Shown one piece after another: positions 1-64,000 of a stretch of DNA of 64,000 bases. Below the pieces are notes generated by a model, which was not told where the DNA came from, did not search any database, and worked only from the letters and a program-made list of their open reading frames with translations. Positions within the stretch are counted from its first letter, which is position 1. Each line of letters starts with the position of its first letter. This stretch comes from Setoptus koraiensis. Its lineage: Eukaryota; Animalia; Arthropoda. The position numbers and the translations under genes were made by a program. The DNA lies in NCBI GenBank assembly GCA_048013815.1, contig CM106586.1, positions 8,990,001 to 9,054,000 of the forward strand, written 5' to 3'.

Positions 1-3000
1 GCTGAGCGCGAGCGGAGTGTTCTTTTCGTGCTCGCTTCATTCGCATTACGATGCGATATCACGAGTGGGGCCCGCTTGCATTCGGTGATGGTGTGAACTA
101 ACAAGCGCTCTCTAGACGGTGCTCAAACGGGTCGTTTCAGGAGCCGCAAGCAGACATTTTTTATTTTTCTGCCTTTGTTATCTTATTTTCTATCATTTTT
201 TCTATCAGTTTATATTCTATTTCATTTTATCCTCTCTTGTTTGTTGCAATGTGCTCATGGTGCGCTTGTCAGCCTGAATGCGAATCGGCGAATTACCGAC
301 AATGGTCGCACTTCACTAATTTGCAGCTGAAGCTTCGAGCGGCCCCCAAATAAACCGATGGTGGCCAGCCAGGCAGCTAGATAAACGGCGGGCAACGGAT
401 AAACAGAAATCCATCTATTGTATGCTCACAAGTGTGTGGAGTGCCCCATTGTTGGGTACCGCTACTTTTTAACTCGCGCAAACAACTCACAATAGCCGGC
501 CGCCGGGCCGGCTCAATGGCCTGTTTTCGAGTCGAGTCAGGCTGAGAGAATCCAAACAAGAGTCCGACTGAACAATTCCAATCTGCGATGGCCGCCGACG
601 GGCATAAAACACACGAGGGGAGCCGGGCCCGGCCTGCCCCCTCTCCCAACGCAGACAGTCTAGACATAACCGCCGTAATCGACTGTTATTTATTTTTTCT
701 CTCCCTCTGCCTCTCTTGTCTCGTTTGTCTTCTCCCCCTTGCCCGATTTCGGCTATTTCGCCCAGTTATTTAGCTATGGCGCTGCGGTCTGGCTGGCTAG
801 CTGGCTGGCTTGCTGTATAAATAGCGGCGGCCAGACAGCTAGATCAGCGCGCAAAGGCTCACACATATACACACAAGTGAATAATGAGTATCATCTCTTT
901 CTCTTTGTATTATTGCAAACTGTTATTTGGCAATGCGTCTATTTATGCATGCCTAGTGTCTGGAAATTACTGTTACGTATAGATAATGATCATAGCTTAT
1001 TTGAGCCAGATGTGATTGAAGCATCATTATCACGGGCACGCAGTGTATAATTAGTCGCAGCACACTGGTCTGACAAACGAAAATCAAACAAGGGGCTGTC
1101 TCGCTCGCCCGAAAACAAGAAAAAAAAAACTTATTACTCAAATTGGTGTTGCAGTCACCAATAAATGAGTGCCCTGCGACCATTCATCCACAATTGATCG
1201 ACAATCCTGGTGGCGAACAATTGAAACAAGTTGCTCTCTTACATAATAATAGCCCATACTGGTAGCTGGCCAAAGTGACCAACATTAACAATGGCGACAC
1301 CAGCCGGCAGGTTCGAGTGGACCGGCCTCGCTTGTAGGTGCTCATGTCATCAACGGGATAAATTTCGGGCTTCTCCAACTCTATTATCGGCCCCCGGTGC
1401 ACGCGTTTTCACGCGTTCCGGTGTGAGTAAAAATTGGTTCGGCTGCGCGAAAAATCAATTGAAAACTTTTTCCTTGCCCGTCCGGCCCGCAATTCGCCAG
1501 CTCGAAATGTCCCATTTTGAGCCCATGCAATAACCTGGCCAAAGAACTGAGTTCGAGCCGTTCGTCGAAAAAAAAAAAAAAACAAAACAAAGAAAAATAA
1601 ATACACTCTTTTTCGGGCCGCACTTACGGTAATACCGGCCAATAGCCAGCCATTAGTCGTGTCCTTGACCCGCCTTCATTTTGTCAGTCAAACTGTCAGA
1701 ACCTCATCAACTTGATCCGATAAACTCTGCCGTAGCAATCGAAATGGAGAGGCTGAGTTCTACTATTGGCTGATATATTGGCCGCAGTCCGTGCGGGCCA
1801 CTCTCGTTCAGGTCCATTAATCTAACGAGATTATTTGTGTATGTGCAGATTGAATAGATTTGCAAATTGTGACGTCGTTGCCAATAAGATGTTCGTAAGA
1901 GCCATTCCAACTTCAATCTCTGACTGCCACTGTAATGGTAATTTTGCTATGGTCACGTCGCCAGATACTCCAGTGCCACGGTCAACGTGCTCTCTCGTCT
2001 TGTAACTTGCAATAAAAGGTCAGATTAGCGAGGCCAGCAGAGGCTCGCTAGAAATCGGTGGAAACGAAAGGCACGAAAGCTAGTCAGCTTTTCAGCTCGG
2101 TAAATGGTCTATGGAGCATGGTGGAAAAACATAGTTTTTTACTTGAGTTTTCAAATGACCAGAGACCTATCGGTGCTGTGGGGCCCAATTAATGTGTTTA
2201 CGTAAGAAATTGTTATTAATCAGAGACTAAGAACACGATAAAGAGGAAAAAGGAACAAACAAAACACCTAATCTAATCACACGTGACAGTGTTAGCTGGT
2301 GATCAAATTTGTGCGCCTGTACAACATGGAGACGACTAATCATAGAGTACCAATAGGTACAGACACATCGACAGACTTGAGACCTCTGGCCAGACCGGCC
2401 ACCAGCACATATTGCGTAACCGTTACAATGGTCATTAGTAATCGTAGACTCTAGAAAAAGCTATCGTGTCTTTGGGAGATTTTTTTTTTCACAACGGGCA
2501 GCAGTTTTCGCAACGGGCAGCAGTTTGCGGGCAACGCCGCCGGGGTCAGATTCCAGCAGGGCCAAATGGTCAGTTTTTGGGTGCATCGGTGTGCAGTCAG
2601 TAATCTTATGTCTCGTATTTTGCTCAAATTATGCCCATAATTCCGATACTAATAAGCTCATGACTATTTTCTGCGATCACCTGAGCCTGGCCAACTTTCT
2701 TTTTTCGTTTTTTTTTTTTTTTTTATTCTGTTAGGAAGTAATTTCTGCGTTTATTTTATTTTATTGTGTCTGTGCGCCTGAGTGAAGGCTCAATTTCACA
2801 CACGCACGCATTAGATATTTCTAAATGGATATTTGGAGAAATTCGAGCTCAAGCGTGCGCGTCTCTTACGGAGTTTCTTCTTTTGATATATCTTATATGT
2901 TTTTTATATCTGCTTTTTGCAGACACATACAGAGCCCAGATATGAGCAAAAGATAAGAGATACAGACAGGGGGAGAGCGGCAGCAAATTCGATAAACAAC

Positions 3001-5885
3001 ACACAAACACACACACACACACGACTGACAAACATTTGAAGCGGCCGTGGCCCGAAAGGGGCGATTTGTGTGATTTTGGCCCGAACAAAACATACTCACA
3101 AGCGGCAGCAATTCAATTGACGAGACCAGAATGAAAATGAAAAAGTGAGCGAGCGAGCGAGAGCCGAAAAATAACCCGTCACAAGCCAACAAAGGCTAAT
3201 CTTTAACCAATGGCACCAGACACGACACGATGGGCCCCAAGGGCCGCTCGCGCCCGACACCCATCTCTGGCTTGGCATCTTGGATAGGTCGTCGTCGTTG
3301 GGCCGGGCCGTGTAAGGCGAGATATATTAGTTGTCCTGTGCTGGCTTGTCATAGCTGCTCAGATGGCGCCAAGACAGTTGACTCGACTAAATCCCATTTG
3401 CGAGTATATATTGTGTGTCGTTGTGCTCAAACGGTGCCAGGCAAGCTGGTTGCACCGTTTGAGACAAGTCGACTTCTTTGTTTCATCGAAAGCAATTTAA
3501 TCCAATTCGTTGAGTCGCCTAACTCAATTGCGATCCCCGACACTATCGTTGCACACACCTCTCAGACTGTCGAACAAATTTTATTGCGCCCAATTTATTA
3601 TTCTTATCCTCTCCCCTTCTCTCATTTCTTCTATTTCTCTCGCTTCTTTCATTTCTTATTTTTCAAGCAAATAGAGGGTCGCAATATTGATACCTTTCGC
3701 CTGCCATACACACACGCGCACACTATCATGGCACCCCTGCCATTGACTCTGCTCTGACAGAATTTCTGGGCAGACGCGCCACCAGCTGACGTCTTCGTCA
3801 GGATAATGCGAGCAGAAACACGATGCTCTATGGCATAAATGTAGCTTTTAATGACCTCGATACGCAGTCCCCACTGAGAAAAAATTGATCCGTCCCTAGA
3901 CAATGTTCACACGAGGCCAGAGAGACTGTTGGATTATCTCTGGCCTGGGCTCTGCGGTAGTTGACACGACAGTGTCGACATGCCCACTAATTGTTGTCGA
4001 AGTAAAAATTCCAGCGAATTTTCTCTTGAAAAACAATCCACCACTGACGGAAAAATCCTTCTAGACTCCCGTTTAGCTCTCGCCTGCAAGTGTGTAATGG
4101 CCCCAAGAGGCCCGCGCTCATAAACTTTATCCATTTGCATCTAGCCTAATATAATATTCCGAGATATGTGTGTTTCCAAATTCCCTTCTCTGTGAAAAAA
4201 GATATTTTTGGGGCCAAATGAAGCGAAAGAAGTGAGGCTATGTAAAATATCTGAGAGAACAATCGTAATAATTTATTCGATCGTGCCTCTATTAGAAGTG
4301 TACCAGTGCAGAGCATACGAAGGAGAGAAATCATCACAACAGTTATTGTGGCAACTGCGAATGGCAAAAATGGTTTAAACTCGAAAAAGTATAACTTGCA
4401 AACAGATACGCAGACAAATATGCAGATACAAGTTTTGAGATGGATTCATGATTCACATGCAGTAGATCTCGCACTATTCATCATTACTTGTAACAAATTG
4501 GCCATGCTAGAACGTGCTCATGTTTTGTATTATTTCCATCTAAATTGCAAATAGTTGCTTCATGAATCCTTCCGAAAATCTGTCTGACTTGTCCGGCCAA
4601 AAAGATTTTCACTCCTTCTCTAAGTAAAATAAGCAAATTCAATTCTTTATTCAATTGTTTGCACGAGTATTTTTGTTTGCATTTCAAACAACAACTTACA
4701 ACAGCTTGCCTAAGGGAGGGGCAGGCGAGGCGCCAGTCAGCAACATGCCTCATTTTTGCCTCACACGACTGATCGTTGAAAAACTCAGGAATTCGCTTTT
4801 TGAGTCAAATCCAAAGCCATCTTGGGAACTGTTCGTTTCTAGGCCGAAATAATCAATGATACTAGTTTTCGGAGGATGAAAACCCAAAAAAGAGCCTCAA
4901 TCGAATGAAGTCTTTTGATTTTCAGCCGCAAAGAAGAACCGAAATGGAAAAAAGTGTTTTTCCACATGGAGATGAGCAATGGGCGCCTTTGCGTGAGCGA
5001 AAACCTAACTCCGAACGTCCATAGGCCTTGACAACATCTCTATTACGGTCCCTAGTGCGGTTAGGAGACGAAAAAAAGCCAAAAAGACCCGAAAACAGTC
5101 GAATTTTTGCGACTCGACATTTATTTCGAGAAAATGCCAACTGATAACAAGGCTCGTATATTTTTCGGGTTGCACAAAACAACTCGCAAACATGTTATCG
5201 GGTGATTTACTTTTGCTGATGGCTGCGAAACACATTTGGCAGGAAATCCTTTTGCTGGCCTGATGTGCTTAGTCGTCTGACACGTCAAAATGTAATCCTA
5301 CTTGATGTGTACAACATAATTATTATGTATAACATTTTCACCGGATCAGTCGCAACGTCGCTGCTTATTATGCCATCAATTCTTTTCTTTCTCGTTCTTT
5401 TTCTATTTTAAATAGATTTGCAGAATAACAAATAGGTGAATCTCTCGGCTTAGACATTAGCATTCACCAATATTTACTGAGTCGGTCTTCGGGGGAAATA
5501 ATTCGCATTATCCAGGCGATCATGTGGCACACGTGAAGCCTTTTCTCCTTCTCTAATTGTTTCCATTTCTGTATACATAATGGTGTTTGCATATCGGGTA
5601 ATGTTATGCGTGTTGCGTTGCGTATTCGCGCAACACCGTTAATAGCGTCACAAGGTCAACACTAACTGAACTAATAAGTGAAATTTACATATATCTATGA
5701 ATACATAAATCATCCGATGGCAGCGGCAGCAGCAGCAGATCCGCTAAATCGGCGAGACTCGGCGCAATGGTCGGCACAAGGTAAGAACGGTATATAGGGA
5801 ATTTTTGGCCGGTGCCGCCGATATTACCTTGTGACTTTCTTTTTAACGCACGCACCCCAATGTTATGAATATTCAACCAGGCGTC

Positions 5886-5951
5886 TATATATATATATAT
5901 ATATTTTTTTTTTGTATATATATATATATATATATTGGTATATATATATAT
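5886..5951. repeat. (TA)n microsatellite, interrupted by a poly-T run
   Basis: Directly visible TA dinucleotide runs. Confidence 0.95.
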
Positions 5952-8900
5952 GCTGGCGCGCATTAGTCAATATTGTGTCACAATTGTCTTTTGCGTCACC
6001 CGAGCCGGATCATCGCCACCGGCAACGGGTTCAATTTTGTGCGGCGCCCATCAGCAGCACGAAGGACACCGTCTAATTGGAATATCAATTACCTGGCCCG
6101 ATTACGCAGGTTTGCGCTCGATAATGCAAATTTGGCCTCCTTTACTGTCGCCTCTACCACACTGTGTATCACTGTGTATTTAGGCATGTTTTTGTGCGCG
6201 TCAGCAGCGTTTAACGTTACGCCGAATTCCGCACAATTCGGAGGAAGTGTTTACTTTCTGGCCCGCAATCCGGATGTTTATGATTTTTAATGAATTTGTG
6301 CGTTGTCGCCGCGCGTTTACCGTTATTAATTCCTCTCATGAACAAATGCACACTTCCGTGGATGGAGCCTCGATCTAGTCGTAGCCGGCTGGCCTGAAGC
6401 GCCTGAAAATACCTCGCCAACGCCCCTGTATTAAGTTGTTCGCTCAAATCGAGTCCGGGCCGATCAACGGTTGGCCGCAAAAGCCAGCACACACACACCT
6501 AATTTATACATTAATCTAGAGGCCCGTGGGTAATCCAGAGCCCGGTGGGTAAGCTAGAGGCTGGTTGGCGAGCGCACCAGCGCAATGAGCGACCGTTTCA
6601 GCGCCAAAAACCCGGCACAGCGCGGCCTCCACGGATTATCCCCCGTTTTCGCTTGATCTGTAATCGCGTAGACGCTTGCCCGTGGGCCCCGCACAATTAT
6701 GCCTGACGAGCGGCCTATGCAAACATTGCTCACTTATCATATCGTATCACATCACATCAAAATAGCAACCTATTAAGTGGGCCAGCCAGCCAGCCAGCCA
6801 AGGCCAATCTAGGCGCTCTGTCTGGCGGCCGGCTGTGTCTGGCGCTACACTTATACATAATGAAATATGAGCGAGTTGAGGGGCATAAATCTGTGTTCTG
6901 GCGTTCGCGCAACTGCCGCCACAACTAGCCCGCAACTACACCTACTGGTCGTGTTTTCGGAGGTCATTTTATTGTTGTTGCTGTTGCTGCTGTTGTTGTT
7001 TTTGTTGTTGTCGCTGGCGTTGTCGTTGTCGTTGCGACGCGCAGATAATTAGGACGGCGAGCGGTTTGGCGAGGCGCTTGCGTCGACGCGCCACATGTTA
7101 ATATCTGGCTCATATTTATATTCCAATTGGCGATAGCCCGAAACGGCCCGACACAGCCCGAAACGGTATGAAACGGCCCGAAACTGCCCGAAACTGCCTG
7201 CGACAGCCGGACCGCCCGGCCGCTCTTTGTTTCGGGCCGCGTCTGGCGTCGTCTTTATTGTCGCACTCTCATTATCTCGGGGCCCACATTGCACATATTG
7301 CCGCTTTTGTGTGCGTCTGGTCGCTTTCGCATTTTCTTTTTTCGTGTCTGCTGCTCGTTTCGCGCGTATTTCCTCTCTCTCTCTCTTTTTCGTCGTCGCG
7401 GTGGTTTTATTTATTCCTGGCTCGTAGTTTCTCTGTTACAAGAGCAGACTGGCGACGACGACAAATAAATCGACAACTTTCGTTGTTTGTTATACGTGCA
7501 CGTCTGGCCGGCCGACTAGCCGGGCGAGCGCCATTTATTGCGCGCGAATCTCGAGCTGGGCCCAACGAGTCGTGTTGGCAACGAGCGCCACTCATGAATA
7601 TAATGGAAAATATTTCTAAACTGGCAATGCGGGCCCCGCTGGCAAGCCCGTTATTAGCTGACAGCGGGCCGGCTGTCAATTATCGGCGCCACGAGCCAAT
7701 TGGAAAAGCATGTGTGTGAGTGCGTGTGTCGCTAAGTAGCATTCAATGCGCCACTATTCACCAGAATGGGCCTCTCACCCGTGGCCGGCCAACGCCAAAT
7801 CTGGGGCCGCTTGTTTGCTCGGTCAGCTTTATCGGTCTGTTCCATATCTGTTCCATATCTGCTCCATATCTGCGCGCCGGCAATTGTTTGACGCTTCGGA
7901 CAATCACTGTCGCCGGAATATCCCAAGTTGCGGGCCCCAGCCCGAAATGGATCCATTTGCAGCGGCAATATGAGCGGTGGCGGCGGCGGCAAGGGGCCTC
8001 CCCACTGCGAGCTGGCCGGGCGCGTTTCCACTTCACTCCACTATTTTCTAATGCACACTATCATATATATTAATGATGATAATAAACGGCGACGACAAAC
8101 ATTGCATGCGAGGGGAGCGGGCGAGGGAGATGCTGCAATTATTGCCATGACTACTACTTTTGTGTATACGCTTCTCGTATCAATGTAATAAGTGTTATCG
8201 TGTTGTGTTATTCGTGCCTCTCATGTTGCCTCTTGTCGCGCCGCTTATCTCATTTCCCCCCCCCCGTGCGCTGCCGTTTCTACTGATTTCTCTGGCCCAT
8301 TGGAGCCCATCGGAGCCCGTCAGCGCCCGTGCCAGTCCGCGGGAGCCCCGCGAGAGCGCAAAGCGAGCGAGCCGGGGCCGCCCGGGAGTTGGCGAGAGCC
8401 GGGCTCACCTAGGGTCCCGGGCATTGGCCACTTGATACGGGTCCGGCGCTGATGAGTGCGCGCGCGTGTGCTCACCATCACGCTGGCTCGATCGGTCACG
8501 AATCATCATGTTTTCGGCGCCCGTGTCGGGGCCCGCTTCTTCGCAAGCCGTATCAATGCGATACGCGCCGCTAGTCGCCGTCTCGCCGCCCAGCCGAGCC
8601 GCGCCGCGCCGAAACAAAGGGGCCGCGGCGCGCCAGTTATAAAAAACAAAACGCGCATCGAAACAGACACTGACTGATGATTGTTTTCGGGCGCCATTAT
8701 TCCCGGCTCGGCGGCGGCTCATTTCGGCCGGCTCGGCGGCTCATTCCGGCCCGCGAGCAGCCGCTCATTTCGCGAGCCAGTTGGGATATTGTGCAGCGCG
8801 GCGGCCTGCTCATTTTGGCCCAACAACCAGGCTGCTCATTTCGAGGCTCGTTTACCCGGCAGCCCAATTGTGTAGCCGGCCCATTTTGCAGCCGGCCAGA

Positions 8901-9183
8901 CAATTGCCGGCCAGACGCCGGTCTTGGTGGGGGCGCCAGCGGAGGCCCGTGGCTGTCGCCATGGTGGGGCCGCGGCGCAGCGACACAAAGAGAGCGTCGC
9001 AAGAAGGAGCGCGCAGCGAATAAAGAGAGGCCGCGAGAGGCAACGATATGGCAGAAGGGGGCCAAAAATAATAATAATAATAATAATGAAAAAATACTAT
9101 TGTTAACGACGTCAACTGCAACAAACAAACCGCTCGGGCGCTTTGTCGTCGCTTGTTAGCTTCCTCCGGGCCCCCGCAACGGC

Positions 9184-9291
9184 CAGCCATTGAGCGGGCC
9201 GGCCGGACAGCCATTGAGCGGGCCGGCCGGACAGCCATTGAGCGGGCCGGCCGGACAGCCATTGAGCGGGCCGGCCGGACAGCCATTGAGT
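9184..9291. repeat. 24-bp tandem repeat, 4.5 copies (CAGCCATTGAGCGGGCCGGCCGGA)
   Basis: Identical units at 9184, 9208, 9232 and 9256, plus a partial unit at 9280. Confidence 0.95.
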
Positions 9292-10320
9292 CGGCTGGCC
9301 AGCGCACTGTTTGACAACAAACGCTTTACACAAACAACGGTGCCTAGCCAAGCGGACACAATTGCGTCGCTATGATAATGCCGCGCCAGGGCGGCACGGG
9401 CTCGAGCGGCGTCCGCATCTCGTGCCCGGCGCGTCATTCTTTTGCTCGCTACTTCCTTTGGGCGCCGATTGTCTTGCCACTGCTCAGTCATTCCTGCCAC
9501 TGGCAGCACTTTCTTCAACCCTTTCGCGGGCCCCCCGAAGGGGCCTATATGGCTCATATGTCCGTCTGCTATCAGCAAACAGGCTTGTGTGTTTGTTTTT
9601 CCTGTTCGGCTTGTCTCTTTTTCTGGGCCCGCTTTTTCTCGGGCCCGCTGTTGGCCGGCTTCTGAGCCGTGCTTTCTATCGGATTTTCGCAGGCCGCACC
9701 ACTTCTCTTGGCCGGCGTACATGATTTTTGTTGCATGATACAACAAAACAACAACACACACACAGCTGACGCAACAATAATCGAGCTAAAAAACCGGAGC
9801 GCGCACGTTTGGCCAGCTCGCTGGGGGCCCGGTTGCGCCCCGGTTGCACTGGCGGTGCCACTGGCGCAAACAGCGGCCAGTTGGCCAGATTGACCGATCG
9901 CATCGGGCACGTGTAGGTGCAATAATAATACATTTATTCAAAGGGCGAGTGGGGTGGGCCCGAGCCGAGCCAACAATATTAACAAATAGACCAACAAACC
10001 GACCAGATTGGGCGCCATCATCAGCAACAAACTTTCAGAGGCCAATCGCGCCAACAACGCCGCCAACAACGGCGTCAACAACAATGGCAGCAACAATGAA
10101 ATCGGCCATAATCAGCTTTGTTTGTTGTTGTTGTTGTTGTTGGCATGCGGAGGAGCCGCGAGGAGCCCCGATGGCCGTTTCTTCCGCGCTCGTACCCACG
10201 AGCGCGGAGCCCGAGCCAACTAGCGGTAGTTAATCGAATGCAAAGAATTGAACCGAGACGCCGAGCGGCTCGCCGTCCAGCTAGCAGCCATCTAGGCACG
10301 CTCGCCGTCCAGCGGGCCGC

Positions 10321-10368
10321 TTGCATCGGTGTTTGCATCGGTGTTTGCATCGGTGTTTGTATCGATGT
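10321..10368. repeat. 12-bp tandem repeat (TTGCATCGGTGT), ~4 copies
   Basis: Directly visible; last copy degenerate. Confidence 0.85.
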
Positions 10369-12149
10369 CTGGCTGGCTGGCTGGCTGGCTGGCCGGCCGC
10401 GTGCCGCTCCGCGCCCGGATCGGCGGCAGTCGAGCTCATCAGTTATTTCTACTCCACTGGCCCCACTGGCCCCACTGACCGACACTCGCCAAACAGCCAG
10501 CCAGAAAGGCCGACAGTCAGCCCGACCGACAGTCGGCCCGACAGTCAGCGAGGCCACCAGTCAGACACAGGACAGGTGCCGTTAGTCATGTGTGCTCTAG
10601 CTTGCCAACAATCGCGATTATGTTTGTATTGCCACACACACACACACACACAAACGTAAAACGTACTTTGTTGTTACGTAATACGTGTAACACGTTCGGA
10701 TAAATTTTTATCTTTATTTATCTCTCTCTCTCTAGATCAGTGTGCGTGTGTTCATTGTCATTTTGAGTGTGCTACCCAATCACGTTGGCCTGGCGCGTTG
10801 GCCAATGGGGCCCCCGAAATTCAGCACAGGCACAATGGGGCACCGCAATTATTGGCGGTACGTTTTGTTACACTGCTGGCTTGTTTGTCGACCGTACTGT
10901 CATTGTTGGTTTTGTCACAAAACATTTGTGTGGCCGTTGTGCCAAGCGTTATCAAGTCGCTTGGAAAATGGCTCATTTGATTTTGATGCTATCAAGTGTT
11001 TCGTTTTTTGTTTCCAATTTTTGCGTCCCTCTCTCAAATTTCTCCTTTAGCCGCTAGAGTGTAGCGCCACTCGTTGGTATTTGTGGCAGCACTTCTGGCC
11101 GGCCACAAATAATATTTGACAAATACCAACGAAACGCCAGCGCTCGCAAACAGCGGCCCCATAAGTGTTCGAGTGTCTGGCCACTGGCCAATGTAACGGC
11201 GTGAGAAATTAAATTGCGGCCAATTGCGGCCAGTGCCGAGCCAATTATTTATGCTGTTCGTTTGGGCTGCCTTTTGAGATAATCGCTCAATCGAGCTCGA
11301 TAATAACAATAATTTGTTGTTGTTGTTGTCGTTTTGCGAAGGCTCACCAGTGACACTGGCAGTATATAGCTAGTGCATCACAATTATATAACTAGTGTGT
11401 CACAATCATATAACTATTGGGCTCACTAGTATATAACAAGCGCGTATGGTCGGCGGGCAAGGGTCATTATTGGATCATTTGCTGCCAACACGAAGCCATT
11501 TGTGAGTGCTCTAAAGTCGTGTGCCCGCGCGAGAAGATAATTGGCCACTCGTTGTAAGTTCGGTCACTGGCCGCCAGGTAGACCATTGGGACATTTGTCG
11601 TGAAGCTCCACGGCACACTCCAAATCCAGCCTCGGATATCCAGCGACGGTTTATCCGTGTGTTGATTTGCGCGGATATACGTGGCAAACATCGACGGATA
11701 TGGAGCCGTGGTGAGCATCCTCGGTACCGTGTCACGTCAGCGTGTTTCACGAGAGGGGTGGCTGCCCTCTGTAGAGGAAAAGGTGAATCAACTTGTGACA
11801 ACCACAAAATCGCCCCAAAATTGAAGAGGCACTAAAATGGGAAACCTCTCAAAAAATCAGCTGAGAACAGGTGAACATTGGGGCGCGATGCAATCGCCCC
11901 AAACAAACGCTATTCCATTGTCTAGTTCGCGAACATTGTTGCAACGTTGTGCGTGTGTGCCGATTGGAACATGGTGTTTACACAAAGCTGGCTGGTGCTT
12001 GGCCTCTCGCCAAGTTGTTCAGATGGCGCCAGTGGGCATAACAATGGGGCCCGGCGCGCGAAGGTCGCAGCAGCGTTGATTATCCGCGAGCATTCGATGT
12101 TATTGTTGTTGCGCGTATTACATATGAGCTGCTGCATTGGTAACAATAT

Positions 12150-12153
<4 letters not shown>

Positions 12154-12213
<60 letters not shown>

Positions 12214-12230
12214 CACACACACACACGCAC
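12154..12230. repeat. (CA)n microsatellite
   Basis: Directly visible. Confidence 0.97.
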
Positions 12231-15200
12231 GAGCACGGCTCGCCATTATTAAATGGCGGCGGCCGGGCCGATCGCACGGGCAAAAGTAATCTATCAAAAA
12301 CACTTGTGCTGGTCGGCGGGCCGCCAATTTACCTGGCCACTGTTGCCGTCGTCGGGTTGCCGTCGTCGGGTGCCGTCGGTGTGTTCGGGCGCCACGCACC
12401 GACAGCGGCAGCGCCACTGGCGAGCCGGGTATCATTAATGGTCTGCTTGTAGATAAGGTATTAAGTGGCAAATGGAGCGCAAATTGGCTGGCCAGTTGAA
12501 TTTAACCCGCGCTCACCTTGCGCCGCGCCGCACCGCACCGCTGATTATGGCGCCCGCCAAATGCACAAATGCCCAAATGCCCGAACGCTGGCCGCTCAAA
12601 TTTGTGGCGGCACTGAGCCGCCGACTGAGAGTCCGCGGGCCCAACTTAATCTCCGGCCCGCGCGGGCAGCTCGGCCGGCTTGACAGTCGAGTAGGTTTGC
12701 AAGTGGCGGGCATGGCGTGAACTGGTGTCGTTATGTGTGTGTGTGTGTGTGTGCCAGAGTATATTCATTTGCGAACGAGTGTGTTGGCGAGTCGCGTAAT
12801 AGGTTCCATCTATGGTCATTAGATTGCAACAAGGCCCCGCCGGATCTAATGATTGCCGGCCAGTGGGTCGGTCGGCGGGCCACTGTGCGCCGCCGCTCAG
12901 TGACAGCGGCGGGCCCGCATAGGTCGGGCTTCATTGCGCGCCCATTGGCTCTCATGAAATAATCAAAGTGGCTTAGCGGCGACCGGCGCCGCACCTAAAC
13001 AACGCCGACTGGCCCACTGGCGGCCAGTGGAGCAGTGGGGCCCCTGTCGCAGTGGCAAGCAAGCGCAGTGGTCGCAAAGCAAGATTTGCATTTATATTCC
13101 GATAAAGTGGATCAACTTTTGGCGAGCCCATCGAGATCATTGTTGCCGGCTCGGATAAAGCGGCGCCCGGCGCCAGCGGGGCCCCGATCGCAATTCATGG
13201 CTCGCGGTCCGAGGCTCGCGATTCGCAGCCTCCATTCATGGCTCGAGATGATGATTATTACTATAACAGCTAATGATCTGATTATATTAGCCGACCATTT
13301 AACGGGCGCCAGCTTCATGCGACCACGCAACGGGATGAGTTATGTCGAGCGAATGGATAAGACATCCCAGGATACAGTTACACAGAGAGAGAGAGAAGCC
13401 TTACTGGCCTCAATGCGATGGCCTCAATGGAATGGCGAGCTGCGCGAGCAAACAACGGCAACACAATGTGATTAATTGTGCGATGCCAATAGCCGGCCAA
13501 CACAACAGTGAAAAACATTGCTAATTGATTACTTCTAGTACTTTAACAAGCACACTATCCCCTCTATCATTGTTGGCCTATTTGTTGTTGTGTTGGCGTA
13601 GTTATTGTGTTTGTGCTGTCACCAGCAATGACGATCAACCATTTATCATCATGTAACACATCATGTTACGCAATAACCGATGAAAATGTCGATGAAAATA
13701 ATCATTTTGCCACTGCCGATAATTATCGCCATCTCTCGGATTGGCTCGATAAAACGAGCCGTACCCAACCCAAATACACACGCTCCAGTTATTTTGCCCA
13801 ACACGCCCCCTACATCCATCATAATCCGCTCCATGCATCGGCGGTGTCCGCGCCCAACTGTGACGGTAAACAGTTTTATAAATACACACACCAGTTAACA
13901 GTTACACCGCCAGTCGCATACATTATTATATTATTAGGTAATACATGACTGGTGCATAAAACACTCGGCTAAATCAGACACGCCGACACAATGTCAGCGC
14001 AAATAATGTGAACAAAAAAAAAAAATAATTTCCTTGGTATCTGGCCAGCGATCGTGGTCATCGCCAGCAGCGCCGCCAGCACCCTGTGCAATTCTAAACT
14101 TATCCGCGATAATGTGCGATTATCTAATCTCATCTAATGATTATGTCATACACGCGGTTAGCTTGTTAGCGCGTAACTTGATATAGCGAGAGGCGGCTCT
14201 CGCTTTTCCGACATCATTAACACTAACAACAAGCCAATGTTGTTGATAGGTAGTGGTAATTAGCGGCGCTACCGGCCCGATTGAATCCCGTTCGAGCTGT
14301 TCATTAACAAGCCGTGTTGCGGCACAACGAACATTGCCCACAAATGTCCCACAAATACCCCGCCGCATACGCGCACGGGCCCTATATCGGCGGCCCCCCA
14401 CAAATAGCCGCCGATTAAATAGCCGAGCACCGGATACCTTCACCAATTTGCTAGTCGCGTTAGTGCGCGGATATATATTTACGACAATATTTTGCAACGG
14501 ATATTTGGTCGGTTGCTTTATTTATCCGTTGCATATTTTGGGTACATTGTCTGGCTAAATATAGTTCATAACGACCGTATTGGAACGGGTAGCGCCGCCC
14601 TATCCAATATCGTGCCAGTTCATGGATACGGTATATGTAAATAAAGTGACGGTATAAATAAAAATTGCAAGATTTCTGGCGCGCGCACTCACACAATGTG
14701 AGTCACATTGTTGCCTAATTGCGTCTTGGGTGCCACTACGATTACGTAATAGTCGTTATGGCAATGATAAATTGATGACGTGTGTACATCGGATGGGCGC
14801 AGTGATTAGTGCGGGCCGGCGCTCGAATTTGCATATACTGTTTTGACTTGATAATATTAGTAATATTAGGTTCGCATCTGTGCTGCCTTGAGACTGTCAA
14901 GTTGAGAGGATTTTGAATAAAATTTACGGATTATCACTGATGACAATGGCACACACACGCACAAAATAAACTCTCACACTGGCTGCCGGCTGATGTAATC
15001 AAGTGGCAAGACTTACGTAAATAGTACAAGTAGAGCTCACTGGGCGTGTGGCGCTCATAAATACACATATACATTTATCGTATACGTTGTAGAATGAGAT
15101 CGCATGGAAAATATCATATCAAACGGATTAGACAGACGAGGCGCAGACCGTGTTTTGAGACTGTCCAGATAATCTGATTTCATCGTGTTTCCAAACACCC

Positions 15201-17207
15201 ACGCACACACATTTCACGCCTTGCATCGCTTTGTATGGGGCTGCGTATCGTTTGCTGGAGAGTCGTTTGCTCGCAACATCACTTGCCCGGCTGACACAAG
15301 CCACAACAATCGTTTGCTCGATTCAACGAGACTTGCGCACTGACGGGGGGAAACGAATCGACAGCCAGAAGATTAACAAGCCAACTTAACAACCGATGAC
15401 GAGCACGATGGAATGAAACTTATGACATGATTTGAATTTCCACGAAATCCCATGAAATACGATGTATGTGTGCGAGCGACCAGCGTTCCAAGCGAACGAC
15501 CTTGTATAAATGCCCCCGAGAGCCCAACGGAGATGGATGACAAGTTCATTGGCGAACAGTTTGCCCTTGACGCACCTCGAGAGTTTGCGCGAAAAACTTT
15601 CGCGAAAATCTTATAAAAAAATCATTCGCGAAAATCTTATAAAAAAAATCATTCGCGAAAATGCCTCGCGAAAATCTTATCCGAAAATTTTATTCAAAGT
15701 TTTTATTGTCGAGTGCATTGTTCGGAGACGGCCGCATTAGCAAGTCGGCGTTGTCAGTTCGACCATTGTCTCGAAAGAGTCAGTGAGCCATCGCCGAGGC
15801 ACAAAACAAAAAAAAACGCAGCACCATAAAGCGACACTTTTTTCCATTTGCGGAAATCAAAGCCCCACATATGGAGTGACAATAATTGATGGCATCCGCA
15901 CAGTGGCCATTGTCGACCAGTTTTTACAGCCAATAAGCAACATAACAGCACAATAAGTGTCATCACCGGCAATGCATTTTTGAGCAACATTTCTGAACAA
16001 GCAAGTTGACTCGCTGACACCTTTTCGGCGCGCAACAACGCCACCGATCCCGCTCGTTCGAACTTCGAAGCCAACAAAACAGCCAGTAATGAAGAGAATC
16101 AATCAATTGAACGGTTTGTACGTGCCAGACAAACCGAACGTGACAATCTGGGCCGCTGGTGACACACGCGAGCCGTGAATAAAAAGCTGTAGTAAGCTGG
16201 CCCCAGTGAAAAGTTGTCACTATTGTGAGAGAGAGAGCAAACAAGCAAGCACTAACTCTTTGGCATTTCAAAGAGTTCGTTTTACATGTAAGACGTCACA
16301 AGTTAGGGGGCGCTTGTCGACGGTCGCGAATTGTGAGCTCGTTCTGTTGTGTGTCGTTTCCGCCAGTGAGAGTCGGTGCGACGGTCGACACACGGCCCAA
16401 AAGAAGAGGCCGAAAAAATTCACGAAATGTGACACTTGCATAAACGTGACTTACATCATGTTCCGCGAACAATTGGCGCGCCACTGGCGGATTGTTCGCG
16501 AATTGTTGCCGATTGCGGGGCCCCACCATCGGCGCCCGAGTTCGAAGCCATTTGGGCCGGTGCCGATTGTGTTGCGTGTATCGGGGCTATTACAATTGCG
16601 CAATTGTACACAATTATTCGCACACTTGCACAATCACACACACACACCTTTGCTGTCCGAAATAATAACGGCAACAACAATCAGTGTGTCAGTGAGCACT
16701 GTCAAACGGCGCTTGAGCCGGCGAGCGGGCGCGCAGATAACGCCGGACCGGGCCGGACCGGGCCGGATAATTCAGATCATGCAGACAGCGCCGGCTGAGC
16801 AGTGTGAGAACTGGGCTGAATTGTCTGCACACAGGGAGGCGCCACTTGACTGGCTGCGTGACGCTCGAGTGCGCGCCCAGACAAACTTAACAAACTTTGT
16901 TTATATACTGTTTGAAATTTGCATATTATACTAATACACTCTTATATCATTGCTATCATATCGTTACCTGTCATTGCAGCAGCAGCAGCAGCAGCGGCCG
17001 CCTAAGAGCTTGTCACACGGCGCCTCTTCGCAGCGGGCAGCTTGCAAATTTGATTGCGTCGAGGACCCGGCGGCACCTGAGCGCGTGTTATAACAAGTGC
17101 ACGCGCAGCGTCCCGCAGGAACAATAGCCGGCCGGCGGATTGGCCGGCACGGGTAACGCGAGCAACAGAAGCCAGCTCGCCGGCGCAAGTGATTGGACAG
17201 CGGCCAG

Positions 17208-17316
17208 GCAACAACGACAACAACAGGCAACAACAGCGACAACAACAGGCAACAACAGCGACAACAACAGGCAACAACAACGACAACAACAGGCAACAAC
17301 AGCGACAACAACAACA
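17208..17316. repeat. CAA-rich higher-order tandem repeat (CAACAACAGG / CAACAACAGCGA units)
   Basis: Directly visible repeated units. Confidence 0.85.
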
Positions 17317-18443
17317 GGAAACTATTTGCATACAATAGAAGCCGCAAGCCAGCAACACAGTATAACAACACACAGTGTACAACCGGTAACGGTATTACGT
17401 AACACGCCCGCTAGCCAGCCAGCCGGCCGCTACAAGGCGCACAACGCGTGCCCGTGTACGTGCAACGTGAAGTACTTATGTACTAGCCGGCCGGGCCGGA
17501 CCGGGTTCGCTTTGCACGCGCGTGTGTGTGTGCGCATTGGTTGGAGCTTATTAGAAGGTGCTTATTAGATCGCCCATATGCGCGCACATGTTTGGTTTTA
17601 TCCGAATTAGGCAACATTGCGTAATAGCCGCCATTGGTGCTTGTAGCGCCGTGTATATGTGCAGAAACAATATATAATTACACATTATCCGCGTGCCGTT
17701 TTGCTGCCGGTTGTGCCGGTTGTTGCGCCGCTTGTTGTTGTTGCTGGCTAGCGGCGTAACAAACTAACTAACGGTGCACGGGTGCACCCACATATACCGA
17801 CATATACCGACATATACCGACATATACCCAGACAGGGGCCCAATTGAGATATAAGCCCGCCGGCGATCAGCAGAATCAAGAGAAGAAGAATCAAGTCTTT
17901 CATTCACGCAAGGTTAGCCACGAATTATCGGACCCCCGCCCACCTCACAAATTCAGCCTTCAGTTGCCGTTTCACAAATTGGTGGCCCCACAAAGCCATC
18001 GAAGCCGCCGAGATCGAGATCCAGAGAGAAAGAGAAAAGCACTTGACTTTGCCCCATTTGCAACCACTTTCGCCCTTACGGGCAACAACTTTGCAGCGCA
18101 CCAAAAGATGGCACCACCCAATCCAAAGTTATCCACATGCACCTATCGACATCGCAGCGGCCCATCGAATTTCGGCGCCAAAAATTACAACGGGCCCCAT
18201 TGTTGAATTTGATCGACGATGAGAGTCTAATTGAAAATTACATGAACACATTAGACCATTATCTACTCACTTGTATTTACATAAGTTTGTGAGTGGAGAC
18301 AGCGAGCAAACTTTTGTGTGCCATAGCTAGGGATAAATTACGCAATGACAAGCGACACAAACAATTGAACAATTGGACAATAACAGAACAAGCAAACAAA
18401 ACAAGCAAACAAACAAAGAGACAAGCGAGAAATCGATGCGAAA

Positions 18444-20684
18444 ATGGAACAGCAGGACCACCACTCGGCGAGCACAATGGCCGACGCAAATAAAAGGCCG
18501 GCAAAGAGCAGCGGCGGTGGCGGTGGCGCCGGCGCCCCCGCCAAACCGGCCCGTCGGGGCTCGCTCAATAGGTGGCTCAAGGACCCCATAAAGAAAATTG
18601 GCAGTTTCAAGTCGCCGAGTAAAACGCGGCGCGATATTTCCACAACCATTGGCACCAATCATCAGCAATCGTCGCAAAATTATACGAGCGACAACGAGCG
18701 CTTGGGCGCCAGATTGGATGTCGGCGTCACCGGAAGCAGTCGAAGCCAAAGCGTTTACGAGCACAAGCAGCCATATCCAAACAATTCCGACAGCAAACAA
18801 TTAAGCGAAAAGAAAGATAAGAATAATAATAGCAGTGGCGGTGGTTTTATACGTTCTTGGTCGCAACGAATCACTGGAACTGGCAATCGTAGCAATAATA
18901 AAAAAATGACTAATCGTCACGTTGACGCTCATAGGCGCTCGCACTGCCATGATGCAACAGCACCCACTGTTGCAAACAACGAGCCCCACACAACTACAAC
19001 TAGCACTAAAAATAGCAAAAATAATAATAATAATAATTGCTCTGTGATAGACTTGCTAAGATTACAAGAGACTGGCAATGACAAACCACCAAGGCCCTCT
19101 ATTGATAATGAAATTAATCATCTAATTAATAACAAGCAACCACCACCAGCAACGACAGCAACAACAACGGCACAGTGTTGCTGTTGCGACAGTGGCGACA
19201 AGTGCATTTTTGTCGCCGGGCCCCAATTAAATGATTGTCACAATAACAACAACAACAACAACAACAATTGTAATTGTAATTACAATACAACAACTGCGCC
19301 AACTTCGACCAGCGACGCGACATTGAGGCGCTCGTCTGGTTGCATTTCGCATACTCAACAGGAACAATTGTGGCAAGGTAGCGACAAAGCCCAAAGTGAT
19401 TATAATGACATGATTGGCGGTGCTGGCAAAACTAAGTGCAAACAACGCTCCATCTCGTTTGTTGGAAGAAACAATTTCAATTCAAATAGCAGCAAATTGG
19501 CACGATTCAGTTTGCGCATGCTGAGACACTCGCCCACAACAACAGCAGTGGCAAACAATAACAATAACGATAATAATAGCAAAAATAATGACCCCGACAA
19601 CAACAGCAACAACTTTTCGATAGTTGCTCCAAGCCAACCGGAAGTTAAAGTGGATAAACACAATAACAGTTGCAATGGCAGTGATAATAGCAGTAGCAGT
19701 GCTGGCGATTTTAATTTTGCACACAAGTTTCGTCCGTGTATAAAAGTCGCTAATTCGCCCCAAAAAACGCCAAGCCAACAACGACAAGATCAATCGATTG
19801 CAGTACGTTGCGACAAGCTGACGGAACAACTTGACAATTTGGTGGTGTTGTGCGGCCGGCCAAATGCGTCGCTTAGCAAGATATTGAGCGCCGACGACAA
19901 CAGCCGAGACGAACAGCAGCAGCAGCAGCAAGACGATGAAAATTGCGAAAATTGTGAGCCAGTCGGTGCGGGCGCCGCACAGGCCTCAACAAATAAATTG
20001 TTTTGCGCCAAGGATCGCATGGAGGCCTGGCGCACCACGAAGCAAGAGGAACAAGAGAAGAGCAGTCTCGAATCGGATGAAATTCAATTGAAATTGAAGC
20101 AATTACAAATTGACATTGCGCAGTCGACTAATTCGGATTCAGCGGCAGCAAGTGCAGCGAGACCGGAAGCAGCTGGAAAACAGCAACATCAGGAAAACCA
20201 ATCCAATGAGAAGGCGACAACAGATGAACTAACAATGATGAGCACATTTATGCAAAATCATAGCAGAAACAATGACAATAATCTAATCGCTGCTGCAAAC
20301 AATAGCAAACAACAATTAGGCATAAATCAAACAACGATAGTCGGTGATAGTGGTGCAGGTGGCGCTGGCGGTGATATCTTTAACACCGGCAGTGTTAGTG
20401 ACGATGACAGAGATGGCGAAGACAGAGATTTTGATTTATCGCTGCGCTCCGTTCAGACGGTCATATTTAAACGGGCCTCTTCCGGTTCCGCAAACACGCT
20501 AGCGACAACGGGTGATAATGTGCTAAATGACACCGACGACAATGGACTCACTGTTGACAGCAACAACAATTCAATTTGTCACCATCATCGCACAAATGAC
20601 GACGAGCTACAGGACTGCACCGGTAACCAAAGCAACGACGACAACTCAGACCAGGACGATAGCGATAATGACCAATCGACAGCG
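18444..20684 (+). CDS. Probable remote first coding exon of the Trio-like RhoGEF gene (low-complexity, N/Q/S/D-rich)
   Basis: 752-codon ORF from ATG 18444 with a strong donor GCG|GTAAGT at 20685 (phase 0). N-terminal SLNRWLKDPIKKIGS resembles the Trio/Kalirin motif TLRKWLTSPVRRLSS that precedes the second GEF domain. Phase is compatible with a CAG acceptor at 41988. The join is inferred. Confidence 0.7.
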
Positions 20685-23600
20685 GTAAGTCAATTGCGAT
20701 AATTCAATTGCGCCTCGCTCATGAGTCATGGCCGATATATTTTATGTAATATTTTGTATGAGCGACGACACGAAACTGTAGAAAATTGTTGTTGTTGTGT
20801 CCAAAAATGAGGCGAGCATCTTTTTTTAGTTTCGCAACTTTCCAATTAGCTTGAGCGTGTCTGGCATTACGCGCCCGAGCACGAAGTTCATAAATATCGT
20901 CCATAGATCATTTTCGAAGTCTACGTGAGCATCGCGAAAATTTTCGCGATTCTCGGAAATGTGCCAATACCAGTTAGCCTCTAGTTTGCGTTCGCATGAC
21001 AGATTGCGCGATTGCCGTCCATTGCGGCTCGAATCGAGATACACAAGTTGAATTTGTAAGTTGGTCGACTTGGCTGTACATTGGCCCACTTCGCAACGCA
21101 TCAACTAATAACCTAATATGCATTATGTAGCTCTAGCGCGAGAAATTCACACTAAAACACACTACAACTAATCAATTCTAAACGACAGAGTTCCCTGTTA
21201 GCTATTTGCCCCGATTCACCAGAGATGTCGCCCCGCAAGCTGCTGAGGCTCGCACTGGATCTTTTTCTGCCAGTGTCACAATAATTGTGCTGGTTGGGAG
21301 GCGCAAACTAGAGGGCGCTCGCCTACGGGCTGGCTCACCGGGTCAGATATTGGTTTTGGTGGTGGCGCAGACAACGTGCGTTATGTTTATGAGATATGTG
21401 ATTGAGTGTGAGATACAATGCGATGAACGAAATGATGATGGATTCAGAGCGATACGCGACAAATACGGGACACTGGGCGCCAAAGGGAGGGGGCAGTCCG
21501 CGTGGGACACATTCGGTCTGGCGCGGGCCAACTGAAACAGGGGAGACACGAGGCGAATAATGAAATGTCTGGCGTGGCCCTGTCGCCTCCGAGACTGGAT
21601 AGAGAGAGAGGGAGAGAGAGAAAAAGAAAGGAGACGACGATTCTCTCGACAATGTGTATAGATATGTCGGCACGGTTAGTGTGCTTCGAGATGGATGACC
21701 CAAGATGAGCGGACACGCAGAGCGAAATTGATGGGAGATGCAGGGAGAGTGGGAGTGAACTTGTGATAGGCATTCACTTACTATGTACAATTCACATGTA
21801 AAAAATGCATTCCGAGACATTACCAGAATCTGTGCCAGCCAGACCATATGTGTGACGTCTTGGGTGCTCTTATTCCAGAGGGCGCTCATCGTGGAAGCTT
21901 TCGAGTTTTTTCTCTCTCCATCTCCGTTTGGTCGTTGTGCAAAGTTTTTTGGTGAGTTTGTGACGTTAGTGAGATTGAGCGAAAAGGAAATTGCATCAGT
22001 CGGTCCGATGTGATTTGCCGGCGCCATCAGGGGCGCGAGCTGCATCGCAGCTTGTCGTCATCGTCGTAAGATGGTGGCTCAGGGTGATTGTCACCCAAGC
22101 TAAGTCGATTTGACGAAAAGAACGAACAGATTTTCCGAGACATTGGCATCTCTCAAGAGAACTATTTCGGCGACGTCGTTGTCATCATCGTCGTCCTCAA
22201 CTTGATATCATGATGACGACCAAGCGGCAAAAGTAATGCACCAACAACAACCAGTGCGCGCTATATCGACCGTCAAGACGACTATCCACCATAAAGGCGA
22301 TCTACATGTGTCAATAGATGTATAGATAGCGCGTGCATGGAGCGTGCATGTGTATGCACACCGACCATTATATCCAGACAGATGGCATGGGGCCCAGGCT
22401 ATCGGTGCTCACTCAATTGGTCACTAAAGCTCCCCCCGATCGCCCTCTGGCCTCGCCTCGAAGCCTGGCGAAATTATCGCGCCAGAGTCCACCCGCTTGT
22501 ATTAATAGACAGCTAACGGATGATCGGGCAGCGCAAGCGAACTTTATCGCCAAACTAAACTACTTCTGCTCGTCAGCTAGCCATCAACTGTCGACAAATG
22601 TTGCTAATCTTAGCCAAACAGTCGGTTTATTTCTGAGAGATTACAATCGCATCCATTGGATGAAACGTCCACAATTGATGGGGGATAAACTCTCATAAAT
22701 TATGAGCTGACCCACGGATACGATTAACAACCGAAATTATTGTTGTCCGACTTTTTACACTTGGGTGCCGATTGCAGGCCCCCCAGAAGGATTTGTATTT
22801 TCTATCGTGATTTGGGCCAATCTCTCTCTCTCTCTCTCTCTCTGAATAGCACATATTTAAGAATTTTCAAAGTTCATCTCTTCTGATTATCTACCATTTT
22901 TTTCATTTGAAGCAGTCCATGAAAATTTCGAATTCAAGTTTTTCTGGTTGGAAAAATTTTTCGAGAAAAACGTCTCTTTCTGAGAATTTCGAAACAGCGT
23001 CGTGTGGGCACCATTGGTCAACTTGGCTGTTTCAATTGCGAAAAATTCCTGCCGAGTGCAAGGCATGAATTTTGTAGTGGCTAGAAAAAAATTAATTTTT
23101 ATTTTGAGAGCAGGGAAAAATTTCGGCAGCGAAAAAAGGCACAACCGGAAATAGAGAAAAAGCGAAAAAAACGTTCGAGCGTTAGTGGGGATTTTTTCCG
23201 CCTCACTTATAACGGACGTAGACGGGGTGTTGTGACCTATCGATGAGGTTGGCATTGAGGTGGTGATGGGCGATGCTGAATAAACAGCCAGCAGTTGATC
23301 TTCATTCATTAGGCCAATTCATTGTCGGCAGCTCGAAAACACTCGACACACGTATGCAGGTATCTTTGGCGCGAGGAGGGTCTTGTGGTGCAGTAATGAG
23401 TGCTGGGGATTTGTATCCCCAAAAATGGTCATGAGAAGCCGCTGTTCAAGGTCTGTCTCGAAGTGTGTCTTTACATTAGAGTGCAAAATTGGTACATGAT
23501 ACAAGTTCGAACTAACTAACAATACCGATGCACAATGTAAGACCCGTTCTAAAAAGACTTCCGCAACGGTAAGTCGACAATAGCGACCTCTGGCCTCTAT

Positions 23601-24117
23601 GTCCATCGAAGTTTCTTTCAGCCCCGACGGCTCATCAATGGTTTTCGCAGTTGGCTAAAGCTGCCCAGGCCCGGACAAAACTCACCATGAGCCAGCCATG
23701 AGGCAGCAGAAGAAGCATAAGAGTTGATTGGATCGAGGGATAGACGGCTGTTTCTTCGTTTGCCGCTCTGCTGCAGCTTTCATTGCTGGTGGCATTGTTT
23801 GTTGTCTAAATTGCTGCCGCTGATCTCATTTGGAACCGCCAATTCTATTATTATGCTAGCTATTGTACTCTCTTCCATGAGCTTACATCTAGTCCAGGCC
23901 ACACAGTCGCCTCTGTCGGTGGCAAGTTTGATCATTTTCACCCGCCAATCGGACAGGCGGCAACCGGAAGTTATCGCTTGCACAACTATTGCAGTTCTCA
24001 ATGACCAGTTACGTAAGCGCATTACGATCTGACAACTATCAACTGGCCTGAAATGGTGCCAAAGCGACGCCAATGTCTCGCCGGAGTGACCCGCGCACAC
24101 GGGCTGCCAGATAATAT

Positions 24118-25351
24118 GGCGAGCTCGACATCAGCAGTGTGCAGTCTCGACTTAAAATTGTAAGACGATTGACTGGCCATTGGAGAGAGAAGATTGGCCA
24201 GATGGGGGAGAATCACCCAAACAATTGAACTGTGCTCTTTTTAAGCTGTAAACTTTCACTTTTTCGAAGAGTTTCAGCTGCTAGCAGCAACTGCCTGCTA
24301 ACCGACAATTGTTGTGCCGATGAAGTAACCGGATATGAGAATCGTCAGTATTGGTAGGCCTTTTGAGCGGACAAAATTGTGACAGGCGACAATTTGTTGG
24401 TTTTGGGGACGATTTTTATTCGTTGTAATTCTTATCTGTTGTCTTGTAGGCAAAGATATGGCATGCAACTGTTCGATTGGCGAAAGTGCGATTGCTGAAC
24501 GCAAGTGCTAATGGTATCATCGCCGTCGATAACAATTGGCTGCTGTTTGTGTGCTTGTTGCACCATTACATATTGGCCAGGTATTGTTTTTGCTGGATTT
24601 GATTTTAATTTCTGTATCAAGTTTAATTATTACAATGGGCTTTCGGGAATTGCGTGCATTGTTACCAAACGTTGAATTGAGCGGTGATGCGTTGGTCGGG
24701 TGTCTTTATACAGTGACATTCCAGTACATAGCGGCAGCATAAAAGACCAATCGACTTTTCTTTGCACGCTTCCTCCCTATCTTCAGATTTCATTTTAGCA
24801 ATTTCCAGACACTTCGGTGGGATAGGGCAATCTGATAGGGCATAATGAAAGACACCGACCAAAAGCAGCGCTATTGAGACAACGATCATTAATAACCTCA
24901 TTATTAACTTATGACCGGTTTATTACCAACATCAAGGCCTACGAATTGCGGTTTTTGTGTAGAATCTGGCGGACTTTAGTTGAGAGAGCACACTTTCGCA
25001 AGCATGCTTATGTCAGACATTCAATTTATATTTGATGGTTACAATTATTTTTTGGGCGCATGGCTCTACCATTCCAGACGATTTTTCGTTCATTAGCACT
25101 CTTAAAAGTTGCAGTCAACTTGTACCTGTTACACAAACATTAGAAATATATCACCTTTCCGTTTTTTCAACATCGCTGTCTTTCCATGCTTTCATTGAAT
25201 GACTATCAAGTTTCTCAAGTACAAGCTTTGAGCCTGTTCTATTCGACCAATCCAGACTTCAGGATTTTAGACAGCCAAATTGAACGTTTTTCGACGTTGG
25301 ATCACGTTCGGCCTGTTAGATATGAAACGGACATCGATGCATCCCTAATTG
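24118..25351. repeat. Copy 1 of a ~1.2-kb dispersed direct duplication (partner 32341-33588)
   Basis: Read by eye: near-identical core 24285-25312 vs 32511-33549, with more diverged but alignable flanks. Confidence 0.95.
24662..24901 (-). CDS. Putative secreted cysteine-rich small protein, copy 1 (79 aa unspliced; possible second exon 24592-24517 giving 103 aa)
   Basis: Signal-peptide-like N-terminus MRLLMIVVSIALLLVGVFHYALS|DC, then 7 Cys. Duplicated with one amino-acid difference. TATAAA lies ~125 bp upstream (25030-25025). Family not recognised. Confidence 0.6.
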   Translation of the reverse strand: MRLLMIVVSIALLLVGVFHYALSDCPIPPKCLEIAKMKSEDREEACKEKSIGLLCCRYVLECHCIKTPDQRITAQFNVW

Positions 25352-28300
25352 TAGTAACTGTGTAGTATGTTTCAACCGATTCCTACCGAAAAAAAAACCC
25401 AGGTTTTCGAATGATTTTTACCTTTTTAGGGCCAAAATAACTACCGATTCTGATGGGCTTAGTAATCACATCTCGTGATACACAAGATTTGGTTGGTAGA
25501 AGAGCAGACCTATGTTAAAATCAAATCCAAATTCATATTCATTAAACAGAATACATGATGGCATGCAATGCTCGAAATGAAGATATGTCGAGATTTTGTA
25601 CTGTCGAGATTTCATGCGTCAAGCGAACGTCCTTGTCTCTTTTCAAATAGGTTGGGCGTAAATACGGAGCTTGAGAGTTTTGTCATCACCAGAAATACCT
25701 TTGAAGAATCCGAAGCGGATTTTGCTGTCCGTTATAATTAATTTGTGCGCCACTTGGGCACATTTAATTTCGGGCCTCGTTCATTGATTTGACTCTTGGC
25801 TCTCTTGCCACTGTTTTCACGAGAGACCTAAATGCGACCGTAACTTGGCTTAGCTCATTTAAGCGTCACTCTATGGGTAGCGGAGATTGCAAAGTATCAA
25901 TCGGTATTGGTTCGTGCTGACTAGACAAAAAGAGGCAGTGCCTTTGGACGCGAGCACTTTGGTGAGGCACGTTGAATTATTGTTTTGCTACACCGTCATC
26001 GAGCTCTTTGTCCAAGTCAACTTTGAGCTTTGCGTAATATATTGCCCAATACTTAGTTTAAGTAAAAGAAAAAATACGCTACAATAAAGTTGTTGGCCCC
26101 AGGATTGTTGCCGATGGCTACGATGCGGCTAATAGCGCAAAATGACATGGACGATGCCATCTCAATCTGAACACGTCAAGCGGGTATCGTTACGCTGGCC
26201 AAATCACTGCTACCAATCTAAGACATTTCGTTTCGTCGTCCCCGGCCCGCAGAGCGTTCGCGAGTGCCCCTTTGCGACTGGCATCACGACGATGACAAGA
26301 CGATTCAACCAGAGAACCTGCGTCTTATTGTCATTGATTGTGCAGCGATGCAATCTGCATTTATCTCTTCATTTACATTGTATACTGGTGGTGATATATG
26401 TGCTTATATTTGCGTTTATCTTATTTACAGCGCTGTCTATCGCTTCACCAAAGGCCGCTCAGGTAGCGATTAGATTGGCACCGACGCAAATTCAACAACC
26501 ATCAACCAACAGACAGTGTCTGTTCGACTTGAGCCAGAAACTGACAACTTGCGAGCTAGTTACGCAAATTATCGCTCAATTTAGTTACATCATCTGCAAA
26601 TATCAAGCCGGACAATTGCATAACTTATTGCTCGTGTGAGGCGCCCCACTCAAAAAGTCACTCGAGCTGACCGTTTGACTGGTGTGACGCTTGAGGCTCT
26701 GACGGATTAATTGCACACAAGCAGCAGCTCGATGGACGCATGAAGCGACACATGAAAAAGCTGAATTGGCCACTCGGTTTTGTTTGGTCACTCTCTGTCT
26801 CACTTAACACTGTTATCGCGCACATCAGACAGGTTAGCAGCCATCTACCGGTAGTGGCGAGTAACAATAACAAATGGCTAAATTGCAGGCCGGTCGAGCC
26901 GAACAGCTTGTTAGTGTGTGTGTCAGTTGTGATAGGTTGTGTCAGAGAACAGTAGTTATCGTATCGCCGTCGCATAGTGTCCGTTATATGTTACCTGTCT
27001 GATGCAAGTGATCAATCTCACAACGTAGCCCATATATAACCTGACCCACGGCTGACGTGACGCTACATGACGTAACGTGACGTGTCTGTTACGGATGTGC
27101 ATGCGATCATTAATCACATCAGTAGTTGTGTGCCGGCGCGGTTTCCGTTGTTGGTCGCTTGGTTATTTTAGCTAACTAGCCAACTTGTATCGCATGCATG
27201 CCATGCGTGCCCCACACAAACACCAAAACGCCAACGTGCTGCTGGGGCCCGTATAACACACAGGCTGTATCTGGTAACAGGTGATACTGGGGCCCCATTG
27301 TATCGACTGGCGATAGATGTGGCTGATTGGCTGGCAAATAAGCTCGCACAATATTGTCTAATTCACACGGGCAGCGCACACAGTTTGTTGCGATGGCCGG
27401 ATGCTTATTTATATCGGTATATATTACGACATACTGACATACTGACATGGAATGTGTTGTGATACGGCCCTCGATCGGAGTCTATGCAAATTACATAATG
27501 TAACGGCACACACTTTTTCCTGTCAGCTAATGTGTGTGTGTTGCGCAAACAGATTGCTTAATAGCTGCCAGCAGTTGCAAATTATCGTTTTATTCATTGA
27601 GGTTTTGTCCACTTGATTGGCGTTTGCATGTCGGCTGTCTGCAATCAATGCCAATCAATGCTGCCAATATTGCGCAATACACTGGCCTGTGTAATATGCC
27701 AGTAGTAGTATATAATAATTTGGGCCATATAACAGCATATAACAACATGCCAATGGCTAAACCTAAACAATCCACAATTCACGTGCACCACCAAACATTC
27801 ACATATTATCATAATATATTAGATTACAATGCAAACCGGAAGCCAGCCGATAGAGCCCAAATGACAGTTGGTCGAACACAGTCTAGAAAATGGCAATTTG
27901 TGCACGTTGCAACACAACCAGTGGCCACTTTGTGCCACAGCAGTTACAATAACCGCTCAATGTGTATCCATTGCAACGCAACCAATCGCCATTAACCGTT
28001 ATGGCCGCTATATATCCGCTAATGCAATTCCAATTAACTCATAATAATAATGAGCTTGCCTGAGAGTATTAATTCATGTCACTGACGCCAACAACACACG
28101 CCAGTTATTAAGTCGCCAGTTTGTTCAAGTGTGCACAATTTAGTGCCCCATCGCCCGCTCTCTGGCAAATCGCTCTAGTCTGGCGATTTGCCTGGCCCCT
28201 TTTTTCTGTCGCCGCCTGGCCCATCGATGCTCGCCAATCAGCGCTTGCCGATATTAATCGGGGCCTCAAAACTGCCAAAGTGGCCACTATGGCCATCGGA

Positions 28301-31300
28301 GTGAGACAACTCAATTAACCCATTACATAGAGTAGTAAAAGTAGCGCAAAGTGTGTGCAAAACCAGCATCCATTGGGCCTCACCTCAGACACAACAATTC
28401 GACCGGTGAGCGCCCCATTTGAATATCGCTCAGAGTGGCCCAATCAATCTGGCTCGCGGCGCCCATAGCGGTGGCGCATGAACACTGCATGATACTGCGA
28501 TCGTGTCCACGCAAATTATCTCGGCCAACCAATTGCGACACAATCAGTTGCTGCACCAACAACATGGCCACAGTCACTGCCGGTGCCGGTGTGCACCGGT
28601 AAAAATGTCGCTGGCACTGTAATTTTGCTGCAAAATTGATTGGTCAATTTTGTCGCAAAATTCACCTGTCGCCTCATGCACGAGCACTGGGCCCTGACAT
28701 GGCGCCAACAAGCCAATCAAGTTTGCCTAACTCGACTGTGAATGGCTCAATGTGACACTAATGTGACAATTAGTCTAATTGTCACATTGAGACGCATCGC
28801 AGAGATGCTCGCCTAACGACGACACCAAATTGGCCCCATCGAGCCGCTGGCGACGAAACGACCACCATTGTTGTTCAATGCGCCATTTGGCCATTTGGGC
28901 CAAATTGAACGGATACAACTATTATTCTATTATCGTCATTACTGGCGCTATAATCAGTGATATGCAGTGATATGCAGTTGTAATCAGTTGGCCGGCAGCC
29001 TCGATATCGCCTATCGCCGGCGATTATATAACCGATCATCGGGCGTGTGTGTGTGTGTTTATAACAAGCAATGTTGACACTCCATCAATTCTCGTTACTT
29101 TATTGTCGCCACTCAGGGGAGAGAGGCCAGCTAAAACACATGAGACGACTTGTGCGCACCGTATCGTGGGGCCCATCTAACGACAACACCAAACCTTATT
29201 AAGTGTGCCCAGATATCTGTTTCAAACAGACTGTGTTTGTCTCTGTCTGGTTGGCGCACCCAAACGCGATCCATGCAAACACATGCGATTTGATCCGATC
29301 CGATCTGACGCAAACCGACTGGCTCAACGTGCCGCTGGGCTTGCGTTGCCGGGTCTAGCCAAATTTAGATTACTCGACACCCCCACTCATTACAGTCAAA
29401 CTGCCATGGATATATAAAATCGAGCCAAAGTGCTCCCATGGATCCGCGTGCATCGAGTTGATTTGCAATTGGGCCTCAGTCGGGGCCCAATTGCCCCACA
29501 GGCCCCCGAGAGTTCGCTGGTGCAAAATAGAGGCTGGATAAGTGGCTCCGGATCGCTTGCTGATTAATAGACGCCAAGCGAGGGCGCCAAATTGCGCCGG
29601 CCAAGTTGATCGTCGTCGTCGTCGACGTCGTTGCCCCCATAGCCGATTGGAAGCTGGCGATTAAGCACGCGATGTTAATCAGTCGGTTCAATATTTGCCT
29701 ATTTAGTCGCAGACCTCCGAGATGGATAGACCAACTTCAAATGGCCGACTGACTGACTGATTGATGCGCGCACTTTAAATCTATTCCAGGCGCTCGCAAT
29801 GTCATATCATGCCTTTGCTATCACGCTGGCCCCATGCAAAACAAGCCAAAACAAGCCAGAAACATGCAGAACCATGCGAAACCATTATTCGACCCGACCC
29901 GTCCTGTCCCGTGCTGTGCCGTCTTTTCGAGCTATCACACAATTTATAGCCGGCTCGGCCAGATTAATTCATTACATGGTCCCTGGCTGGCGCAACAATT
30001 CTTATTAACATGCGAGCGGAGGCTTCGAATTTAAATTATGCAAACAAACACACTTAAACGGGCACGATTATAATCAATTGATGGATCAGATTGAAATTCA
30101 ATTAAGTGAGTCGAGTCGCCGCCGACAAGCAAGCGAGCGCGCCTTCAATCGCTTGTCGTCGTCTCATAATTCAAATATCGGTCCAAATGAATAGATTGGT
30201 GCGTGTCAGTGTTCGCGCTGGCGCTGGCGAGTTTAATTACTGTGTGGGGGCTCATGGTGCCGGGCCGGCGCTTTGCAATGGATAGGGGCCCGCCAGTGGC
30301 GCCACTGTCGCTAGCCTGGCGATATAAAGTATTCGTGTAAAGTATTGCACTATAAAGTATGGTTTTGCCCTACTGTGTCCACGAGCACAATTGTGCAAAT
30401 CGGTCGCGTGTGAAATATGCGCCCAAATCGCACCGACAGCCGCTCGGCACAGATTGGCCGGGTGCAACAGTGCGAAGCGGAAAAGACCGGCCTGCTCGGG
30501 CCGCAGTTTACCTGTGTAGCTGTCATACCGCCAGCGACAGCACGAGCAACCAGCGACAACACGAGCAACCAGCGACAACACGAGCAACCAGCAAATTGAA
30601 CGGCGATGAGCGTGATTTATGAGAGCTCCCCCCCCCCCGCCCGCCCGCCAACTCGACTCGAGAGATTATATCGAGAAGCGATTATTTCTTATTTTTTATT
30701 TCTTGGCTGCCTGTCGGCCGGCCCGAATTAGCCAGCTGATCCGGTGACAAGTGAGGCGCGAAAACGCGCCCAATGATTATGTGATGCCTCAAAAGCATTC
30801 AGCGACAACGACAACGACAGCGACAACAACAACAACACGACTGGGGCCGAGGGCGAAAGTTAACTCTTGCGCCCACCCCCGCCCCCCGAGTCCAGCACTC
30901 ATCTGTTGTCAGCTGATCTGATAAGTCGATCGGCGGGCGTGTTGAGTCGAGCGCAAACTATTTAAAGTTTTCTCTCGGCGCCCTCAACTAGGTGACCACC
31001 TTGCCAATAGTTAAATTGGCAAGGCGGCAATTCCGCCGGGCTCGCACAACACTGGCGAGAGCACTCAACTAAGCCCAATGTTTGTCTTGAATGTCACAAG
31101 TGGACTCGCTTTATATCTCTAACAACGAGATTATCCCCGTTGGTGCGCCAATCCCCATGAGTGGTGGCGTTGTTATCGATGTTGTTGTTGTCGTTTCTGC
31201 TGTCGTTGTCGAATCGCAACAAATCTTACTGGGGCGCCTTGGCTTTAAATATCTGCTAGTTGTCAATTGCACCATTCGACAATGATGCCAGCGCGATGAC

Positions 31301-32340
31301 GACGATGACGCCTGCACGGCGATGCCTTTCTCAGGTTTTACTATTTTCCCTCGCGCACAACTCACAAAGCGACCCTATATCTTGCGCCAAATTTGCCCTG
31401 ATTTCTTCTTCTTGTCGAGGCCCCCTTCTCTGTGTCGTGCCTCTAATAGTAGACTGGCAGTGTTCGTGATGTTTGTTGGCTCGACAATACGGCCATTTTG
31501 TCGCTGCTCGACTATGATCCCTTTGGACATTGGAGCCGTAAAAGAGTGACTGGCCCCATCCGGTCTGACATTTAGACACACGCCGGGCAGCGAAACAGTG
31601 ACAACAACCACCGATAGTTTGCCCATCTGTATGTCACATTGATGCACACACACACACACACACATGTACACATTCAGAGGTTACACATTTTTCCAGTTTG
31701 CAGCATGGCTAACTAAAAATTCTATCTAAAGAATGCATCTTTATTTGGGCAAATCATGTCGTGTGTATGAGCGTAGAAAATGCAGTGTTAGTGCTCAAAA
31801 TATTCATACATATAACATGACATGGAACTGCGTCACGTTTGGCACGTCAGAGATGAAACGGGCTCTAATGGGGCGAAACTCAAATGGATTCCACCAATCA
31901 ATCAATTGATGGCACAAAGATTTGACAAGATTGTTTCGCTGAATTTGATGAGCTCGGTACTGAAAACAAGTCAATGATGTCGCTGAAACTGCTGACTATG
32001 GAGAAAAATAAAGACGCAGACCCGCACACACTCGCAACGAGGCAAACTTGACGAAAACTTGTGCCGTCACTACTTTTTGGCCTGCCAGTTTGGTAGGCAG
32101 CAACCGGAAGTTAGCGCGTGCCCTTGGATTTCTATGTTCTATTACTCAGCATCGATAGCCTAAGGAAATTAGAGGTTAAAAAAATGGTGTCACTATAGAG
32201 AAAATTTCAAAAAGGCGTATTCTTTCAGGCCTCAATTTGGAAAATCCAGAAAAGCAATAGTTGAGTCGATCTGAGTGTCATACTAAAGAGATTCACCTTG
32301 TAAGCTGAAAACATGAATGATACGCCAGATAACTTTTGAT

Positions 32341-33588
32341 GGCGAGCTCGGTATCAACAGTGTGCAGTCATGACTTGCAATTTACGACGATTGACTCGCC
32401 ATTGGAGGGCGCAGATGGGCCCGATGGGGGACAAGCCCGCGAACAATTGAAACATGCTTGCTTTTTTAGCTATAAACTTTCGCTTTTTCGAACAGATTTT
32501 CAGCTGCTGACAGCAACTGCCTGCTAACCGACAATTGTTGTGCCGATGAAGTAACCGGATATTGAGAATCGTCAGTAGGTAGGCCTTTTGAGCGGACAAA
32601 ATTGTGACAGGCGACAATTTGTGGGTTTTGGGGACGATTTTTATTCGTTGTAATTATCATCTGTTGTCTTGTAGGCAAAGATATGGCATGCAACTGTTCG
32701 ATTGGCGAAAGTGCGATTGCTGAACGCAAGTGCTAATGGTATCATCGCCGTCGATAACAATTGGCTGCTGTTTGTGTGCTTGTTGCACCATTACATATTG
32801 GCCAGGTATTGTTTCTGCTGGATTTGATTTCAATTTCTGTATGACGGATCAAGTTTAATTATTAAAATGGGCTTTCGGGAATTGCGTGCATTGTTACCAA
32901 ACGTTGAATTGAGCGGTGATGCGTTGGTCGGGTGTCTTTATACAGTGACATTCCAGTACATAGTGGCAGCATAAAAGACCAATCGACTTTTCTTTGCACG
33001 CTTCCTCCCTATCTTCAGATTTCATTTTAGCAATTTCCAGACACTTCGGTGGGATAGGGCAATCTGATAGGGCATAATGAAAGACACCGACCAAAAGCAG
33101 CGCTATTGAGACAACGATCATTAATAACCTCATTATTAACTTATGACCGGTTTATTACCAACATCAAGGCCTACGAATTGCGGTTTTTGTGTAGAATCTG
33201 GCGGACTTTAGTTTAGAGAGCACACTTTCGCAAGCATGCTTATGTCAGACATTCAATTTATATTTGATGGTTACAATTATTTTTTGGGCGCATGGCATTA
33301 CCATTTAAGACGATTTTTCGTTCATTAGCACTCTTAAAAGTTGCAGTCAACTTGTACCTGTTACACAAACATTAGAAATATATCACCTTTCCGTTTTTTC
33401 AACATCGCTGTCTTTCCATGCTTTCATTGAATGACTATCAAGTTTCGAGTCTCAAGTACAAGCTCCGAGCCTGTTCTGTTCGACCAATCCAGACTTCAAG
33501 ATTTTAGACAGCCAAATTGAACGTTTTTTGACGTTGGATCACGTTCGGCACGTTTGATATGAAACGGGCATGAACGCATCCCTAATTG
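32341..33588. repeat. Copy 2 of the ~1.2-kb dispersed direct duplication (partner 24118-25351)
   Basis: Same orientation, offset ~8.23 kb. Confidence 0.95.
32894..33133 (-). CDS. Putative secreted cysteine-rich small protein, copy 2 (possible second exon 32817-32742)
   Basis: As copy 1; differs in the ORF only by CGC>CAC (R57H). Confidence 0.6.
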   Translation of the reverse strand: MRLLMIVVSIALLLVGVFHYALSDCPIPPKCLEIAKMKSEDREEACKEKSIGLLCCHYVLECHCIKTPDQRITAQFNVW

Positions 33589-34544
33589 TGCGACATCCAA
33601 ATGAATTCGCCTGCCAATCGAGCGCACGATGACTGGACAAATTCGTTTCCCTGTATTCGATAAGGTCAGTCTCCGAAACTGAGTCTCGAATGCGAATCTT
33701 TGTTGCCTTCGGAGCATTTCGACAAGAACAAGAAATATTGGCGTGGATTCATACACACGCAATGAGACAAACTGGATTGAAACTTCGCCGGATCAAAATC
33801 TTACGGGTCGCTGTCTTGGCATGGAGAGGATATAAATAGGCACGAGCACGTATAAGGATAACGGTTATACGAACTATGGGCCGATGGAGCCCATGAAATG
33901 AACGGCGTTTTCAAATTCTCACTGGCAGCGATAACATTTGATTGATGCGAATGAGATTGCCCGTGCCACCATACACAATTGCGGCTCGATAAAGTTTTCC
34001 AGAAATTCGAGTTTGCAAACAGGCCTTATCTACTGGCAGTAATGGTGGCGCCTCTTATTTCGCTGCTCGCCATTGAGCAATTTCCAGTTGTCCAGTCGTT
34101 TGTCGGACTGTCGGATTGTTGCGCTACACTTGAATTGGTGGCCGCAACATGACAGTCTTGAGAAGGGGGGAAAGCAGCGGAAGTGTAATGCAGTTGACAC
34201 GCGATTGACTTTCGGCCGGAAGCTAGCTTTCGCTCTCTGCCGAGTGCCCGATAAAGCGTTGGCGGAATAAAAGAGAGTCGTCACCTTGTGTCCGCGTGTG
34301 ACTGCGGTGGCCCGATATTCGCCCGCTGATCGCCTCGGTCAATGGCGCCCGGCAAGCGGGATGGCACGCCGCAGTGAGCCGATGACCGATTGGCTGGCGG
34401 TTGCGGTCGACAGTGTTGCTTGTGGCGCCTGTCACTGTCACAATAACGATAATAATGATTATTATTTGTTACGTTGTGTGTGTGAAACTCGAGACTGTTG
34501 TCGCGACCGCGTTCGCGCCATTACCGCCCGGAGAGAGGACAATT

Positions 34545-34760
34545 TTTCAGAAAACATCTCCGGATTTCTCCCATTTTCTCCGAATTTCCTCCAAATTTCC
34601 TCCGAATTTCTCCCATTCTCTCCGAAATTCTCCCATCTTCTCCAAAAATTTCCAATTTTTCAAAATTTTCTCAGTTTTTTCCAGATTTTTCCAATTTTCT
34701 CTGAATGTCCCGAAATTTCTGCAATTTGCTCTGCGTGCCCCGAAATTTCTGCAAACTTGC
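34545..34760. repeat. Degenerate ~10-11-bp periodic AATTT/CC tract
   Basis: Units such as CCGAATTTCCT, CCAAATTTCCT, CCAATTTTTC and CAATTTTCTC in succession. Confidence 0.7.
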
Positions 34761-37034
34761 TGCGCGCCCCTGCAGAGTGCGCACCAATGCCTGGCACACG
34801 AAGCAATCACTCCATGTGATACACGCTTCTTTTTTCGGCTTTTCTCGCAAATTGCCGGCCGAGCCAACTCTATAGGCCTCTCACTTACTCGCTCAAGCTA
34901 CTCACTGGCAATTGTCAGAGTGCTCAAACACTTCAAGTCGCCCATCTCATCACTGTTTGCTAACTTTAGTTTGCTTTAGTTACTCTCGCCGGTCGGTTAG
35001 CCAGTGTAGGAGGCCGACTGGTTAGCTAGCGTTAGAGGTTTCTGGCGAGCTCGTGCATCTCGAGCCGAGATGCACGAGCTGGCCGCGATGAGAGCAGAGA
35101 AGTGGGCAGCACTCGAGCACGAGAGTGGCTCACTTGACCATATAGATCTTGCGGCTAGCATGTTGCGAGCAAGAATTAACTTGTCAGCAAAGTTGACGAG
35201 CATATTTGATGAGATAAAGTTGTTGTCAGCGCTGAGACACGACCAAGGCCAGACGAGAGAGCGGGCACACAAATGCAAAGGCAAAAATAAGCGCTTGTGA
35301 CAAGCGCAACGATAAATGGATAATAATGGATAATGTGTAAAGTGCGTGGCCATTGTCAACTTGCCGGGCCCCATCGACGCCATATTTGACGCGATACATG
35401 CGATGATACAGATATGGCGCGGCAGCAAAATCAACGGCGACATCTGTGCCCGCCGTGTGCGCCACGCCATCACGATATTAGCCGATATTCGGGCGAGGGG
35501 CCCCTCGCCACGCCATCAGTTCGCGACTCGCCCGAGTATCAGTTCGCGACTCGCGCCAGTATCAGTTCGCGGCTCGTCCGAATATCGGTTCGCGACCCGC
35601 CGGCGAGCGTTGCATGCGTTTCATCGACAATGCGTATCGACGATACACCCGACGAGAGCATATTTAGCGAAAATGGATTTCGTGCAGCGGCGCAGCGACC
35701 AAGATCGATTTCATCGTTGGGTATTTTCGCCGTGTCGCACTTCGGCAGTCTGGCACCTCGGCAGTCCGGCACTTGGGCAGTCCGGCACTTGGGCAGCCTC
35801 GCAGTGTGTCGGGTGCGAATTTTCGCCGACTCGTAAATCGGACGCTAATAGTTTTGCTCGCTTGAATGGGCGTCAGATGGCGTTTTCGAGCTGGCGCACA
35901 GCTCGCCTAGCGCCAGGTCGCTAGGTGCGCCCCGCTCGGGGCGCCAGACGCATCGTTGGCGGCCGTAACGGGCAGCTAATGAGTGTTTGCGCGCCAGTTA
36001 ATGAAAATTGCGCCCGTGTCCTTGCAGTGTCGCCATTAATTGTGAGCGTCAGTGTCACCGGCGGCGTCGCTGACCCGATCAGGTGTCAACACAATGACTG
36101 TCGGCCGTGACAAGTCGCTAATGACAGCGCACTTGTTAGGCACGCCGAGGCCGCCCGTAACAAGCGCACCGTCCGGCGCCCGGTCGACGCGCAGTCATTT
36201 GACGCGCCGGCCCGTTATGTGACAATTGGCACAATTGCGGCCCGCGTCGCCAGCACCGCGCCCCTCTCTGACAGTATCGCTGACAGTATCTCTGACATTA
36301 TCTCTGACAGTGTTTGTGTGGCGCGCTGTTGTGAAACGTCTTGCCGCGATTCGCAGCCAGCTCAATATTGTCTTGGCTGTTTGTTTATGGCGCTCACTGT
36401 TCGCGTATGCTAATTACCCGCCGACCCGCCGAACTCACACGGCCCGGTGACTTGCCAGCGTCGCATGCGGAAGCCGCGCAACCGGCCCGAACGCAAACTG
36501 CCGACTAGACGGATAATAGCAATGTAAATAAACAAGCAAACTCGCCCGTTGCCCCACACTACTGCCGTACGCCAATATTTGTGCCAAACATCGCTGCTAT
36601 GCCAGTCGCAGCTATGGGGCGCTTTTTAGATGCCTCATAGCACCGATAGTATAGCACCGATGCATTTCAGATGCCCTGCGATGCCGAGCGCCGGCGCATC
36701 TTATTATTATTGGCCTGGCCGATAGTTGCAATTGGCCGCGAACAGATGGAGCGATCGATGGGGCGCCGGCAAGGTCGGCCCCACAGGGTCACCTGATCAC
36801 CTGTGTTGCATGATGCGCATCGCAAGTCGCATCGGTGCGCGACAGTATCAATGCGACGGTGCATCAATTGGCGCAGTAAATCACGCCACCGCGAGCGAGT
36901 TTACTACACTGTAAACTGAGCAGAGACAGTCGTTTGTCGTTTGTGTCAACTGTCTAATTGTTGAAAATTGTTTCAAAACATCGCAAACAACGGCTGGCAA
37001 ACAAACTCACGAGACTGCGTTGCGATCGGGCGCA

Positions 37035-37100
37035 TGCGGTATCACTGATACGGTATCACTGATGCGGTATCACTGATTCGGTATCGCTGATACGGTATCA
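37035..37100. repeat. 14-bp tandem repeat (TRCGGTATCACTGA), ~4.7 copies
   Basis: Directly visible. Confidence 0.9.
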
Positions 37101-38814
37101 GTGTATCAGAGCGAGAGAGATAACATGTTATTTGCAGCCCACTTCATTGCGCCTCATTTGCATGCCGTTGGCTGCTTACGAGAAAGTCTCTCGTAACGAG
37201 TTTCGTCTGTGCGTATTTTCGCCCGATATTCGCCCGACAATCGCCCGATTTTCGCCTGATACTCGCCCGACATTCGCCTGACGGTCGCCCGATGTTCGCG
37301 TTGTCGTCGCAGCGGCTCACTTTGTCAATTTGGCTTCCATTCGATGACAATGCCGATGAAAACTCCATGCGAAACGGGGCACCATTTTTAAAATAATCAC
37401 ACATACGTGCGGCCCCATAAACTGACGGCCATAAAACTTGCCACAAGCGCGCATGAACGCAACAATCTCATCACTGATTTTATTTGTCCATTCATGTGCG
37501 AATATCAGACTGAATTCACGCATGAATTGCCGGCTGGGGTCGGCCGAGGGCCGTTGGCTTGGCGCGGCGCGGCGCGGCCATTGTCTCACACTGGCACTTG
37601 AATAGGGCGCCCCATTGTCGTGTTCGTCTACGTTTGATTGTCGTCGACCGGCGACGACAATCACGACGCACCCTGTCCAGCTGATTAGACGACCTAAATG
37701 GGGCCCGCCAGCCGGCGGCGCCATGAGTGGGCCCCCGCAACAATCGCCGTTACAATTATTGTACTTGTTGTATCGTCGGAATGTTGCCGCGTCCTGGGCC
37801 CCGCATGAGCTTGCGCAATTATTCGCCAATCTGGGCATCTCGGCAACTTATTCAAAACAATCATTCGCGTTTGTGACTCGCTTCGCTCGGCGAAAAACGC
37901 ACTCGCATTCGCGAATTGCGATTCGCGAATTGTGATTCACGAACTGCGATTCACAATTGGTGAATTTGTGTCCTGTCAAGCGCGAGTGTCATTTCATTTT
38001 TCGCTCATCCCGCCGAGTCGCTGCCGAATGGGATTCGCATTCTCGCATCACATTGGCAGCGTGCGTGACCCACTTGCCGGCCTGACATTGAATTGATTGG
38101 GCCGGATGTGATATTATCTGTACTGAGACAACAAACGTGCCGATCGCACTGTTACATAATGCACTCTGTTACATAATTGTGAGTGTGTCCCGGCGCAAGC
38201 TCAACTCGCGTGACACTGGTAATATTGGCGCAATTGAGTGTTTCAAATTGAATTAACAGTATCTACAAATGAGCAGCGCATGCAACGTTTGCAAACGGTC
38301 CCGTCCAATGGGCGCAATCAACGAGCCACTTCCGGGTACATTTGACTCGTTGAAAAACTCAGTTGACATGTCGGCCGAGATGAGGCCCGTTGGCGTGTAA
38401 CCGCGCCGCACACTGTAACTGTGGCGATATTGTGTCACTGGCTCAATCAATCATACCGACTCGTCCCAATCATATCGTGTGATGGCGTTGTCAACTGGCG
38501 CCGAGTGCCATTCGAGACTGACAATAAAGACGACAAAGAAGGGCCAAATGGGGACACGGCAAGCGAGCGCAACAAAGTGGCAACAACGCCGGCACAATTG
38601 CGCAATATTGTTAACGCAATCCATAATTGCCGTTATTGTCTTTGTAGTTTGTTCAATTTGGAGTCGTTGCGCAACCCGACGCAAACAAACAATTTGTGTG
38701 CATATTTGAGTTTCGCTGGCAAAAAGTGAAGTTGGTTGGCAATCGATGATCAATAATTGCAATAATCGCAATAATTGCAATCATTGCCCACTCCAACCAT
38801 CGATCGTTGCGCTG

Positions 38815-38938
38815 TGTCGCTGTATTTATCTGTCGCTGTACTTGTATGTCGATGTACTTGTATGTCGATGTATTTATATGTCGCTGTATTTATATGTCGC
38901 TGTATTTATATGTCGCTGTATTTATATGTCGATGTATT
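38815..38938. repeat. 16-bp tandem repeat (TGTCGCTGTATTTATA), ~7.7 copies
   Basis: Directly visible. Confidence 0.92.
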
Positions 38939-41900
38939 GACACATTGCTGACGCGTAACAAGCGCAGAGGCAATCGATTAATTATAGTCGCCTGATGATG
39001 CGATTGACTTGGCCCGAGGATTCTCGCCGATAATTCACGCCGAGAATTCACGCCGAGAATTCAGGCCGAGAATTTCTCGGTGAGAATTTCTCGTCGAGAA
39101 TCTATCGTCGAGAATTTATTGGCTGGCCGGGCGTCACTTGCGAGCTTGTTGTGCGAATAAATGATTTACCCGCCAGGTGGAGGAGGCGCATATTTAATAA
39201 GTAACATTGGGAAACAACGGCAACGAGCCAATAGGGTGCGCATTGCAGTCTGTCTGTCTGGCTGGCTGGCAAGACAATATGCGGGCTTGCCAGCTCGCCT
39301 AGACGGTCGGCCGCTCGCTCGGTCGGTCGGCCGCTCGGTCGGTCGCCTAGTCGCCCACTGGCAGTGCCACACAACGGCGAGCGCGCCAACTGGCGCCCAT
39401 TGGAATGTGCTCTCTTTATTTATATTACTGGCGGCTATGTGATGTAATGTAATAAGTGTGTCTGCGAGCCTATTTAAGCATATAATAATAGCTGGCTGGC
39501 GGGCCCAGACGCAAGCGGATGGGAGCGCAACTAGCGCCAACTAGGACAGCGCCCGATGCAAGCGCTGCACTAGATTGAAACATATAGCGACAGCGCACTA
39601 ACAGCGTATACTAACTGAGCCTAGTTGGTGGGGGTGATATAGCGACATTCGCGTGCTGCCGCCGCTATGTGCTGGCGCTCGATGGCGCTCGATGGCGCTC
39701 GATGGCGCCCAATGGCGTTCAGCGGTGCTCAATAGCGTGTGCAGTGCACTTTATTTGCCGCTCGGCGCCGTTGCGACGGATAAATGGAGAAAGAACCTGA
39801 TAATTGGAACGCTGGCTGGCCAATCGGACATGCGCACTCAAGTGCGACAGCCATTGGCTCGGCAGCGTTGCTGGCATGGCGTTCCATGGCAAGCTCAAAA
39901 GTGATACTGTTTATAAATATTCACAGCTCGCCGCCAGCCGCAACGCAACATCTCGTCGTCGATGATGACGACGGCCATGATGAGCACTGTGTCGCTGTAA
40001 TGGCTTGCCGTCTTGGCTTGCCGTCGCGACACTCGACGCTCGACGCACAACAGCGCGCGTAGCCAGCAACAGCTACTGGCAGCAGTCGCGCCAGCGCCGC
40101 CAGCACGACAACAACGCCAACGCCAACAACAACAACAACAACTGCAACAACCACAACAGTGAGACGAGCCAACGGCGGCAACAACAGCGCAACAACAACA
40201 GCAGCAGCAGCAGCAACGACAGCAGCAGCAACGACAGCAACAACAACAGCGACAGCGACAACAACAGCGACAGCGACAACAACAAAAGCAAGAAAGTGAT
40301 CAATGTAACAGTATTGCAGCAGTGCACTGATTAAAAGAGTCGCACTAAATAGCTAAACATACGCAATTCATACTTAATCAGCGAGCTCGCTTTGTTGGCA
40401 AGATCGGCTGTGTGTCGGTGGCGCATTTTGAGCAGTCAATGTTGCGCTGCTTTGTTGTTCGGCTGGCTCCGTATCCAATGGCTTCATCCGACGGCTTCAT
40501 CCGATAGCTTTATCCGACAGCTCGCAATTGTGAGCTCGCATTGCACACAAACACACGACAAGCGCACTTTCGTTTCGTTTGTGCAAATCGTCGCCAGTGT
40601 GTCGCTAGTGTGAGTGTATTTATAAACACAAAAAGATAAAATGTGATGAATATTGATGATTGCGCAACAACAGCAACAACAACGCCGACAGCGACAACAA
40701 CAACAGCGACAACAACAACAGCGACAACAACAACAGCGACAACAGCGACAACCACGGCAACAGCCAGCACAACAGTGACGATTGAGCAGAGTTTTTTAGC
40801 GATTACGAGAGAGCGAGAGCAAACACTCGAGCTCATTACTGTATCACTGTTACTGTATTACTGTATCACTGTTATCACTGTGTCTACCTGTCCTGTTGTC
40901 TATTCGCATTTCAGCTAGTAGATCAATAAATTGCGCCATTCAATAGATTATGCGAGATTAGCAGCCGCATTTGAGAATAATTGCCCAGCCACAAAACCGT
41001 TGATAATTCGTTGCGACACCAAACAATGCGCACACTGTTGATCTAACTGTTATCAACTGTTCAAATAATCTCTCGCCCACTCTAATAAGCGTCTCCCTCT
41101 CTCTCGCCCGCACTCGACGACACACACTACATGCAAATCGCAACCACAACCACAACCGCATCGACCGCAACAACCGCATCGGCCGCAACAACCGCAAAAA
41201 TCGCAACAACGACGACGCTCTCGTCGCGACTGAATCACCGTCGAAATCGCGACTGAATCACCACCGAAATCGCGACTGAAATCAACTAAATAAATCGACG
41301 CGCATTGTTGCGCAACCGACCGACGCGCTCGCCGAAACGCATCAAATGAAATCAAATGCAAATAATATTAATACAAATATAAATATTAATACTAATGACG
41401 ATAACACATTCTTGCCCGGCGCCACCGACTGTCTGACGGCCGACTCGCTCACTCACTCAACCACCGACCGACTGCTGACTGAATGACGGCCGACTGACTG
41501 ACTGACTGACTGACTGACTGACTAACTGACGGTTGTGGCACACAATTGATATGGCAAACAATGAACAACCATTGACATTAAACATTTGAAAAACATCAAT
41601 TTGAATCATGCAACAATCATGACAACACCAAACTGAAAACTGACAACTCATTTCGACGTTTGCCCCGCCACCGAAACTGTAACATTGTGCTACTGTTGCG
41701 CAACGTCATCGCCTATCGTTCACCTGTCGTATGCAACTCACCTGTGTGCGTATGCGACTCACCTGTGTCTGTGTTGCGACTCACCTGTGTGCTTATTCTA
41801 TACGCATTTGTGTGTCCTGTGTGCGCATCATCGCGAATGCGTGCCACCACCACCACTCAAACAACGGCCACTCTTTGCGCACTCCCACGCTAATGATGAT

Positions 41901-41988
41901 GATGCCGTGATTTACGTTGCGCAACTTTTGCAACAACAACAACAAACAAACACACACACACCGTACAACCATTGTAACGCAACAACAG

Positions 41989-43926
41989 ATTGAATTCAGA
42001 GTGGCGAAAATCAGTGATGATACAAGCCGCAACTTCAGTGCCAACAACAACAATAATGCAACCACCACTAATATGTCACAAACTGCAACCGACAACAGTG
42101 ATCATGCACCCACAGTGACCACTCGCACCACAGACACCAACCTCAATTGTGATAACTGCACCGTTACCCACGACAACAGCGGCACCCAGCAATGTCACTG
42201 TGACAAGCAAACAAATCACGAAACAACAACAGCAACAACAGCAACAACAACAACAACGTCACACGGGGGACACATGAGACGCGAGAACACGGACGCCAAC
42301 GCGGCCGCCGACGCCAACAATGGCGACCACTGTTGCATGCCAGTCCAGGCCGGACACGACAAAGCGTTGCACGAGCACCTGGTGACAGCAGCGACAAACT
42401 GTGACGCAACAGCCATGCCGCAGCAACAACCAAAGGACGACAACATTTTCATACCTGAGCTCAAGGTGCAGCCAGGCACCCCAACCAGACAAGACAACGA
42501 ACAGGACGACAGTGTGACGCAGCAGAAGCAGCGGCAGCAGCAGCCGCCAAGCGACGAGAACAGAGAAAATGGTGAAAATCGCCCAATCGTTCAGCCTGCC
42601 GAATCATCAGTGTGCACCGGAAGTGCGGATGCGAATAATGCCAATATTAGAGACAATAATAATGCAAATAATGATGCCGAAAATGGCGCCGCCAAATACC
42701 ATGTGACAGCAGCAGCAGACGACGAAGGGGCAACTTCCAATGATGACGACATTGCCGAAAACGAGAAAAGCGTTGCCCTGTTTAAGAGGCGCTACGTTTT
42801 ACAGGAACTGATTGAGACTGAACGCGATTACGTTAGTGATTTAGGCAAAATAGTCGAGGGTTATCTAGACGAAATAAGGCGCCAATTGTGCGACAGTGGC
42901 GCCGATCCAATAACAGCGGGCATGATGATAACAAGTAGCACTAGCCAATCGTCGTCGTCGACGTCTTGCCAAAAGTCGTCGTCGTCGTCGTCGCAAGTTG
43001 TTGTTTGTCAGCAATCGGCTGCCGCCGTGTCCACTGAAACAAGCTCATCGTCATCGACGGTCATAGTGAGCAGTCATGACAAGGAGGCCGAAATCACAAA
43101 CAATGTCCAACAACAACAACAACAGCAACAACAGACAATTATCCAGTCCAGTTGTGTCCAAATGCTGCAGCAACACACCAATAACGAGACAATGGTGAGC
43201 AACAGTTGCCAATTGGCGCAAGCGCGCTACTCCTGCACCAGTAGCACCAGTTGCAGCAGCGCCCCAAACGACAATTCGAGCGTGGCCGTCTCACAGCAGC
43301 AACCACAACAACAAACGCAACAACAAACGCAACAACAACCGCAACAACAACCACAACAACAACCACAACCACAACCACAACAACAACAGCACGATTGCGC
43401 AACCACCAAATCAACTGTTCAAGAGCAACAACAAGATTTTTGTCATTCCGAAAGCCAGAAGGCGACCCCTTCGCAGGCCGGCCCAGACAAGACTCAGGAG
43501 TCGGCCGAGCATCACCACCTACAGCAGCAACAACAACAGCAACAACAGCAACAACAGCAACAACAGCAACAACAACAACAACCGCAGCACCACCAAACGC
43601 TGATTAGGGGCGTCGCGGGCAGCCGCAGCAACAGCATCGCGCACCCGCTGCTGCACCTGAGCCCCACTGCGCCCTCGTCGGCGCCCGTTCTTCCTGAGGA
43701 TCTCAAGAATGGCAAGCACAAGATTATATTTGGCAACATTGAGGCCATTTATGAGTTTCATCGTGATCATTTCCTTCTCGAGCTGGAGAAGTGCCTCGAC
43801 GAGCCCCAACGACTGGGGCCGCTGTTCAAGCGATACGAGCGCCGCCTTCACATGTACGTCGTGTATTGTCAGAACAAGCCCCGTTCGGAGTTTATTGTAT
43901 CGGAGTTTCTGGACACATACTTTGAG
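41989..43926 (+). CDS. trio: Trio-like RhoGEF exon: low-complexity leader plus N-terminal part of the second DH domain
   Basis: [27 protein letters not shown] and [78 protein letters not shown] match the Trio/Kalirin GEF2/p63RhoGEF DH as I recall it. Donor GAG|GTGAGT at 43927. The 5' boundary (CAG at 41988, or ATG 42073) is uncertain. Confidence 0.88.
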
Positions 43927-45773
43927 GTGAGTAGTCCGTTTGGTCCGACCATTAGCGCCTGTTTCGTTCATTCGCACAATATGAATCGCATTTCGCCTGG
44001 CGGCTGTTTTCGGGCCGTCTTTGGGGCCGTTTTCGGGCCGTCTTTGGGGCCGTTGTCGGGCCGTTGTCGGGCTGTTTTGTGTGGCGACACAAATTGCGCT
44101 CGCGCCAATTGACACCTCTGGCGTGACATCAGCCGCCGGTGACCAGCCGCCGGTGAGCGGCGCACCAAATCAAAGTTGGCGCCCCCAATATTGCATTGAC
44201 ATTGTGAGTATTATTCTCATCATGTGACAGGCATATTGGAAGTATATTGGTGCCCGGTGTATTCAATTTGACAGCCCAGCTACCCGGCGAGACGGACGAA
44301 TTATTGCTGACACACAGTTGTTACAACAACCACTGGAAGGTGGGCGAGTTATCAGCGTCGGCAGCGCCCCCTGCCAGCGGCCAGCGTCTAATTACTTCCG
44401 GTCACTATCAAACGCAAGCTGTGTTTGCTTAGCCGAATTATCTGCTGACACAAGCGCCGTGACAGCATGCAAATATTCTTTCGACACAGAGTTGTGTGTC
44501 AGCCACTTAATTGGATAAACATGTCAACGGGCACCGAGGCCAAACACTGACAGGCCGCCGGCCCCAAAACCGTTGCGCGTGTGCGTGCACTAAATCAAAA
44601 AAGAATTGACATGTCGCACAATATGTATTACCTGCTGCTAACTTGATATCGACAAATAACGACTCTGTCAAATAACCGTTACAGTCTAACGGCGCTCGGG
44701 TGCGCCCGAAAGATGCCGAGCCGCTGGCAGAGAGTGAGAGGGGCGAGCCACTTGTTTATTAATAGTAGTAATAGGTAATTGGGTGCTTGCTGGCTGTTGT
44801 TGCGGCCCCCCCAACCAACCAACCAAACAGCTACAACCAAACTAGTCGAGTAAGCATGTCAGCGGCGGCCATGTCGGTAAGCGCTCGGGGGCTAATCGCT
44901 GTCGCATAGGTCCTCGGGCGGAAGTCGCCGGAAACGTGGGCGAAGGTCAGTCTGTTTGGCTGGCGCATCCCATGTCGATAGATTGGCCCAGAGTGGCCAG
45001 ATTATCGGCCAAGATATGGCAGCGCATTGGCGCGCCAATTCGCGAATTACGCGAGATACGCGCGTTTTACCGGCGCCCCTGTTTGCCTAGCGAATAGGAA
45101 TTTTTTATTGACTCGCGCCGTGTATCACCGGGCCAGCCGGTTCATACATTAGGCGATTAGCTGATACGTGGCGCTTGTATCACAAGCAGATATGCATACC
45201 CAACCGAACCGGCAGACTGGCCCCGATTTTTGAGGCGCTCGCATGCGATGGCATGCGAGCTGATGATGCGACAACCAGTGAACCGTAACATAGCGCCGCC
45301 CCGCACCGTCTAGCTAGACTGGCCCACGCTGAATGGTGGCGATTTTGGCGAAATGACCAGATTTGATGCGCTTCGATGGGTCGCGCTGTCTGGCGCGCTC
45401 GATCATGGTCGTCATCGATTATATTGAACTATTGAAAAAGATGAAAAAGTATGTTGATGGAGACCGACCCGCTAAGTGTGCCGAGCTTATTTCGTCGTTG
45501 GTCTAGCCAAGTGTTTGTGTGTGCTCGTGCCACCATCATTCAATTTATTTTCACGCGATGCGGCACAATTTTCCCCTATCGGCGCCCCACGTACCCCATT
45601 ACTGGCCGCATACCTGGCCCCAAAGCGTGGCGCCGCGAACAAATATTAGAATTAATTTCACAACGGCCGCTCACTAGCAACCAATTCATCTAGCCAGCAA
45701 CTATAACTCTACTCGGTGTGCTCTTTTCGTTGCCTCTTGATATTTTTTGCGTGCTGATCTATCATTTATCTAG

Positions 45774-46783
45774 GAGATGAGGATTCGCCTGGGACACAAA
45801 TTGCAATTGCCAGACTTGCTTATTAAGCCGGTGCAGCGCATTATGAAATACCAGCTATTGCTCAAGGATATTTTAAAATACACAGAGAAGGCCAACTTGA
45901 AACAAGAATGTGATGATCTTATGAAAGCCGTTTACATTATGTATGTGGTGCCAAAGACAGCCGACGATATGATGAATGTTGGCAGATTAAATGGTTTTGA
46001 TGGTAAAATAACGGCCCAGGGCAAATTAATAAAACAGGGCATATTGTTGTTTGGTGACGTTACTGGCGCACTTAATTCGCTCTCTTCCTCCTCATCGCCA
46101 TACCAGTCAGGTACTAGCGGCCCAACAAGCGAGCTATTATCTGACAGCCAAAACCAATCGTCGGACGGTCACTCGTCGTCGTTGGCAAGCGCGCAACTAA
46201 GTAATTATCTATCAAATGGTCAGTTGTCATCCTCAATGATTGGCTCCATGTCATTATCGCCTCAATCAATAGCTCAATTACAACAATTGTTGTCGACTAT
46301 TAAATTGAAAGAACGTCAAACGTTTCTATTTGAGCAATCAATTATATTTAGCGAAGTTATAAGACCCCAAAAGCATTCATCGCAATATTCAATACCCATA
46401 TACGAATATAAGAATCACCTATCTATTAATAAGATGTCGCTGATAGATAAACACTATGGCCAGCACACCTTCGACATTGGCAGGTTAGATCAGATGGCCC
46501 TAGATCATATGAACAATTTAAATAACGCCGGATCAACTGTTAATGCGGCCATGTTTCACGGAAGCAACATATTAAATGTAGATCTAGAACTGGAATCTAA
46601 GCGCTTCATGCTGAAAAGTCGTGATCCCAATCAAGAGAACGTTATATTCATGCTGCAAACGAACAACGTTGCCGATCGCGACGATTGGGTGGCCAACATC
46701 AAATCAATGCTCGAGTGTCAGCTAGACTTTCTTCGAGCCCTCCAGTCACCTATCGCCTACCAGAAGGGTCTAACCAAAGAGAG
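45774..46783 (+). CDS. trio: Trio-like RhoGEF exon: C-terminal DH and PH domain
   Basis: Acceptor TTTATCTAG|GAG at 45773. [63 protein letters not shown] and [12 protein letters not shown] are typical of GEF2 DH-PH. Donor AG|GTAATT at 46784. Confidence 0.92.
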
Positions 46784-46888
46784 GTAATTATAACTGTCTC
46801 ATTATGATTGTGCAGCATGTCTGCCGCTCTCTCACAAACGCCAACTAATCCATTGTCTCATTGTGTCGCCCACCATTTCCAACAACAG

Positions 46889-47828
46889 CTCTGCGCCCGA
46901 ACTAAACAACATGTGGAATCCGGCCCTTCGCAAGACCCTCTCCAATCCAGCCTCTAACAGATTTCAGCGACAGGCCGCTCTGGCGGCAGCCAATGCGGCA
47001 GCGGCCGCTGCAAACTCTGCAAACAAACAACAAGTGAATGGCAGCTCATCCTCAATGAAACAAACAACAACAAATATTACCGTTAGCTCTAATTCTGGCT
47101 CTGGATCTAATCAGCAAAAATATCTCAAATTTGTGCGCTCAAAATTGGCCAAGGCCCGCCTAAATAGTGTCAGTTCTATATTGACTTCCGCCACATCGTC
47201 GTCATCATCAGCTAATTCAGGCCAAGCGATTAATTCAAGCGATAATTCAGAAAATAACATCACTAGTAACCAAAGTTGTTCGGCTAGTTTTGTCACAGCC
47301 TCAATGACCACAATGGCCACCACCATGACCACCACCATAACCGGAAATAGTAACACCATTAGTGGTGGAAATGCGAACGACAACAACATTTCCAATATTA
47401 TTCCACCTCTTATGCTCACCTTACCGCCAAGTGGTGCCAGTAGCCATTCAGCAGCAGCCTCTTTAGGTGGCTCACCTAATGACAATCCAGCTCAACTAGT
47501 CTATCCATCGTCGGCCTGTATATCAGACAGTACGACACATAGTAAGGGTACCGCTACTAGCAGAACAAGTAGATCATCTAGTGGTCGTGGGCCCGCTTCA
47601 GCTATGGTCAGATCAAAATCCACTAGTAAGAAGAGCAACTTTTTTGATGGTTTCAGATATACTCTCAAAAATAGACGAGGTAGTAAGCAGGGAAACCAGC
47701 AGCAGCAGCAGCAACAACAACAACAACAAGAGCAACAACTACAACAACAAGAGCAACAACTACAACAAAATGAACAACACCACGAAGACATAGCATCTGT
47801 GAAGAACCAAGAACAATCTCAGGACTAA
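46889..47828 (+). CDS. trio: Trio-like RhoGEF terminal exon (S/N/Q-rich tail)
   Basis: 105-bp intron 46784-46888 (CTAAT branch-like motif, AACAACAG acceptor). The phase-2 join gives KGLTKES-SAPELNNMWNPALRKTLSNP in frame with the 46863-47828 ORF. Confidence 0.75.
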
Positions 47829-48340
47829 CAGTGACAACAAACAAATTATATGATTTGACAGCCACAATGAGCATTCGAATCGATGTATATCTGATTAATA
47901 AGTTATGATAGTAATTATAACATTAATTAAAGTGTTGCGACACGTTTTGCGACAAACTCTCCATTTGACGACCCAATTGACTCATTAGGGAGATCATTTT
48001 TATTGTTGTCGTCAAATTCACTAGGCTACATGAGTTTCGAAACTCATCTACTAGTGTGATCCATAAGATGGAAATTCTCTGGCGGAAATATTTTGATTAC
48101 TACGAGAAAGCGGAATCGATATGCATAGTATGTCTTAGATCACATATCAACTCGGAACATGTTGTATAGTCGTTGAAAAATCAAGAGATCCTTTTTTTTC
48201 CTAAAGAGATTCTGATATATTCTATTATAGATTTTATTAGCTAGGAAGCTCAGTACAAATTAAATGGTAACTGGTTGTAGAAATTGTCAATGTATCTAAC
48301 TTCAACAAGGTTAAGTTTATTATACGAGAGTAATTGTTTA

Positions 48341-50239
48341 TCAAGTTTCGAATTCGCTTTCTTTAAGGATTTTACTTCTAAGGTGGTTCTTATATTCAAT
48401 TATGTCCTTATTCCATTTCTTGATGGTGCCTTTTTCACAAATCCAAATTTCTTTGGCCACCTGACCAATCAGTCGGAAGTCGTGACTAACGAGCACTAGG
48501 CCACCTTCAAAGTCGTTGATAGCGTCTGCTAATGCATCAATAGTCTCCATATCTAAATGATTGGTAGGTTCATCCAATAGAAGCAAGTGCGGTACTTGTA
48601 AGGCCAGCCAAGCGAATACAACTCTACATCTTTGACCATCCGATAAATGACGCATTGGACATATTTGCTGTCTACCGGAAAGACCGTAGCGACCAATAAT
48701 TTTGCGCATCTCCTCTCTTTCTTTCATATCTGGAAAGCATTTCATCATATACTCTAGAGCACTCAGAGATAGATCCAATGCTTCATGGAGATGTTGGTGA
48801 TATCTGGCTATTCTAAGATGTGAGTGCTTCCTGATTAAACCATCTTGGGGCACTACCTCGCCACATAATAGCTTAAGGAAGGTTGACTTTCCACAACCGT
48901 TTGGTCCGACCAGTGCAATTCTGCTGTCTAAGTCAATACCAAGCTCTAAATTCTTGTATATCCATGGGGTCTTTTCATTATACCTAAAGGATATATTTTG
49001 TATCATAACTACAGGAGGTGGTAGTTTCCCGCAAGCAGGAAAGTAAAATTCAACTAATTTATCTCCTACAACTTTATCGGTCAATCCCGCTGCCACCATT
49101 TTTCCAAGAGTCTTTTCTTTACTCTGAGCTTGCCTAGCTAATTTGGCACTTCCGTGACCAAAGCGGGCAATATAGTCTTTCATATGAGCTATCTGAGCTT
49201 GTTCCCAATTGTAACGTTTCATTTGATGTTCTAATAGTTCGAGTCTGGTCTTGACAAAGGCATCGTAATTACCTGTATAATATTCTAGACGGTTTTTGGT
49301 GATGTGCATGATGTTGGTACATACACCATTAAGAAAATCTTGAGAGTGCGATATGATCACAAGTATTCTTTTATAGTTCTTCAGCTCTTGCTCTAACCAG
49401 ACACAAGCCTCTAAATCTAAGTGATTGGTAGGTTCATCTAGTATCAACATGTGAGGTTTCAGATATAAAGCTCTTGCTAAGGCTATTCTCATTCTCCATC
49501 CTCCACTGAAGTCTTTACACTTTTTAGCTTGCATTTGTTTGTCGAAACCCAAACCATATAAGATATAGGCTGCCTTGGCTTTGGCCCTATCGGCACCCAT
49601 GTCATCAAGACGCTCATAAATGTCCATAAGTTGATCTTGAGATTCTTCGTCTTCACGATCTGCCAATTGTTCAGCGAGTTTCTCTAATTTGATACGTTCC
49701 TGTTCGACATCTAGCACTGCCTCTAGGGCACTCTTATCAAGCGGAGGTATCTCGCGTGTTAAATGATAGATATCAATTTGTTCTTGTATTGGTATCTCGC
49801 GTCTACCTATTGTGCACAATAGCGTTGATTTACCGCATCCATTCAAGCCAATAAGACCATAACGTCGGCCATAGTTGAGCTCCAATCTTGTGTCTGTTAG
49901 AATTTCAAAACCATGAAAGGTAATGGATAGATTGTCTACTTTAACATCACGAGATTGAGGATGAACACCAAGAACGCCGGTACACGATCTTGCTTGAGCG
50001 GCTATCTCTAGATCCTTCTCAAGCATGGCGGTCAGTTTATCCACACAATCGCCATTTGGTGCCGATGTGTTGTTAACGATCGAATCTAGTGTTTCTTGAG
50101 TAGTGCCGTTTTGCTGGCTTTCCGCTGACTTGTCTGAATTTTCTGCATTGCTGGTCTTGTTTGTTCCATTTTGTTGTTGACGAGATTTGGCCTGTTCCTT
50201 CTTCTTGGCGTCTCTTTTCTTTTTCGAATCCGAAGGCAT
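48341..50239 (-). CDS. ABCF2: ATP-binding cassette subfamily F member 2 (intronless, 632 aa)
   Basis: Two NBDs ([23 protein letters not shown] and [23 protein letters not shown]), no TM segments, and the ABCF2-typical [21 protein letters not shown] linker. Confidence 0.96.
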
Positions 50240-51167
50240 GACTGTAACAATAATAGTAATTAATTAATTGTAATACAAAATTGTAATATTCTAGCTCTAC
50301 TCTAATATTAATAATAATCCTTGTGTCTGTATGTAGCAATTCCTTAAACGTTGATATGTACTTATGATTGTATCACACGATTGTATGCTAATGTATCAGT
50401 GGAGTATCTGCCGATATTGTTGCTTAAGATTTGATTCGATCAAATTGAGCCAAACAAATAATATATTCATATATGAGTATATATATTTATAATAAAACAA
50501 TGTCTAGCGGCATGCGATGTTGTCTATATTGATTGAGAATCTCTCTGTATGTGAACCATTGCGTTGTGAGTGAATGGATAGATAGCCCATGAGAACACAT
50601 TGAAATGCGGTGCTGAATTGAACGACAACGACAATCAATCGGCACTGCTACACATTGTACCATCAAACGCACAGATAACGCACGCGGTCGCTCAAATAGG
50701 CGCGGTACAAGGTAGGGGGGTGTGTACTGTGCGATCAACTTTACCGACTACCGTTCGCAAGGTATAGCTAGGTGAATAGTCGCGTGTGAATACTATGCAT
50801 GGTGATACTTCTCATGATAGTATATTTTTAAAAATTACATTACACAATCTAGCTATAACTTGTTATGTACAGAAGGATAATCTAGATACACACACATTTC
50901 GAACAACACACTATAGTAATGACACATTGTTAACATATACATTTTATCACATTATACATAGTATTGATACACTGTTTGTTGCATTGTGTTACATTAGCAG
51001 CGATGGCAGTAGCAGAATTGGCGTAAAATTATCGTTATTTAGTCCCGGTTATGTCATTCTGTGTCATCTCGCAACTTCTCCACACCACACTTCCATCTTT
51101 ACTTTTACATACACTTGTAAATAGCCACTCATGATTATATACGTTAGAGGTCACCACGTAGTAGTGC

Positions 51168-51434
51168 ATGTTTCATCACGTAGACGAGATGATTAAAAGT
51201 ACCAGTGGCCAATCACAGCCAAACCAAAAGAACAACAATAATAATAATGATAGCAATAAAGACAATCAAGTGAAGGACGACAATGCAGACGGATCTCAAA
51301 GGTTATACACAATGCCTGATTATTTGCACACTGTCGATGATTTTAATAGGGACGCTGCAAAACAGAAGACGAGGCTTCTTCGCCTAATTAAAGCTGTTAC
51401 ATTTGACGATGATAAAGAAACAGACAATAAATAA
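51168..51434 (+). CDS. Small hypothetical protein (88 aa)
   Basis: ATG-initiated ORF with protein-like composition in the gene-dense block; no family recognised. Confidence 0.35.
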   Translation: MFHHVDEMIKSTSGQSQPNQKNNNNNNDSNKDNQVKDDNADGSQRLYTMPDYLHTVDDFNRDAAKQKTRLLRLIKAVTFDDDKETDNK

Positions 51435-52128
51435 TCAGAAACAATGTACTGTATAATGAGGAATCACTTGCAAATCTTAATCTTGGTTGATTTTTTTACA
51501 AAAGAATAACCAATTCAGATCAGTTTTCACGCTAGATATGCATTGGCTTTCACTATTTGTATCACGAGCTTTACATCATCCGGATGTGAGTACAGTTTCA
51601 AGACGATCTATAGTTTATACTACTGTCACGACGGTGTAGCTTAACAGTCTCGGCTTGATTAGAAATGATTAGGTTTTTTTTTGTTTTTGTTTTATTTTTG
51701 AAATTCGCGCTCCATAACTCGGAGGAGTCATCTGTGTGGGATCATACTCTACCGTAGAATAATACTGAACGATCCAGCAAGACTGTCCCGTCCAATGTGT
51801 AAAATGAGCACACAAAAAGGTAGTCAGCACAGAATGTGAAACAAAGACGAATGTGCTGTTTGTGCTGGCTCTTCGAAGTTCTCTGAGTGTGCGATCAGTT
51901 TATTCAGAATTTTCAGTAAAAAACGTGCATGGTTACGATCTGTGCCGGCATGGCGGACAACATTACTACTCCATTATTCCTATATCGTTGTCTACTCAAA
52001 GCTGATCACTTCAACTTGACATCATCATAATCAATGTTACACAACGGACTACAACATCCTAAGACCAACATTTCATATTATTACGTCTATACTTGATTCA
52101 TTCGAAATAGCGATCGTGAATAACAAAG

Positions 52129-52728
52129 ATGGAGACTCTATTAGGTGTCACTTTCGACGATTTTGTCATCATGGCTGCGGATCGTGGCGAAATTTTTAGT
52201 ATTATGAAATTACAAGAAGACAGCAGCAAGATGTATTTGCTTGGAAGCCATTTGGTCATGTCAATCTCAGGTGAACCTGGTGACACAACACAATTTGCTG
52301 AATACGTTCAGAGAAATCTTGAGTTAGAGAAATTCAGAGACGGATTTGAAGTTACACCAGATCGTGCTTTCCATTGGACAAGGAATCAGCTGGCGACGAG
52401 TATCAGGTCACGCTCACCGTACAATGTATTTCCACTCATTGCAGGATATGATGTGAGGCAGAATAAGACTAAATTGTACTTTCTAGATTACTTGGGCACC
52501 GGGGTGGAGGTGCCATATATCGCCCATGGTTATGGTGAATCTTTTGCAACTGGCCTGCTTGATCGACACCACAGGCCAAATCTTAGCGAAACTCAAGCGA
52601 TCGAATTGGTTCATGATGCTCTGAACGCTATCAAAAAGCGTCTCATAGTTGAACAAAAATTTTTTGAGTTGATCATAATCGATAAGAATGGTGTTAGAAA
52701 ATTACCAGACTATCCAAATACAAGCTAG
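52129..52728 (+). CDS. PSMB2: Proteasome subunit beta type-2 (beta4), intronless
   Basis: METLLG start; GEPGDTTQFAEYVQRN, RSRSPYNV..IAGYD, LYFLDYLG and HGYG are family motifs; 199 aa. Confidence 0.92.
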   Translation: METLLGVTFDDFVIMAADRGEIFSIMKLQEDSSKMYLLGSHLVMSISGEPGDTTQFAEYVQRNLELEKFRDGFEVTPDRAFHWTRNQLATSIRSRSPYNVFPLIAGYDVRQNKTKLYFLDYLGTGVEVPYIAHGYGESFATGLLDRHHRPNLSETQAIELVHDALNAIKKRLIVEQKFFELIIIDKNGVRKLPDYPNTS

Positions 52729-52923
52729 TTATCAATATGTTTTCAGGGTAAAATAAAAGTGTGTTTATAATCATCTTATACGAAGTAGTGTCTCGTTTTA
52801 ATTCACCAAAATAAGTGCGATTGTATGATGTCTTTCAGTGAGAATGGACTTAAATGGGATCCTCTAACTGGCATCTATCGGGTTGCCGGCTACGATGGCA
52901 TGCAAGATACGGCAAAAAGTTTG

Positions 52924-52996
52924 TGGAGATGCCGAGGATCGAACTCGGGACCTTATACATGCAAAGCATACGCTCTACCAACTGAGCCACATCCCC
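52924..52996 (-). tRNA. tRNA-Ala (anticodon TGC)
   Basis: GGGGATGTGGCTCAGTTGGTAGAGCGTATGCTTTGCATGTATAAGGTCCCGAGTTCGATCCTCGGCATCTCCA folds as a cloverleaf with G3:U70, A and B boxes, and a T5 Pol III terminator just downstream (52918-52914). Confidence 0.97.
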
Positions 52997-53248
52997 TCGA
53001 TATCTACCTAAGAGTATGGTCAATTTATATAAATTCAGACATTCAAGATTAAAATCATATTTTTACTAGATTTTACTCTGCGTTAATATCTACACTTATC
53101 ATCTCAGCAACAGGTGTAAGGAATCACTTTTCCTTGCGATGTATATATTATTAGCGTAATATGGACAATCACTTGGCTTTCTGACACAACTCGTTGCGAG
53201 ATAGATTCCTGTCCCTATATTGTAGCTGTTTTCAAAAATAGATTTGAA

Positions 53249-54580
53249 ATGGACAGAGCTGGGATAATTAGTTTGTTATATAGAAGATTGGCCAGTGGAC
53301 GATTGAATAATCTAGTCTTTAGCTGTGATGGTGCTACCAAGAATTTCTTACACACAAATTTGGTTCGAAGATACTACTCAGATCACGGTGACTTTCCAAA
53401 TCTCAGGTCCCAATGGACACAGAAACTTGATTTTATCGAACCGGCAAGTTTGCCCAAAATACCCACCTATAGAGTGATTGATGAAGACGGTCATGTGATT
53501 GATGAGAGCCAACGATCAGCAGAGCTTACGAAAGAGAAGCTCATGAAGATTTATACAGGTATGGTGCAACTTGAAACAATGGACAAGATAATGTATGATA
53601 GTCAGAGACAAGGGAGGATAACTTTTTACATGACTAGCAATGGCGAAGAAGGGTTACAGTTTGGTTCAGCGGCTGCATTAGATGATCAAGATTTAGTTTT
53701 TGGTCAGTATAGAGAATCCGGAGTTCTAATATATCGGAATATGAGTTTACGATCAATGATGGCTCAATGTTATGGAAATCATGAAGATCTTGGTAAAGGG
53801 CGACAAATGCCGATTCATTACGGTAACAGAAAATTAAATTACGTGACAATATCCTCTCCTCTTGCGACTCAAATGCCTCAAGCAGTTGGCGCGGCTTATG
53901 CAATAAGATCATCAGCTGAACCAAGAGTAGTGATATGCTATTTTGGTGAAGGTGCTGCAAGTGAAGGTGATGCTCATGCTGCGATGAATTTTTCATCTAC
54001 CTTAGATTGTCCTGTTATATTCTTTTGTCGAAATAATGGTTATGCGATTTCAACACCAGCTAATGAACAATATAGAAGTGACGGGATAGCATCTAGAGGA
54101 ATTGGCTATGGCATCAGCACTATCAGAGTAGATGGTAATGATTTTTTAGCGGTGTACAATGCTACAAAAGCTGCTCGTAAGATTTGTCTTGAAAAATGTA
54201 AACCAGTTTTGATCGAGGCAATGACATATAGGATAGGCCATCATTCAACCTCAGATGATTCTAGTGCATACAGAAATACTGATGAGGTCAAGCACTGGAA
54301 CGAGCACGATCATCCGATCGCTCGCATGCGAAAGTTCCTTATGAATGAAGGCATTTTGAAAGACGAGGACGAAAAGAAACTGAGAGCTGACTCTCGAGTT
54401 GCAGTTTTAGAGGCATTCAACTATGCAGAAAAACTGAAAAAACCATCAATCAAGGAAATGTTCCTCGATGTCTACGATCAACCTACTAAAGATCTTTTGG
54501 AGCAATATGAAGATTTGAAAAGACATTTTGGTGCTCATGGTCATAACTATTCGATAGAAAAATTCGAGAATGAAGCATAA
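53249..54580 (+). CDS. BCKDHA: Branched-chain 2-oxoacid dehydrogenase E1 alpha, mitochondrial (intronless)
   Basis: YDSQRQGRITFYMT, GKGRQMPIHYG, TISSPLATQMPQAVGAAY, TPP motif GEGAASEGD...NNGYAISTP, and YRIGHHSTSDDSSAYR. Confidence 0.97.
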   Translation: MDRAGIISLLYRRLASGRLNNLVFSCDGATKNFLHTNLVRRYYSDHGDFPNLRSQWTQKLDFIEPASLPKIPTYRVIDEDGHVIDESQRSAELTKEKLMKIYTGMVQLETMDKIMYDSQRQGRITFYMTSNGEEGLQFGSAAALDDQDLVFGQYRESGVLIYRNMSLRSMMAQCYGNHEDLGKGRQMPIHYGNRKLNYVTISSPLATQMPQAVGAAYAIRSSAEPRVVICYFGEGAASEGDAHAAMNFSSTLDCPVIFFCRNNGYAISTPANEQYRSDGIASRGIGYGISTIRVDGNDFLAVYNATKAARKICLEKCKPVLIEAMTYRIGHHSTSDDSSAYRNTDEVKHWNEHDHPIARMRKFLMNEGILKDEDEKKLRADSRVAVLEAFNYAEKLKKPSIKEMFLDVYDQPTKDLLEQYEDLKRHFGAHGHNYSIEKFENEA

Positions 54581-54655
54581 TACAGAGGACAATATAATGG
54601 ATTTACTGTTCTTTATTCATTCTATTGAGTAAGTTTATTTCCTACTTTTAACCAT

Positions 54656-55927
54656 TTAGGCATTTGACTGCACGTGCCCGACGCCCGGAAATTCGGAAAA
54701 TGAATAATGAAGTGGATAGTCAATAATATTATGGAGTGTGTTGGTTCTAACTTGTGTGATATAATTTTTGTATCTTTGGCGGATAAAAGCTTTATCTTTG
54801 TCTGTTTCAATCTCCTTCTTTTTGGCCACAACTTCAGGTAGATTTTTATAAATTTTAGAGGTCTGTCTTTTCATTTGACTGTAGGAAATTCTGGCCGCGG
54901 AGGCGTTAATTTGGCGAACTTGGTTGCGGTTTATGTTTGTGTTTGATTTAGAGTAATTATAATACGAGTTTGGATTTTCACTAGGATGGGATTTGTCTTT
55001 TCGATATGTATTTCGGTGGAATTCCGACGAGCGATGACACTTACAGTGACATTCCTCGTTGTTTTGTTCTTCATTTTGTTCTTCATACTGTTCTGTATTT
55101 CGTTCTATATGTTGTGCATCGAGTAGTTTTTGATATTGCTTATTTTTCTCGAATTCCTTTCTCCTTTCTACTTCCATCAATTTACGCCGTTCAGATCTTT
55201 GTTTTATGGCTTCCACACGTTGACTGGACCTTTCAATAATACCCGGACAGTTCATTGTGAATATTTCGTGCAAAGGTTGTGGTAATGGTTTAAGATGCTC
55301 ATATCTTCTGTAGATTTCTTCCTCAGAGTACGATGGCCTTTCAGTAGTTGTCGTTATTTGTTTAGTTACAGGTTTGTACATAGGTCTGTGTGTCTGTCTG
55401 TACATAGATTTGGGTGTAGGTTTGGATGTTGGTTTGTGTGCATGATTCGATATATGAGTGGATGTAGGATTTAGAGTAGGATTTTGTGTAGGATTTTGTG
55501 TAGGATCTGATGTAGGACTTGATGTAGGTTTGGGGGTAGGTTTGTGTATAGGCTTGTGCATGGGCTTCTGTATGGGCTGCTGTATGGGTCTGAGTATGGG
55601 TTTCTGTATGGGCTTGTGTATAGGTTTGTGTATAGGTTCAATAAGTACATAGTTCGTTTTCTCATAATTACTCGATTTGCTCACTCTGCTCAGCAGACTA
55701 TCTTCGCTAGTTTGGCTACCTTTGCTACTACTTAACAAACTATTGCGACTGGTTCTACCCTGTGTCTTACTTTCTTTACTTTGGATAAGTGAATCGAGAA
55801 GGGAATGCAAATTGGGTATCCTAACATCCAGCAGATGGTGCGATCTGGCATAATATCCTTGTTGTTTGAGCCTAAGTTTTTCCAGGTCGTTGCGCAATTG
55901 TCGCAACTCGCGCAAATTGTTGGACAT
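54656..55927 (-). CDS. ALMS-motif protein (ALMS1/CEP295/C10orf90-like C-terminal motif), 423 aa
   Basis: PLHEIFTMNCPGIIERSSQRVEAIKQR and ISYSQMKRQTSKIYKNLPEVVAKKKE resemble the two halves of the ALMS motif (LQEAL...PDFISRSQER; EM..RSKRIYD.LPEV) as recalled. Confidence 0.7.
   Translation of the reverse strand: MSNNLRELRQLRNDLEKLRLKQQGYYARSHHLLDVRIPNLHSLLDSLIQSKESKTQGRTSRNSLLSSSKGSQTSEDSLLSRVSKSSNYEKTNYVLIEPIHKPIHKPIQKPILRPIQQPIQKPMHKPIHKPTPKPTSSPTSDPTQNPTQNPTLNPTSTHISNHAHKPTSKPTPKSMYRQTHRPMYKPVTKQITTTTERPSYSEEEIYRRYEHLKPLPQPLHEIFTMNCPGIIERSSQRVEAIKQRSERRKLMEVERRKEFEKNKQYQKLLDAQHIERNTEQYEEQNEEQNNEECHCKCHRSSEFHRNTYRKDKSHPSENPNSYYNYSKSNTNINRNQVRQINASAARISYSQMKRQTSKIYKNLPEVVAKKKEIETDKDKAFIRQRYKNYITQVRTNTLHNIIDYPLHYSFSEFPGVGHVQSNA
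55463..55638. repeat. Coding 12-bp minisatellite (xKPI / xPTQ tetrapeptides) inside the ALMS-motif gene
   Basis: TGTAGGATTTTG and TGTATGGGCTTC-type units with 12-bp period. Confidence 0.85.
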
Positions 55928-56100
55928 GACGCAATATTATTAAATTAAAGTTAAAATTTCAGGGAATGGGGGGCATGTGATAAGTTGATAATAATAAATA
56001 ATAAAATACGATTTTTAGCGCCATAGATGACATGATTACTATTTTTGTAAGCAGCTGAGAATAGACTGTGTTTGATGTACGCACAGCCCATCCACTGGAC

Positions 56101-56396
56101 TAGTGCTGCGGGCAGGATTCCCGCTCAACCGGGTATGCCCAAATCATCTATCTGCCCAAAATAGACGTTAGGGTATGCCTAGCGTCTTGGAAGATTCTTG
56201 ATTCAGCGGGTATGCCATTCACCCTAATCTTCCGATAGCGTAATTTCGATACTTCTGGCCTTGCCATTGTTCACTGATTGTAGATTCAGAATATAAAAAT
56301 CTATTTTAGGTGAACATTTGGCCGCCTGCATGCCCAACGGCTCAGAACGAAATCTGGGTAGGGGCGGACTCTACCCATGGCTCTGCCAGCACCACT
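56101..56396. mobile_element. Possible degenerate hAT-MITE relic related to the 60403-62094 element
   Basis: TAGTGCTGCGGGCAGG at 56101 matches that element's right TIR at 15/16 nt. Internal GGGTATGCC x3 and GCCCAA motifs; weak right end CTGCCAGCAC; no clean TSD. Confidence 0.4.
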
Positions 56397-56936
56397 AATA
56401 CCTACACACTAATGCACTGGTGCAGACTGTGTGGAAGCGCACGTCATGCGATGAGCGCTTCAGTTGTGTGCGCTTGTGCGCGCTTTGTGCGATTTGTACC
56501 AGTGCATACCTGGCCTTGTGCGCCTTATGCGTTCACAGCCACACTAGTTTCACTACAACGACTTTTTCCGTATTGAAAAGCGCACACACTACTACCGTTT
56601 AGTATGCTGTGCGCGACGAAATTGTAGGGGGCGCTTCAACGGCGGTGAAAAAGCGTAGAATAAATAGTGGAGGTGCCATGTTTTGCTGCCACCACCCAAT
56701 ACATTGTACTCTTCCCAGCTGCTGCGAAAATTCTCTCTCAATTAATTCAATATACATGTATATATAATATGCAATCCATACACTTGACTGTGGCGCTAAA
56801 AATTGTCTCCAATTTACTCATTTATTTATTTGATTACTAATTTATTTACAACAAGTAAATGTCAGCCTGAAATATTAAAAATTTATTCTACTCATTTGAC
56901 CTATAACACATAGCCGCAGCGGCCCACAATACCAAA

Positions 56937-58802
56937 ATGGAAGTGGAAGACGGTGGAGGAGACCACATGATGCAGGCCAGCCCCAAAGTTACCCTCATTG
57001 ACAAGGGTTCACAATGGAGACACTTCAAACGTGGACCAAGAGTAGACAAATGTAATCATTATATGGCCACTTGCAATTATTGTGGACAGGTTTACAGGAG
57101 AGGCAAAGTAGAAATGTTGCGCCGACATCTCGCAAATAATTGCGTCAAGGTCCCAATGCCTGTGCGACAAGAGTTTAAGGCACAGTTATTGGAGGTTTTA
57201 AACAATCCGGGCAAGCAAGTTAAACGAGAAATAGTCATGGTCGAATCCGATGTGGCTACCATGGGCAACAGCACCCCCCTGAATGTTAGAGGTGGCAAAA
57301 CAAAAGTGGTCAAAAGAGAACCAAAAGACCTTTGGAACAATAATAAACAATCAACCACGATAGCCTTGCAAAATGCCGGCCCAGTTAGATATGCGGCACC
57401 ATTCCAGTTGAATAGTAATGATTTTAGGGATCACATAGTGCGTTACTGTTTTTCTGAGTTGGTAGATCTAGAATCAGTTTGCTCGCCATCATTCAGAAAT
57501 ATTGCTCATTTGTTACTTAAAGCCGCACACATATCTACCAACCCTAAACAGTTAGCTTCATTACAGTATGATCTCTCAAATCTCGATCAAAATCTTCAAC
57601 ATTTATACGAACAAGAGAAGAACGTTGTCATGGATGGTATCAAGTATTGCATTGATCGTAATGTTGGTGGTGCCATAGTGTCTGACTTCCGTGACAACCT
57701 ATGTGTTATGTCAGTGACTTATATAGACAAAGACTGGAAAACAAGAGAGAAAGTATTAAGAGCTGCACAGGTGGATAGTGCCGGCCAATTTATTCTGGAT
57801 ACTCTTATCGAATATGGACTGATGCAGGACACAAACATTTTAAACAAATTTGCCTATGTATCAAATTCTGATGGATTTCCGTCTGGAGTGGAGGTACACC
57901 TAGCGTCCATTGCAAACATAATAGATCATTGTGTCGAGGTTGCTGTATTCGCAGATGGACAATTCGATCAATTAATTGATAATTGTCGCCACATTTGTAA
58001 AGAGCTCAAACTATTACCAATGCCCACATACGCTCCATGGATTTATAATTTTGAACTTATTGAAACTGTTTTAAATAGTACCGACAAATTCGTACCAGCT
58101 AACTTTTCTCTGGATACCATGATAGAAACAATGACGATGATTTATGAATTGTTGAAACCCTTCAAAGAAACCTCCACCTCTTTAAGAGAGAGTGTAACCA
58201 AAAGACCCACCATCAACCAAGTTGTTTTAGAGTGCATAAGATTGAAAAAATTCATTGCAATTAAAGATGAATCAGCAACTAGCAATTTCCCTAAGAAGGC
58301 TGCCGTGAAAGAAGCTCTCCTAAATGAGTTCACAAATAATGTTAACCTACAAACTACTCATAAGATAGGCGTGTTTTTGTGGCCAAACTTTAGACATCTC
58401 AAGATGTTCGACGATGCTGAAAGACAAGAGATCTACAACGAAGTTCGTCGACATATAGACAGCATGCAACACTCCAACTTGTCAGGCTTAAATGCCGATG
58501 GGAGTTCTACAATGAGGTCTCAAGACTCAATATATGCGGAGTGGGAATCGACTGATGAAATTGAACAAGATGAAGTTAGTCGATATATTACAGACCAGTG
58601 TAATAATTGTGGTATTGATAATTTGATTGAGTGGTGGAGAGAGGCTTCCTGTAGGTATCCGAAATTGAGTCAACTGGCAAAATCCATATTATCTATACCG
58701 GCAAGTGTGACATCTATAGATAAGCGGGTCAAACTCAAAGCTGATATCAAAACAAACGAAAGGATGTTGTTCCTTCATTGCAATCTAGGAAGCGTTGGTT
58801 AG
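56937..58802 (+). CDS. BED zinc-finger, hAT-transposase-derived protein (ZBED-like, probably domesticated), 621 aa
   Basis: BED finger (WRHF...ATCNYC...LRRHLANNC) and C-terminal hAT dimerisation domain (LIEWWRE...YPKLSQLAKSILSIPAS). Intact, intronless, no flanking TIR pair seen. Confidence 0.85.
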   Translation: MEVEDGGGDHMMQASPKVTLIDKGSQWRHFKRGPRVDKCNHYMATCNYCGQVYRRGKVEMLRRHLANNCVKVPMPVRQEFKAQLLEVLNNPGKQVKREIVMVESDVATMGNSTPLNVRGGKTKVVKREPKDLWNNNKQSTTIALQNAGPVRYAAPFQLNSNDFRDHIVRYCFSELVDLESVCSPSFRNIAHLLLKAAHISTNPKQLASLQYDLSNLDQNLQHLYEQEKNVVMDGIKYCIDRNVGGAIVSDFRDNLCVMSVTYIDKDWKTREKVLRAAQVDSAGQFILDTLIEYGLMQDTNILNKFAYVSNSDGFPSGVEVHLASIANIIDHCVEVAVFADGQFDQLIDNCRHICKELKLLPMPTYAPWIYNFELIETVLNSTDKFVPANFSLDTMIETMTMIYELLKPFKETSTSLRESVTKRPTINQVVLECIRLKKFIAIKDESATSNFPKKAAVKEALLNEFTNNVNLQTTHKIGVFLWPNFRHLKMFDDAERQEIYNEVRRHIDSMQHSNLSGLNADGSSTMRSQDSIYAEWESTDEIEQDEVSRYITDQCNNCGIDNLIEWWREASCRYPKLSQLAKSILSIPASVTSIDKRVKLKADIKTNERMLFLHCNLGSVG

Positions 58803-58978
58803 ACAAGCTAAACACGTCTGATATATGCACGAAACTTCAGACCCTTGCGTTTAAAAGATCATATTGTAAATAAAAGAAAATATGTATTCAACCTTTCTTC
58901 TCTCATATGCCAATATCTTAACTGTCGATAATACAATTGTATTATGAAGATTTTATTCGAGATCTTTTGATTGGTGTT

Positions 58979-59697
58979 TCATAAGTTTTCGAATAGAGCG
59001 TCTGCATAACTGATCATTCCTTGATAGTCCTCGCAATGTTTATACAAAGATTCAGGGATTTTCTCTATGCCTAAATAGGCTCCGCTAAGGGAGCAAGCCA
59101 TTGAAGCAATTGTGTCGGTGTCACCTCCACAAGAAATGGCCCAATGCAAAGTGCGAACAAATTCATTTGATAACTCATAAGCATCTCTTGTCTTAGACGC
59201 ACCTCGAAGGAAGGAATATACAGCCAACGGAACGGAGTTTTGTGCCGACACATCGTTTCCCAAAACTCTCACTATGTCTCTGCAAGTAATGTCTTTTCCA
59301 GAAACGTGCATTTTCTCAATTATCTGTTTAATTTGTTTGAGTTTCTTTGTGTATATTTGATCGGGTTCTTTAACTTCTATATGGTGCATGCACTCTATTA
59401 GATAGTCCAGAAAGGCGTCTTCATTCATTATATGACCCTTTAGTTTAAGAGCTTTTCTAATGGCGAATACCATTAATAACGCTCCATTGATACCATATCT
59501 ATGCGAATGAGTTATTCTAGAGCATTTTTCTACCAAGTCCTTGGCTTGCTCATCGGAAAGATTCATTCTATCGGAGTATAATGCCAAGCCGGCACTTCTC
59601 ATTGCAGCACCATTGCCATAGCTGCCACTTCCGTTGAATTGCTTCTTTGCTGGTCCAAATGGATCCGCGTAGTTTGTTTCCTTGAGCGCTGCGAAAA
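58979..59697 (-). CDS. ADPRHL2: ADP-ribosylhydrolase ARH3, exon 2
   Basis: QFNGSGSYGNGAAMR, NSVPLAVYSF, and GGDTDTIASMACSLSGA. Acceptor CATTAG at 59698. Confidence 0.92.
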
Positions 59698-59821
59698 CTA
59701 ATGAATTTATTTCAAAGAGTGTTTATACAAAGATTGATTAGAAAGGCTTAATAACGAAATTTGATCATAGCGTGTTGACGATCATGCATAATATCTAATT
59801 GATGATAGTCTAATTACTCAC

Positions 59822-60167
59822 TAACGTGAACACTGGCTCCGTAGCCTCTATGGGGATCATGAAAGAAAGACTCAGCGTACTCTCTAGCCATGTCATTGGC
59901 ATTGAAGCCCTTATTGGCCAGAATAGACTTGCATGTTGACCTAGTCATGGCGGTATCGTCTGTATAACGCAAGGTTTTCTCGGATAGAGATTTCTGGCCA
60001 GAATTCGAAGAAGGCGTTTGGGGCTTACTTTCGGCATGAGGCTCCGTTAGACCCTTGATATGCTCAACTAAAATGTGCGGATTGACTCTGCTGCTACCCT
60101 CAAATCTGGCCCCGACTGCATCCCCCACAAGTACGCCGATGAGTGTCCCACGGTAAGCGGATTTCAT
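59822..60167 (-). CDS. ADPRHL2: ADP-ribosylhydrolase ARH3, exon 1
   Basis: RGTLIGVLVGDAVGARFE, YTDDTAMT and PHRGYG. Donor A|GTGAGT at 59821; the 124-bp phase-1 intron restores the frame (HVIFAALK); 354 aa total. Confidence 0.92.
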
Positions 60168-60367
60168 GATTATTATAATCTTGAGGTATTGATTTTGTCG
60201 GATCTGATGTGTTGATAGATTATTTGCGTCTGCTAATACACGATAGATGATGCTGATGTCTTTGATGGAATATCATGCGAGCCATGGGTGCAGTCGCAAT
60301 ATGTCAGAAGTTGCTTACATAATAATCTTGACTAGCTGATAGCTCGCGCCAGACAACCCAACAATCG

Positions 60368-61954
60368 CTAAATGAACAGTACAGCTGATAATGCATGTGA
60401 TGTAGTGCTGGGGGCAACTATGGGCGGTGGGGCATGCCCGTGTGCGGCACAGGGGCAGTGGGCAGCCGCCCAACGGGCAGGGATTTTGCGGGCAGCTTTT
60501 GGGCGAGATGGGCAGCAGGCGGGCAGCGGGCAGCATAGGATTATGGTCATATCAAATATGAATACGAGATACCAGCGAATCGGCCAGAGGCTCGTTATTA
60601 TGCCCAAAGGAAATTTGATATATCCGATGTTCAGTCTTTTGCTCAACAAGTGTATGATCTTTTTCATAAGTCCGATGATGCTGAGATCAAACGGGCTAGC
60701 GAGCTTGGATATATAAGAATGATGTCTCCCATGACTTGTGGATGGGATTATAAAGATATAAAAAAGGAGTATAAGAACTTTCCTCGGTATAAGGAACACT
60801 TGGACTATGTCAAATTTACTCCCGTTGTATTGCCGGTTGTCATGCCTACCCATATCATATATGTGGCTTTTGTAAATAGAGCAATCGATACCGATGTCAC
60901 CCATGGTTTTGTTCTTGTGGACGACAATTTCAAATATGAGAATTACTATACTTTTGTGGATATTACCGCGATAATGATGCAGATAAGCCGGATTTTTTCC
61001 TTCGCAGTCTCTCTTGACCCGATGATGTTTATGTGCACCCGGATGGTCCATAATAACGGAACAAACAGAATTCCAACTGCTAGAGAACATCGTGACTGTA
61101 TTATACAGTGGCTCACTTTGTTGCCTCACCCTCCGTTCGAAGTATATTCTGAGCATTCTTACAGAACAGACTTTATGAAGATTTTGGTTGAAGACTGCAA
61201 TGCCCATCCTTACTATACCGCTAGGGATAGGGTTAGCGCAATGGCCATTAGTCAGCCAACCAGTAAGGTCCCTACTCTCCTCTATTTGGGCACAAGAAGA
61301 CATGCCGTTATGACTGCTCGAGCTGAGGTTGCTCGCCTCAATGGTCTTCAAACTAAGGTCTATAACCGTGTGTTTACGCCATTTGCGATAATTCCTCATA
61401 TAATGCACCGGACAGTAGATAGGGCGCAGGAATTTAGATCTATGATGCCTGATGACATATCTAACAGCTTGGAAAACTGTACTGACGTCGATCATGCTTT
61501 GCAGCTCTTGAGCCACTCCGCTGATATTATTTATTCTCATGTGGAAAATAGGCCTGTGCCATATCGTCAAGTAAGCAGACCAGTAATGCCTCTGACAACC
61601 ACCGAGGTGGCCCAGACGGTCGTTGATTTTCCAGTGCATCAATCCGATGAGAAATTGGCCGAGCTTAAAAAGAGAGCTGACGAATTGTATCTTCTTGGTA
61701 AGAATCAGCAGGCTGCTGAAGTCGAGAAGGAGTTTATCCGACTTTATCGAGATTGTTATAATCAGGATGCAACATCCATTGGTGCAAGATATGGTCAAGC
61801 AGTGTTGCCAGGGTCCATTGATGATAGACATAGGCAAACGACTGGTGCCATTGTTAATGCTTCCGCCATTATACCTGCTTTGGATTCGGAAGTGGTCGAT
61901 TTGGCTGACTCTGAGAATGATAGTTCTCCAGCCTTGGAGGAATCTGCCATGGAC
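60368..61954 (-). other. In-register antisense open frame covering the whole cargo (528 codons)
   Basis: The ORF track gives 60368-61837. I extended it to 61954 because no TTA/CTA/TCA codon occurs in the + frame until 61955. Codon boundaries coincide with the + ORF. Confidence 0.8.
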
Positions 61955-62094
61955 TTACCCAACCAACCAACCCAACCAATCCATCTCGCCCAAAAGCTGC
62001 CCGCAAAATCCCTGCCCGTTGGGCGGCTGCCCACTGCCCCTGTGCCGCACACGGGCAGTCGCTGCCCATGCAGCTGCCCCTGCCCCCAGCACTA
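60403..62094. mobile_element. Non-autonomous hAT-superfamily DNA transposon (1692 bp) carrying captured coding sequence
   Basis: Identical terminal 14 bp TAGTGCTGGGGGCA, then a perfect 77-bp inverted repeat (60435-60511 vs 61981-62057). Perfect 8-bp TSD ATGTGATG at 60395-60402 and 62095-62102. An 8-bp TSD is diagnostic of hAT (or P). Confidence 0.95.
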
Positions 62095-62095
62095 A
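60539..62095 (+). CDS. Transposon cargo ORF of unknown family (frame open 60539-62095; first ATG 60719); probably a captured gene fragment
   Basis: 518 open codons with globular-protein-like composition. No transposase or RdRp motif recognised. Runs into the right TIR; the stop TAA straddles the TIR/TSD junction. Confidence 0.65.
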   Translation, partial: DYGHIKYEYEIPANRPEARYYAQRKFDISDVQSFAQQVYDLFHKSDDAEIKRASELGYIRMMSPMTCGWDYKDIKKEYKNFPRYKEHLDYVKFTPVVLPVVMPTHIIYVAFVNRAIDTDVTHGFVLVDDNFKYENYYTFVDITAIMMQISRIFSFAVSLDPMMFMCTRMVHNNGTNRIPTAREHRDCIIQWLTLLPHPPFEVYSEHSYRTDFMKILVEDCNAHPYYTARDRVSAMAISQPTSKVPTLLYLGTRRHAVMTARAEVARLNGLQTKVYNRVFTPFAIIPHIMHRTVDRAQEFRSMMPDDISNSLENCTDVDHALQLLSHSADIIYSHVENRPVPYRQVSRPVMPLTTTEVAQTVVDFPVHQSDEKLAELKKRADELYLLGKNQQAAEVEKEFIRLYRDCYNQDATSIGARYGQAVLPGSIDDRHRQTTGAIVNASAIIPALDSEVVDLADSENDSSPALEESAMDLPNQPTQPIHLAQKLPAKSLPVGRLPTAPVPHTGSRCPCSCPCPQH

Positions 62096-62660
62096 TGTGA
62101 TGTACTGTGTGCGTTTTGCGGGTTCCCTACGTTTCATCGACAGATTTACTTCACCGACACTATCGTTCACCGAGAGTATGCTTCACCGACACCATTCAAT
62201 TCACTTACAGCTTGTCTCACCTACAACTCACTCTCTCTAACACCCATCAACTACTAGTCTCCTCGACAAATCTCTTGTCAGTGATGTTAAGTGATAGCCG
62301 AGGATGCACAGTTTCTCAGCTATCACACTCACAATTAATATCCTTGTAATCATGCGTTAAATTAGTCTAGTCTGCGACGAAAGGGGTTACATAGTGGTAT
62401 AGCTGAGATCTCTTGTATTCGCAGCTACCACACTTACATGAATTTATCGATTGCGAGCGTTAACAGGTTGTCATAAACTCCTTTGAATCCTTCAACGATA
62501 CTTGTCCACAAAAAAAAAAAAATAAGCGCTCGAAATACTGATTTGATCAGTATTACTTGATTTCAACAAATTGACCAACTCTTTCTAGGCGGGACGCAAA
62601 TAATCAACTCACAAAATTAAGCGCTCTTGACACTGATAAGATCAGTATCACTTGTTTTAA

Positions 62661-62955
62661 TTAAGGTCGTACTTCCAACCCTTCGCAACGGCTGCTTGAG
62701 GCACAACTTGACAAGGTAGTCTGCGTACTAGAATTTTCGTCCATCTTCTCTTGCACTTCCTGCACAACTTCAGGAGTTCTCACAGCTCTCCCCCTACGAT
62801 TAGAAACTTCCTCCAATTCAACTGATCCAGTTCGTTCGAATCTTTCTATCAAATCTGTTATCGTTTTGTGGTGAGGTTTTTTCAAATTTTTGTACTCTGT
62901 TGACCATTTTCGTTGAGTTCCTATTATGCAACTCGAGCTTTGATAGGTTCGAACT
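62661..62955 (-). pseudogene. Tc1/mariner-type N-terminal HTH (DUF4817-like) relic
   Basis: YQSSSCIIGTQRKWSTEYKNLKKPHHKTITDLIERFERTGSV...RRGRAVRTPEVVQEVQEKMDEN fits the P..TI..L..KF..TGSV....GR...RTPE pattern. Preceded by in-frame stops; no DDD/E domain follows. Confidence 0.65.
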
Positions 62956-63543
62956 CAAACTGCCAGTGCTGTTATCAACTACCGTGGTTGCCATACATGG
63001 CTGTTCATGGAGCTCACTGAAGCTAGAGCACGAGTAGTCGATTTGCATTGAGTTATCACTATTTACATAGGGATAGTAGTATTGGCAGCGTTGTGGATAG
63101 GACATGTTTGAATATAAATCTTTAATTCTGAAAAGTTCAATGACTCTAATATTCCTTTGATAGCAAACAAACGTAGATCCTTCAAGTCTGACAACAAAAT
63201 CTGCTAACATGTTGGGTGATCTTCACGAGCGCACATAATCATATGATTTCTTATTTTATTTTATAGTGCGCAAGAAAAACAAGGGCATGCCATTTTGTGC
63301 GCGGATAATGTTTCATTTGGTCTCTATTCACCCCAGTAACCGTTCATATTGTGATCAAGAACGCGTTACAAGTTGATTGTCTCACAACATCTGTTCAACT
63401 CGCGATGTCCAGAAAATATTTTGTCCACGTGCTACACAAATTCATTATCTGAATAATGTTATGAGATTGGACTCGTCTCTATTTATTTCATTCCATATCC
63501 ATTATTTATTATTTGAGTAAGGGCATTTCAACAAGGTGAAAAA

Positions 63544-64000
63544 ATGAATAATCAGCGCGAACTCAAGTCCAAGAACTTGAGGGAGGCCCGACAGCAACTG
63601 GAAGAACTAGATGCCTTATTAAAAGCCAAAACAAATGAATTGCGAGATCTGAGAAAGCAACGCAAAGACTTAGAAAATCGCATTGAATCCATTAAGACAT
63701 CCTTAGGAAACTTGGACGACCAAGGTGAAGACTTGGCCAATCTACAATTTGATAGTGACGCATATCCGTGGTCGCACGAGGTCAATAGTAAACTGAGAAG
63801 AGTGTTCAATATTCAAAAATTTCGACATCTTCAGCGGACCGTGATTAATTGTACTCTTAGTGATAAAGATTGCATTTATGTGGCAGCCACGGGTAGTGGC
63901 AAGAGTCTTGTCTTTCAATTGCCTGCCTTAATATCTGAAGGTATCACAATTGTTGTCTCACCCCTACTGTCCCTCATGGAGGATCAAGTTACTCAATTAG
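63544..64000 (+). CDS. RECQL: RecQ1-type DNA helicase, 5' part (runs off the window; absent from the ORF track)
   Basis: ATG 63544; coiled-coil N-terminus; YPWSHEV..VFNIQKFRHLQ; motif I ATGSGKSLVFQLPAL; motif Ia VVSPLLSLMEDQV. Confidence 0.9.
   Translation, partial: MNNQRELKSKNLREARQQLEELDALLKAKTNELRDLRKQRKDLENRIESIKTSLGNLDDQGEDLANLQFDSDAYPWSHEVNSKLRRVFNIQKFRHLQRTVINCTLSDKDCIYVAATGSGKSLVFQLPALISEGITIVVSPLLSLMEDQVTQL

What the first reader, a model, noticed from the sequence alone, without database searches (positions are those of the whole stretch)
60395..62102. Young Pack-type hAT element carrying a foreign gene fragment instead of a transposase
A perfect 8-bp TSD, a perfect 77-bp inverted repeat and intact reading frames indicate a recent insertion. 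The internal ~1.42 kb (60539-61955) is coding from edge to edge with no natural start or stop, as expected of a captured fragment. Gene capture by TIR elements is well known in plants (Pack-MULEs) but little described for animal hATs. If the cargo is RNA-virus derived, this would be a DNA transposon mobilising an endogenous viral element, which normally associate with retrotransposons.
Basis: partly seen in the sequence, partly recalled or inferred. Interest (0 to 1): 0.85.

Follow-up and report, generated by a model that had tools for sequence, protein, structure and literature searches.

The report
Two-way virus-like gene inside a transposon
A small jumping-DNA element in a eukaryotic (likely mite) genome, seen both inserted and absent at its site, carries a single-copy 1.4-kb gene piece with no database relative found that is free of stop codons on both strands, a design best known from narnaviruses, so it is likely a captured piece of an unknown RNA virus that the element could carry to new sites.

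Summary
The structure is real. Element 60403-62094 has an 8-bp target duplication, 14-bp TAGTG-type ends, GGGCA-rich subterminal arms (the '77-bp repeat' lies there) and no transposase. Public sequencing runs show that the ends belong to a small family (about 4-8 copies), that the 1441-bp cargo (60540-61980) is single-copy with no near-identical host donor, and that an empty site with one target copy exists in one run. So this is a young, polymorphic, non-autonomous hAT-like element with foreign cargo. The main new fact is that the cargo is ambigrammatic: 472 codons open on both strands in register, with 0 TTA/CTA/TCA where about 15 are expected (P about 5e-9; GC3 0.41; ENC 49). No homologue was found in any protein, virus, structure or family search, although about 84%-identical relatives occur in one run. 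Best reading: a truncated accessory segment of a narna-like RNA virus, patched into the element by break repair. The viral origin is inferred from the codon signature only, and it is not shown that the element moved with its cargo. Pack-TIRs in animals, hATs included, are already described.

The parts
60395..60402 (.). Left target-site duplication ATGTGATG
   Evidence: the empty allele has one copy (joint 60394 to 62095 in run X3)
60403..60416 (+). Left 14-bp terminal inverted repeat, begins TAGTG (hAT-type end)
   Evidence: (I8)
60403..60539 (+). Left arm, 137 bp, 69% GC, 10 GGGCA/TGCCC motifs (about 35 times the window density); likely transposase-binding subterminal repeats; multi-copy
   Evidence: depth
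60435..60511 (+). Left copy of the perfect 77-nt subterminal inverted repeat
   Evidence: contig depth 806 against about 103-125 for single-copy contigs in X2
60540..61980 (.). Single-copy foreign cargo, 1441 bp, 43% GC
   Evidence: one contig 60510-62010 with 0 differences in X1 and X2, depth 81.8 and 102.6; family copies diverge after 60539
60539..62095 (+). Forward open frame, 518 codons stop to stop (473 searched); protein-like composition, pI 5.8; likely the 3' part of the donor gene, cut at both ends; orphan
   Evidence: no true homologue
60368..61954 (-). In-register reverse open frame, 528 codons, first ATG at 61831 (430 codons inside the cargo); skewed composition, pI 10; reads on through the left arm
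   Evidence: no homologue
61958..61980 (+). (CCAA)n-like tract at the right junction: filler DNA or donor sequence, undecided
   Evidence: best match in the window is a microsatellite at 44810-44828
61981..62094 (-). Right arm, 114 bp: 77-nt inverted repeat (61981-62057), 8 GGGCA/TGCCC motifs, 14-bp terminal repeat (62081-62094); multi-copy
62095..62102 (.). Right target-site duplication ATGTGATG
58979..60167 (-). Neighbouring host ADP-ribosylglycohydrolase gene; the element sits 228 bp upstream of its likely start codon
   Evidence: Pfam PF03747; distance

Best explanation
This is a young, polymorphic, non-autonomous hAT-like element whose interior is a single-copy, both-strands-open gene fragment, likely a truncated accessory (non-polymerase) segment of an unknown ambigrammatic narna-like RNA virus that was likely patched in by DNA break repair. 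Shown: ends, TSD, small family, single-copy cargo, no near-identical host donor, empty allele, specific avoidance of TTA/CTA/TCA. Inferred step 1: the codon avoidance was selected in an RNA replicon whose two strands both need open frames, as in Culex narnavirus 1. Inferred step 2: viral RNA was copied to DNA by a host reverse transcriptase. Inferred step 3: that DNA served as filler when a break inside a family member was repaired, replacing the middle of the element and leaving blunt junctions and a (CCAA)n tract. Inferred step 4: with both ends intact, the element would move if a cognate hAT transposase is supplied in trans. Whether capture came before or after arrival at this site is open (about 45 to 55). 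The cargo has no start of its own at the edge and likely makes no viral protein; any effect would more likely be through read-through RNA or small RNAs.
For: Ambigram P about 5e-9, expected 15-16 codons, seen 0; other A-ending codons are used freely, GC3 0.41. ENC 48.6 matches the mean of 49 given for true ambigrammatic viruses and not the 27 of GC3-driven pseudo-ambigrams; only about 114 of 221,000 virus sequences are ambigrammatic (PMC13262655, passages). Same codon avoidance and basic reverse product (pI 9.8) in alphanarnaviruses (PMC7010960); here the reverse pI is 10.0. Known second segments are ambigrammatic orphans, unrecognisable even between related viruses (PMC8155312; PMC10460169), which fits the blank searches. 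No frameshift or stop in either frame. Cargo is one unbranched contig at single-copy depth in 2 of 2 deep runs. Empty allele in 1 of 5 covering runs (X3). Diverged relatives in X3 only: 57 of 68 identical at depth 57.8, chance expectation 3e-6 or less, the one listed change synonymous in the + frame, as expected of further integrations from related strains.
Against: No homologue ties the cargo to any virus. No RdRp family hit. No narnavirus GGGG/CCCC segment ends are kept in the cargo. It is longer (at least 473 codons) than known Robin-type proteins (272-304 codons), and its forward product is acidic, whereas mosquito S2 products are reported basic. The language-model search points weakly to giant-DNA-virus hypothetical proteins (0.90) and Ulp1-like proteases (0.87). 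Unchecked scan notes report ambigrams in phage genes and an IS element, so the signature may not be specific to RNA viruses. The relatives in X3 are in a DNA library and could belong to a co-sampled DNA virus or symbiont. One copy at one site gives no proof of transposition with cargo. No integrated CxNV1 form was supported in mosquito cells (PMC8316113). No autonomous partner was found (no genome held).
Confidence: 0.5

Rival explanations
1. Same element, but the donor is a DNA entity (Polinton-like or giant virus, densovirus-like element, or symbiont prophage), and the forward protein may contain a degenerate clan CE (Ulp1/adenain-like) cysteine protease (H122, D141, C187).
For: ESM Atlas leads to Nucleocytoviricota hypothetical proteins (0.83 whole; 0.90 for residues 45-250) and C48-bearing clusters (0.82, 0.87). 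The H-D-C spacing resembles clan CE by eye (pattern recalled). Relatives occur in a DNA library. Scan notes, unchecked, report ambigrams in DNA elements. No reverse transcription is needed.
Against: A profile from 12 bacterial C48 domains does not score the protein (not reported, below 473 of 1000 reported shuffles); hhalign probability 0.3%. No Pfam C48 hit. The oxyanion Gln and the His-Trp and Cys-Gly pairs, invariant in alignment A1 (HW and CG), are absent. Atlas scores of 0.9 occur for 4-10% of shuffled proteins. No IMG/VR, phage or metagenome relative.
Confidence: 0.22
2. The donor is another kind of RNA replicon or RNA virus (mito-like, viroid-like circular RNA, or an unclassified segmented virus), captured the same way.
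For: Ambigrammatic mito-like viruses exist (PMC9252102). Length and pI differ from Robin-type segments.
Against: Most described ambigrammatic viruses of arthropods in the papers read are narnaviruses. The table listing all 114 could not be read.
Confidence: 0.15
3. The cargo is host-derived or element-borne: a fast-evolving orphan gene, or an accessory gene of a larger transposon, with overlapping sense and antisense frames; the parent was lost or is too diverged.
For: Single-copy animal Pack-TIRs usually carry host DNA (PMC8277862). Diverged relatives exist in one run. Host genes nearby are intron-poor, so the lack of introns tells nothing.
Against: An intact recent capture should leave a near-identical parent; X2 is flat across the cargo at 80% likeness and X1 at 85%. 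All 10 long host frames tested use TTA/CTA/TCA, longest avoiding run 196 codons in low-complexity sequence.
Confidence: 0.11
4. Assembly artefact or chance open frames.
For: No single listed contig spans the whole element; no expression data.
Against: Left flank contig runs 30 nt into the arm, cargo contig overlaps both arms, right junction contigs exist; 6 of 12 listed runs hold the cargo; ambigram P about 5e-9.
Confidence: 0.02

Closest known systems
Animal Pack-TIRs, e.g. Pack-hAT-N8_XT of Xenopus tropicalis and Ssk-FB4 (Tan et al. 2021, PMC8277862; passages and outline read)
   Same: Non-autonomous TIR element with TSD holding a non-transposon filler; young; single-copy like 98.6% of theirs.
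   Different: Theirs copy host DNA with an identifiable parent, often nearby. Here no parent is seen in the host runs, and the filler is an intact ambigrammatic orphan frame.
Second ('Robin'/S2) segments of ambigrammatic narnaviruses: CxNV1, ZJMV3, AejapNV1 (PMC8155312, PMC8316113, PMC10460169; passages read)
   Same: In-register forward and reverse frames, avoidance of TTA/CTA/TCA, no database homologue, basic reverse product.
   Different: Here it is nuclear DNA, longer (1.44 kb or more against 0.8-1 kb), acidic forward product, no segment ends, no RdRp partner found, no sequence similarity tested directly against those segments.
Non-retroviral endogenous viral elements of arthropods (Aedes: bioRxiv 2020.04.02.022509; Tetranychus: PMC11512250; passages read)
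   Same: Polymorphic, single-copy, ORF-bearing virus-like insert; one Aedes insert was flanked by a MITE.
   Different: These are tied mainly to LTR retrotransposons and are recognised by homology. Here the insert lies between the two ends of one TSD-flanked DNA transposon and is recognised only by its codon signature.
Non-autonomous hAT elements of the Ds type (recalled, not looked up)
   Same: 8-bp TSD, short TIR, subterminal motif arrays, internal replacement by filler DNA.
   Different: Filler here is foreign coding DNA; cognate transposase not found.

Membership tests
hAT superfamily (non-autonomous) | 8-bp target-site duplication | tested here: met
   (empty allele holds one copy)
hAT superfamily (non-autonomous) | Short TIR starting (T/C)A(A/G)NG (consensus recalled) | tested here: met
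   14-bp TAGTG... repeat
hAT superfamily (non-autonomous) | Subterminal repeated motifs at both ends | tested here: met
   GGGCA/TGCCC 70-73 per kb against 2 per kb in the window
hAT superfamily (non-autonomous) | Dispersed family with other flanks | tested here: met
   arm depth about 4-8 times single copy; at least 3 other flanks among loose ends; TSD pairs of other copies could not be matched
hAT superfamily (non-autonomous) | Autonomous partner with the same ends and a DDE transposase | not testable with these tools
   no genome held; the nearby hAT-like gene lacks the catalytic Glu and a right end
Pack-TIR | Non-transposon sequence between the ends, not shared by all members | tested here: met
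   single-copy cargo, multi-copy arms
Pack-TIR | Identifiable parental copy in the host genome | tested here: not met
   flat single-copy depth, no second contig in X1/X2; none in the window; contigs can drop records, so not final
Pack-TIR | Transposition with cargo (several sites with distinct TSDs) | tested here: not met
   one copy seen; a cut-and-paste move could also leave one copy
Ambigrammatic narnavirus segment | In-register reverse ORF from specific avoidance of TTA/CTA/TCA, not GC3 bias | tested here: met
Ambigrammatic narnavirus segment | RdRp or sequence homology to narnavirus proteins | tested here: not met
   second segments are known to lack homologues, so this does not exclude S2
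Ambigrammatic narnavirus segment | Complementary G-run/C-run ends with 3' stem-loop | tested here: inconclusive
   not present at cargo edges; both ends look truncated
Ambigrammatic narnavirus segment | Replicating RNA that co-occurs with an RdRp segment and draws siRNAs | not testable with these tools
   no RNA holder listed
Clan CE (C48/Ulp1-like) protease | Profile match with His-Asp-Cys triad and oxyanion Gln | tested here: not met
   only language-model leads
Clan CE (C48/Ulp1-like) protease | Fold | tested here: inconclusive
   single-sequence models pLDDT 37-38; fold searches uninformative

The most novel reading that the evidence does not exclude
This is a nuclear fossil of the accessory segment of an unknown ambigrammatic RNA virus, picked up and then moved by a cut-and-paste hAT transposon in an arthropod germline: a DNA-transposon route for endogenising and spreading RNA-virus 'dark matter', with further integrations from related strains still segregating in the same population.
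Probability: 0.2. Interest if true: 0.88.

Novelty: new variant of a known kind. Interest (0 to 1): 0.68.

Why it matters
If the donor is a narna-like virus, a germline copy would show that such viruses infect the animal itself, not a fungus or protist riding on it. It would give a rare accessory-segment sequence, larger than the known ones. It would also give a natural test of why these viruses keep both strands open: a copy released from replication should gain reverse-frame stops, while circulating relatives should not. The both-strands-open signature could be used to find integrated viral sequence that homology searches miss. A TIR element with two intact ends around viral DNA would be a second route, beside LTR retrotransposons, for placing antiviral small-RNA templates in new genomic sites. 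Even if the donor is a DNA virus, a 472-codon selected ambigram in eukaryotic nuclear DNA is unexplained.

Tried and rejected
No genome was held, so the family census and partner search rest on run contigs. Homology searches found nothing true. Forward frame: Pfam, NCBIfam, PHROGs (55, best E 0.03), PDB sequences, the 5.8-billion set at near and shorter lengths (9, 97; longer lengths not searched there), 1.84 billion representatives, IMG/VR (15), metagenomes, phages. Reverse frame: 6, 36, 55, 56, 99. The 2 hits were a TPR-repeat and a kinase-repeat protein with summed weak scores and were rejected. Both AlphaFold models failed, so the fold searches were discarded. The clan CE idea failed profile tests (80, 86; controls 87, 88); 12 of 18 fetched C48 matches were used, leaving out 4 short ones, 1 near-duplicate and 1 with a stop. 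No RNA holder was listed, which says nothing on expression. Run X9 (another organism) gave no cover, no proof of absence. 6 of 12 listed runs were laid. No unusual RNA folding in the first 961 nt of the cargo (z 0.48); no Rfam match. An arm 24-mer was not found in metagenome contigs. The idea that the (CCAA)n tract was templated from the nearby flank is not supported: a distant microsatellite matches better. The hAT-like gene at 56907-58799 was rejected as partner. A 10-bp TSD and a CACTA-superfamily reading were rejected: the element starts TAGTG, and the TA is part of its ends. Empty-allele frequency could not be read, because most of that contig is flank shared by both alleles. The supplement listing 114 ambigrammatic viruses could not be read and may name closer analogues.

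Full report
1. What is in the sequence. The element spans 60403-62094, between two copies of ATGTGATG. Its ends are a perfect 14-bp inverted repeat starting TAGTG. Both arms are 69% GC and hold 8-10 GGGCA/TGCCC motifs, about 35 times the window density. An 8-bp duplication, a short TAGTG end and motif-rich subterminal arms are the marks of hAT elements (recalled). The host is a eukaryote with long, intron-poor genes (proteasome subunit, ABC-F, E1 dehydrogenase, RhoGEF). 'Mite' is my impression and was not tested. The element sits 228 bp upstream of an ADP-ribosylglycohydrolase gene.

2. The cargo is ambigrammatic. The + frame (518 codons) and the in-register - frame (528 codons) are both open; the other four frames hold 19-51 stops. 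Over 472 codons there is no TTA, CTA or TCA among 30 Leu and 29 Ser codons, while ATA, AGA, CCA, GTA, ACA and GCA are common. About 15-16 were expected; P is 5.6e-9 from the ORF's own third-base use and 3.4e-9 from 4818 host codons. GC3 is 0.41 and ENC 48.6, so this is not the GC3-driven pseudo-ambigram of PMC13262655 (passages), which gives ENC 49 for true and 27 for pseudo-ambigrams and counts about 114 of 221,000 virus sequences as ambigrammatic. The + frame has ordinary protein composition (pI 5.8); the - frame is skewed and basic (pI 10.0), like narnavirus reverse products (9.82 +/- 0.98; PMC7010960, passages). The - frame's first ATG is at 61831, and the only reverse stop lies just outside it at 61955-61957. 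This fits the 3' part of a two-way segment (inference).

3. Copy number and age. No genome was held. 6 of 12 listed runs hold the cargo, none on record as RNA; I laid 6 runs. In the two deep runs the cargo is one unbranched contig, 60510-62010, with no differences, at depth 81.8 and 102.6. Neighbouring unique contigs are at 89-101 and 108-125. The arms are far deeper: 806 for the 77-mer, 336 plus 195 for the left inner arm and 552 for the right arm in X2, so roughly 4-8 copies; depth is a rough guide only. Other copies continue differently after 60539 and rejoin at 61981, which fixes the cargo at 60540-61980. So the cargo is not a constant family part, and no near-identical host parent is seen. 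X1 may be the source of the window and is not independent.

4. Empty site and relatives. Run X3 has a joint 60394 to 62095 with one copy of the duplication, beside the cargo and the filled right junction; 4 other covering runs list no such joint. X3's contigs end at GATC sites and one loose end reads GATCGATC, so it is likely a proximity-ligation library from pooled animals. The joint itself has no GATC. Its frequency cannot be read. A precise deletion between the repeats would give the same sequence and is not excluded. X3 alone (1 of 3 covering runs at 80% likeness) also holds diverged cargo relatives: 57 of 68 letters at 60728-60795, depth 57.8, chance expectation at most 3e-6, with the one listed change synonymous in the + frame; extra depth to 60963; and a colinear two-part match near 61785/61880 at depth 21.4. 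These could be more integrations or a co-sampled DNA source. Two differences in the shallow run X4 (one synonymous, one not) are under depth 5 and may be errors.

5. What the cargo encodes. Nothing was found in any library; the two hits are repeat-protein artefacts. It is not a transposase or an RdRp by these tests. The ESM Atlas gave leads only: giant-virus hypothetical proteins (0.83; 0.90 for residues 45-250) and C48 protease clusters (0.82, 0.87). A His122/Asp141/Cys187 pattern looks CE-like by eye, but a profile of 12 bacterial C48 domains scored it below shuffles and hhalign gave 0.3%. Models were unusable.

6. Mechanism. Shown: a polymorphic non-autonomous element with a foreign, intact, two-way cargo. 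Inferred: the signature arose in an RNA replicon. In Culex narnavirus 1 an open reverse frame is needed for the RdRp segment to persist (PMC8316113, passages), and second segments are ambigrammatic orphans (PMC8155312; PMC10460169). Inferred: a cDNA of such a segment filled a break inside a family member, as in the gap-filling model for single-copy animal Pack-TIRs (PMC8277862, passages). That model usually acts in place, after insertion. Against simple transfer of it, this element is young enough to be polymorphic, which leaves little time for two events at one site. A cargo-less allele at this site cannot be told from contigs. Both ends are intact, so movement in trans is predicted. The nearby hAT-like gene (56907-58799) has Asp where Hermes has its catalytic Glu (role of that residue recalled), no matching right end and lies in a unique contig, so it is probably domesticated.

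7. Against my reading. There is no homology, RNA or polymerase partner. The cargo is longer and more acidic than known second segments. The relatives come from a DNA library. I put narna-like at 0.5, DNA donor 0.22, other RNA replicon 0.15, host or element origin 0.11, artefact 0.02.

8. Novelty. Animal Pack-TIRs are known, hATs included, and an Aedes viral insert flanked by a MITE is reported (bioRxiv 2020.04.02.022509, passages). In the listings of ten paper searches (titles and abstract starts, open-access library only) I saw no report of an integrated ambigrammatic segment, or of a TSD-flanked DNA transposon enclosing RNA-virus sequence. Other papers seen as passages: bioRxiv 2022.08.17.504163, PMC11512250, bioRxiv 761890 (62), PMC9252102, bioRxiv 2025.03.14.643323 (71). 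The supplement listing all ambigrammatic viruses was unreadable. Verdict: a new variant of a known kind, interest 0.68.

Noticed in passing
window 56907-58799 (+): Intronless 631-codon hAT-derived gene (zf-BED plus hAT dimerisation domain) with degenerate catalytic motifs, single-copy; probably a domesticated ZBED-like gene.
   Followed up: partly
window 56101-56400: A 13-of-14 match to the element's terminal repeat at 56101, followed by GGGTATGCC-type repeats, about 800 bp upstream of the hAT-derived gene; no matching TSD found; possible old relic of a related element.
   Followed up: partly
window 62290-62660: Very high-copy repeat (summed depth up to 77,000 against about 100), with a poly-A run and a 46-nt duplicated hairpin-like unit; type not determined.
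   Followed up: no
window 62661-62954 (-): 97-codon frame with a DUF4817 helix-turn-helix domain (E 5e-9), like the N-terminus of a mariner-type transposase (family link recalled); probably a fragment.
   Followed up: partly
window 24116-25352 and 32339-33589: Two direct copies of a 1.25-kb sequence, 94% identical, 8.2 kb apart, with no long frame between them; dispersed repeat or decayed LTR pair.
   Followed up: partly
runs X1, X2, X4, joint 60459 to 62075: A contig joins the two arms over only 21 other letters, suggesting a very short family member; another contig holds both arms close together on opposite strands.
   Followed up: no
window 48344-59722: Run of conserved genes (ABC-F, proteasome beta subunit, E1 dehydrogenase alpha) each in one long frame, pointing to an unusually intron-poor genome.
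   Followed up: no

Follow-up and report, generated by a model that had tools for sequence, protein, structure and literature searches.

A 472-codon in-register double open frame inside a non-autonomous hAT-type element of Setoptus koraiensis

A non-autonomous hAT-type element and its insert

The window (the whole stretch of DNA that was analysed, 64,000 nucleotides of Setoptus koraiensis contig CM106586.1) carries long single-exon genes, which fits the intron-poor type of eriophyoid genome described in the available part of PMC7738191. A + strand gene for a protein with a BED finger and a hAT-dimerisation domain (56937-58802) has 36 homologues, one of them at 94% and the Aceria tosichella 'Zinc finger protein 618' at 45%, and these matches mark it as a conserved host gene, likely a domesticated hAT transposase, and place the host among eriophyoid-like mites. 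The neighbouring ADP-ribosylglycohydrolase gene on the - strand (58979-60272) consists of two ORFs with a probable short intron, and has its probable start near 60168. An element of 1692 bp, spanning 60403-62094, lies ~230 bp upstream of this start and could affect the promoter. To the right of the element, the region 62300-62660 contains very high-copy repeats (summed contig depth up to ~85,000 compared to ~100 in the flanks), among them a 46-nt direct repeat at 62518 and 62613; these are probably other MITE families. Elsewhere in the window there is a 1.25-kb direct duplication with 94% identity (24116-25352 and 32339-33589), as well as a 426-codon ORF on the - strand (54656-55936) with Pro/Thr/Lys repeats and a weak C-terminal match to the ALMS motif (E 0.0014, below the cut-off).

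The ends of the element and the features within it are listed in Table 1. TAG ends are typical of hAT elements, and in the window 60403-62094 is the sole pair of ends with a full terminal repeat and an intact duplication. Because of the 8-bp duplication, the short terminal inverted repeats and the subterminal motif arrays, the element is assigned to the non-autonomous hAT type, of which an 8-bp duplication, subterminal motifs and filler DNA are the marks according to the available text of PMC3260210. The 5-base motif of the arms (nine and seven copies) occurs three times in the insert. Since the target-site duplication and the 77-bp inverted repeat are both perfect, the element looks young. 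No match to a transposase was found in the + or the - frame by Pfam. The BED/hAT gene was considered as the partner transposase and rejected, as it is a conserved gene with its 36 homologues and is not enclosed by any pair of terminal repeats with a duplication. A degenerate second element is present at 56101-56397, with 13 of 14 positions matching the terminal repeat at 56101, its own ends agreeing at 12 of 14 and no intact target-site duplication. Six metagenome loci returned by a pattern scan with the terminal repeat were without further similarity and were judged to be chance matches.

Table 1. Positions of the element, its insert and the two open frames in the window
Feature	Position	Strand	Remark
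Left target-site duplication, 8 bp	60395..60402		Identical (8/8) to 62095-62102
Left terminal inverted repeat, 14 bp	60403..60416	+	Starts with TAG; perfect complement of 62081-62094
Left arm	60403..60538	+	GC-rich; 9 GGGCA motifs; many other contigs align there
Left subterminal inverted repeat, 77 bp	60435..60511	+	100% complementary to 61981-62057
Insert (cargo), ~1.42 kb	60539..61957		43% GC; right edge uncertain, 61957 to 61980
Right arm	61958..62094	-	7 TGCCC motifs; terminates in the 14-bp terminal repeat 62081-62094
Right subterminal inverted repeat, 77 bp	61981..62057	-	100% complementary to 60435-60511
Right target-site duplication, 8 bp	62095..62102		Identical (8/8) to 60395-60402
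Forward open frame, 518 codons stop to stop	60539..62095	+	Opens at the edge of the insert, with no ATG there; extends through the right arm
Reverse open frame, 528 codons stop to stop	60368..61954	-	In register with the + frame over 60539-61954; continues through the left arm

When contigs from four sequencing runs were compared with the window, many of them piled up on the arms, a 98-bp short form joining both ends without the insert was found in 3 of the 4 runs, and one family contig of run X4 diverged from the window at 60538, one base ahead of the start of the + frame. The arms therefore belong to a dispersed family, to which the insert is an addition. An empty-site joint was absent from the 5 joints listed for the 4 runs. 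The element was present in 6 of the 12 listed runs under 4 study codes, a count in which X4 and X5 are possibly one data set and one run is possibly the source of the window; no run that carries it is recorded as RNA. In X1 and X2 the insert was recovered as a single 1501-nt contig with zero differences, at a depth of 102.6 compared to 125.1 and 107.9 in the flanks (X1) and of 81.8 compared to 100.9 and 100.2 (X2). Insert depth in X1, X2 and X4 was 0.8-1.0 times the flank depth. Contigs connect the insert to both arms, while no single contig among the four runs spans flank, arm and insert. The X4 copy differs by two substitutions (61231 and 61425), neither of which creates a stop in either frame. 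No second contig with at least 80% identity to the insert interior was found in X1 or X2, and hence no host parent copy was seen, with the proviso that contigs cannot prove absence. These data indicate that the insert is chromosomal DNA, apparently in one copy, in at least two samples, where depth is not to be equated with copy number.

The double open frame and its products

The two open frames overlap over 60539-61954, that is, for 472 codons in the same codon register, and the double-open stretch begins at the left edge of the insert and ends within ~25 nt of the right arm. A sequence-only reading of this DNA had claimed that the + frame lacks TTA, CTA and TCA codons over this interval in spite of some 30 Leu and 29 Ser, at a chance of about 1e-8 under uniform synonymous use. 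Our recount gave 0, 30 and 29, and the probability recomputed under the same model was 2.6e-8, falling to 2.5e-9 with the codon use of six neighbouring ORFs and to 7.6e-10 with the third-position bias of the insert itself. The codon shuffle that this reading had called for was also carried out: a reverse frame of at least 450 codons appeared in 0 of 100,000 synonymous re-draws (longest 339 codons; mean of 16 reverse stops), and third-position shuffles (n=20,000) gave a reverse frame of at most 371 codons. Host genes, which had been described as free of such avoidance, indeed contain 10-40 reverse stops in register per gene in the six examined, where the longest reverse frame of each gene measures 51-75 codons, and in the rest of the window all in-register ORF overlaps are of 196 codons or fewer.

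GC bias as the cause of the reverse frame was ruled out, since GC over 60539-61954 is 43% and GC3 of the double-open stretch is 41.3%. The frequency of A at four-fold sites is 22% in the insert compared to 30% in host genes, and of the A-ending codons only the three stop complements are avoided, while others are in use. The remaining reverse frames of the insert have normal stop counts. A second + frame (61596-62237) is open for 119 codons within the insert and continues through the right arm, which is likely due to chance (P 0.016, uncorrected for four frames). A random substitution in the insert has a 5.8% chance of creating a stop, and ~50 neutral substitutions (3.5%) would break one of the two frames with 95% probability. 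Overall, the double-open feature is real and statistically strong; its anatomy is clear and its origin unproven.

With respect to the products, the first ATG lies at 60719 (codon 61) on the + strand and at 61831 on the - strand, from which products of 458 and 487 codons are possible. The + strand is the gene-like strand: its codon positions 1 and 2 match those of host genes, and the amino-acid divergence from host genes is 0.058 for its product compared to 0.118 for the - product. The + product has a pI of 5.8 (472-codon part) and 6.4% Leu, compared to 10% in host genes. The - product has a pI of 10.0 and a skewed composition (Ile 12.7%, Glu 1.7%), as expected from a frame constrained by the opposite strand. 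The CpG ratio of the insert (0.78) is close to that of host genes (0.76). The + frame is a fragment, since a start is missing before codon 61 and the insert contains no stop that belongs to it.

Neither product matched a Pfam family, an RdRp family included, and NCBIfam gave no match. PHROGs returned two weak rows for the + product (best E 0.077), and PDB sequences gave one row at E 0.73 in one search and none in another. In a set of 5.8 billion proteins, searched at near lengths only and for both strands, 0 of 4984 and 0 of 3329 candidates were relatives. The + product alone was compared with 1.84 billion representatives, yielding two matches, to a TPR-like repeat protein and a repeated kinase fragment; both were repeat-inflated and limited to short stretches, and were rejected as credible relatives. 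Pattern scans, which detect close relatives only, were negative for viral contigs in IMG/VR (0 of 9 and 0 of 4 pattern stretches), metagenomes (0 of 29) and prokaryote genomes in GTDB (0 of 15), phages and plasmids yielded no relatives, and Rfam gave no match. Single-sequence structure models reached a pLDDT of 37.0 and 37.9, and searches with these models, which are too poor to inform, gave no match at E 0.001 or below (best Z 4.4). The nearest neighbours in the ESM Atlas were hypothetical proteins of Nucleocytoviricota and bacteria (0.82-0.90) and Peptidase_C48 clusters (0.80-0.87), and 0.80-0.90 is the level reached by shuffled proteins.

CE-clan cysteine proteases carry His-Trp and Gln-x5-Cys motifs. 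A Peptidase_C48 identity was rejected, as His105 is without a following Trp, there is no Gln before Cys187 and no Pfam match was obtained at E 1 or below; a kinase-like reading by eye was rejected as well. In these searches there is thus no credible relative of either product. The GDD motif, noted earlier as missing from the + product, is absent from both products, and the cellular or transposon family match that would have spoken against the sequence-only reading was not found for the + protein in Pfam, the 5.8-billion set or the 1.84 billion representatives.

Origin of the insert

We give an even chance to the explanation that the insert derives by recent capture from an ambigrammatic RNA replicon, either a virus segment or a satellite, of which it is a copy truncated at its ends, and that it is now a fossil and probably inert; it is from the coding pattern that we infer a viral origin. 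The larger share of this chance goes to a divergent narna-like segment as the donor, by itself a tentative assignment, and the smaller share to another, undescribed kind of RNA replicon, which by itself is rather unlikely. In the donor, the + strand would have encoded a real protein, and selection would have purged TTA, CTA and TCA such that ribosomes could also travel the complementary strand, by analogy with Culex narnavirus 1. A host retroelement may have reverse-transcribed the donor RNA, and the cDNA may then have been used to close a break within a short copy from the transposon family, as in the gap-filling model in the available part of PMC8277862, before or after the insertion of the transposon at its present site; the time since capture would have been too short for stops to appear. 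Since the double-open stretch occupies the insert from one edge to the other, and since ~50 neutral substitutions would have broken it, the constraint was probably set in the donor and the capture was recent. In addition, both frames stay open to the insert edges and the first + ATG comes only at codon 61, so that the constraint seems to predate the capture and the donor to have exceeded the insert in length.

Two likenesses argue for an RNA replicon. The codon avoidance is the one that the available part of PMC7010960 reports for reverse-ORF narnaviruses, in line with what the sequence-only reading had said of this signature, and the insert shares its orphan status with narnavirus second segments (PMC10460169, as far as available). 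The missing host parent copy in X1 and X2, the blank homology searches and the presence of narna-like viruses in mites point the same way. On the other side stand the lack of a homologue to any RNA virus, of a GDD motif and of an RdRp family match in the searches run, together with a GC3 of 41%, the absence of excess folding, the acidic forward product, the length, the host-like codon positions 1-2 and CpG ratio, the DNA-based mode of TIR capture and the weak language-model neighbours (0.82-0.90), namely hypothetical proteins from bacteria and from large DNA viruses. Of the origin proposed earlier, the part that named a non-polymerase segment or an unknown two-way coding element fits, whereas the searches and runs gave no homologue, no RdRp and no RNA run to show a narnavirus origin.

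It is also possible, although we consider it unlikely, that the donor was DNA, namely a DNA virus, a phage of a symbiont or a different mobile element whose antisense frame stays open in register, and that the hAT shell copied it directly through gap filling. TIR elements are known to capture DNA templates, and in the available parts of PMC8277862 and PMC3260210 the template described for capture, by hAT elements as by other TIR elements, is DNA and not RNA. The insert gave no RNA-structure signal, and the ESM Atlas neighbours named above, all at 0.90 or below, would suit such a donor; however, their scores equal those of shuffled proteins, and the 1.84 billion representatives, GTDB, IMG/VR, phages, plasmids and NCBIfam held no credible match, nor did PHROGs beyond its best E of 0.077. 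That the insert functions in place, with the similar arms driving convergent transcription and selection in the mite or the element keeping both frames open, appears improbable to us. Both frames are intact in all runs compared, the X4 differences at 61231 and 61425 are free of stops, products could start at ATG 60719 and ATG 61831, and the codon pattern is host-like. However, with 5.8% of substitutions making a stop, two variants fall far short of the number needed to show selection; moreover, the + frame is 5'-truncated, neither frame ends before it reaches the arms, and selection in situ cannot account for the removal of ~16 expected reverse stops so quickly in an element that looks young.

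A one-way-coding orphan gene fragment, the reverse frame of which is open by chance or by unmodelled codon bias, is very improbable. The case was picked post hoc, and over 250,000 windows with ~30 genes each a P of 1e-9 to 3e-8 gives ~0.01 to 0.2 expected cases; the insert also has fewer A-ending codons at four-fold sites than the host and is low in Leu. Nevertheless, the null with the insert's own third-position bias still gave 7.6e-10, with no long reverse frame in the 100,000 re-draws, the pseudoambigrammatic cause, for which GC3 is above 90% in the available part of PMC13262655, is excluded by the 41% of the insert, and the signal sits on a foreign orphan insert and not on an ordinary host gene. 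We give hardly any weight to an assembly artefact or a contaminant joined between two repeat copies: although no single contig covers flank, arm and insert, the 8-bp duplication matches on both sides, 6 of the 12 listed runs, with 4 study codes, contain the insert, and it is joined to both arms by contigs at nearly the depth of the flanks (X1, X2 and X4).

The reason why in-register two-way coding exists is an open question in the field, and a copy in an animal chromosome, if derived from RNA, would be a dated fossil of a two-way-coding replicon. The insert would then also serve as a ready probe for such a replicon, which homology searches of mite RNA data would overlook, and it suggests a homology-free search for endogenized viral dark matter, in which AT-rich genomes are scanned for in-register double frames. 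In the literature searched, which left out most subscription journals, we found no report of an ambigrammatic insert in an animal chromosome or transposon, and no such insert was reported in the literature on capture of RNA viruses by non-autonomous DNA transposons within the same limits. A doubtful but more specific proposal is that the insert is the fossil of an undescribed class of mite ambigrammatic replicon that is AU-richer, unstructured and unrelated to known narnavirus segments. If so, two-way coding evolved outside the known narnaviruses, and a DNA-transposon shell can carry the cDNA of an RNA replicon into an animal germline.

Comparison with known systems

In the literature surveyed, as far as available, true in-register two-way coding of such length goes with narnavirus-like RNA viruses. 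Narna-like viruses have been found in mites. The ambigrammatic narnaviruses keep their reverse ORF, at moderate GC3, through the specific absence of CUA, UUA and UCA (available parts of 10.1101/761890 and PMC7010960), and the insert is like the RdRp segments of the ambigrammatic alphanarnaviruses, such as Culex narnavirus 1 (CxNV1), in its in-register reverse frame and the absence of the three codons, as well as in having one strand gene-like and the other compositionally skewed (PMC8316113, available text). In CxNV1, translation takes place on both strands and the RdRp segment does not persist unless its reverse frame is uninterrupted, and the accessible portion of that report mentions that no endogenized copy was seen. 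Unlike these segments, the insert has no RdRp or GDD and is chromosomal DNA inside a DNA transposon, and its GC3 of 41% compares with a mean of 61.1% for alphanarnaviruses with a reverse ORF (PMC7010960, as available), a high GC3 being a tendency of this group and no strict criterion. The pseudoambigrammatic viruses share the long in-register reverse frame, which in their case follows from a GC3 above 90%; Table ST5 of the same source (PMC13262655, seen in part) lists 114 ambigrammatic virus sequences and may include non-narnavirus or low-GC cases. Further literature for comparison, likewise available in part, is PMC12994069, 10.64898/2026.02.11.705406, PMC10714968, 10.64898/2026.10.09.758028 and 10.1101/2024.09.25.614983.

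The second segments of ambigrammatic narnaviruses, which have neither a polymerase nor database matches (available part of PMC10460169), offer a further likeness: in CxNV1 Robin and AejapNV1 S2 both strands are open, no polymerase is encoded and the products are orphans. The described segments are 0.8-1 kb in length and both of their ORF products are basic (PMC8316113 and PMC10460169, as available), in contrast to an insert of at least 1416 nt with an acidic forward product. The complementary G/C termini and the 3' stem-loop of ambigrammatic alphanarnaviruses, also of Robin and S2, were not seen in the insert, the natural ends of which were probably lost; its ends fold no better than shuffles in 4 of 4 comparisons (z +0.21 to -0.66), and the natural ends probably lie outside it. 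Pervasive folding is reported to be essential for yeast narnaviruses (available part of PMC10293807). No excess RNA folding was found in the insert, with a mean z of +0.58 (+) and -0.42 (-) compared to -0.28 to +0.18 for three host genes, in a test of at most seven 200-nt windows per sequence without a narnavirus positive control. Taken together, the coding geometry is like that of an ambigrammatic segment, narnavirus membership is not supported, and the measurable features (GC3, pI, length and folding) lean away from the described ambigrammatic narnaviruses.

As a transposon, the element resembles maize Ds2 and Ds-l4 (PMC3260210) and Pack-hAT-N8_XT (PMC8277862), which according to the available parts of these sources share with it the 8-bp duplication, short terminal repeats, subterminal motif arrays, an unrelated internal sequence and apparently one copy. 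It is unlike Pack-TIRs in general, which are defined by a parental host copy, often nearby (PMC8277862, available text), in that none was seen for the insert, and unlike the maize Ds and Pack-TIR elements its filler is a long double open frame. Non-retroviral endogenous viral elements of arthropods usually have LTR retroelements, not TIR shells, as their carriers. The insert is like such elements, for example the two rhabdovirus-like ones of Tetranychus urticae (PMC11512250, as available), in that a mite chromosome has kept long ORFs in what is likely the cDNA of an RNA replicon; those elements were recognised by protein similarity, whereas the insert is recognised by its coding geometry alone.
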